This document shows positions 1 to 64,000 of a DNA stretch of 64,000 bases, piece after piece; the stretch's first letter is position 1, and every line of letters starts with the position of its first letter. The notes under the pieces were generated by a model. It worked only from the letters and a program-made list of their open reading frames with translations. It was not told where the DNA came from and ran no database searches. Source of the stretch: Paraspadella gotoi. Lineage: Eukaryota; Animalia; Chaetognatha. The stretch lies in the NCBI GenBank assembly GCA_051294375.1, contig CM119266.1, positions 22,077,875 to 22,141,874 on the forward strand, written 5' to 3'. Position numbers and translations under genes: made by a program.

Positions 1-586
1 TTTTGTTTCATTTTAACTGCTTCGACCAGTCGTCTGTTTTACCTCTAAAGATTCAAAACAAAGCGTCCTCGCTCTTTGAGTTTGCAGAGCTCGCTTTGGG
101 CGAAGAGATCACGCAGTTTCATCTAACCCCGGTTAATTTTGGATGATGACGAGCAACCTTATCGTATTTTTTATATTAATTGAAAAAATGGTAGTTTATC
201 TAATCTTAAAAATTAATTACATAGTACGTATAGAGAGTTTAAATAGTTTAGGTTAATTTTAGTTTAGTTAAGTACTGTTTTTAGCAATTTATTTTTTACT
301 CATTGAGTGCTACAGAGATTGGGTATGAAATGTTTTGTCAAAAAAAAAAAAATTAATATAATTATAAACTTTAGTGATACACGTTTTAGTTTACTTCGTC
401 CAAGCCTCTTGCACGTTGCATTTACTCGTATTTGAGAGTAGACTAAAATTTGAAAGGAGACTAAATTCTTTTTTCTAATACAAATTTTGATTTTCAAAGT
501 GTTAAAAAAATCTTTACTGTGATTAAGTTAATCAGACAATTTACGTTCCTTCTTTTCATTCTTTATACTTATTGCCTTTTATTTAG

Positions 587-3500
587 AACAAACTTTGTGA
601 TATCACCCTCGTTTGTGGAGGTTCCTCTCAAATGGTGTGTCTTCCTGCACACAAACTCGTTCTTTCTGCTACAAGTCCATTTTTCAGGTCTTTACTAAAC
701 AAGGTAAGATACGGTGCACATTTCTTTACAAATATATCCTTTTTCATCACTTAATGAAAATTTTATTTTCTCAGAGCCATCTTCAGGGAAACACTTGCGT
801 TCTAGCAGGCGTCACTGGAACCGCAATGAAGGTTGGGGTAACGAATATATGGACGAGCTAATGCTTACAAGAAACAATTTTATAATCAATATATTCATAT
901 TGGTTTAGGTCCTACTTGATTTTATGTATGGTGGCGCAGTGCTTGAAGTTAATCCAAGAAACGTGAAGGAAATCCACGCCACCGCCCTTCTTTTGCAGGT
1001 TTTAAGCAATCTTTTTAAATCCAGTTAAAAAATAATTATTTAGGTTTTAATTTAAGTTATCGTTCTAACATTTTAATTTAGGTTTTTTTAATTTCATTGA
1101 AATTGTTTTATTTTTTTTTATTAAATTTATTTATTTATTAAATCCCTGTAATTTAATCGGTACATTTAGATTTTCAAAGATTTTGCGGTAATGCCTTTAT
1201 GATTATGTTTATGCAGCTCACGACGGCAGTCCAGATTTGCGAGCATCTCTGTTCCAAGATGGCGGCCTCCAACATCCCTCTCACGTCACCAACCTCGCCC
1301 TCCCGGCCTCACTCTCGTGGGGGAGGAGGTGGTGCGGGTGCCTCCGGTGGTGGCGGAAACGGTGGAGGCGTTGGTTTTGACGCAGGAGGAGAGGGAGGGT
1401 GCGGCCCTTTGTCTTCGTCCTCTGGCCAAAATCCTTCAAGCGGTTCAGGATTTTTGGGATCAGCTCTTAACGCCGCCCTTCTGGCTAAAAGCTCTTCGGC
1501 TTCGCGCAAAGGAACCACACCACCGCGCTCTATTCACTCCATACCCTCCCTTCCCTCTCAATCCACCGGGTTTCACTCTTCACCCGTATCTCATCACCAT
1601 CACAGAAAATCCCCTCATCCACGATCCAGGACTTCATCCAGGGATTCTCAAAGTCTCTTGGCCATTACTCTGCCCAATTCGGGTCAGTATGATATGTTTT
1701 CTTTCATAGATAAATAGTGATATAAATAGTAAATAGTAAATAGTGATCACAAAAACTTTCGGTCATTTAACCAATCTGGTTAGGAGATCTGTAATATAAA
1801 ATTCATTTGTCCATCATATATTTAAACCATATTTACTATCACTTTTTTAACTAGTGAAGCACAGTATAACATTAAAGCATTTAAATATTTATCAATGCAT
1901 CGGCAATGAAAAAAATTTTTTTTTTTTAAACGGAGTCAGATAGCCCATAAAAATTGTCTACACAAAGTATAATGCGTTTTTCAATATCTCGATGATAAGT
2001 GGGTCAAATAAGGGAAAAACCCTTAAAAATCATCATCATCATACCATAATTTTCAGATTTTTCTAATTTTAACCAACAAAATATAAAAATTTGGAAATCT
2101 TGTAATAATATTTTTTATTTATTTTTTCAAGCTCAAGTCAAATCCATTTTTAAAAATTCTGAATTAAAACAAAATTGTTTTCATAATTTATAGTAATACG
2201 ATAAATTTTAAATGCATCTATGTTATTAACTATATATAAAATCTAAAATTTTATTTTAATTTCGTTATCCCACAGGGATGCTCCGACGTTATTTATATTA
2301 CAGAACTCTTAGTTTTTACCTTCCTACTAAGTAATCCATAATGATTCTTTATCATTGCAACAGATTTTTCCGACGCTAAAAGCTTGAAACCAGAAGAGGG
2401 AGCACCGTCCCTCGCCTTGAATCTTTCCTCAGCGGCATCAGTTCTCCCGCCTTCGTCGTTCACCGACTCGCGACCCGAAACGTAACTGATATGAATTAGG
2501 AATGCTTAGAAAATTGTTACCCATTCGTTTTTCTTAACTTATTTATTCTATCGCAGTAACGCAACGTCCGTTGCTGAAACGGCGTTGGCGACCCTTCTGG
2601 CATCAGCAGCGGCGGCGACGGTGAACACAGGAGAAAGCCTCGAAGCGATAACCACGAGGTAATGTCATCGAATGGGATTCGCCGTGAACGATCGCCCTTA
2701 CCTTTCAGAGATAATGTACCTACGAGATTAAAACTGTTTCTCCATTCAGCGCCCTCAATCAATCGACGCTTATGGACGCGGCCAGCAATTTAAACGGCAT
2801 CATCATGACGACGGTAGAGGGAGGCCTGAATGGACCAATCGACGAGGAGGACTCGGACCGCATCGGGCCAATCACGACCACCGAGGAAGGGGGTTTAGGT
2901 GTCGTCGTTTTTCCGAGTAACGGCGGTTACGAACCCGATCGCGTCCAGGAAGGAGCAGTGGGTAGGTTCCGAAGAAAAAAAACTCTTTACAGTTAAATCA
3001 AGATTGTGCGTTGAAATATCCGCACCGTCCGTTTAATAATATGAGGATCTCTCTAAATAAAATATTGAATTTCCTTTGACGTGATGCGCAAGATATTGAC
3101 GAACAGAGATGACGTTCCCATATTTTTTAAAAATCACGATTAAACGGAATGAATGTTAGATGCATTTATTAGAGGGTCGCTTCGACCTCGATGTCACTTC
3201 GACCGTCATTTCAGCAAAGGGAAATAGGGGGGGGGGAAATGGAAGGAATGGAAAGCGGGGGCTAGGGGGGCTGAAATGGCGTGGCCATTTGTTCCAACGA
3301 TAGTCGATTTAAGCTGGAGAAATCAAAGCAATGCAATGGAATGGAGGGTTTCCGCGCGTAATAAAATTTAATAAACTTGCAATTGTAGATGTCCGTCGTT
3401 TATAATCTGTTTAATTAATTTTTTTTTGTTTTTGAATTTTCTGATGTTGAATTTGTGGTGTGATTAAATCGACAAAAACTAAAACTGTTTTGCTTTTGCG

Positions 3501-6500
3501 TTAAGTCTGCGTATGTTTTACATCTTGCGGCTGATTGATCCGATGAAAGCGGGCTAAATAGATGTGGCATTTTAATTGTGTTCCCGGCCGAGTTGCCAGT
3601 TGGTTGTCGAAGCTGTAATAATGAATCCGGCCCTAAAATAATTGAAGCTTTTCGCTTCATTTGTTCCGCTTTAATCGAGAATTTTCAGCTTTTCTATTTT
3701 ATTATTTACTGTTTACGTTAGTGTTGTGCTCTTTTAATTCAATTTTAAATACATAATGGGCGAATTTCCAATATTATATAAATTATAAGGGGATATATTT
3801 CATATTGTAGACTAGCTCTCACATTTGTTACTCATAATACTTTAAATTTTTGTGTATTAATCGAGTATCTGACACACATTTTGATGTGCAACTTTTGTTC
3901 GACTACAATGTCCTAACGTCGCACCCACTCTGATCAGGTGGCAAGCGATACCGGCCCTCCTCAGTTTCGTCATCGAGTCGAAGTATTGATTCTCCTAATT
4001 CCGGGAAAAGGCGCAACGTTGATAGCGACCTCACGGATGAGACCACGGAGCGCGAGTCGAAGAAGGAAAAGAAAGAAAATGAACCCGAAACTATTAAAAT
4101 CGAGAAAATTATCTCTGAAGGTAACCTTCCATGAAAAAACCGAACGTGAAAAAAAGCTTTGACTCATTCATTTGGTTTTCTGAACGACTACGCATTAAAT
4201 TCTTAGACACGGAAGCAATAACATCCTCTGGCGTCGAAACATTTTGCGAAGAGCCGACGGAACGCCGGTCATCTCAACCGCAGGTTTGAGTTTGCTGAAT
4301 ATTTTTTTGTAAATCTATATATAATATTATATATCTATATCTTTTCTTTCAATATAGATTCTAACCCATAACCCTCTGCAACAACTCCGTCCCCCGCCCC
4401 CTCATTCGAGTTCACCGGCATCTCCACAGCCCGCGATATCTCTCCACTCCGCTCAGCCTTTGTTCACCGCGCGGTACGTGTTTGAAAGTATTTTTTTCTT
4501 TTCTGTTTTATGATAGGCTCAGGACTCAGGACTTCTTTTCACGTCTTGCTTTTTCAGATCCGTGTATGGCACAGCCGAGACCAAAGAAGGGATTCTGAGC
4601 AGCGTTCTCAACGCTTTGGCTTCTCAGAAAGTCAAGGGAGAAAACGCCAGCCTCCCCAATGAGCAGGTAAGGTCCATGGATATATTCTCTTTTTCGATTG
4701 GTTATTGCCATTCTCTTGACAATTCTTTGAATTAGTTCGCGTTTTGAACCATGTCACGAAGCTTATGCTCGAAAAATCCCCGTCGGTTTTTAAATTTTTC
4801 TTTTCTCGTGCTTCATTTTTTTGTCTGTTTTTTAAATCTTAAATTCATTCATGCATGTAGGATTCGAGGCCTTTTGCTTTTCGATTGTGGACAGATAAAA
4901 AAAAGTGCTGAAGAGAATGCCGTCCTTCTTTACTTTGGCCTACATTATTTTGAAAACCGGTTATTGTTCTCAAGGCTTCAATTATCTTTGATTTTCTCAT
5001 CTACCTCGACAATTATGAATGAGATTTAGAGGAATTATGTTCTTTCTCCGTACAGATAATTTCAAAAAGGTTTTTTATTTATTATATTTTTCTCGCTTGG
5101 TTTCCTCTATATAGCTTATGATTTCGTTAAAATACAAATAACTAAACGAAAATCTTATAAAATGGCCTCTTTATACACAAACAAAAATTGATATTTTTCG
5201 AATTTTTGCTATTCAGGAGCGTCTCTCTCCCGACGAAGGCGTGGGAGCCGCGACCCACTCGGGCGAGGAAGATTCCTACGGAGAAGACAGGGACGAAAGC
5301 GCCGGAGACCGGACGCCGAGGCGCAGTCGGAGAGAGACGGAGGAAGAGGAGGAGGCGGGCAGGTCCCCGTCCGAAGGAGGTAGTAAAAGCTATAAGGAAT
5401 TACAGATTGGATAGGGAGAAACTGGTCTTTTAATTATTTGTTATGGTCGGATGACTCTACTTTTTATTTCTGTGTTCGATAAACCGACACGACGAAAGTC
5501 AGATCTGCTCCTCCGACGAGAAGATTGTATTTGAATTCCCCTCTCCCCTTTTTCTTCCCCCTCTCCTTGGATCAGGCGGCGGGAGCGGTGAAGGTTCAGA
5601 TCACATACGTTTACGCGGCGTGATGGGCCTCATCCCCGCCGATTCCGACTCTCCCTTGGCTCAAGTTTTGGGACGCCAGACCGGAAGTCGGTTCGACGAG
5701 GGCGAAGAAGAAGATTCGCGCCCGCGGGCCGGTGGAGCTCTATCACGAGGCGTCAGCCCCCCACCCGCCCTGGCTTCGATGATAGGCGTCGGCGGTGGCG
5801 GAGGAAAGCACCGAAGTGGCGGCGCGTCGCATCTTGGTTTGGGTCACGCCCATCCCACGGATCCGCACCGGGCGTCGTCTTCTCCTCCCCCTGGAAGCGA
5901 AGGCATAAGAGCCGCCACTCCACCTACCCCAGGAACCCTGGACAAGTGGAGGGGTAGGGAACGGAGAGATTATCCGCCTGCCTCTCCTAGTCCGCCCTTG
6001 TCTCGGAGCCCTCCGCCATACGGCGGACATAATATGGCCGCGCTACAGGCAAGTTGAACCGTATTGTATTTCTATTATTACGTAAGGAATTTAATGTCAA
6101 TGCTGTTGTTTCGACTTGCATTACTCGAAGCTGCCTAGATTAATAGTCACTGTTCAGTCGGTCAGTTGTTCATTATAGTTCTACTCAGCGAGCGTAACAG
6201 TAAGTTATTCAGATTGGATAATGTATATGATAGAATAGTTTTTTTTCTTTTTTTATTGGAAATTGACGTACATAGGAAAAAATTGATTTTTCGTTTCCGA
6301 ACTGATTAGATCGTATATTGCAGTTTTGTTGCAGGCAATCGTATTTCCCTTGTTGCCAATGGCAAAAAAATTTAAACCAGGAAAATAAATTAAAGCGCTC
6401 AAATCCTTGTCCAGCAAGGCTTCCTTCAAATTATTTGCATAAAGCCTTAAATTTTTTTTTTTCAAAATACAGGGGGAAAAATGCCCGCCTGTGATTGAAT

Positions 6501-8164
6501 TAGTTTTTTATTCAATATTTTTTTTTTTGTCAAACGTTTTCATTCATTCTAGGCTGCTGCTGCGGCGATTCTGGCAGGTGGATCTTCCCACGCGGCCGCG
6601 GCAGCCGCTGCCGCAGCGGCTGCGGCAGGTTACCCCTCCTGGCTTGCGCTCTCGGCGCTCAGGAATCAGGCAAATATGGTGGCGCAAAATCTATCGGGTA
6701 AGTCGTCCTTAATTCCGCCCTTTTTTCCCCCTCCCCGTTCTAAATTAAATTTACTTTCTCTCCGGATGGTGTTTGTTTATCCCATTTCCACCGCTGACCA
6801 TTCTTTGTTTGTTCCGAATTCCATCGGCTAATGTTTCTATCTCTCCAATTACCGCCATGGTTAGATTTTGCCTCGGGGAAACACTCATCTCCCCCCCCTC
6901 GTGGTTTTTCCCATTTTACCCTCGACTTTACAGGAGATCGCAGCGAGAGTCCTCTCTCCTCCTCTCCACCTCCACCCGCCCACCCCATGGGCGCCTCCCT
7001 CCCTCATCTCGGTGCTCCACCTTCTCAAGGCGGCCTCAACGGTGGCGCTTCTCAGAGAGGAAATCCCCAATATCCTCATCACATTCAGGTATTATGATTA
7101 TGGAATTTTTTTATTATTTTAGAATAATCTATTGATTAGGTGGTCAATGGTAATTGGTCTATAAATAAATAAATAAAATACAAGAAATTTTACAGCCGCA
7201 GCGCAGCTGTCCATAAAATAAAGTACTATTTTAAAATTGTCATTTTAAAATTGTAATTACAAAACTCAAAAGGCTAAAAACATCACAAGCCGGAAAAGAG
7301 GTTTCGGACTCTCATTCAAGGCCACCTGTACTTGCTCACTAACCTAGGCCCGTCATTTACATATATCCAGCGAACCAGCATAAAAGTGGTTAGAACGCAG
7401 GACGCTCGGTTCCTTTGAAGCAACTTTGTCTAAAAAAGAGATGGTTGTATTTGAAATTAGTAAAAGTGCAGTAAAAAAGAAATGAGAGAAAATTGGAAAA
7501 TTGAACTGAAGCTAAAAAGAGGTAAAATTTTTATCCTTATAAAACGAAGTCACTATAGTTCTGGTCGTTACGCTTTTTAAGGTAAAATATATTTTATTGA
7601 ATATTCTAATCTTATTCAATCTCTTCTTTCATTTTTTATACTTTTCAGCCTCATCTCAGCCCAGCGTCGATCATAAACAGCCTTACAGCCGGATCTGGAG
7701 ATCGTGGAAGTAGCGCCTCGACAGGTGGAGCACTTAACTCACTCGTCAACTCATCGCTGGTTGGTTACGTCGGACCTATGAATCGTGTTTCGGATCTCGA
7801 TGGAATAGGATCCGCGGCACATTTGGGTTCTGGTCGTGGTTCCGGCGGGGGTCCACCGCTCGGCCTTTTCGGTGGCCTGGGAGGTCTGGGGGTCGGGATC
7901 AAGGCTTCTGCTGGAATGGGAGATCTGGGGACCAGCGCCGCGTCCGGAGTCAGACACGAGTGCCCCTATTGTGGTCAGTCAGTTTCGACGAAGCAAGGCT
8001 TGGATCAACATGTACGGCTGAAACATACGCACGTAGGCATAAAACCCTGGAAATGTGCTTATTGCGATCATGCTTCGGCGCTCAAGGGAAACTGTCAAAA
8101 GCATATTTTGAGGAATCACCCCGGATGCGAAGTCAGAATAGAAAAAATTCATCATGTCGAATGA
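587..8164 (+). CDS. BTB/POZ-domain C2H2 zinc-finger transcription factor (ZBTB-like), multi-exon; start codon lies upstream and is unresolved
   Basis: Phase-consistent exons 587-703, 775-831, 909-998, 1217-1682, 2364-2481, 2557-2658, 2750-2961, 3938-4120, 4207-4283, 4358-4473, 4558-4666, 5217-5379, 5576-6048, 6553-6697, 6934-7088, 7649-8164. The first exons give BTB hallmarks (LCDITLVCG, AHKLVLSATSPFFRSLL, LLDFMYGG, ATALLLQL..AVQIC). The last exon gives two fingers, CPYC..HVRLKH and KPWKCAYC..HILRNH. The linker is low-complexity S/G/P/A with an ALNLS motif resembling CtBP-binding PxDLS. Confidence 0.9.
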
Positions 8165-9338
8165 TCGTTTTCTTATTAACTAAATCGGGGACCGTTAAAA
8201 AAGGCCAAGAGGTTATTGACAAATCTTTGTCAAATTATCTTGGTGCAACCTGCAAAGGAGGCGTTTGAATTAAATAGCATCTATTCCTTTGAAATTCACT
8301 TGTTTGAGATTACAGTTTGTTATAAATTCCATTACAAATTCGTAAATTGTGGATGATCTCGTTTGGTTAGCCAATGTTTAACGCATTCCCATTACAGGAT
8401 GACAAAAGATGTTTTCATTTTTTTTTTAGTTTGTTTTTATTCTTCCCAAAATTTATCCGTATGTAATTCAATGGAAAGAAATACAATACTCCTTTTCGTC
8501 ATAATCAGTCGACTTGATATCTGATTGATTTTTCTTTAATTCCATGCTGTTCCCATTACCCATTAGCTCCAGATTCCCGGTTTTTTTCTTTCCATCCTCC
8601 GCTCCACAAAATTCGCCTCTCGTCGGTTTTCAAACGCATTTAAAAAATAAATTTGTTATTGTAGTTAAAGACCGCGCGACTTTTCCTACGGCCTTTGTAC
8701 TGTATATCGCATCTTAGTAATCACGTTTTTCTATAGGTTTTCATCTGTGTTTTTAATCTTCGGTATCCAGTTGAGAGGATGCTACATCTTCCTGTGCCAA
8801 ATTTTTCAACTCCCTTGTATAGAAACATAAATTTAGTTATGTTGGTTTTAATAGTTTTGTTTTTTGTTGGTTTTTGTTAGTTATTTTTTGTTTGTAGTAG
8901 ACTTCCGTCATCAGTGATTTTGTCTGCCCTCCCCACTAGAGCGTAGTGAAAGTTGCGTATATATGAAAATTCTATTAGTCAATTATGAACAACTTTTACC
9001 AAAGAATAATTTTTAAAAAATATTAAATTTTTTTGTTTTTTATTTCCGCAGTAGGCAACTTTTGTATTTATTACTAATTAAATCTTAAAATTTGAAAATC
9101 TTTTTTTTTTTTTTGAACGTTAATTAAAAAATAATTTTTTTTTCAAAACTACATTTGAAATACAAAAAATTAATTTGCAGATTGAATTATTAGTTTTTCT
9201 GATTTGTGACTACTACCTTAATGAAATAAAATAAAATAAAGATATAATATGTATATATATCAAATGCAATATGTAATACAAAATATAAAAGAATATTTTA
9301 TAAAAATAATTTTGAAATTATGACATTATCGAGTAATT

Positions 9339-9494
9339 GGCAAAATTTTATTTTCGCCAACCGGGCTTATGGATGGGGTATGGGGTGGTTAAGGATAGGA
9401 GGGTTTAGGTTAATGAAATTTTTTTTAAAATAAAAATTTTTAAATTGTTTTTAAAAGACGACAAAACTCCGGTCGGCGCAAGTAAAATTTTACC
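9339..9494. mobile_element. MITE with ~26-bp imperfect TIRs, Merlin-like ends
   Basis: Left GGCAAAATTTTATTTTCGCCAACCGG is an imperfect inverted repeat of right CCGGTCGGCGCAAGTAAAATTTTACC. Flanked by GAGTAATT / GGGTAATT (8-bp TSD, 1 mismatch). Confidence 0.7.
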
Positions 9495-11139
9495 GGGTAA
9501 TTATTTTATTTGAATATAGCCCATAGCGTAAATGGCGAAAATGATAATTAAATTTTTTATAAAATAATCTTCAGTAATACAATGTTGTTCATTCTTTATT
9601 TTTAGAATTTGATTATGCTTAAATTTAAACTTTTTACTGCGCTTTACTCCCTAGTATTTTTAAGTTTTTAATGGTTTAATATTTTCAAAATCTTTGCATA
9701 TGCTAGCAAAAAGACGAACCCCTATATTTGTTATGGTTTTCCTTTAGCAGATGTAGTATTAATTATTCTAATTGGTGTTCTAAAAGATTGCATTTTATTT
9801 AGTGTTTTATTTTCTGTAACCTATTTGTAGTAATTTATTGAATGAGTGCCAAAAGATATTTTGTCCCTAATATTCAGTGCCAAACATTAGCCAAACAGAC
9901 GTAGCATTTTTTCAGGTGAAATCCGCGATTTTCTTTTTGTTATTTTTATAGCTGTGTGACAATATATCAGATTAATAAAGTTTTTAAAACAATAATTCAC
10001 AGCGTAAAACATTTGAAACGCCAAATGAATAAAACCCAGGGGGCTGTGAAACCACAGTATTTCAATAGGGAGGAAATCCTTAACGAATTATGTCCAATTT
10101 TTGACAACAACAGTATATCATGGTTTTTGTTTTAAGATAAAACCAACTAATTGGCTTAAATACGAGTAAGGGTTTTGCACCATACTTACGTACTCTTTAT
10201 CGAATTACTCTAACAAAAATTTTTAGAAATTTATTGGCTTTAAAAGATTAAGGCTCTTCGAGCAAAACTTTATAAAGCTCCTATAATAATATACTAATAT
10301 ATTTATTTTCCTCATTCAGTCCAGTTTTGCCAGATTACGAAATGGGCAGTATCGCCAGAAAAAAATAATTAACATATGATCCAGGATACATCTTTTCTCT
10401 ATTCCATCAAAATTAATTCTTGACATTTGTCACATGAATTTTTTTATTTACAAGGACATCAGCTCTCCATTCATGTAGTCCTTTAATATTTTTGTGTAAT
10501 ATACTTGTTTTTAAAACATTCACGTTTTAATCTTTATTACGCAAGTCATAAAATGGATAAAAGACGTGATTGTTGTCTGTTTTGGTTTGTTGAAATTATT
10601 ACCTTTTACGCACCTATAAAATACCGGACGATGGATTCATTGATCAAGCATTTATGAAATTTAGGCGATGGATGAAACGCTCGTTCATTGATCATGAATC
10701 ATCGGTACATTTTCTACTGTCGTATCCATAATCATTTCATGTCAATGTAGAGATCATCAAGTCGTTTCAAAACATAAATTTCTCCATTGAAATTATAGAT
10801 TTTGTCGAATAAACGTTTTTTCGGTGAATTTTAATAACCTACCAATGTTAGTTATGAAGCTATTCCGCAATATTTTCGATTTAAAAAATATGTATACGAC
10901 CATTAGCTAGTTTAATAATATGAAATTGGTACAACTAATATAAAAATTATCCATTCATTTAATAAAAAAGCTATCTGATTTTGGACAGGCTATGGTGGTT
11001 TATAATATTCTTAAATATTAATACCAATTCCCTTTGTTCCTGTGAATAAAGCGAGCTTTATGATAATAATATTTAGAAAATCTAGTATAATGATATCGCC
11101 AGACGTTACTATCAATCAAAAAATCCGGAAAAAAAAGAT

Positions 11140-11830
11140 GCGATAACGAATTGATGTAATAATAATTGATTGATGTAATAGTAATTGATTGATGTAATAG
11201 TAATTGATAAATGATACGACGATAACCAATTATTGATGCGACGTTAACCAAATGATTGATACGATGATAACCAAATGCTGCGATTTCTAGCTGCTGCAGA
11301 TCAGATGAGGCAATGACTGTAAAAATAAATAAAAGATAAAGATATTTTTACAATTGTTTACAATTAAAAATTGTTACAATTTTTTTATAATTGGAAGTCG
11401 TAAAAGCGTATATTTTTATTTATATTAAAATTTAGATATAGCTTCTCATTATCAAGATCTTTTAAATTGTTTTTTATAAAAGTATGCTATCATAGTATAT
11501 TAAAAATTTAGACATGGCCTCTCATCTTTAAGATCTTTGAAATTGTCATGTTTCATGTGGATTCAAATATTTTTTGTTTGAATTTCTTTCTCATTATGAT
11601 TTACTGCAAAAGTTAGAAAATAGTACTTATTATAATATGCAAATTAGTATATTGCAGCAAGTCATAATATTGAAAAAAATCATACAAAAAATATTTAGAT
11701 CCATATGAAATATGACAATTTCAAAGATCTTAAAGATGAGAGGCCATGTCTAAATTTTTAATATACTATGATAGCATACTTTGATAAAAATCAATAGTAA
11801 TTCGTAGTAGTTTTTATGTAAAAAGATAAG
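11140..11830. mobile_element. Composite repeat copy A: GATGATAACCAATTATT-type minisatellite plus ~320-bp foldback palindrome
   Basis: Minisatellite at ~11140-11275. Arm ~11471-11580 is the near-perfect reverse complement of ~11681-11790. The terminal GTAGTAGTTTTTAT motif recurs at ~33995 and ~50323. Confidence 0.7.
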
Positions 11831-12112
11831 AGATATTGACTTTTTTGATATTGACATTATTTGGGAAAAAATATATTAATCAACTTCCTAATTTTTTTTT
11901 ATATTATATATTTGTAAATTTATAAAAAAGCAAGTTAAAGAACTAGTAATTAATTGAATATGATCACTTTTATACTCTGTAGAACGAAAAACTTTAAGTA
12001 ATTAAATATCACTCGCATCAGTTTTTATCAATCATTAGTGGGTGAAACTAATATACAATAATTCATGGAGGTTCAAAGGATCAGTTATTTGTTTAATGTT
12101 TAATTTGCTCCG

Positions 12113-12397
12113 GGTAAAGTTGAATATTTATCGTTTCGGTAATTTTTTATTTTTTAAAGCAATTATTTTTGTTTGTAACTAATAACCACCCTTAAGCTTA
12201 TCCTTAACTACCCTGAAGTACCCTTAACGTTAACCACCCTTAACCTTAACCACCTTTTATACTACTTACCCTTACCCCTAAATACCTTTAACCTTAATCA
12301 ATTTTTTTTTGTAATATAAAACAATAGTAATGATATATATATAAATAAAAAAATAATCGACAGGCTCGGTTCCCGTCGGCGAAAGTACAATTATGCC
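12113..12397. mobile_element. Second, older copy of the 9339 MITE family in opposite orientation
   Basis: Right end CCGTCGGCGAAAGTACAATTATGCC resembles the 9339 TIR. Internal TAACCACCCTTAA/CCTTAACC repeats are complementary to the GGTGGTTAAGG/TAGGTTAA tract of the first copy. Confidence 0.55.
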
Positions 12398-12764
12398 TTC
12401 ATCAGTTTATTAGTTTTTTAAATGAATATTTTTGAAAATATGAGTTAGGATGACTTGTTAATTTTTTATTTTTGTTAGTGTATGATGATCTTTTGTCTTG
12501 AAAATAAGTGTAGAAATTAGTTCATCATACTTTTTCAAAAGTTTGGCGCATTTGGACATCTTGTTCTTTTGTTTAAGGTGTGGTATGATTTAAATGTCAA
12601 ATGTCTGGTGGTAATTTCTTCGTTTAACATAAAAATTATAAGTTTATATTATAATTATAATTTTATATAATATTTTGGATATCTTTATTGAAGTTTTCAT
12701 TTATTAGTTTTTTCAATAAAGCAATTTATTTTTTTGTGGTCTGTTATTCAACAATTGTTGCTGC

Positions 12765-12777
12765 CAAAATGGCCGCC
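12765..12777 (+). promoter_or_regulatory. Possible YY1/Pho-type site in the putative FRMD4 promoter
   Basis: CAAAATGGCCGCC resembles the YY1 consensus. It sits at the edge of an AT-rich spacer ~600 bp upstream of the FRMD4 ATG. Motif match only. Confidence 0.25.
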
Positions 12778-13366
12778 TCTGTATTCTGTAATTCACCAAC
12801 GAAATAAACTTAAAGCCGCCAAATTGTTAAGTCTTTGATGCCCCGTTTGGACGACCAGTCTACCTCATTTGTTTTGTTGTCTCTTTTTCTTTTCAGAAAA
12901 AAAAGGAAAAAAAAAGTTAAGTCTGTGGTGTACAACTTTCTTTGACTGACTTTGAACTATTTACCTACTGCTCTTATAAAGTATGATTTATTTTTTTAAT
13001 TTTTCGTCATTATTTTGAGATAAATTTTAGCACTCGTCGAATTGATGTTTCTTGTATTACAAATATATAATTTTAAATCCGACAATAGCTTTGGTTCGTC
13101 TTTGAAAGTGACTTCCGTTTTTTTGCTTTCACTTTGTTTAACCTTGGTTTATTATTAATTACTGTCCTTTTTCACTGTTGTATCTCAGTCGTAAGTACTT
13201 GCCTATTGAGGATAACTGAATTCAATGACGCTGTAACTTAATCAGCCGTAAATTAAACCAGAGACTTTGTTAAAAATGGTGCGGCGCATGAGACGCTCAA
13301 TAATGAAATGAAGTGGCGGCCATGAATCGATTCTGAGACGACGACGCCTTTGCCGCCGCCGCCGCC

Positions 13367-16300
13367 ATGGTACGCTCTCTTTTCGCCAATGCGTCAAACT
13401 TGGGAACTCCGCCACCGCGGGCCCCCAACCTGGGACGCGGTCACCGCTCGGCGACGCAGCTTACGGGGGACGCTTCGAGTTCCCCTTCGTCAGGCGAGTC
13501 TCCAAATCTCAAACTGAAATATAAATTTGTATTCCTATCATCTCACCCACCAGGTCATTGCCAGTCACCATAAATTAGTCAAGTTTGTCTGTTTATCGCA
13601 GCTTTTATACAATTATTTCCTTTCAATTTTACATTATTATTTGTTTGACCTTCGGCTTTAATTTCTTCAGGCCGTCGTTGCCAAGTGATTTTGCTTGACG
13701 ACCGTAAGCTCGATTTTTTGCTGCAGCCAAAACTGACGGCGGGGGATCTCCTGGATCTCGTCACTTCACACTTCAACCTGAAAGAGAAGGAATATTTCTC
13801 TCTGGCTTACCGTGACGAGACGGGACATTATGGCTGGTTGCAGGTAGGGTTGAGGTTTACAAAGAAGACTACTTTAAAAATGCCAACGTACAACGACCTC
13901 AGATACAACTGCGATACTACTCGCTCATGTATTACATTGTGAATATTTAAATGTAAAGTCAAAGTGAAGCGGCACAGGTCCACCACTCCGGACGACCGAA
14001 GACAGATTTCATGTTATTTTATTTTCTAATTTTAGAACGACCGTCGAGTGTTGGACCACGATTTTCCGAATCGGCCTCCGGCGACTCTATATCTCTATTT
14101 CCTTGTTCGGTTCTACGTTGAGTCGATCACTCACTTGCAGCACGCCACGACCGTTGAGCTATTTTATCTGCAGGTTGTATTATTATTATTATTATTCCTC
14201 TCTGGTTTTCTGCGATTAGATATTTACACTTTTAATTATTTTTTCCAGGCCAAGTCGACCTTCAGCAAAGGACTGCTGGAATGCGAAGATGAGAAGGCTG
14301 TGCGTCTGTGCGCTCTCGGTCTACAAGTCTCGCTCGGCGATTATCCTTTCGGAGCTGCCGACCAGCATGGGTACGACGCACCCAACTCACGGGTGAGTCT
14401 CCGGACTTGGGTAGAGAGATTTAACTACATCGAGGACTAGGCGATACCCCTCTTAATCTTACGTATTTCCCCTTCCAGATGGCGCTGCTGTCGACGGCGC
14501 TCAATCGGTTGGATCTTCTTCCGCCTTCTTTAACTAACAACCAGAGCCCTAATATCAACGAGCGTCCCTCACCCGCCATGGAAAATGTCTACGCTCACAT
14601 ACTCAGGCTTTATCAGGTAAAAGTTATGGGAGAAAGAAGAAATTGCCCTGGTGCTATGAACTTGGTGAAAATATCGCCGTCCACTTTTTCCTGTACCAGG
14701 GTTTACTTGGTCAGCCACGGGGTCAGGCCATCGTCTCGTTCATGGCTATAGCGGAGTCGTTGCCCACTTACGGGGTCCACTACTACGAAGTCAGGGACAA
14801 GCACGGCACTCCATGGTGGCTCGGTCTTTCCCCACAAGGCATCGCTGTTTATCCACATCACGACAGGTAGCACAGTGACCAGCGTCCACCGTCACTTCCT
14901 TTTTCACGTCACGTTCACGTCACGTCTTGATTTTTTGTCCTCAGACGGAATCCTCGACGCATGTACCAATGGAGGCAACTCGAGAACCTTTACTTCCGGG
15001 AAAAGAAATTTTCAGTGGAGATTCACGATCAGAGAAGAAGTAATGCCCAGAATCAAGGTAGCAGATAGTTTGTCCCGTCTTGCATGTTTATAGTGTAAAA
15101 CCTCTTTATTTTAATTACGAATACATATATGTTGGAGTTTTCGTTTTTCTTTGTCATAAATTATACAATTATACAACATTATATTTCATCTTGACAATTT
15201 AGGAAGCAAAGGCGGGAGTCGCACTTTCGGCCCATCCAACGTTAACGTTCACGTTTGGTTCGCAGCCACTCCCACCTTGTGCAAGACCATTTGGTCTATG
15301 GCTATTTGTCAACATCAGTTTTATCTGGACCGTAAAACATCAAAAGTAAAGAACTTATCTTGTTAGGTTGCTGTTAAATCCAATCACTCTTAAATTCCAA
15401 ACTTATCCTTTTTCTTAATCAGTCTCAATTAAACAACGTTCGGAGTCTCAACGCAATCGCCGCAGAATTGTCACAATCTTCCCTCTCCCTAGCCTCGTCA
15501 GGCGGCTCCGGAGAGCGGAGTGGCGACGTGAGTCATGATTCCAGCGCTAATAACGAGAAATCTAACGTAGCCGAGGAACTTTTGAAGAAGGTTGTTACCC
15601 GTGAAAATGTGTACATCGAAAAAGAATTACGCGTTTTTCTATTCGTTTTCTGCCTGATCCATTTTCAGGGCGCGCTTCCCCGCTCGTGCAGCACCAACTC
15701 TCTCCCCGGATCTGTCAACATTTGTCCCGAAGAGACGGAAGCGTCCTCAGAGGCCAGACGAGACATGCACGCGGCTCTTAAGGCCAGGAAGGTCGCCCTG
15801 GAGGAATCTCTCAAAAGAAAGATGGAAGAACTCAAGAAATATTGCATCCAGGTATGAGTTTATATTAATTTTTCGAGAGTAATGCCAATTATGTGAATAA
15901 ATATCAAAAGGAAGAACTTATGGCAACGGGGAGACATGTGTGAGGCCCGGGGTGTGAGGCATCTCCCGTCAGCTGGCGCTCAGGGCTTTGGACCTGAGGT
16001 GACCACCCCATGTCACTGGCGTGTTTATGCCGATACCATCACACTTTAAACATTGTGACCTAGTGGGGATTGAACCCGGGACTCACGGTTGGTGAACGAG
16101 TACTTCGCTGTCCAAGCCAATGGGACGAGCTGAGTTTCACCTAGCTATACGGGAGGCGAATTTAGGATTCGCAAACAACTAACATTTTCTCCCATTTAAA
16201 ATTTATAAATGAAATGATGACAAGAAACTAACCTAAAAACTTCGTACGATTTCTGCTTCTCTTGTAAGTCAATTTTGATTTTCAGGAAGCCGAAATCACC

Positions 16301-19300
16301 GGTCAGATTCCAGTGGAGATTTCACAGGCTTTGGGACCCGGGGAGGAGATGCCCCCGATCCGACGTCGAGTCGGCACCGCTTATGCCATCAACGAGCGAA
16401 TCCTCAAGGACGACGACGAAGATGACGACGACAATGCCCACGCGGCTCAGGTATGATCCGTGTGAATTCATTTAACTGATCTGTGATATAACCTCATCGA
16501 TTTTTTTCATCTTTTTCAGGAAAAGGCCATTACGGAGTTGGAATTGCAATACGAGATTCAGAAACAGATCACCAACGCGGCCTTACGACTTGCGTCCGAC
16601 CCGACGGCGCGTCGAGCTGTTCGCAATCAACATAGGAACGCGTACGAAAAGGCTTGCAAAAAACTCAAGGAAATCGAACACTCTCTAAACGATCTGAAAA
16701 AGGTTAGTTCGTTAATAATAACAATTTTCTTTCTATTTCACATAAAATTAATTTTTTTTTTTTTAAACTTTTTTCTTTTCAGTCGCTCGGCAAAACATTA
16801 GCCCGAAAGGATTCTTACGACGAATTGGACGACGAGGCTGGAATAGACGCTGAAAACGAAACGTCGACACCCCCACTCCCGCCGCCGCCACCGCCTCCAC
16901 AATCGCAACCCCCGTCGGGCGTTAATTTCGACAACAACAACCAAAATATCGATGTTGTCGACTACGACGAGAGAAAATCGAGGTAATTTTTTTCCTTCTG
17001 TTAATTGATATTATGGCAACAGCCGGGTTGCCTGTGATGCCCATTGTGTTGGGGCATCTCACTGTTGGCTTTGGGGGCTTCCGACCCTCAGTGACGCCTC
17101 CAGTCACTGGCGCGGTTACCCTAGGACGGTCTCGCTTTGCCAACGCAGAGGGAAGTCGTTAGGACTGTGGATGGAACACTACGCCTGGGATGGTGTTTTC
17201 CCCCTCTGAGCCAATGGATTTGGCTGAAGGATGGTGGACGTGAGGCGGTGTAAATATACCGCCACAATATTATATTTATTTTCCCCTTTTTCACTTTTGC
17301 CAGACGTAAAAGTGGTGACAGCACTGGAGCCGAATTTAAAGCTACATTCTCTGCTGTAGAAAATCATCAATTGGGGCCTTATCAATCGGAGGTGAGATAA
17401 ATTATTATTTTTTAAATCGATCGGATATTTCTGGATTCTTTTATCTCGCAGGTGCCCTTGGGTCCGGAGCATCAGTATCCTGGCCAAATGAATTCTAGTC
17501 CTTCACTTTCTTCGGCCAACAACAATGCTTCTTATTCCACGCAAAATCAAGGTAAATTTATTGTACGTAGTTGGATGGCGACAGTGTTGAGAACTTCAGA
17601 TGGTTGTTTAAAAAAAATATTCTCGGAATCTCGGGGCGGTCTCTTGGTAATAGAGAAAATTGTTGGACTCATTTCAGGTTTGGTGAAGCAATGTTCCGCC
17701 CCGGCTCTGAGTTCCAACGCTCTCGGCGGAAGAAAAGCGCCGCCTCCTCTGCTGCAGCCATTCCCCGAAGACGAATCCGAAGAAGCGAGCGAAAAGGCGA
17801 TGCCTCAAGGTCCTTCATCTTTCCAATTGTTTCTTTGTCAACGTAATCAGATTCGTTTTCAACCATACTTACCTTACCTCATCCCCTTCCAGAAAGTCTA
17901 AATCTTTCTTTGGACACGGTGGATGTCATCGATCTCTCACTCAATTCGTCGTCGACCAATCACAAACCGGGTCACCCTTCGCCCTCAAAGCTTGTTACGT
18001 CGCAGCCATATCAACAACAACAACAACAACCGGTTCACCCACCTTCGTCGCACAAACTCGCTCCCGCTTCCAACAATGAGATGGTCGCGCCTTTTTCTTC
18101 TACGCACGTGACGTTGCGGCAATCCAGCAACCATGAGATATCCGATACCGTCAGGTTCGCCATTGAAAATTATTAATTGGGGATGACAAACGTTACAGTT
18201 CATTATAAATGGGACTTCTTTCGTTCGCGATAGAGCGCTACTCGTTGATCCGCCGACACCGTCTTCATTGATGCCGTTGACGCCGCCCGCGATGTCCACG
18301 GGAATCCACCATCGCTTCCCTACTTCGGTCATGCATCAGAGCCTTACCGGCGCCGGGGTCGGCGGCGGCGCAACTTCCGCGCCGCTGCAGCAGCTCCTGT
18401 ACGGCGCCGCAGTCGGTCAGTACGACTGTGGCAGCCGCACCCGCGCCAGTCTGGCGCAGGCCGCCGACGGAAGCCTTGATGAAACCATGGCGCGACAAAT
18501 CGAAATGCTCTCCGTGGACGACAGTTCTTCCAGCGCCTCTTCTGGTCAAAGAGACGACGTCGCCTCGCTGGTTTCCTCATCTTCCGACGGTACATTTATT
18601 TATCAGTGGCGTCCTCAAAATTCCGCAATTCGACCACGTTTTTGAACCGGCCATCTTTTATTCCCAAGTTCCAGATGGAGGTAATCACATGGCGCCCCTC
18701 TCGTCGACAGCCCCAAATTCCTCTCATGATCCCCCGACTCCGCAAGTTGCTGTGACCATCACGAGAGGGGCGTGTCTACCTCCGGCCGCCTCAGCCGTTA
18801 CGTTGCAGCCGACCATTGCCGGCCCAGGGGGTCACCAGGGGAGCAACGTCGGCATACCGGTGCTCCATAGTCGGGTGCCTCAACAAGGGGTAAACGTCTC
18901 TTTTACTCGTTTTACTTCATCAGAGAATTTTCATTATACTTTTTATTTGATAGGCCGCATTTAGCCACGGCGAGACCACCTTGGATAGATTTCACAGACA
19001 AGCGACCTCAGGATCTGCTCAGTTTTACTCTCAACCCGCTGTTCGTTCGCAACCTCCTCGCAGGTAAATTTTTCGCGTTTTAAATAATCGAAAATAGATG
19101 AGCTTTTTCTATCAAATGATAAAAAAAAATTTTCAGTGCCACTATCGAACTTCCCGTGGAGCACGTTCCACACACGCGCACTTCGCCACGTCCTGCGTCT
19201 TCTCATCACAGTGGGGGTGGCGTGGCTATCGCGGTTTCGATTCAATCTCAGCATCAGTTAAATCAAGTTCCACCGCACCAACTGCAACAGCTGCAGCAGC

Positions 19301-22300
19301 AGTACATGCAACATCAATATCAGCAGCAACTGCAAGCCGGGGATCGAAGGAGCTACTCCTCGAACCATTCTTCGTCCAGCGAACGATCCGCCAACAACAA
19401 CGCCGCGGCGGCAATAGCTAACCCAGCGTTCTTGGCTCCACCCGGAAACGTGACCCCACTCAGCGCCAGTAGGCAGTATAGAAGGTAATTTAGATCATTT
19501 TTTTAAATAATTGATTACAAAGGTAGTACAAAGGTTGCGCATGTTTTCATCCGCGCATCATGTAAAATGCTTGGCAAATGTTTAGCAAATTTTTCATAAT
19601 GCGGTGATAAAGACTGCCAATTTAAAAATAGTCGAACATTTTTTTCTAAATAAAAAGTTTTTCTCCCTAAATAAAAGAAGTGTAATTTTTCAGAGTTATC
19701 TCTTCGGAGGCGGCTGAGAGCGTAGCGGAAAGACTTGCTCGTCTCTCATCATCGATCCAGGAATTACAAAAGGACGTCACTGACGCTCAAAAGGTGAGTC
19801 ATATCAATTCAAGAGTCTCAGGGCTAGATCTAATTGCATATTTAGTTACTGTGCTATAACTATTCCGTCATTTCGTTTTATTTCTTGTCGATTGTCGTTA
19901 AAAATCGTTCGTTCTGTGCTAATGCATGATTGAAGTAAAAATATGAACTTACGTAAGAGCTCGTGTTGCAAAGAGTTCGTAGCGGTTGCACCCTTCTTGA
20001 CGGTTGTGGCTTTTCTTTGTTATTTTCCCGATTTGCAACAATGGAAATTAATCGGTGAAATAAATATAGAAGAAGACGAGAAAGCCAAGTAAGAGGCAAG
20101 ACATCATTTCTATCTTTTTATTTTTGATTGTTAGTATTTTCTCAGAGAAAAAATGCACAACTTGATCGTTAGAAACCTATTCCGGTCGCCATTATTGTTT
20201 CCTTTAGACAAGGTTGCCCAAAAAGTCAGGTCAGTGATTTAATATGAAAACTAAGAAGCTTCGAATTTGAGTTTTGTATTTTTTAATATCAATGCTGGCG
20301 CAAGCCAGGATTAAAATCCCAGAGACGGCCGAATACCCATTCGATTTACAAATTGGCTCTTTACTCTGCGCCATGATCTCCATATTCGCCATTCCTATGA
20401 TGAATACCAATTACCGTTTCCTGAGATTGGTCGGCGTGGGGATGTTTATCTTGCGGCAGATCGTCCAAGACGCCACCACGGGTCCTTTTATCGAACTCTA
20501 TCGGAATCATCTTCGTAAATTTTCGATGGCCTCTCACCATCACGATTTAAGCAGTTTGGACGTCATGGAAGTATTTGTTGAGGGGATCGCCCTATTAATT
20601 ATCTTGATCATTGTGCAATCGAGAGATGGAGCGTACGAGAAGGTTCACGAGTGGGGAAGGGAAGAAAGGCCCTAATACATACAGAAGAATACATTTAGAA
20701 GACAAAATATGTACCAACTAATATATTTTGTAATATTCGCTATAACAGGATGCGCGTCGTTCGTTTACAATGACTCTTGCTGATTTTCACTGGCGGTTTT
20801 TCATTATGGGGATTATACAGTTTTTTCTTTGGGCCGAATGTACGACGATTTACGGGAAGGCCCTCGATATGTTCAGTCTTGTTTCTACGGAAAATCGGAA
20901 AGCTTTAGTATCTCCTTTGTTTTTCGTCGTTTGTCATACTTGGTAAAGAAATTCATTTTAATCAAATGCAAGACGAAAAGAATTGTGTTCTACGTTTGCT
21001 CCGCAGGCAATTGTTGGACCCTGAACTTACCATTTTAGCTTTGGCTTTCTACGTGGGAACGAAAAATATACCCAAGTTGAAATTCTGGCTTTACGTGCTC
21101 CTGTTTCTAAATTTCCTCGCTGTCACTTTAACTTTGACACATTTACAAATCATGTTCAATAAAAAATAATTAAAAATATTATTACAAAAATTATTTTTCT
21201 TTCTCCTCAAGACGGATTTTTCCTTCTATGTTAAGAAAACCTTTATCTTTGATTCTTTGCGTTCTTTAATCACCGCTAGGTACGATTACTGACATCCGGC
21301 TTTGCGATTTCCCCCTCGCGGCCTCAAACGCCTCGCGGAACCGACGGGGGTTCAGGCTTCAGTGTACCGCTTTCGTTGCCGCCGGGTCACGATCGCCCCG
21401 TCGTGAACCCTGCGATCAGTCCCCGTGGTCCGCAGAGAGGCGTGGTGGGCTACGCCACCGTTCAGGTACGAATGCGAAAGAAAAAGTATAATTTTTAGAT
21501 TTTTTTTTCGAGCTTCATCCTTCTATTTTCCATGTAGAGTCTTGGAACGCCCCATTCCTCGTCCACTGGACAGGCCGGCGGAGAAAATTTTCAGCCGTTC
21601 AAGGAGACCTCGAAGCCCTTCGAGATGGCAGATGTCTATAAGTACAGGTACAATAAACACTCCAATAAATATATTTTATTCCTTCGTTCAATGGTGATTT
21701 TGTTGACATCGTAATAATAAAATTCGAACGCTCTCTTGCTTTTTCATTTCTGCTGCCCTTCGCCTCTGAATATTTTACTCTAATCGCACGGATGTGATTT
21801 TGTTTCGTTTTTTACTTATCGCCCTTCGTTTAGTTTTGGCTGTCAAGACGGAAACATAAGGTTGGTCTTTACTATCCCAACCCATCATTTTCCACTAATT
21901 TAGACCGCACACTTTTTAACGAATTTGCTGTGTCTTCCTGTTGTCATGGCTTTTACGACTAAAAAAGAACTGTTCTTTTTAAGATGCTTCTCCCTCATGT
22001 CATGTTTATATTTATATATATATATATTATATATATTATATTATATATATTTATATACAAAATTTTTAAACGATATATAATAATTAGTTTTTAAAAATAT
22101 AGGACCCCTATTCCCTAAATAGAAAAATAACCCATTTGGAGTACAAAAGATCAGTTTTGTATCAGGTTCTACCGTCGCAATTTTATAACGGACCTTGCTG
22201 TTTTGTTTTGCGGCCATAGCTTTCAATCCGAAGCGATCCTGACAACCCCATATTTAGCGTAGAAAAAGAATGCAGTTAACCAGTCTCGTCCCACCGTGCA

Positions 22301-24390
22301 TTTACTAATTGGGTTTACAAAAATGTCATGTCATTACATCATCCTTTAAAACCAGCTCGAGATTTCGCCCGGGTCCAACGTCTCCGTCCGTGGCGGCGAT
22401 TGGAGCGGGAGGCGGATCGTCGGCCCCAAGAACTACCGCCAATCATCGAGGCGCGTCGGCGCCACCGGAGCGCAAGAATCCTCAAACACAAGCGCCGCCT
22501 CCTGATCGAAAAGCCCACGTCGGAGTGCCACTGACGGCTCCCGGTCTATCAGGCAGCGCCGACGCTACCGGTGCAACAACTACCATCAGGGTGGGCGGTA
22601 GCAGCGGCAACAACCCAACTGCGTGAGTCTTGCACCGTCGAAACATTCGGAATAAAACCGATTCTCATTTTATAATTTCTTCCCTAGTTATGCGTTCTCT
22701 CACGCGGCGCCGACTCATTACGACTCGACGACCATGTCCACGGCGCCCATTCGACGACTTCGTGATCCTAGCGCCGGAACGCCAACTCTAAGCGGGGCAG
22801 CTAATGTGAGAAGTGGTCCGCAATCATCGGGTGAGACGTTACGTATTTATTGATTATCACGATTTTCTTATTTACTTCACATTAATTTAATAAGATTTCA
22901 TTTAGACGTATAAATAAATTAATAAAACAAAACAGGTGTCGTAAACGGAGGGTCGAATCACAGAAGAGCCGGTACCAAAGGATCACAACAAGTAATAATA
23001 GAGTAGTATTGAATCTGGCGGTGTTCTTAGTAAATCTTACCCTGCGGACGATTAATGCTTCTATTATTATTACTCCGTTTCAGGCGAATCTGGCCCGACT
23101 GACTTCGGCTCCCGTCGTTTCTGCTCAGTCGAATCCTAACGTCGATGTCGGTCCTTCCAGACCAACCACCCAAGGTAAAGCCTTTTTTTAAAACAAATTA
23201 AAAATAAAATATTCAGCGAGACCGCTTGGGTGCAATTTTAGACTTTTATCGAGTAAATCAGTCGTTTGCATTAGCGACCGGATAAATTAAACTTGTCCCT
23301 CCATTGTATGTTTTTGCAGATGATACGTGGGTATAATCGTGACACTTTCCTGGTATATCAGTTCCATATTCACAAATTGTAATTAATCGTTTTAGTTCCG
23401 TTATTAAATCGTTTTGTCTTCCTCTCTCCCGCCAATAAATTAAGAGCGCACTTAAATATGTCACGACCACTGGTCGCGGGTGAAGGTCTATGACGTACTT
23501 TTTCCTATCCTTTTCACGTTAGCAAATCTATAACAAATTTTTTTTCCGGTTGAGGATCCTTTAATGATACTTTCCAGCAGGGACGGTGAGTTAACGATTC
23601 CTGCCGACTTTCTAATCCATTTTCCTCCTTTGTGATTTCGCTACAAACATCGGTTGACGGAATCATTAAGCTATAGTTTCTTGTTGTTCATAGGAATCGG
23701 TTATTATCGTTTATCCATTAAGCTCTCGTCTTTTAATAGCGCACCTTCTTGGACACCCTTCCCTCTGTTTTAGTCGCCTACCCTACCCCAAACGCTCCCT
23801 TCAACGGCGTCGCCCCTTCGTCTCGACCTCAACCGTCAAGCGCCAACGAAACCCAACGTAGCGGCATCCCCAAACGTAATCCGAACCTTCCTCCCAACGA
23901 ACAAGGGCTATTTCCGCAAGGGGCAGTTTTGCCCAGGTTCATTTCAAATTCGGTTCTTTTCTCTTCAAAATATTTCATTGTTAATTTCTCCCTCTATCAC
24001 TCGTACTCTAGGTCGCCGGCCATGATGCAACTGGGAACCCCGGCGTCTTTGCCCAATGGGATTTCGTCGTCAACGCCCCCAGCGCCGCCCGCGTCAAACT
24101 CGTCCCTGGATTCCTTTGCCGCTGCCGCTTCTTCCGGTCATCACGGGTAAAACGTGAAATATTGATTGAAATGTGATATTCAATTTTTAGAACAATCGTT
24201 CATAGTTTTCTTTTTGTCCTGTAATTTTAGAGGCGTCCCTTGTTCGAACATGGCCCCCGTGATGACGACGACCTTCTCCGACGAGATGATCGCCTGGTAC
24301 GCGGACCGCGAGAACCAAGGGGTCGTTGTCGATGACGAGTCAGGCCGTTCCACGCGAGACGAAGCCAATAAGCAAGCCACACTGGTGTAG
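13367..24390 (+). CDS. FRMD4: FERM domain-containing protein 4 (FRMD4A/FRMD4B family; FERM plus cytohesin-binding CUPID coiled coil), about 30 exons
   Basis: Exons translate to GRRCQVILLDDRKLDFLLQPKL..VTSHFNLKEKEYF (13671-13843), DRRVLDHDFP..VRFYVESI (14036-14173), RGQAIVSFMAIAESLPTYGVHYYEVRDKHGTPWWLGLS (14700-14865), QWRQLENLYFREKKFSVEIHD, IWSMAICQHQFYLDRK and LKKYCIQ|EAEITG..GEEMPPIRRRVGTAY. These closely match FRMD4A/B as I recall them. C-terminal exons carry KPFEMADVYKYS (~21615-21648) and FSDEMIAWY and end in ATLV*. Boundaries of the middle low-complexity exons were not all verified. Confidence 0.92.
15922..16176 (-). mobile_element. Pol III (tRNA-box) SINE-like element carrying a twister ribozyme; FRMD4 intron, antisense to host
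   Basis: On the minus strand: 5' hairpin GCGAAT-CCTAA-ATTCGC, A-box-like TGGCTTGGACAGCG, B box GGGTTCAATCCC, twister core, then a 3' hairpin ending GTTGCC. Degraded flanking repeat AACTTAT/AACTAAC. Confidence 0.8.
15979..16044 (-). ncRNA. Twister ribozyme, type-P5 permutation (core)
   Basis: RNA: GUGU GA UGG UAUCGGCA UAA ACAC GCC A GUGAC-AUGGGGUG-GUCAC CUCAGG UCCAAAGC CCUGAG. P2 GUGU/ACAC, P3 GUGAC/GUCAC, P4 CUCAGG/CCUGAG, pseudoknot UGG/CCA, and GC of GCC with GC of AAGC. Predicted U^A cut between 16027 and 16026. P1 and P5 are weak. Confidence 0.8.
17015..17266 (-). mobile_element. 252-bp SINE-like twister element; FRMD4 intron, antisense to host
   Basis: Flanked by a perfect 7-bp direct repeat ATATTAT (17008-17014 / 17267-17273). 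5' hairpin GGCGGT..ACCGCC, A box TGGCTCAGAGG, degenerate B box GTGTTCCATCC. Same length as 29061-29312, with roughly 14 substitutions by eye. Confidence 0.88.
17064..17144 (-). ncRNA. Twister ribozyme, type-P5 permutation
   Basis: RNA: GUUGGC AAA GCGA GA CCG UCCUAGGG UAA CCGC GCC AGUGAC-UGGAGGC-GUCACU GAGGG UCGGAAGC CCCC AAA GCCAAC. P5 GUUGGC/GCCAAC, P2 GCG/CGC, P1 UCC/GGG, P3 6 bp, P4 GGG/CCC, pseudoknot CCG/CGG. Predicted cut between 17118 and 17117. Confidence 0.85.
20292..21169 (+). CDS. Nested 3-exon gene encoding a ~235-aa multi-pass membrane protein of unknown family
   Basis: Exons 20292-20642, 20749-20942 and 21007-21169 join in frame through GT-AG introns (phase 0, then phase 2). 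Hydrophobic stretches: IGSLLCAMISIFAIPMM, LVGVGMFIL, VFVEGIALLIILIIV, FFIMGIIQFFLW, LVSPLFFVVC, LTILALAFYV, FWLYVLLFLNFLAVTLTL. The start codon is uncertain. Confidence 0.6.
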
Positions 24391-26103
24391 TTAGCAAATT
24401 TACAGTTATTAGTTATTTTAAAATTATCGATTTGCGCAATTTTCACCGATAATGATATTATTACCACTTTTGTAATTTGGCTCTCTCGCTGTCTCTCACT
24501 CACGCATAGATCGGTTCGGGCGCACAATCCTTTCCAGTATGATTTTAACTCCCTTGCGGAGGCACCCCTGCCCTCTTATGCCCTTCGTCTTATAATTCTC
24601 CCTTCTTTAACCCCCGGAAACGATCGCCCGTGTTTCGAACAACTTTTCCACCTCTTTACTAGGCGCGATCGATCCACCTTTCACTGTAAATTAAGCCTTT
24701 TCGTGAGTCATGAGGCTTTTGAACTCTTTTTCACCGCTGTGATCATTTTTACACGCACCCTCTCCCCCATACTTTTTCGACGATTTTTTTTCACTCGTAT
24801 AATTTGTACAGAAAACTTAAGCAATCATCCTTTGGTGGAAGAGAGGCTATTTTGTCTCTTTGGGCTCGACACGTCACGTCGGGGAAGGGCTTTGCTTCTT
24901 TTTTCTATTTTTAGCCCCGTTGTCAATAGACTCTTTTCGCCTTTCGGTCGCCAACTTTTTTTCCTCTCACTTACTATTATAACTTGCGTCGATTTTTTTT
25001 CCAGTTTAACTCGTTTTTTTCGAAACAACCCCCCATGTAATTTATCTTGCTTTTGTCAAGGGCAAAGCACTTGTAAAGCTTTTTGCTGGCATAATTTGGT
25101 TTAATAATTCATTGGTCGCGTCATGGTTCTTGTCTTTATTTTGGAGATTTGTGAATCTATCTTGGCTGCTTTTAATAATCTTGGACTTTATGTTTGACGT
25201 TACAATAAATAATACGTTTTAATTTTATATAGACGCGCGATTTTTTTAGCCTTCCCCCACTTTTCCTATGAAAATTTGCAAAATTACTTGTTTTACACTA
25301 TCTTATATTTTTATATTTTATAAATGTTTTACTATTTGATCTATATTATTTAATTATATATATTACTTTTTTTTTAAATTGTTTGCTTATTATATCTAAT
25401 AACTCATTTTATAGAGGGAGCATCTATACAACACAAGGTTAGACTACAATCTGTCCTAATTTGCTAATAGATATCACACATCATTCCTGTTAGAAAGTCA
25501 TTGATGATTATCTATATTATTAGTACGTCGAGATTGAGCTCCACCGTTTTTGATTATTGTCGGTAGCGTTGCACCCATAGTTTTCCTAGTAGGTAAAAGT
25601 AGAGGTTATAGTCAAGGTATTTATATGATTATCAGTGGTTCTATTTGATCACTTTTATAACGTTTTTTGACACTAGAAAACCTACGTTAAATTTTGTATT
25701 GGAAGTCGGTGTTGGTTTCGTATCAGTTTTAACCTACTCTTTCTCAAGATAAAATTTTCAATCGTTGATTTTTTTTTTCTGCGTCTAATATTGTTTTTTT
25801 TCGACGTCTGTTGTAATTCATTTGTTTCGGTCGTAACTATTACATACAAATACAAATGATCGAACCAGTGAATTGCTGTTGCTTACGGCCTTATCCTTCT
25901 TTTAGTCACTGATTTCTGAGATCTATTTTTAGTTATTAGTTAGAAAATCAGCCTTAGTTTGGATAATACAAATGTCTGTAATTAAAAAAACACGGATGGA
26001 ATACAAACACGAGAGCAAAAGGTAAAACTGGATTGAAATATCATACTAATAATTTAATAAACATAACATTGCGCCATGCCGCGCCAACAATTATTTTTTT
26101 TTT

Positions 26104-29100
26104 TTACAATTCCGAGACTTGTTTGGAGGCGGCATCCCGTCGTGGACCACCGATTCGTCCTGGTGCGCCCCGCATCGGACTCGGCCGACCCGGTTGGCGT
26201 TCCCTAAAATCGGCGATCGGAAATGCGGCGCCGGATTGGCGTGAAGACAGGCTGGAAGATGGACTGGCGAAAGATGGAATGAGGTCGGGCGGATGGCTCG
26301 AGCGGTTCACGGGATCTGTAGCAAGAACGGGATCAGTTTTTGGATTAGCACGTAAAAGTGGGAATGGTTTGCATTTATAACTTAGCGCGAGATTGCGGAG
26401 GCAAGACTTACTGGAATAGGGTTGAGACACCGAGTAGTTGGTCGATTCGTTCGATGTCGGGATTTTTGCCGGATGAACGCCAAGCGACGTCATTCTGTTG
26501 ACGAAAAGTTAGGTTCGTTTTGATTAATAAGTACTGCCACGCGTTATAATTTATATATAAATATATTATATATAACCGGATCTACTTATACCGAGGACCA
26601 CCTACTTCGATAGTTGCCCGTTCCCGGCTTCGAACGAGCGACTTTCCTCGTCCCGAGACTCCACGGCACGGCGAAAGGACGCCGGTACACGGATGGCGCC
26701 CAGAGTAAAATCGCGTTGCAACTGCGGCATTTCATTCATGGCGAGGATGGAACGTTCCTCTCGGCGTCGCCGACGGCGATGGCACGTGACTAAATTATAT
26801 TTTGGGGTATGGGTGGCATTGGCAGTGATAATGAAAAGAAAAATTTGTGTTCTTACCGGCGACGACAATTATGACGACGACGCCGAGGAGTCCGCCCGCA
26901 GCGCCGCCGATGTACCCGAGATTCTCCTCCAACTTTTTAGCGATGACCGAAGGAACTCTGTCGCAGTTGGTTTCGTCCGAGCCGTCGGTGCAGTCCCGTC
27001 TAAAGAGAGGATTGAAGTTAAAACAAATTTAATAACTGAAAAAGCATTAAGTATAAATGTCGAGAAATGTCGAGAAACCAGATGCTTTGCTTTAGATATT
27101 TTATATCAGTAATTTTTTTAACATCAGTTATATCTGAAATACAGAAGGCCTTATAACTAACTTTTTAAAATTTAAAATTTCAAGACGGTACTGGAAGTAA
27201 AATCTAAATGTGAAAATTGTTTCACTTGTTATCGCAGACGAAAGCGAGATCGACGCATTCGTCGTTGGCATAGCATCGGAAGTAACGCGTCTCGCACCAC
27301 GTGCGTCCGTTGCCGCAGTGAGCTTCGTCGCTGCCGTCAACGCAGTCCTTGCGCCCGTCGCACACGGCCTCCGCCCCTAAAGATGTTATAAAACATTGTT
27401 AAAAATTATAAATCCTATTAAAACATGGCGTTTAATTTATTAAAGTCTAAACATTACAAAATTTCTCGCGAAAACAAGAGAAGAAAATATATATTGTCCA
27501 AACAAATCGACTAACGTGTTTATGATTCCGTTGCAACGTAAAGTTAATTAAATTAAGTCCATTACAACTTATTAGTCTTTGAAACTAACCCAAGCAAAGG
27601 GATCCATTGTTGCATCGAAAGGGTTTGTCCTCTGAGCACCCGTCGGAACAGTTCCACTCGTCCGACGCGTCGGAGCAATCGTTGTCGCCGTCGCATCGCT
27701 TAGCTGTAAATATGGAATGATTGAAAGCACAGTCATATTTTTTTTGACCAATGTTGATCGATCGGTTAAATTCAGTATCTTAGCTTTTACTCAGTTTTAG
27801 CAATTCCATTTGCACTCCCTCGTGGGCACTGGCAATCATCATCCTGATTTATAATTGTTAAATATTACTAGCCTTACCCTTTGCTACAAGATTTTGGTTG
27901 GAGCACTTGAAGGCATCTTCCTTTTCGAGTCGCGCGGGCCTTCCCTCTTCACAGGTCTCTCTTCGGAGCGAGATCAAGCTGTCCCCACAGCAACTCCAAG
28001 ATGTGAAGCGAATCTGCGCATTCGGATAATTAAAGATTTAATATTTTTTTACAAAAATTAATGTTTTAGGGTCGAGACTCATACGCATATGCAGAGAGAA
28101 CGTCTTCTATATTAAAATTTCCGAGACGAAAAAATGTACCAAATATTTACATAGATTTAAAAAGATATGATACTAATAACTACTTTACTCATTACTTATT
28201 ATAGACTTGGTATGTCGGAGAAACCCTGGCCATTGGCCAAGCCTGCATAGTGCATAGTGCATACTAGTTCGGAGAGAAGCGAAAGACGAGAGGCGTCGGC
28301 AGAAGGGAAAAGGCTAAAGTCGGGCGATCGAGCGGAAACGGGGCGAGTTTATTACCGATTAAAGCCTCGACGCCGTCAGGAATTAGTCGTTAAATCGCGC
28401 GAGAAAAAAAGGACGACGACGACGAGGACGCCGTCGAAGGAAACTAACGGAAACGGCGCTTCCGGCGCCGCGCCAAATTCTCGCCCCATTTCTTCTCCTT
28501 TTGTTCGAAATTTAAAAAGGGGGAAGAAAAAGAGATAAAAAAAATGGGGGGGGGAGAGAAAGAGCGGGAAAACTGTCGGGGTCTCACACAGACTACGGAA
28601 TTTCCAATTACTGCTTTTAATTTTTTTTCTCGTCTTGTTTTTTTTTTCCTGTCGTTTGGCTTCTTACGCAATTAGAGGAAGACGCGGAGTTTTTAACGGC
28701 GAGAGAAAATATAGGAAGCTTTTCGACGAAACAAAAGCCAAAACAAAATAAAACAAACAATCGAGTTTTTGAGTTTTTGCTTATGACCTGCCGAGGAACG
28801 ACGTAGAGTTCGCCGCTTCGACCGCAAATGCCAGTGACGCAATGTTGAAAGTCTCCTCTGTCGCAGAAAGATCGAGGGGGAGCTGAACGTCCGTGGGGGG
28901 GGGGGGGAAATAAAGGCTTAGAAACTAAACCTAAGTCTGGGAACACGCTAAAGGACGTAAAAACGGATCGTTTAGTTTTTAGTAGCCGATAAGAGTCGTG
29001 ACTGAATAGTTCAGTTGTCTATCTGTGTCTTTTAGTCATTATTAAAATAAAGGCTCTTATCCCAACAGCCGGGTTGCCTGTGATGCCCGTTGGGATGGGG

Positions 29101-30365
29101 CATCTCACTGTTGACTTTGGGAGCTTCCGACCCTCAGTGACGCCTCTAGTCACTGGCGCGGTTACCCTAGGACGGTCTCACTTTGCCAACGCAGAGGGAA
29201 GTCGTTAGGACTGTGGATGGAACACTACACTTGGGATGGTGTGTTCCCCCTCTGAGCCAATGGATTTGGCTGAAGGCTGGTGGACGTGAGGCGGTGTGAA
29301 TATACCGCCACACTCTTTTCATTAATTGGATTAATTATTAAAATAAAGAGATTAATTTTATGTGAATTGACTGGACCTGTCTTTGCAGAAGTCGAGGATG
29401 CGGTGGTGCGGCGAAACTCCAAACGAGTAGACAACGAATCCCTAAAAACAAACATTCCATTGGCTTCTTTTTTTTTTATTTACTATCATTATCGAGTTTT
29501 AACGCAGTTTGCAGCATGAGAGAATGAAAGTAACTCGGACTATATTTATAGAAGTTCTACATATTCCTTAATTTTAAATCTTTTGTTTATAACATTATTT
29601 TTTATTTAATTTTTAAAAAAATTAAATGTGCCATCAAAGAAATTCGAAAATCATTTATATACCTCGTAAAGTCTACGACGCCAGCGCTGGTTCCTAACGT
29701 TGACTCCATTAGCTCGTCTAAAAGTCGAAAAATATGAAACATTTTCACGTGATAATGATATTAATTGAAAAAAAAAGTTAATATATTCAAATTTATATTC
29801 ATAATTTTTTTTTTTCGGCGTCATATTTTTGACGAGAGGATCTTGTTTCCCGCGCACCTAATCTTTATTTTACGAGTCGAGTAAAACCCAAAAGAATTTG
29901 CATTTTTACCAGATTTTTTTGTGGCGGACGTTGTTGTGGTAGTCGTGGTCGTTGTGGTCGTCGTGGTCGTTGTAGCGGTGGTGGGTCGGGCGACGACGGC
30001 GAGAACGTTTCTCTGGTCGATCGACGGCTCAGAGGTCACGTGACAAACATATTCGCCAGCGTCGGAGAAGGTCACGTGACGAATTTGAAAGATCTCCCAA
30101 CTCTGCTCCCCGAAGACGTTGGCGTACGGGTGGAAGCTGAGAAGGAAGAGAGGAAGACAACTGTGAGACAGTACGAGCAATATCTTCATCGTGCTTATGA
30201 CCAATGACCACATAGTTTACATATAACGTTTCCGTTTAACAAATAATTAAGCGTGAGGCAATTGAAGAGCCCGAAGCGTAACTGATTAAAAGTGGAAACG
30301 AGGAAGCGAAAGTGAAACGCGATTCCAAGGATTCAATGAAGACCTGATACAAAATAGCTTTAGTT

Positions 30366-30431
<66 letters not shown>

Positions 30432-33400
30432 CAATTTACGTAACCAAAGGAATCAAGTTATTTTTTTTCCTTTTCAATGCCTCTTGATAAAGAGTTATGC
30501 CAGCCGCCCCTTAATTAATTAATCCAAAGGCGTCCATTTTTTTTCCACGCCATACTCGCCAACAATTTTTATCCCTCCCCTCACTACTAATTTATTCTAC
30601 CTGGGAAACAAATTATCAAATAAATTTTTTTCGTGTAAAAACTTTATTTATTAATGCGGGTGGTTTTGCAACCTATCAACTATCAAGTTTTAATCAGCTT
30701 TTCCCTTAAGAAAAAGTTAAGTTTTTTTACCATTTTGCAAATAATTAGCTCATAAATTTTAGTACTCACGGGCACTCTCATTTTTATTGACAATATCTTA
30801 ATCTATTTTTTATTTTTTTATTTTCTAATTTACAACGTCACAAAAACTGCGTCATTCAAATATTTTTTCCCACGCAAAATATTTTGTTAAAAAAAAAACA
30901 ATTTTCGTTGAAAAAATCCTTTTTCCTCAATTATTTGATGATCTCAAATATTTTTAAAAATAATTTTTAGTTCATTTAGTTTTGTTTTTTACATACAATT
31001 TTAATGGCAGATTTTAATTTCTCGTCAAAAGTAAGTAGGTTAAAAATTAAAAAAAACTATATTTAATATACAAAATTTTAATTTTCAGCTTAAAATATAG
31101 GTTTTTATAATTTTGGTCTAACTGGTTTTACAGGGCGCCACACCCGCAGCGGTGTCACCTCGTGGCGACAGCGAGACAGCTTGTTCATGTAGTCCAGAGC
31201 TTTGGATCTGGCAGTAGGCCCATGCCTACAGGCGGGTTACCCGGTCCATCCCACTTTCTACATGACAACCTCAGGGCTCGAACCAAGGACGCACTTTGGG
31301 ATGGTGCATTAGTCCACTGAGCCATTGAGGCACTGTGAAAGAAACAGCTTTAATCCATCTGTGGTGATAGGACCACCAGAATATTTCTTTTTATCAAATT
31401 TTTATTACGAATCCAAATCTGCATTAACATTAGGGTTAGTACTTTATATAAATATAGCCTAATGCATAAATTGCAAAAATTATAATACATTTTTTTAATA
31501 CATTAATGTTCGTTAGCACAACGTTGTTCATTCCTCACTTTTAGAATTTTAATTTAAGTTAAATTTAAGCTTTTTACTACGCTTTATTCAGTACGTATAT
31601 GAGTTTTATCAAAGGAACTTTCTACTTACATGAATCTTTCGTTGTCAAAGTCTCCGAGTTTTTGTCCTCTGAAGAAAATCCAGTCCTCCCCTGAAGGAGG
31701 AAGAAAGGCCGGAGGAGTTTGTGGGTCGAGGGAAGAGATGGAGTGAGTGAAAAAAAGATGGGGGGGGGGAGAAAAGAGATATTTTTAATAATTCGTCACG
31801 GAAGACGAGAAAAGACGAGTTCAGGTGGTTCGAATCACCTTGGTAAAGACGACGTTCACAACGACGAGGATCGTAAATATACGAAATCGTATGAGAATTT
31901 TTATATTTTTTGCTTCTATTTTTGATTTGAATTAATAGTATGGGTATTTTTTTCGTTTAATTTTTCGAAGTTAAATAAAAGTGGAATACGTAAGAAAAAG
32001 GGGACAGAAGTGAGAGGCCGACGTGACAGCTAGAGATAGAGGTACAAAGAGATATATATTGATAAGACGAGCTCCATGAGTCCATTGTAATATCCTCATA
32101 CAGATGAAATGTGCTTTTTGAGAGAGAGAGAGAAAAAAAAAAGTAGTACGCTATGTGTCAACGTTGCTGCAATCGAACTGGCAAAGGTCGATACATAATT
32201 TTGAAAGTGAGAAATAGCGAGCGAAAGAGCGAAAAAAAAAAAGAGATTCGGCCGCGAGTGGATTCGCGAGCGAAAGGAGAGGAAGTGATAAAAACGGGAC
32301 GGAAATAAACGCGCGTCGGCGAAAGACGTCGTAAATTAGTTTCCTTCACCGGAAGCGAAATTATGGAAGGGAAAAATATGCAGAAGTCGACGTCACGGTC
32401 GTATCCGCTTTCGTGGAGCGACGATAACGAGTTTATAATCTTTATTCCCTTCAAAGAAGCGAAAATAAATGAAAAAAAAAAGTTGAATCATTTCGCCGTG
32501 GATGGGGGGGGGGAGGGGGAGGGTCGTCGTCCTCGTCGTCGTAATCGTTGTGAATTCAACATGTATCATCATCGGTATCAGTAGATGTTGTTTTGTTTTT
32601 TCTTCTCCTCTACGAATTTCGTCTAACGTCTATCGTCTATCGGTATCGATTTTTGTTTGTTTGTGCGTGCGCGAGTTTTATGTGTGACCTTTGTTCTGAT
32701 ATTGAATTTTACGTGTTTCTTAATTTTTTTTTTTGGTTTAAGCAATTTATAAAATTCGATTTCCTTCGTTAGTTTTTTTTTCATTTTACATTATTTCAGG
32801 GTTGTTTTTTTTATCCGATACTTGGCGATCACTATCTTTCGTCTCGCATAGAAGGTCACGCGAAAAGACGACATCAAAGGAGATAACTCAACACTCAACT
32901 TCGCCAAATCAAAGTCTTCCTTTCCTTCGTCGTTGTCGTCGTCGTCGTCGTCGTAACGCTGATCTCCCCGCCTTACCACTCCGTCCACGCCCACCCGATC
33001 CTCACCTTTTTTCCAAATGACGTATTCCTCGCGGAGATTCTCGACTTGACAAGTGAACTCGACCGTCTCGCCCTCCGTCGCCGTCAGGGTCACGGGGTCG
33101 TTGACGAAGCAGGGTCCGCCCTCCCCGGGGCACTGGTCCCCGTCTCCGAGTGGCAGAGCTGCGAGGAATGAGGAAAGAGGGGCACAATAGTTATAAGATA
33201 ATCAATGATAATTGCCTCTTGATATCGTATTTGTAATGGTATGATACGTATATGAATGAAAGACAGTGTAGCGACTTCTCTCGACATAGTCACCGAGGAT
33301 GAGAAGGTGAAATAATTGTTGCAGTTGAAGGGAAAGAAAAGAATTACATGGTTCTCTGTATGAGAGTTAGTAAATGAGAGGACCGCGAGAGAGTCCTGAG

Positions 33401-33708
33401 TTGAAGCGTGGCGGATCTTGTTATTAATGAAAAAATCTGAATGATTGATGCGATAACCAATTATTGATGTAATAGTAATTGATTATTGATGCAATAATAA
33501 TAAATTAATAATGCGATGATAACCAATTAGTGATGCGATGATAACCAATTATTGATGCAATGATAACCAATTATTGATGAGATGATAACCAATTTTTGAT
33601 GCGATGATAACCAATTATTAAAGCGATGATAACCATTAACCAATTATTGATGTGATGATAGTCATTCATTGACGCGATGAGTCATTCATTATTCAAAACA
33701 AATGCGTG

Positions 33709-33775
<67 letters not shown>

Positions 33776-34161
33776 AAGAAGAGAGAGAGAGAGAGGTCCA
33801 GCCGCTGAAGAACTGAACTCGTATTTGATGAATCAGAAGAAGCAACGATGGAGAAAAAGAGAGAGAGAGAGAGAGAGAGAGCGACATATAATTAAAAAAA
33901 AGAGAGATCGACATATAAACATGACAATTTAAAAGACCTCAATGATGATATGCATATCTAAATTTTTAGCTTCCTATGATATCAATCGTAATTTGTAGTA
34001 GTTTTTATATAAAAAAAGCGTGACGATAATGAAATCGACAACAACGACGACGACGACGACACAAAGAAGAAATGCTAAACGATTATCTCCGCCCAAGACG
34101 GGCCCGTCTGGCGAGATAAAAACTCACCGAGGAGGAAGAGAAAGAAAATGGCGTCCGTCAT
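26104..34161 (-). CDS. Type I membrane protein, ~602 aa: signal peptide, Ig domain, Thr-rich stalk, Cys-rich segment, 3x LDL-receptor class A, TM, cytoplasmic tail
   Basis: 13 phase-consistent exons: 34161-34128, 33158-33006, 31690-31630, 30136-29910, 29717-29663, 29441-29377, 28882-28788, 28013-27878, 27703-27590, 27376-27226, 26999-26857, 26789-26606, 26494-26104. Ig: VEFTCQVENL..VIWKK..FQIRHVTFSDAGEYVCHV. LDLa: CDGDNDCSDASDEWNC, CDGRKDCVDGSDEAHC, CDNKRDCTDGSDETNC. TM: YIGGAAGGLLGVVVIIVVAV followed by HRRRRRR. Ends VSEL*. The domains are certain; linkage of the Ig and LDLa halves is inferred. Confidence 0.78.
29061..29312 (-). mobile_element. 252-bp SINE-like twister element; intron of the Ig-LDLa gene, sense to host
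   Basis: Near-identical to 17015-17266. Flanked by CTCTTAT (29054-29060) / CTCTTTT (29313-29319), a 7-bp TSD with 1 mismatch. Confidence 0.88.
29110..29190 (-). ncRNA. Twister ribozyme, type-P5 permutation
   Basis: RNA: GUUGGC AAA GUGA GA CCG UCCUAGGG UAA CCGC GCC AGUGAC-UAGAGGC-GUCACU GAGGG UCGGAAGC UCCC AAA GUCAAC. The four differences from the 17064 copy are three G-C to G-U wobbles and one loop change. Predicted cut between 29164 and 29163. Confidence 0.83.
31131..31380 (-). mobile_element. Diverged SINE-like twister element; intron of the Ig-LDLa gene, sense to host
   Basis: On the minus strand: 5' hairpin GGTGGT-CCT-ATCACC, consensus A box TGGCTCAGTGG (31324-31314), B box GGTTCGAGCCC (31284-31274), CACCATCCCA shared with the 17015 subfamily, twister core, then 3' hairpin TGTCGCC-ACGA-GGTGACA. 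No clear TSD. Confidence 0.8.
31181..31268 (-). ncRNA. Twister ribozyme, type-P5 permutation (P2 possibly damaged by a 1-nt deletion)
   Basis: RNA: UUGUCAUGUAG AAA GUGG GA UGG ACCGGG UAA CCC GCC U GUAGGC-AUGG-GCCUAC UG CCAGA UCCAAAGC UCUGG A CUACAUGAACAA. Long P5 CAUGUAG/CUACAUG, P3 6 bp, P4 CCAGA/UCUGG, pseudoknot UGG/CCA. Predicted cut between 31239 and 31238. Confidence 0.78.
33450..34025. mobile_element. Composite repeat copy B (~22-bp minisatellite, (AG)n, shared core and terminus) in intron 1 of the Ig-LDLa gene
   Basis: Tandem GATGCGATGATAACCAATTATT units at ~33450-33660, then AAACAAATGCGTGTATGAG(AG)n, CAGCCGCTG..CTGAACTC, one palindrome arm, and GTAGTAGTTTTTAT..AGCGTGACG. Confidence 0.7.
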
Positions 34162-34984
34162 GACGACTAAAAGGAATCGAGTTTCGCGAAGAAGGAAGCG
34201 AATTTTGGAGATTTAGTCCACGCCTCTTACTTCGTCAATCGTCATTCGTCTTCTTCGGTGACGTCGTCGTCGTCGTCGTCGTCGTCGCCAACTTGTCAAC
34301 ACAAGATAATTCGAGTTCTTCAATTTTCACTGTAAAGTTTCGCGTCCATCTTTTTTTTTTAATTTTTTTTCCCCGGTTTGTTTTTTCCGTCGCCGCGCAG
34401 AGTCCTGGAGTCGCCACGCCTTTTCAGTCCCGTCAAAATGAAAAAAAAGAGAGAGAGCGAGCGAAATGGCGAAACGCGGCGCAAGCGAGGCGGTCCAGTG
34501 CGCGGGAAGAAGCGAGACGCCGAGATCCGGCGCGAATGGCAGGAAGCGCTGCGTCAGAAGGCAAGGAGATGGAGGGCAGGGTGAGTGGTAATGGAATGAA
34601 ACAGTAATTACATTGAATCTGTTGAAAAGGGCAAGAAACTGAGCCTAAGAAATGGCGAGAATCGGTGAAAGTTTGATTGTTGGTAAGAGGGAGAGTCGGA
34701 GAAACGTCAAGGATAAATGACAAAGAAGAAAGAAGTTTTAGTAAATTTGTATATTTGTACTTAGATTGTACATTGAATTTGAATTAAAAAAAGGGTTAAA
34801 ACGGCAAGTACCAGTTGGCCGGAAGGGGAAAAAAAGTTCTATAATTATAAGGAAGGGTACCGTTGCCTAGCGATATAATACGTATGCGCGTCTGAAGCAA
34901 GAAAATTAATTAAAGGTACGTGATTAACAAGGTGCAGCTGAGATATAATTATTTAATCAGAAAGAGTAAGTAACAAGATTGAGC

Positions 34985-35280
34985 AGGCGAGAAGGTTTTA
35001 GAAATGGCGAGATAAGGATCAAGATGAGGAGTGACAGAATTGACGAGATGAGAAGCAATGGAAGTGGCGAGATGAGGATTAAGATGAGGAGCGAGAGAAT
35101 GGGAGAGATGAGGAGCGACAGAAGTGGCGAAATGAGGATCAAGATGAGGAGCGACAGTAGTGGCGAGATGAGGAACGACAGAAGGGGCGATATTAGGAGC
35201 AATAGAAGTGGCGATATGAGGATCAAGATGAGGAGCGACAGAAGTGGCGAGATGAGGAGCGACAGAAGGGGCGCCAGAGA
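34985..35280. repeat. Minisatellite of 12-bp subunits (24/36-bp periods, e.g. GAGATGAGGAGCGACAGAAGTGGC)
   Basis: Visible tandem periodicity; it generates repetitive ORFs on both strands. Confidence 0.85.
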
Positions 35281-35724
35281 CGCGTAGGAAGCTGCGAAAC
35301 ACTAAGACGCCGACGCGAATAGAGATGGCGCGGCGTCGGGAGAACCTTGGATCAATGATACGAATGGGGTTAGAAAAAAGGGATCAATGGGATCAAAGTC
35401 AAAGCATCCAATGATTCAAAAGAATAACCTCGGTAATTTTTCATTGAATTTATTGGTTTCATGATCAAAGATCAAAGATTTATTTTTAATTACGTTTCAA
35501 AATCTCCCTTAAAAACCCGAAAAACTCTTCAGTAATTATTTCCGTAATTTAAAAATTCTGTGAATTAAAAACATAATAATCATTATTTTTAACGTGTTGA
35601 AAAAAAAGGCTCATTGCATTTTTTTTAAGTCCAGCGTAAATCTTCAAAATCTCGGAACTCTTTAAGTAATTTTTTGCGCCTTCCAAACGTCATTCTTGCC
35701 TTTTTTTCCCTTTTTAAATATGTA

Positions 35725-35900
35725 GTCGGGCATTGCCTAGGTTCACCCCGCCTATAAGCATGACACCTTCAGTCCTGACCCGGTGGCTCATTGAGTAAAG
35801 CCATCAGCTCATGACCACTAGGTACCCTTGGGGGCGTGGCAACCCCTCAAGCCTGGTTCCAAGCCCAGGACCCGTTCCATAGCTACTAAAGGGGGTTATA
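35725..35900 (+). mobile_element. Probable internally deleted remnant of the twister-SINE family
   Basis: A-box-like GTGGCTCATTGAGTAAAGC, followed by a P3-like hairpin TTGGGGG..CCCTCAA and a twister P4/L4 CCTGG-TTCCAAGC-CCAGG (35852-35869). B box, P2 and the UAA/GCC motifs were not found. Confidence 0.45.
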
Positions 35901-38359
35901 GAAGTTACGGATAGTCATCTTCAGCCCACTTAGCGCCTTATCCATAAATAAACCACGCGGACAACTCCCGATTTGAGGGCAATTTCCCGACTTCTATTAA
36001 CGATTATGTGGCTGATAAGATTAATGAATATCAAATAACTTTCCGAGTTGATTGAATTACGGGTTTGCGATAAAAGCATATTTGAACAAAGATAATTGAT
36101 CAACCGAAAAACTAAAGCGTCGTAACTTGATGGTTTCAAGATGCGTAAAGATGTACCATTTAATTTGTAGGAAAATAATCGCTATGTAAGAAGCTGTTAC
36201 TTATGAACTGTTTTTGGAGGGATGAATAAAAAGTAAAAGAGGGTATTGCAGAAAGTATTATTAAAAACAAGGAACGCCGATGGACTAATGATGGCCCAAT
36301 AAAACTCCGCTGATAGAGTAATGATAGGCGAGCGAGAGATTTCTTCTTTTTTTTTTGGCGAGATGGAGGCAAAGATTCCATCGAAAGAGACGCAATGAAC
36401 CGGAAATGAGAAGTCGATTCCGAGGAATGAGATCCTCGTTTATGAGCCGGATGTGATGGTAGCTTTTAACCCGGATGTGATGATAGTCGGTTTTAACACG
36501 GATATCATTCGGTCGTTTATGAGTCGGAAATGATGGGGACGATCATCAAACCTCGAATATACGAGTAAAATGAGAATTGAATTTCACGCATGAAATATAC
36601 AGGAACGAGATAATGTTTTTGAGTTAAATGGATGAGATGAGTTTTCCTTAAGCAAAAAAAAACTAACAAAGCGGCGACCTCGTAAAAAAGCCCATAAATT
36701 TGTAAAATTATGAGACAACCAAGGACCCGAATGAGTAAAGTTTTAAATTTAATGAAACCAAGAATAAGTTCATGAATTCAAAATTAGCCTTAGTTTTTAT
36801 AACATTTTTTCGTTTAAAAAATACCATAAAAATTAATGAAAAAATGTTTTGAAAAAAGTGTTCGAAATTCATAAATTTAATTAAATTTAAAAAAAAGTAA
36901 AGAAAAGCACCAAACAATTAGAAGAGGCAGACTCAGAAGCAATTTATATATAACATGTAACAGTGGGAGTAACATGTAACATTTCGGCAGCCATTACAAA
37001 TGCCAATTCGCTCAGTGGAATAAGAACCAGTTATATAGCAATTAATAGTAAGCCATAAAGCCTCAGGGTCGCTGACCAGTGGCCACGCTTCATTCCATTA
37101 AGCCGAGAATCGTTCTTTCGGATTCCGTGTCGATGGGTCCGAGTCTGACTGTTGGCGAAGAAAACAGACGTGACTGTCAATACAATTGCTTATTCTGTGT
37201 TAGACTGGCCGATATCCACTAAATTATTTCTAAAGAATAATAATATTTATTTTATATTTACTAAGACATTCTCCCCGAATGAGATGTCCTTGATAAAATG
37301 TCAAAAGCACTGTAACCTTTTTAAAATCAATTACAATTACAATTAAAATTACAAGCTCATATGCATACAATTGTGTTGACATTAACTTGTAATCAATTCT
37401 ATTCCTGAATTATCACATGGTCTCATATCAAGAATTCACTCTTGTCATTAGCGGAGCAATTTATGATAATGATTACAATTATAACGATACATTTACAATC
37501 AATTACAAAATTATTTGTCAAATTTACAAATACATGCTTGTCGTCGAATTCCTCTGCAAAGAACGTTGACAACTTGTAGTTGTACGAGCGAAGAGTCGTA
37601 ATGTATAACTCAAGTATCAACAATGAGGAAATAAACTAAGGCAAAGCAAAAGCTTTCTTTCTGTCCTTTTATGAAGAGAAACTACACAAAGAGGAACAAC
37701 AATAAAAAAAGAAACTAAAACGGGTAATTTCTTTCAATGGACGCCGCGGGCATCGATACTAAAAGTATACGGCAGAGGGCGGGAGTGAAGCATTTTTGGC
37801 TCTCACCAATTTTAAGAGATTTTTATGGATATTATATTATATTATATTATATTATATTATATTATATTACCCAACGAAAAAAATAAATAAATAAAAGATG
37901 GAAGCATCGATTCGAGACGAGGCGCACGAGGCAAAAAGAGAAATTTGAAAAAAAGGGGAAGATTTTAAGTAATATTTAGTGTTAACGCAAAAATCTAAAA
38001 ATTGTCATCAAAGTCATGAATTGACAAAATAGTGAGATTAGAATAGTGCTTTATAGAGCAATTATTAAATACTATATAATTGTCCAAAAAAAAGGCGAAT
38101 TTCTAAATGATGATTGTCAAAATGGTGATTCTTCGAATTAATCGTCCTCCGTCTGTCGATTCTATAAATGACATTTTTCGGCGAAGAGGAAGAAGAAGAA
38201 AAAGAAGGAGACGAAATAAGTAAAAGACGAAGAAGAAGAAGAATCGAACGGAAGCGGAGAAAATCGAACCGGAAATGAAAGTCTGGAGTCGGAAGTGAGG
38301 CTCCTTTCGTGACAGCCTCGTGATGGACGCGACGCGGATCGGAGGAATGTCTTTGAGAC

Positions 38360-39007
<648 letters not shown>

Positions 39008-40315
39008 AGTTAAAGAGAAGGATGGGAAGGTACCTTCAGAGCCGGGAAATGATGGTCACTGGAAATAAGAGAGAAAAGAAAAAAATCGAAAACGAGGCCG
39101 GAGAAAAAGGAAAAAAAAGGTAAATAGAGAGGCGAGTGACCGTTTGAAACTGGAGAAACGATTCCGACGGCGAAAGGACGAAATGATTGGACAAAACAAC
39201 TCGATAAAAAAAAGAGAGGGAACGGACGCGCAGATGAGACAGACTGACTGAGGTTGAGGAATGGGAAGAAGAGAGAAAAGGAATGGAAATAGGAAAGTGA
39301 AACGAAAAGGAAGAGAGTAAAGGAAAGACATGGAAAGTAAAGGAAATAAAAGGAAAGGATAGGAAAAAAGGAAAGGAAAAAAAAAGAAAAGTGAAGGAAG
39401 TAAAGACATGGAATGAAAAGGAAAGGAAATGAAAAAACAGAAGAAAAGGAAAGGAAAGGAAAGAAATGGAAAGGAGATAGTAATAGGAACGGAAAGAAAA
39501 TATAAAAAAAAAAGAAGAAAAGATAGAAAAGAGCAGACGGTGAAGGCATTCTTTTCTTAGAAATTGCGAAGAATGGCATCGATATCATGAAATGGCGGAA
39601 CTCGGCGTCGCGTCCGCGGGAAGAGGGATGGGCGCCTGGGCGGGCGACGGCGAAAGAGAAGTGACAAATGGGCAACTCGGTCGGGCAGAGGGCAGAGGTG
39701 GGATGAGAGGAGGGGGGCGGAGGAAACAAGGTCTCATGGTGGGCGAAGAGACAAGGACACAAAGGGCGACTCTGAGAAGAAGTGCAAAGAAGAGTGGGAG
39801 GGACGGCCTTACCGTCGTACGGTCGTTGTCCGTACGGCTTCTCGACCGGGAAAACACTCGGGCGTCCGCGTAAACAAGCCACGCGTCGTCGCGGTCGTCA
39901 AGGTCGGGGAAAAACTAGGGCGGGAAAATCTCTCTCGGGAGGCGAGGGCGTCAGATTTCCTGGTTGACTGTGCCGCACCTTGACAACTGGGGAGTTGGGG
40001 GGGTTGGGGAGGAAGATATGGTTTAGATGGGGGGGAAGGGAGAAACAGCCCTTCCCGACACTTGGCGGTGCTCAATTAAATATTAAAATCCGGGGAAAAA
40101 AACAACGAAACTCCAATGTCACCGAATGACCTCGATCCGCGTTCTCGCCATCGCGGCGCCCACGCTAACGGCGCGCCCACGTGGTCATTGTCCACGACAC
40201 CCACGCGACTTCCGCACTCACCCACTCCTTCCTTCTTATGACGGCTCTTCGTCATTCGTGGACATTTTTTTTTTTTCTCTTTTTTTTCTTTGCCGGGAGA
40301 AGTCGATTAATTTGC

Positions 40316-40391
<76 letters not shown>

Positions 40392-40848
40392 AAGAGAAGA
40401 GAAGAGAAGAGAAGATGGAAATTTCGATTAAAGGAAAAAATGAGTTGGTGGAGCACCAAATTTATCTTGAAGCCATAAATAGATTTATCTTGGCGCAAGA
40501 GCCGTGATGTGCTTTAAAATAAAACCTAAGTTTTAGCGGCTCTATTTTGAACGTACAAATATAGTTTAATACACGTACTATCATTCATGCGTTGTTAATA
40601 CGTGAGAAAAGAGTTACGATTCCCCTTACATGAGCTTTTATAACGCTTTTTTTTTTTATTACGATGCGATTTTGAGACTTCGTTATTAATTTGCGCCGAC
40701 GACGACGACGACGATGACAACAAAAAAACAAATTAATTCTTTAATAAGATCAGCTCCTTGTATTTCGATGCTAGGGCAGAGTGCAATATATGTAAAGGAC
40801 AGGTCCCTTTATACAACCGAAACATTCTTTGAAACATTATACTACTAC

Positions 40849-40930
40849 ATTGATAGCAAAGCCAGGTAGTCTGGGAGTGAATAAACTAGTCTGTGAGAGA
40901 GTCTTGATTGAAAATTTGCTTGGTTCTACT
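40849..40930 (+). repeat. Interspersed repeat fragment with a diverged inverted copy at ~52075-52160
   Basis: TCTGGGAGTGAATAAACTAGTCTGTGAGAGAGTCTTGATTG..CTATGTTATTATCTTGTAAG aligns with the reverse complement of CTTACAAGATAATAACATAG..CAATCACGACCCTCTAACAGTCCAGCTTAGTTACTCCCAGA. Confidence 0.65.
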
Positions 40931-41024
40931 ATGTTATTATCTTGTAAGGGGGATGGAGGACTACCGACCTACCATAACCTGTCCAAATTCATTTGTAAGA
41001 TAGCTAATTTTTTTGCGTTGCGTT

Positions 41025-41400
41025 GCGTCATCGTTCGTCGGTTCATCGCGTTCATCGTTCATCGGTTCATCGCGTTCATCGGTTCATCGGTTCATCGCGT
41101 TCATCGCGCTCATCGTCCGTCGGTTCTTAGCGTTCATCGCGTCATCGTTCGTCGGTTCATCGCGTCATCGTTCGTCGGTTCATCGCGTCATCGTTCGTCG
41201 GTTCATCGCGTCATCGTTCGTCGGTTCATCGCGTCATCTTTCGTCGGTTCATCGCGTTCATCGCGTTCATCGCGTCATCGTTTGTCGGTTCATCGCGTTC
41301 ATCGTTCGTCGGTTCATCGCGTCATCGTTTGTCGGTTCATCGCGTTCATCGCGTCATCGTTCGTCGATTCATCGCGTTCATCGTCCGTCGGTTCATCGCC
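41025..41400. repeat. CpG-rich minisatellite built from TTCATCGCG / TCATCGTTCGTCGG subunits
   Basis: Direct tandem periodicity (~24-bp unit with 9-bp sub-repeats). Confidence 0.9.
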
Positions 41401-42248
41401 CGCAGCTCGCGTCACAAAAAGAAATGAGATGAAATTGAATTCTGAGACAAAAGACCAGGAGCGTTGATTCACCGTCACTTCGCCACCTGTCGCCAAACGA
41501 GATGAGACAAATCGCTTTCCGTTTTCTCAGAGTCTCAAACAACAACGATCACAACAACAACAACGACATCAAAAAACCGTGCTTCCATGATTCCTCGCGA
41601 CGGATGAACCGATATTTATAAGACGACGACGACGACGACGACGATCTCGATGAAGCACTAAACAACAGGACCTCATTAACTTTGCAAGGCGTCTCTCTTG
41701 AAAATGGAAGCGACGCCGATGGCGAGAATCTTCCGCTCGATTCGCTTCCACGTCGATGGCGCTGAATGAGAAAGCGTCGTGGCCGAGGAAAAAGTAAACA
41801 AGAGAGCAACGGTTAAAAACATTAACGAAATTAAACAAAGTTGGGAAAAATTTAGAAATCTTGATTTTAAACAGGAAACGATTTTAAAAGAAGCAAGGAA
41901 ATCGAAAAACAGAAAACTACTAATGTAATGAAAATCTAAATATAGGCAAGCCCCACGTAAAAGCGAGTCAGATTGTAAATGGAAATCGTTTACCGGAAAT
42001 ATTAAAAAAAAACAAAAACATTTTTTGTCTTCGTCGATATAATTATCGTCGTGCATGACGTAATGGGTTCAAGTAGAAATAAAAAGTCAGATAAAATGAG
42101 AAAACTGAGTTGAAATTATAAAGATGAAAAAATTGCACATAATCTGAGAAAAAAATTTAAATCGATTGAATTTCGGGAAATAAACGTGGACTTTGATTAT
42201 AAAATAGCTTTTTAATACGATGGATACCAAAACAAATTCGCGGAAATA

Positions 42249-42258
42249 NNNNNNNNNN
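42249..42258. other. Assembly gap (10 N)
   Basis: Run of N. Confidence 1.
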
Positions 42259-42595
42259 TTCTCGCTCGCTATCACTCTCTCTATCTCTCTCTCCTCCCTC
42301 AAGCTGACAATCTTATCTTGTTGAGTGGGATGTCGTTGACAGGAGGGAGCATCGTTCAATTTTCTCAGTCATTGACTGAAGTTCTTTTCAATTCTATAAG
42401 CCTAAAGAATGTTCACTCACTCAATTACTAACCGTATCAATCAATCAATCACTCACTTGTTCTTTCTCCATTCTCCCCGCTTGTCTCCTTTTCTTTTTCA
42501 GCAAAGATATATGGAAGAAAAAAGAGAATGACAGACTCTCGCTTTAATTTACTCCAGCTTGGTCTCCTGTTCTTTTTTTTTCTTTTATTCCCATT

Positions 42596-42660
<65 letters not shown>

Positions 42661-42839
42661 ATTCCTTTTTTCTTTTCCAACGTCTTCATTTTTCTTTCCT
42701 TCCTTTTCTTTTGATTTTTCTCCACTTCCTCTTCCGATTCTAGAGACGTGGCTTATCTCGCGTCATTTGCTCCAATGGCGTTCTTTCTCGCCGCCTTGGG
42801 CTCATCTTTCTCTCTCTCCCACCCCTTTCTCTCTCTCTC

Positions 42840-42917
<78 letters not shown>

Positions 42918-45455
42918 AACTCTCTCAAGCCCAACCTCCCCAATTTCCTTTTCTCTTTTCTTGTTTCTGTGTTATCTTCCTCTTCATCTTTGGCTAAGTA
43001 TTCCGTAATTATTTTCTAATGAGTCTGTCACGTGCCGCGGGAGATCTTAAGAATTGCAGATTGGTTAAACTTAAATATCGAGCCACCGCTTTCCTAAATA
43101 AAAATTTTAAAAACAAACATCTAAATAAACTTTTTAACAAATTTCAAAAACCAATTTCTTCCCTTGACGTTTCATAGAATAAATAGACTAAATAGAATAG
43201 GAGTATTTCAACAAAACGGTTACATAAAGCTAATGTCTTCCTAACCTAAGAGACCCCCGAAGCTGCCAGTCAACAAGAACGAGCAAAATTCACAACTACA
43301 AAGAACATTCAAGAAAAGTCATTTCAAACTTAAGCAAATCAATCAGCTTCGAAAAAACTTTTCAAGAGAACTCAAGGAGCTTCTTCCCTTTTCATCTCCG
43401 GCTTCTTCAAACGTCTCGCCCGCGCAATCAATCTTTTCTTACCATCGTCCCACCCACCCACCCCAAACTCTCCGCCACACCCCTCGATCCGGAGTGGAAT
43501 TAATTCTGTCCTTGAATCTTCGAGTCGAACAACGAAAGAGAAAATTCCAAAGTTGCCTTTTGCAGTCGCCCCCGAATTAAACCCGATTAGCGGCCGTGTT
43601 TTGGAGGTGGGGGGTGGACTGATCCGGCGACCCTGTGGGGATGGGGGTTGGGGGATTTGGGGAAGAGAGGATAGAATCTGTGAACGCGAGACTTGTGGGT
43701 GGGATGGGAAGAAAGGTGGGGAAAAATAAGGGGGGAACAATAGACTGGATTTAACATGATGGATTGTGGATTATTTTTGCCATTTTCCCAAAACATAAAC
43801 AAGAACCCTAAAAAACGCCTTTTCTTAAAAAAAAAACAAAACAAAAAAAAACCGTTTGTCGATTTTTTCTTTCGCTTGCGACTTTTACTATTCGTGGCTT
43901 GAAATATAATCCAACCGCGGGCCAAGGTTGATTTTTTTTCCCTGTTTTTTACCCCTTTTCATTCTTTCCTGACTTTCTGTCCACATATTTTTTTTTACCT
44001 ATTCCTACTTTAACCTCGGGAGATTAAGGAACATGGAATAATTATTTTGGTTAATCATAAAAAAACCATTTGGAATTGAACGAACAATTTACACGTACAT
44101 ACAAGAAGCCGAATGAACCAATAAAATAAGGAGAATCGCGATCGACTAAAAAGCGGCTCATCGAGTCGACGCACCTGAGTCGCTTAAAAAAGAACGAAAA
44201 AAAAAAAGAAAAAAAAAGAGACGGAAAATAAAAAGAAAGAAAAATAAGGAAAAAAGAAAGATAGTAAAGAAAAGAGTAACAAAGAGAAAGTAACACGAAC
44301 GAAAACAAATCGAAAGAACACGTTGGGGAGGTGAACCGATTCAACTCTTAGAAACAAACTTCTTTTTTTTTTCTCTTCACAATTATTTTTACTCGTCGCG
44401 AGTTCTCTGTATGATTTAGTAATTTTTTAAATCGTCTCGGTCACGTCGATAAGAGTGAAACCCTTTTACGTCCTAAAGAACTAATTTTTGAAAACTAATA
44501 TTGCACGAGAGGTTTCTTATCATATTCCTTTAGTAGATTTAAAAGCATAAATATTATTGCGTTTTGTATGAAGAAACTCGAATGAATCGTATCGTAATAA
44601 AATGTTCAATCTATAAAAATTCAGAACTAAAGACAATTTTTCTATCATTATCATGAATTTATATGAAAACTCTTTCAAATGTAAAAATCTCCATAAACTA
44701 TTCTACCGTCATTTTCGCATCGTATTGTGGCTTTCATAAAGACCATGAATCACTGATAAGCAACGTTTTTAAAAAAATTTTAAAAATTTAAAAAAACAAA
44801 CAAAAAAACAAAACAAACAAGAACGGTAATTCAAATGTGTTGCGCCGCAGTAACTGCCTTATCATGTGTATTTCCGGTTGATCATGCAACTTCCAATAAC
44901 CAGTCAACACGCGCTGCATCGCGTTTTACGTCTTTTATTATTTATATGATTTTTTTAAAAAACCAAAGGTAGTGCTAGTAGTCGCTTAGATTCGAGGTTT
45001 TCAGAAAAAATGACAAAAGAGCAACGAAGTGAACGAGAAATATACATTTTAAACGTAAGTGGGAGAGACCGACCAACAGACCGACCCCCAAGCGTCTCAT
45101 AGAGTTGCTCCGCCGAGTACTCGCGGCGTAACTAAAAAGTCGACGTTATTAGTAGCGTTGGAAGGCGGGAGACGAAAACGACGACGACGAAAACGACGAT
45201 GAGATGACGGCCACCAACTTTTCCTCATCCATTATTCTTCTTTTCATTTCCTTTTCTCTCCTGTTTTCTTTTTTTTTTCTTCTTTTTTTAATTTTTTCTG
45301 CTTGGAAGTTTCCTTAGTTACTCTCTCCCTGGTTTTCCTCCCATGTTTGAGAAATTCGGTCGCTTTCACCAAAATTCCTGAGTCAAGGTTTTTTTTTTCT
45401 TTCTAGTTTTCGGTACTTTTTTGTGCTCTCTCTCTCTCTCGCTCTCTCTCTCTTC

Positions 45456-45502
<47 letters not shown>

Positions 45503-48419
45503 TTTCTTTGGTTCTCTTAATTTTCTCCACCGAGTTTATTAAATCTTCCAAATCAGTCTCTTGCACCTGCGCTTCCTTGGTTTTCCGCCTCAATATGGTC
45601 GTTTTTATTGCAGAGGGAAGTTTATCGGTTTGGCGAATAATAAAATTCTTTCTTTCTTTCCCTTTTCTTCTTCCCTCTTTCTATCTACCCTCGTTATTTT
45701 TTCCGGTGGCGATTTCTATCTTTGTTCTCCCACTTATATTTCTTCTTGGCCTCTCAGTCAAAATGCAACCTGGCTGCCTTCCTCGGTGTCGCCTTTCTGC
45801 AGAGACATAATTTTGTTGCTCCTCGCGCCTTCGACGGGATTCGATTTCGAGTGATCGGCGCTGCTAAGTTACTCCAGCCGCTGCCGGCGCCGTCGTCGCC
45901 GCCGCCGCCGTCGCCGCCGCAGCCGCCGCCACCGCGATCAGGTTGAATCAGTCGACGCAGCGAGAGCTCGGAGGTCAGATTGCTGTTTAATTTAGTATTT
46001 TCCTTTTCTTTTGACTCTGCTTCTCATCGGGAGACCCTTGTTCCTTCAGGCGTACTGAAGATATAAAAAATCACTTAGAATCAAAATTCTAATAGTGGAT
46101 TTTTATATGAACAAAACCTATTTTTTATTTTTCAATTTTGGCATTGGCTCATATTTACGTATAAAATTTATAAAATTTCAAAATGAGCAATTTTGAAATC
46201 CTAATGAAAAGTTGAAAACATTCTAAAAACCTGATAGATTTCCCTATTATTTTATCTTAGTATAAAAAATACGGAGAGCTTTTTTAACCTTTAGCGACGT
46301 ACCTTAATGAAATATTTTTTTTGTACAAGACTGTTCATTGTTGAAGATCATTGTTCAACATCCAGTATTTGAATTTTCCTTTGCGAATCCACTACGACCA
46401 TCTCATTTTACGTAATTTCTCTCGTTTTATTCTTTCTTTCTTTCCTCAGTCTGCCTACTCCTATTTTACTTTCGAGTCCATATTCTATGCATATTATCCG
46501 CCAAAGGCTTTTCTTCTTTATCGAATTCTACGAGAACCTCTATTTTATTATCCTCCTCCTCCTCCTTCTCCTCCTCTTCCTCCTTCAAATTTCCGGTCCG
46601 TAGATTTCATTTCAATTTTGTTTCGAGTGCGACTCCCGAAGCGAGTTCGTTGCCCTTTCCTCCTTCACCGGGACCCACTCTCACCCCCTCCCTTAAATCA
46701 CTCATCCGACGCCACCTCACCTTTTTTGGGTCCACCCTACCACCCCTAGACTCAGCGCCCTCTACCATTTCAACCCCGCCTCGTTTTTCATGATTTCGCT
46801 CGAGCGCGGATCTATGATTTGCATCGCCCCTTCCTCAGATTATTCTCTTTAATCCTTATGAAATGAACGGGGGGGGGGAGTGGTGATTCCATGCACCCCT
46901 CTTACCCGAACACTGCTACCACCGCTGAATGGTTATACTACCCCCGGAGAGCTCCCCCCGTTAATGCTGCGGAGATTAACACAAATTTTTCGAAATTACA
47001 CGAAAAAACAAATTTATTAAGAAAAATTGAAAAAACGCCGTTCGTCACGGCCTGTGTATAAAGTTTAGTAATTTAAGAAATAAAATCATTGTTAATTGAA
47101 TATTGTACAAAAAGAGAGAAAAAGAGAGAAATAAAGAAAGAAAAAGAGAGAGAGGTAGTGCATTTAGGGGAGAGATATAATCCCCGGAACTTTTTAGTCC
47201 GGTCAGATCCTTCCTCCAGGTCGGACTTTTTCCAGTCTCTCTCTCTCTCTCTCTTAATTTCCTTTTGGAGCGACATAAACAATATCAATTTATAAATTAT
47301 TTTTTATTACATCATGAAACAAAAGTGTAGATGTATGTAGAATACTTGTTATTCGAGAAACCTACGTCGCGAGAAGGCGATGTTCGATACACGTGTAACG
47401 AGAGACATTAAAGATCCTTTTCTCGTATTCGCGATCAAATTTCAATTAGATGAAAAGAAAACTCAATGGATCGAATCTCTCTTAGCTTAGGTTTCACTAT
47501 TGAACTAACTTACAAGTTAAAAGCTAAAAAAAGAGTTGTTAATGTCATGTCGGGTCGCGGCCAATTGTGTTAGTATCTATTTAAATATAAATACTTGTAG
47601 GAAAATCAATAACAAACTAACAAGTACAAAGGTTTATCGTTCTCCCGTTCCCATTTTTTTTCATTAGCTTATCCCGCAGTTCGACCGTGATTATTCTCGT
47701 CTGCGTGAAAATTATCACCGATCAACCGTGAAACGTTTGGAATTCCGCTCGAATGAACCTCCTCAGTCCACGTCGACTTTTTTTCCTCACTTTTTCCTCC
47801 TTCATCTCCTTTTTTTTTCTTTTCTCTCCCATCCATTTTTATGCTCGGCTTATCTTCTTCCTACGTCTCACTCTTTTGCCCGTGGTCACTGGTCATCCTC
47901 AATCTTGGATCTTCACTTCATTCTTTCTTCCTTTCCTAATCCTTTCTTTTTTTCGTCTGCTATCTTTTCGACTTTCGATTTTCACCTTACCCCGATCTCC
48001 TCTACCTCTTTCTCTTCTACCTCTTCATTTCGGATTAGTCTTTTTTCTTAAGAACGATGACCATTTTTTTAAGTAACAAACTCTGCGCTGATATCATGAT
48101 ACTAATGCCTCGGCTCCTCCACCCCTGTAGCCATTTCCTTCTCCTCCACCCCCTTCCCCGCGTTCCCCCATCCCAGAGGAGAGGGGATCATCTGATCCAT
48201 TAATCTTTCTCTTACTATCTTTATTCCTTTGATTCCATTTTTCTCTTTCTCTGTTTCTTTCCTTTTTGTTAGCGGTTTCCACGGCCACTCGAAGAGTCGG
48301 TCAGCACACATTGGTCTATCTGTTTTTCGACAGTCAATTGGCAAGAAATGTTCTTTTGTTCGAAACGAATTAATGAGAGAGAAATCGAAGAAAAAAATCT
48401 TAAAAGCATAAGGATCAAG

Positions 48420-48495
48420 CCATGATAAGTCATTCATTGATGCGATGATAGTCATTCATTCATCGTAAATAAAACAAACAAATGCGTGTATGAGT

Positions 48496-48536
<41 letters not shown>

Positions 48537-48692
48537 GGACAGTTTTCCCGCCAACGAAACGCAATCAGAATTTTTAGGAGAAAAAATCCACGAAAATCTC
48601 GGATGTAAATTTGGAATTTTGTATTGAGAAAAAAGCGCGGAATAAATGAGCGATGCAGATAAATAAGTTTTTTAGAAGGAAAAAAAAAAAAA

Positions 48693-48756
<64 letters not shown>

Positions 48757-50353
48757 AGCTGGACAGCCGCTGGACCGTCGCTGGACCGCCGCTGCAGAGC
48801 TGAACTCATTTTCCGACGAATTTGAGTAGGGACGAACTCTTTTCCTTTATATAAAAAAATATTACAAAATAAATATTTGGGTATAGAGCCATATAAGAAA
48901 TTTTTTGTACATTGAAAGTAACTTAAATGCATAAATTTTCGTTTGAGCATGTTCCCATACTAAATTTTGATTCACCCCATTGAGAGGGCTCCCCTATTCA
49001 GAAAGAAAAAAAACTTGATAAAGCTAAACTCGTTTCAATAATAATGATCCAAAAATTATAATAACTATTAACAAAATATATAGTTGAAAATACTCAGTTA
49101 ACGACTATGATATTTTTGACTTCCAAATATTTTTTTTTCCTCATTTTAAAAAATTTTAATCTTGAATGAAATTTTTGATTGTTCTTTTTTTAGGAAGAAA
49201 CCAGACCGAGGTCAAATTTTATATTTGCATATTTAATTAATTTATAAATAGTTATCACAACTCAAATAATTATTATTTAAAAAAAAGATAAAAATGGTTA
49301 AATATATACACTAAAAATATTTATAATTTAATAATAGTATAAATTATCAGAATAACAAAAAAAAGTAATGTTTAATTTGACTATATTTCTCTTATCAACT
49401 CCTATTTTAGATATAATTTGCCAATAGTGGGCCAACCGGTTCAAAGTTACAAAATAATAAATAAATAAATTTTTTTTTGCATATTGTTCGGCGAAAGTGC
49501 TGCATATATAATAAGTCACATTAGCTGATTTACATGTGACAATGCATGTCAATATAAGTATTCTTCACTTTTTTTAAATGTATCCACGAAAATCTCGGAT
49601 GTAAATTTGGGATTTTGTATTGAGAAAAAAGCCCGGAATAAAAGTTTTTAGAAAAAAAAAACATAATCATAATTTTTCAAAAAAAGAACGATCACACAAG
49701 GGATCGTAAAGAGAGAAGAGACAGAAAGAGAAAGAGAGAGAGACAAAGCTGGACAGCTGCCTGAAGGCCGCTGTACAGTCAGTGCAGAAACTGAACTCGT
49801 TTTTCTGAAATAAAAGAATAAAAGAAATAAAAGAAATAAAAGAAAGGCAAAAAATGTTACAATGGTTTACAATAGGAAATTTTTCCAATTTTTTCCAATC
49901 GCAGCTTGTAAAAGATTTTATTTTTATTTGTATTAAAATTAAGATATAGCTTCTCATTAAAAAGTTATTTTGAGTTCCCATTTTTATTAGAGATTTAAAA
50001 AAAATTTTTGAATTTCATCTTCAATTATTATATACTGCAATATGTAAATTAGATTAAAGCATTTCTATATACTATTTGGATATGATAATGAGTACTATAA
50101 TCTCATTTGCATATTGCAGTAAATCATAATGAAGTGGAAATTCAAACAAAAAATACTTAAATCCAAATGTAATAAGAAAATATCAAAGCTATTTCAAGAT
50201 GAGAAGCCATATCTAAATTTTTAACATTACTATGAATGCACACTTTTTGTAAAACTTTATCATAATTCATAATAATTTTTATTTTAAAAAAAACGGTAAG
50301 TCACAGCCAAACCTATAAAAGCGTAGTAGTTTTTATTTAAAAACAGCGTGACG
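48420..50353. mobile_element. Composite repeat copies C and D (one interrupted element or two adjacent copies)
   Basis: 48420-48830 shares GTCATTCATTGATGCGATGATA, AAACAAATGCGTGTATGAG(AG)n and CAGCCGCTG..CTGAACTC with copy B. 48587-48645 is duplicated at ~49582-49641. ~49930-50250 is a degenerate copy of the 11471-11790 palindrome. Ends GTAGTAGTTTTTAT..AGCGTGACG. Confidence 0.65.
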
Positions 50354-52612
50354 GCCGACGACCGACGACGACGACGCCGACGACGAACGACGACGACGCC
50401 GACGACGACGACGACGACGCCGACGACGACGACTACGTCACAAAGAAGCTCACCCGAATCAATATCAAGCCTGAACCGGACTTCGCCGGTCATGGCTTGA
50501 TAAAAACAACAACCGTAAATTGAAAATGAAAAAAAAAGAAGAAATAAATGATAGATAAAACAACTACATAAAATTGTAATATGAGACTAAGTTAGGAATG
50601 GAAAGAGAGTCCCTGATAACAGAGAGCATTAGATTTTTTCGCTCTCGGTAAAAGCCGAAGGGAAATCCTGAGAGGCAGACACTCCTTTACTTCTTTATAT
50701 AGTATATAATAGTTTTTTTTCGTCAAACCGCAGATGAGCTTCGAGCCAAGTGTTTGAACTCCAACGTTCCCAGCAGATTAAGTCTCTACTTATCTATAAA
50801 GTACCTTTGACTTTTAAAAATAGACTTCAGGAACAGACAGACATATTTGACCCAACTAACAAAACTATAACAAATCAATTATTTGGAATTACGCTCGATA
50901 AAGAGAGTATACTATTTGTATTTGTTATCTTTTAGTTGTAAAAATACTTTATTTTTTCGGACTTTACGTATTTTTTTCTTTTAAAAGTCAACTTTTTCAT
51001 GCATCTGTCCGTCTATCAACGGATAGTTTTGCACCCAAGTCAAGTCTCGGTTTAATCTCTGTCATTTTAAAAATTCACAGCGGCCATATTTGATGTAGAT
51101 TTGGAGATCGTAATCTGTTTCTGGACAAGACGTCCAGAAACGTCCATAAAAACAACTGACATTCAAAAAGCTAATCTTCAATAAGTTCCATTCTAGACCT
51201 TTTTTTAAAATTCCAAACATTTTAACGAGTAAAAAAAAAAAGAAAGCCGATGGATTTAATTAAAGTTTTTACGATCCTCTAATGCCCACTAAAAAGCCTC
51301 TAACGGACGAGATCGAATTTCCGTCAGACGTCTCAGCCTCGATTTCGCCTCTCGTGACGCAGATCGACACGTCAGTCGAGCCACCGACGAAATAAGCGTC
51401 AAATTCGTTAGCGCAGACGCCAGATGGGGACGGACAAGGAAAATAAAAAGGGGGAATAGTGAAAGAAAGGGATTGGGGTGAATTACGTTTTGGAAAAAAG
51501 AGGCTGGAAAAAGAGCATATCAAACGAAAAATAGATATGAAATTGGTGCAACCAATATGAAAATTATCTATTTGTAGCTGCCTAATTGAACATAACAACT
51601 ACAACAACAACAAAGACGACGACAATGAGCGAATATTGTCAATTGAAAACTCACCACTTGACCGTTCCGTGGGTCAACTTATTTGACCCACACATCTGAA
51701 CTCAAATCTATTATTGTTTTCTCTCACCGTGAATAGTTTTCCCTTTGTTTTGTCTCTCTGTTTTTTACTGTTTGATGATTTTTCGAATCTTATATTCTCT
51801 CAAAAAATACATGAAACTTGTCTCAACAATTCCAAATATTTTCGCCAAGTAAGTCTCTTCAATTGGTGATCGCCCGACTAAAAGAAAAAAGGCAACCTTC
51901 AACAAACAAGATGATAAGAAACGATCTTGACCGCTCCCGCCGGGAGTCTGCCCCAGCCCATCGTGGCCGCGGCAGATTCTCCAGAGAAATTACTTCCGTC
52001 GGCGGCGCCGCCCTTCCACTTCCGCTTTCTTGCCACTGACTTTGAAGAGGCACTGGTGGGTTAAGGCCAACATAACACTTACAAGATAATAACATAGCAG
52101 GACTCCGCAAGCTTCCAATCACGACCCTCTAACAGTCCAGCTTAGTTACTCCCAGAGAATTTGGCTTCTCGATACACATGTGTGCAAAAAAAGTTTAATA
52201 GTTATGATAAAGCATTTTATTTCGATTTTTGAAGGAAACCGGTGTAAACATTCTTTGTAGTGTTTCAAAGAGAGTTTAAATTGCGTATGATAGGGAGAAT
52301 TATTTTAAAATAAAAATGAAAGATCTAGAAAAAAAAAAAAGAAGTAACTCCTCTCTCCAAAATAAAAAGCACAAGTTAGTTTTTTTTAGTGGCGCGGAAC
52401 ATTCATGGGAAGGAATCTGGAGATGAGGGAATGAGATTTCTCGAAGATGAAGAAAAAGAGTTTTCCAAACCTTGGGGGCGTAAGGAAGATCAGAGGCGGA
52501 AGGCTTTTTATTTGGCCAGGGGTGGAGGGGGGAGAGCGGGGGCGAAGAAGATGGCGAAGGCTCGGGAGTCATTCGAAGAAACGTTGGGATATTTTGGGAA
52601 TTTGGGATCGAG

Positions 52613-60740
<8,128 letters not shown>

Positions 60741-60765
60741 NNNNNNNNNNNNNNNNNNNNNNNNN
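60741..60765. other. Assembly gap (25 N) inside a (CT)n tract
   Basis: Run of N. Confidence 1.
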
Positions 60766-63700
60766 TCTCTCTCGTTCTTCAGCGACGAAATTTGCGTTTC
60801 CACTTTGACCAGGATGTATAAAAGAAACTTTAAAAGTCGGACTTGAAACCCAGCGCGCACCAGCCTCAAAAAGGCGGCTTAATACAAGTTACGGTGTCTG
60901 TCGCTCGTGGTCTTCATCGTCGTCGTCATCTCTCAACCAGAAACCAACGCGAACGAATACGAATGGCGAAAGTGAACAAGCAGCGTTTGTGCCACAAAAT
61001 TTATATCGAGATTTTATTTCGGGGGTTAATTCAATTTGGTTCCGAAGAATTCGTAACGCGGTTGTTTATCGCCAGAATAAACAAGGAGAGAATCCCCGAT
61101 GTTCTTTTTTTTTTATATCGCTGAGATAATGCGAGCGACCGCGGAAACAAACAAATAAATCGTCGTTTACGCTTTTAATTTAATTTTAATTAATGCGCAA
61201 ACGCAAACGTAAGTTCTCACAGGCTAATAGTCGGTCGGGAGGGTTGGGATCGCTAGGCGCAAACACAGTGACCTCTCTCCTCTTGCTTCAATTTCCAGGA
61301 GCCAACTTCCAGACACTGTACCTAATACACATCATGGTGACCAGAACGAGCCTTACTATAATGTCACCTCTATTACCGGAAATAACCCGCCATCCTCCTT
61401 CTTCGCCAAGCGCCATTCCATCGACAATCACCATATCTTCCCCCCCCCAAATCCGCGTTGCGAGAATCTGGTCCGCCCTTCGTCTTCGTCCCATGACAAT
61501 TACGAGACGGCGTCACCGGCGTCTCTGCCATCTTTGGCGTCTCCCCTTCTTTGTCCCGTCGTTCTTATCAAGGCCGCCCGTTTTGCTTATTCGTCCCGAC
61601 GGGAGTCGGCCGCCTGTCGGCCGCCTGTACCCCGCTTGTCGGCCGCTTGTCGGCCTGACGACGTAATTGGCATACTGTTGCAAACTTGCCGACTTGACCA
61701 CGATCCCGCTGTCCGCTCACAACCAAGGTCGTTGGTAGATTCTTTTCTCTTTTTGACCTGACTACCCTCGTTCAGCGGTTTACTCATTGGCCACAATGCT
61801 CTCGTTTTACCCACCTAGCTCAAACCCTCTTGATTTCCACTTGCAACTCCGCGCCATTCCGTCCACCTTTGGTCCACCACCCTGGGGCGTTACTTATGGA
61901 ACTGACAGATGCAAACAAATCTTTTCCGCCAACGATTTTTCTCTTGAGGGTTTGGCAAGAGTTAAATATTAAAAGGGTAGTAGTTAAAGTGTAAACCGTT
62001 TTAAGTATTAATGGTTACTATAAATTTTGATTTAGAGTATTCTAAACTAGTATTTTGAAATTGAACGTACAAATCTTTTAGAGAATCTCAGAATTTAAAT
62101 TTACGAAAAGTTGACATTTGAGTTCGTTTAACTCTGAAAGATGACCCCAGCTGTCGGCCTCACGCCTCAACTTAAATTCGTGTCCGTGTTTGAAATATAT
62201 ATTTCCTGCACACGAGGTTTTGAGTTTCGCTCAAACAAACGCGAGAAAGAAACGTGTTCGAAACAAGCATAGTGCTTGTAAAAAAGCGTAATCTTTAATT
62301 TAAGACGCAACTAATACACATAAGCCTGTCCAACGTCAGTGGCAAGATAGCTTATTTATTAAATTAACGGATAATTTTTATATTGATCGTACCCATTTCA
62401 TACGTATATTATCCGCAAAAGCCAAAACTGTCAACTCTAGCGGGGAAAATATTCCCTCGCAAGAATTTTCTTCATATCCGATTAACTCATTCGCTTCTAA
62501 AGGCGGTCCTACTCCCTCTTATTTCTCACAACAAAAAAAAATTATTTCAGGTTCCATTTTTTTTTCCTTTTTCTCGCGCAGAGGCTAAAAGGATCCGCTC
62601 AGCGCGGGAGCCAATTTCGAGCGACCGAATTTTCTCAGAGTTCAAAGGAAAGGGCCACTCCGAGCGACGAGCGTGGGGTTGGGTGGATGGAGGAGGTTGG
62701 CAGCAGGTAGGAACAAAAGATCAGAAGTTGGGGTGGCCAGGGGGCGCTCTGTGTTTGAAAGGGGTATGGTTAGAGCGAGAGAGATGTAGCGATGTTCGTT
62801 TTTTCAACCCGCATCCTTTCTGAACAGTCCGATGCAAACCCTTTTCTATTATTTGACACATGACGCAACAAAATTTCAACTTTAATGTCGTCGTCGTTGT
62901 TGCCCTTTTTTACCCAGAGAGACTCGCTTTGAGTGGACTCCACTCGGTTGTTTGTTTTTTTTCCCCTTAATCAGCCTAAAAATAAGTAAAAAAAAGTTTG
63001 CTGCGGTTGGGTCGAGGCAAGCAGAGGCAAGCAATATGGAGCCCGCTGAAGGTCAAAACCAGAAAAAAAGCTTTTTTAGCGAGAAGTGAGAGGGCTCGTC
63101 ACCGAGAGAGGTTTTGGGGTCAATGGAAAAAAATAGAAAAAAAGTGGAGAGATTCAAATCCTAATGTTCGGGTTAAAAAGGTCGTTGCTATAGTGAGGTT
63201 CTCTACTCGACAAAGCGAGTGGCGGAAGGTACAAAGTAAATAGGGCGGGCGGAGACGACAAATAGGGACGAAAACGGAAAAGGAAAGTGAAGGCAAGTGA
63301 AGTAAAGGTGAGGAAATTAAAGGGTGAGTTTCGGTGAGATTAGCAAGTAAAGAAATGAGAAGAGGGACCGAAGACGAGCGAAGAGAATTGACTTTTCCTA
63401 ATTCCCACGAGGTTCTGATTACAGACGACGTGGTTTGGGCGTCTGTCGTTGCGCGCGCGTGAGAAAAGCGTGCGAAACGGGCGAGCGAAAGAAAGACGCG
63501 TGCGAATTGCGCGCGCGAACGAGAAATAAAGACTTTGCCTGTAAGATGAGCGCTCGAAAGAAAGGCGCATGCATTGCATGCGTATAACGCGAATCTCGAG
63601 AAAAAGACAATCCTAAAATAGGGCGAGGAACTGATTTTGGCAAAAATAACTCGATCCATCTTCGCGTGAGACCAGAATCTGTTTACTGGATGTCAGGCAC

Positions 63701-64000
63701 CCGTCTTAAGGCGCCAGGCGTCGCTTCGGCGCCTGCTTAGAATTAAACGAGGCGTCTATCTCAAGGATTTTCGTGGTTCGTTAAGACGGACACCGAAAAG
63801 AGGAAATCGCGCGACTCTAATTAAAAAAAGGTGGAAGTCGGATGACTTATGATTCGACAGGTGCAAGAATCTCACGAGTCACCTCTGCACCTAATCAAAA
63901 CAGGTGCCGCGTCTCGCGCCACTTTCACCGGAAACCAGCGTTTCCCATTCGCTTCTATAGATTGGACGCTCCTTGTCTCGGGATTAAAAGGTCAGATGGA

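Follow-up and report, generated by a model that had tools for sequence, protein, structure and literature searches.

Retrozymes are at present divided into LTR elements of plants, which carry type III hammerhead ribozymes, and non-LTR elements of animals, which carry type I hammerheads (PMC7761336, PMC7229834, bioRxiv 10.64898/2026.07.22.740005), and reviews describe the metazoan retrozymes as having no LTRs, PBS or PPT (PMC7761336; bioRxiv 10.64898/2026.07.22.740005). The plant elements, as described in the available parts of Cervera et al. 2016, have ribozyme-bearing LTRs of 300-400 bp, target site duplications (TSDs) that are 4 bp long, as well as solo LTRs (PMC4918200); the design in which a ribozyme in an LTR serves the formation of a circle is so far described in plants only, with a ribozyme different from the one considered here. 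In Helenus TRIMs of animals the LTR contains A and B boxes, the TSDs measure 4 bp and the PBSs are of the Gypsy type; their LTRs can far outnumber the internal parts, for example 1114 versus 151 in Ajax-1_LiLo (PMC10886601); some of the published Helenus LTRs in the parts of that source available also end in TA. As to twister ribozymes, the sole role shown for a eukaryotic one in the literature examined is the 5' processing of an RTE LINE (PMC8501958, available parts).

The window, i.e. the whole 64-kb stretch of Paraspadella gotoi DNA that was analysed, harbours four minus-strand inserts (E1-E4), each of about 255 bases, and a fifth LTR-like insert (E5):

15919..16176, minus strand: E1, family 1, solo-LTR-like, in an intron of an FRMD4-like gene and antisense to it, TSD AGTT
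17012..17266, minus strand: E2, family 2, solo-LTR-like (TGTGGCG...TGCCATA), in an intron of the FRMD4-like gene, antisense, TSD ATAT
29058..29312, minus strand: E3, family 2, apparently intronic and in sense orientation within an Ig-domain gene of the minus strand, TSD AGAG
31122..31380, minus strand: E4, family 3, inserted within a different, AT-rich repeat at an ATAT site (31381-31384)
35721..35946, plus strand: E5, LTR-like insert TGTAG...TCCATA, a broken look-alike, TSD AATA

At least three multi-copy families are present that combine sharp TG...TA/CA ends, 4-bp TSDs, A/B-box motifs and a covarying twister fold, and inserts of the E1-E4 type are probably solo LTRs of small non-coding LTR retrotransposons with an A/B-box promoter motif and a type-P5 twister fold. 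The families are 51-58% identical to each other among the window copies, E3 is 95% identical to E2, and the GC content of the copies is 54-57%. An earlier, sequence-only reading had described four minus-strand elements with hairpin, A box, B box, twister module and second hairpin in this order, all of which were found, and its element boundaries have been corrected to those given above. It had overlooked the closing P5 helix and the fifth insert. The latter has an A-box-like motif at +64 and, of a twister-like fold, retains nothing but the 3' half (P3, P4 and L4 at 35827-35869); B box, GA half and UAA half are absent from it, and its homology to E1-E4 is not significant (z 1.5-1.9). No further copies were found in the window by a covariance model or by an nhmmer profile of the four copies, both of which missed E5.

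The ends of these elements are sharply defined, as contigs of all four sequencing runs stop matching at the same positions and continue into unrelated AT-rich flanks (contig-end counts in run X1 of, for example, 59+53, 84, 72+80 and 60; agreement 0.41-0.49). Loose contig ends lie at 15918/15919 and at 16172 plus CACA for E1, the first four bases of which have diverged from the family end TGTG, at 17011/17012 and 17266 for E2, and at 31122 for E4, where empty copies of the host repeat join 31114 to 31381. The family ends read TGTGG...CCATA, families 1 and 2 thus terminating in TA rather than CA, and family 3 finishes in ...CTTCA (21 and 12 contigs), its terminus being ...CCTCTTCA; in E4 the final 8 nt and the second TSD are missing, presumably through a deletion of about 40 bp. 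The termini form imperfect inverted repeats (TGTGGC / TATGGC), and the elements end at CCATA or CTTCA with no A-rich or simple-repeat tail. An exact 4-bp TSD flanks all three assessable copies among E1-E4, as well as E5, so that the 7-bp duplications claimed earlier shrink to 4 bp, the ATA being part of the element. The consensus of the flanks resembles ATAT/GTAT/CTAT, and 8 of 8 rows for the 5' ends have C at +5, a pattern that disfavours a duplication of 6-7 bp starting with TA; a 6-bp duplication with CA ends fits E2 and E5 and fails for E1, for E3 (5/6) and for the flank consensus. The target looks like palindromic ATAT. According to the available parts of PMC3276498, fixed-length TSDs and palindromic targets typify LTR and TIR elements, variable TSDs result from non-LTR insertion, and Drosophila Gypsy families use a 4-bp ATAT/TATA core target, with C-ATAT-G in the Idefix clade as against G-ATAT-C here. 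Sharp ends, a fixed 4-bp TSD, an ATAT-like target, an A box well inside the element and the missing tail are the marks of an integrase, and the reading as solo LTRs is therefore considered the best: they would stem from a Pol III-driven miniature LTR retrotransposon of the Helenus/TRIMp3 type with a twister, which would make it an LTR retrozyme of an animal.

The twister folds are located as follows:

15972..16054, minus strand: E1 twister, P5 type with P3; GA at 16040, predicted cut 16027/16026, GCC at 16020, L4 at 15992-15985
17064..17144, minus strand: E2 twister; P5 of 6 bp, GA at 17131, predicted cut 17118/17117, P3 of 7 bp, L4 at 17084-17077
29110..29190, minus strand: E3 twister; predicted cut 29164/29163
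31185..31265, minus strand: E4 twister; P5 of 8 bp, GA at 31250, predicted cut 31239/31238, P3 of 6+1 bp, P4 of 5 bp

GA, UAA, GCC and UNNNAAGC, which the sequence-only reading had recognised as the conserved twister nucleotides, occur in all four copies, and the four positions that it had named are indeed the U^A of UAA, i.e. the predicted cut. The closing P5 helix measures 6 bp in E2 and E3 and 8 bp in E4, the T1 pseudoknot consists of three Watson-Crick pairs in each of the four copies, and T2 is invariant. In alignment A1, 47 of 51 cells pair (92%) as compared with 29-51% in slid controls, figures that pertain to four related sequences from which the structure was itself derived; both sides change in 6 of 13 pairs, including two of the three in T1 (again among four related copies), in agreement with the covarying helices and pseudoknot proposed before, and these helices are kept between families that are only 51-58% identical. 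P2 and P4 are paired in 87% and 88% of the A1 cells, respectively, with two double changes each, A-C mismatches in E2/E3 (in E2 at the end of P2 and at the base of P4) and a bulge in E4, whose P2 comprises 3 bp. P1 is minimal, with 2 bp in E2 and E3, 1 bp in E1 (2 with the family majority letter) and none that is clear in E4; twister cleavage without P1 is described as inefficient (PMC8501958, available parts). In E1, P1, the base of P3 and P5 have decayed and the same parts are paired in most family contigs; the 6-bp P4 ascribed to this copy is peculiar to it, the letters found in most family contigs lengthening P3 to 7 bp. In minimum-energy folds P3, P4 and P5 are partially recovered, pseudoknots being beyond such folds. 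No hammerhead core was found in the elements, the twister fold occupying that place.

A strict descriptor requiring P2, P3, P4 and T1, composed after the copies had been seen, found 4 matches in the window versus a mean of 0.006 and a maximum of 1 in 500 shuffles; a loose sequence descriptor was not significant (4 versus a mean of 0.9 and a maximum of 5 in 200 shuffles). E1 aligns to Rfam Twister-P5 consensus positions 1-58 of 58 with 20.5 bits (cut-off 37.6), half of E2 matches twister-P1 with 15.2 bits (cut-off 67.2), E4 gave no match to the Rfam twister models, and a scan of the whole window yielded none at gathering level. The Rfam comparison by which the sequence-only reading was to be judged thus did not confirm it, every score being below the gathering cut-off, partly because the extra P3 helix is counted as an insertion in the P5 model; P3-keeping P5 twisters that score under the cut-offs would represent a blind spot of Rfam. 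With the type-P5 twister (Rfam RF02684) the elements share the order P2'-GA-T1'-P1-UAA-P2-GC-P4-L4, the ends at P5 and both pseudoknots, and they differ in the retained 7-bp P3, the minimal P1 and the sub-cut-off scores. Within what sequence alone can tell, both the twister-P5 assignment and the link with retrozymes stand. Schistosoma Perere-3 (RTE) has T-variant twisters, which thus also occur in an animal retroelement and resemble those described here in P3/P4/L4 sequence and reduced P1; they are of type P1 and form the 5' end of a LINE that is autonomous, where the cut sets the element end, whereas the ribozyme here is permuted and mid-element (Liu et al. 2021, PMC8501958, available parts). 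In metagenomes, the exact family-2 core had 0 matches and a sequence-only pattern matched at least 119 loci (about 120 matches listed), none of which combined P2 of at least 3, P3 of at least 4 and P4 of at least 3; by this helix test the looser-pattern loci among the matches listed are chance, and no relative in other species was found.

The putative Pol III promoter motifs precede the twister:

16067..16119, minus strand: E1 boxes; A-box-like TGGCT at +58, B box GTTCAATCC at 16075
17169..17213, minus strand: E2 boxes; A box TGGCTCAGAGG at 17213, non-canonical B box GTTCCATCC at 17177
31275..31324, minus strand: E4 boxes; A box TGGCTCAGTGG, B box GTTCGAGCC

The A box begins 54-58 nt inside elements of the E1-E4 type. 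The B box of E1 and both boxes of E4 are good, and E5 has no B box; of the earlier claim that each element carries both boxes, the motifs and their order stand, and the B box of E2/E3 departs from the consensus. This non-canonical B box belongs to the most abundant family, and what alignment A2 pairs with the B box of E1 and E4 is a degenerate stretch. ARAGORN detected no tRNA in the elements, and no T4 run lies inside the element. The notion that the lack of a T-run implies a ribozyme was discarded, given that fish Helenus LTRs in the available parts of PMC10886601 have neither a T-run nor, by eye, a ribozyme.

The closest animal counterpart is Helenus (TRIMp3; Kojima 2024, PMC10886601), which shares A/B-box motifs in an LTR-like unit (with the reservation made above on the B box of E2/E3), TG...CA/TA ends, a 4-bp TSD in animals, a non-coding nature and LTRs of up to 323 bp that span the length observed here; the present elements differ in having a twister and about 150 nt after the B box, and in being known as solo units only. 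The word 'twister' is absent from PMC10886601, 'ribozyme' is confined there to the title of a reference, and inspection by eye of the animal Helenus LTRs within the available part of its supplement revealed no L4 motif of a twister together with helices. Two Synergus wasp LTRs in that material, Helenus-2_SyJa and -2_SyUm, contain an A box, a B box and then, as read by eye with no fold or scan, a type III hammerhead motif (7-, 4- and 6-bp helices, 12-nt complementary loops) that goes unremarked in the available parts of the article. These LTRs resemble the present elements in their TGTGG start, length of about 275 nt, A and B box, lack of a T-run and subsequent ribozyme motif, and differ in the ribozyme (hammerhead type III versus twister). 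Their internal parts carry PBS and PPT, and they offer a precedent, by eye, for the solo-LTR reading. Plant LTR retrozymes, in the available parts of PMC4918200, are likewise non-coding elements whose LTR holds a ribozyme, with a 4-bp TSD and solo LTRs, and Gypsy help and a circular intermediate are proposed there as they are here; they differ in their type III hammerhead, in that A/B boxes go unmentioned, and in that circles were shown there, against sequence only here.

Several features speak against solo LTRs of a two-LTR element, namely the solo state of all five window copies with neither PBS nor PPT in sight, the TA ends of families 1 and 2, a P1 of 2 bp at best that is unclear in family 3, the Rfam scores below cut-off, the non-canonical B box and the G-ATAT-C flank that departs from the Idefix pattern. 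It is conceivable, and in our view unlikely, that the 255-bp unit is instead a whole element devoid of an internal PBS/PPT part and inserted by a DDE enzyme, which might be a Gypsy integrase supplied with LTR-only cDNA of tandem units or else a transposase similar to Ginger/Sola that works on the short inverted ends. All five copies in the window are solo, none having a two-LTR arrangement and no PBS or PPT being seen in the window, the ends are imperfectly inverted, and a fixed TSD with a palindromic target suits TIR as well as LTR elements (PMC3276498, available parts); but a DNA transposon needs neither a promoter nor a ribozyme fold kept across families so diverged, PBS and PPT, both external to the LTR, are required for LTR-type reverse transcription (PMC10886601), and the window is free of tandem copies. 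The only hint of a two-LTR copy is that one contig per run, of roughly single-copy depth, links the 3' end of an E1-type unit with the 5' end of another, an arrangement that two neighbouring insertions would produce as well.

A non-autonomous Penelope/Naiad derivative, i.e. a non-LTR retrozyme with a twister in place of the hammerhead, whose monomers from tandem arrays would be inserted by a GIY-YIG/RT protein, appears rather improbable. Animal retrozymes are indeed Penelope-linked units of 150-450 bp (PMC7229834), their monomers can be common (bioRxiv 10.64898/2026.07.22.740005), and in schistosome Sm-alpha a hammerhead accompanies a Pol III promoter (PMC6765202); yet non-LTR retrozymes are tandem, below 50% in GC and have TSDs longer than 4 bp (PMC7761336, PMC7229834), whereas the copies in the window are dispersed, GC-richer than that and flanked by an exact 4-bp TSD, with a cut site that lies apart from the TG...CA/TA ends and a twister rather than a type I hammerhead. 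The sequence-only reading had favoured a twister-based retrozyme/SINE family with mid-element self-cutting of the Pol III transcript; taken as a tRNA-derived SINE that is mobilised by a LINE, this is in our view very improbable. In a tRNA-derived SINE the A box lies about 10-20 nt from the 5' end, so that one starting at +54 to +58 is too deep for the first hairpin to be transcribed. The A/B-box motifs, a size of about 250 bp, very many dispersed copies and a structured 3' end would suit such an element, as would the resemblance of the P3-bearing twister to the RTE-associated twisters of Schistosoma (Table 1 in the available parts of PMC8501958); the LTR-like sharp ends, the absence of an A-rich or repeat tail and the fixed 4-bp palindromic TSD, as opposed to the variable TSDs of non-LTR insertion (PMC3276498, available parts), argue against it, and a mid-element cut would split its own template.

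Under the solo-LTR reading, a full element would consist of LTR, PBS, a short internal part, PPT and LTR. Transcription by Pol III would begin some 35-45 nt inside the 5' LTR and, there being no T4 run inside, would continue, and the twister fold is predicted to cut the RNA within each of the two LTRs and thereby release one unit-length RNA, which a host ligase would close into a circle. A tRNA-primed Gypsy-type RT could then copy round the circle and so rebuild the LTRs, and insertion of the DNA, with its 4-bp duplication, would fall to a Gypsy integrase. LTR-LTR recombination or short cDNAs may give rise to solo LTRs, as has been suggested for the retrozymes of plants (PMC4918200, available parts), and the solo copies of the window would be dead ends. 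Whether animals more generally have Pol III-driven LTR retrozymes with an interchangeable ribozyme slot (twister here, hammerhead in wasp Helenus), in which the ribozyme replaces terminator and R repeat and the Gypsy machinery therefore copies an RNA circle, seems to us an evenly balanced question. No paper on a twister-bearing Pol III LTR design was found among the open-access papers searched. If this reading is true, no LTR element with a twister would precede the present ones, which would be at odds with the rule, as stated, that retrozymes of animals have no LTRs; a twister inside a Pol III LTR would join TRIMp3 and retrozyme, two separately described kinds, and would assign the P5 permutation a part in the making of circles. 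The reading predicts abundant circular RNA.

The proposed intronic location of the elements is supported for E1 and E2 by a contig of run X9, which is RNA by guess only, that splices out 15849-16282 and 16981-17301 (joints 15848-16283 and 16980-17302, respectively); for E3 and E4 it is suggested by exon translation only. The FERM exon of the FRMD4-like gene has its best protein match in a hemichordate (83%), followed by fish and amphioxus (78-79%), a protein search with the CUPID exon gave no match, and the exon at 32884-33141 near E3/E4 has a sub-threshold Ig match. Active copies of E3 and E4 could cut host pre-mRNA because both appear sense in introns. The E4 stretch 31185-31283 is identical to a 99-nt contig of depth 872 in run X9, contig depth being read neither as copy number nor as expression.

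E1-E4, the four minus-strand inserts (E1, 15919-16176, family 1; E2, 17012-17266, and E3, 29058-29312, family 2; E4, 31122-31380, family 3), carry what their sequence predicts to be a type-P5 twister fold. Inspection of the minus strand recovered in 4/4 inserts the type-P5 order of conserved twister parts described in the sequence-only reading, namely GA-NNN, a P1 region of 6-8 nt, UAA, P2, GCC, P3, P4 and UNNNAAGC. The T1 pseudoknot comprises three Watson-Crick pairs in all four copies (UGG/CCA in E1/E4, CCG/CGG in E2/E3), and a P5 closing helix absent from that reading is 6 bp long in E2/E3 and reaches 8 bp in E4. Cleavage at U^A is predicted to fall at 17118/17117 in E2 and at 31239/31238 in E4. 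When the four inserts are aligned, pairing is retained in 47/51 cells, as compared to 29-51% in a control of the same alignment with slid partners, and 6/13 pairs are changed on both sides, which speaks for the covarying structure proposed earlier, as support rather than as a significance test, because the four rows are related and the structure was derived from them. A loose descriptor yielded 4 matches, which is not above chance, 200 shuffles giving 0.9 on average, and a helix-requiring descriptor, fitted after the fact, yielded 4 versus 0.006 in 500 shuffles; all three helices together occurred in 0/120 of the listed metagenome matches to a sequence-only pattern.

Comparison with Rfam models, also proposed from the sequence alone, speaks against the fold: no twister match was obtained in the whole-window scan or, for E4, in a narrow scan, and the narrow scan placed Twister-P5 end to end over E1 at 20.5 bits (cut-off 37.6), treating P3 as an insertion, and twister-P1 over half of E2 at 15.2 bits, likewise below cut-off. 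As further points against it, P1 is minimal in the inserts and indistinct in E4, a passage of PMC8501958 describing twister cleavage without P1 as inefficient, and A-C mismatches are present in P2 and P4 of E2/E3. E1 is a decayed member of its family: it departs at six positions from the letters of most family contigs, and the majority letters form pairs in P1, in P5 and at the base of P3.

The ends of these elements were delineated by comparing the window with contigs of four of the nine public sequencing runs that contain its DNA. In one of them, X1, 15,273 contig records over 15500-17600 point to very many loci, and summed contig depth over E1 and E2 exceeds that of the flanks by three to four orders of magnitude, depth being no copy number. 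End positions were drawn from the best 24 of 1580 and the best 18 of 184 rows; among these best rows, dozens of contigs per run cease matching at identical places and then enter unrelated AT-rich DNA, and the family ends are therefore taken as fixed, with stop points in these rows giving TGTGGCG...TGCCATA for families 1 and 2 and an end of ...CCTCTTCA for family 3. It follows from these ends that the target-site duplications (TSDs) are exactly 4 bp, AGTT in E1, ATAT in E2 and AGAG in E3, instead of the 7 bp counted before, in which ATA is the element's own. In the best rows for 5' ends, the flanks have an ATAT-like consensus, with C at +5 in 8/8 rows. E4, located at an ATAT site within a different repeat, is missing its final 8 bases and the second TSD. 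This host repeat (31043-31114 and 31381-31423) is abundant and AT-rich, and copies of it without the insert run uninterrupted through the site of insertion.

The sequence-only reading is confirmed in part as an observation, and its classification of the inserts as SINEs is not supported: the A box begins 54-58 nt inside the element, the inserts are without a tail, their TSD is fixed in length and palindromic, and a cut at ~+150 would split a SINE's sole template. According to sections of PMC3276498, a fixed-length TSD and a palindromic target mark LTR and TIR elements, a variable TSD marks non-LTR elements, and ATAT/TATA 4-bp cores mark Drosophila Gypsy families. The best reading, and in our judgement a fairly probable one, is that the inserts derive from a miniature Pol III retrotransposon as solo LTRs that bear a twister. 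Helenus elements belong to the miniature LTR retrotransposons and have A and B boxes in the LTR, the animal ones having 4-bp TSDs and likely using Gypsy enzymes (PMC10886601). Plant retrozymes, as outlined in portions of PMC4918200, possess a ribozyme in each LTR, so that a unit RNA is cut out without an R repeat and then circularised, and leave solo LTRs flanked by 4-bp TSDs. The elements of the window would join these two designs, with a twister as the ribozyme; all steps of such a mechanism past the sequence anatomy are ones that we infer. The chief weakness of this reading is that neither the window copies nor the contigs of the four runs showed an internal part bearing a PBS and a PPT. 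In each of these 4 runs a single contig passes from an E1-type 3' end into an E1-type 5' end (16172 to 15916) at about single-copy depth, and this family-1 head-to-tail joint may stem from one element with two LTRs or from two insertions close to each other. A Pol III start would be expected about 35-45 nt within the element; in family 2, the most abundant, the use of Pol III is less certain because its B box is non-canonical.

A comparable arrangement with another ribozyme may exist in wasps. In the supplement of PMC10886601, the parts that hold the animal entries, judging by file order (1 and 5-9 of 11), were inspected by eye and all parts were searched with six motifs; no twister was seen in this material. 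By eye, the LTRs of Helenus-2_SyJa and Helenus-2_SyUm in these supplement parts have a type III hammerhead motif downstream of the B box, with 12-nt complementary loops (part 9), and PBS and PPT are present in their internal parts. The text of PMC10886601 is silent on this motif, and these wasp LTRs with a putative hammerhead would form a precedent unremarked in print. A passage of the 2020 review PMC7761336 cites unpublished insect elements carrying type III hammerheads, so its authors may already be aware of the hammerhead version. In the openly accessible papers searched, no report of a twister in an LTR or Pol III repeat was found; an unrecognised annotation of these elements may exist in subscription journals, Repbase, Dfam or the Roth 2014 twister lists. 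Animal retrozymes are stated to be without LTRs in the relevant passages of PMC7229834, PMC7761336 and bioRxiv 10.64898/2026.07.22.740005.

Further features of the window.
7610-8164, plus strand: exon with two C2H2 zinc-finger-like motifs, under Pfam cut-offs
~13.6-19.7 kb, plus strand: FRMD4-like gene with FERM and CUPID domains
26100-34160, minus strand: multi-exon gene that apparently hosts E3/E4 and includes Ig-like exons, Cys-rich LDL-A-looking repeats and a stretch rich in Thr
35721-35946, plus strand: E5, a fifth LTR-like insert with ends TGTAG...TCCATA, TSD AATA and an A-box-like motif

E5 contains only half of a twister-like fold (P3/P4/L4), its homology to E1-E4 is not significant, and models built from E1-E4 did not recover it in a window scan; it may be a partly deleted member of a fourth family. 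One exon of the FRMD4-like gene has an 83% match to a hemichordate protein and 78-79% to fish and amphioxus proteins. E1 and E2 lie antisense in introns of this gene, and both are spliced out in one contig of X9, a putative RNA run. E3 and E4 appear to sit in sense orientation within introns of the minus-strand Ig-domain gene and, if the twister is active, would meet host pre-mRNA. X9 contigs matching 15952-16147 and 31192-31275, 1292 and 3622 nt long at depths of 216 and 160, hold diverged family-1 and family-3 copies, which possibly lie inside host transcripts. In one long X9 contig, C replaces U at the predicted cut site (U^A in UAA). Elsewhere, a ~4 kb tandem duplication with 91% identity and many simple repeats occupies 52613-60666, and short AT-rich dispersed repeats, some inverted and with 67-83% identity, are found at 9495-11824, 31433-31589, 33422-34059 and 48422-50386.
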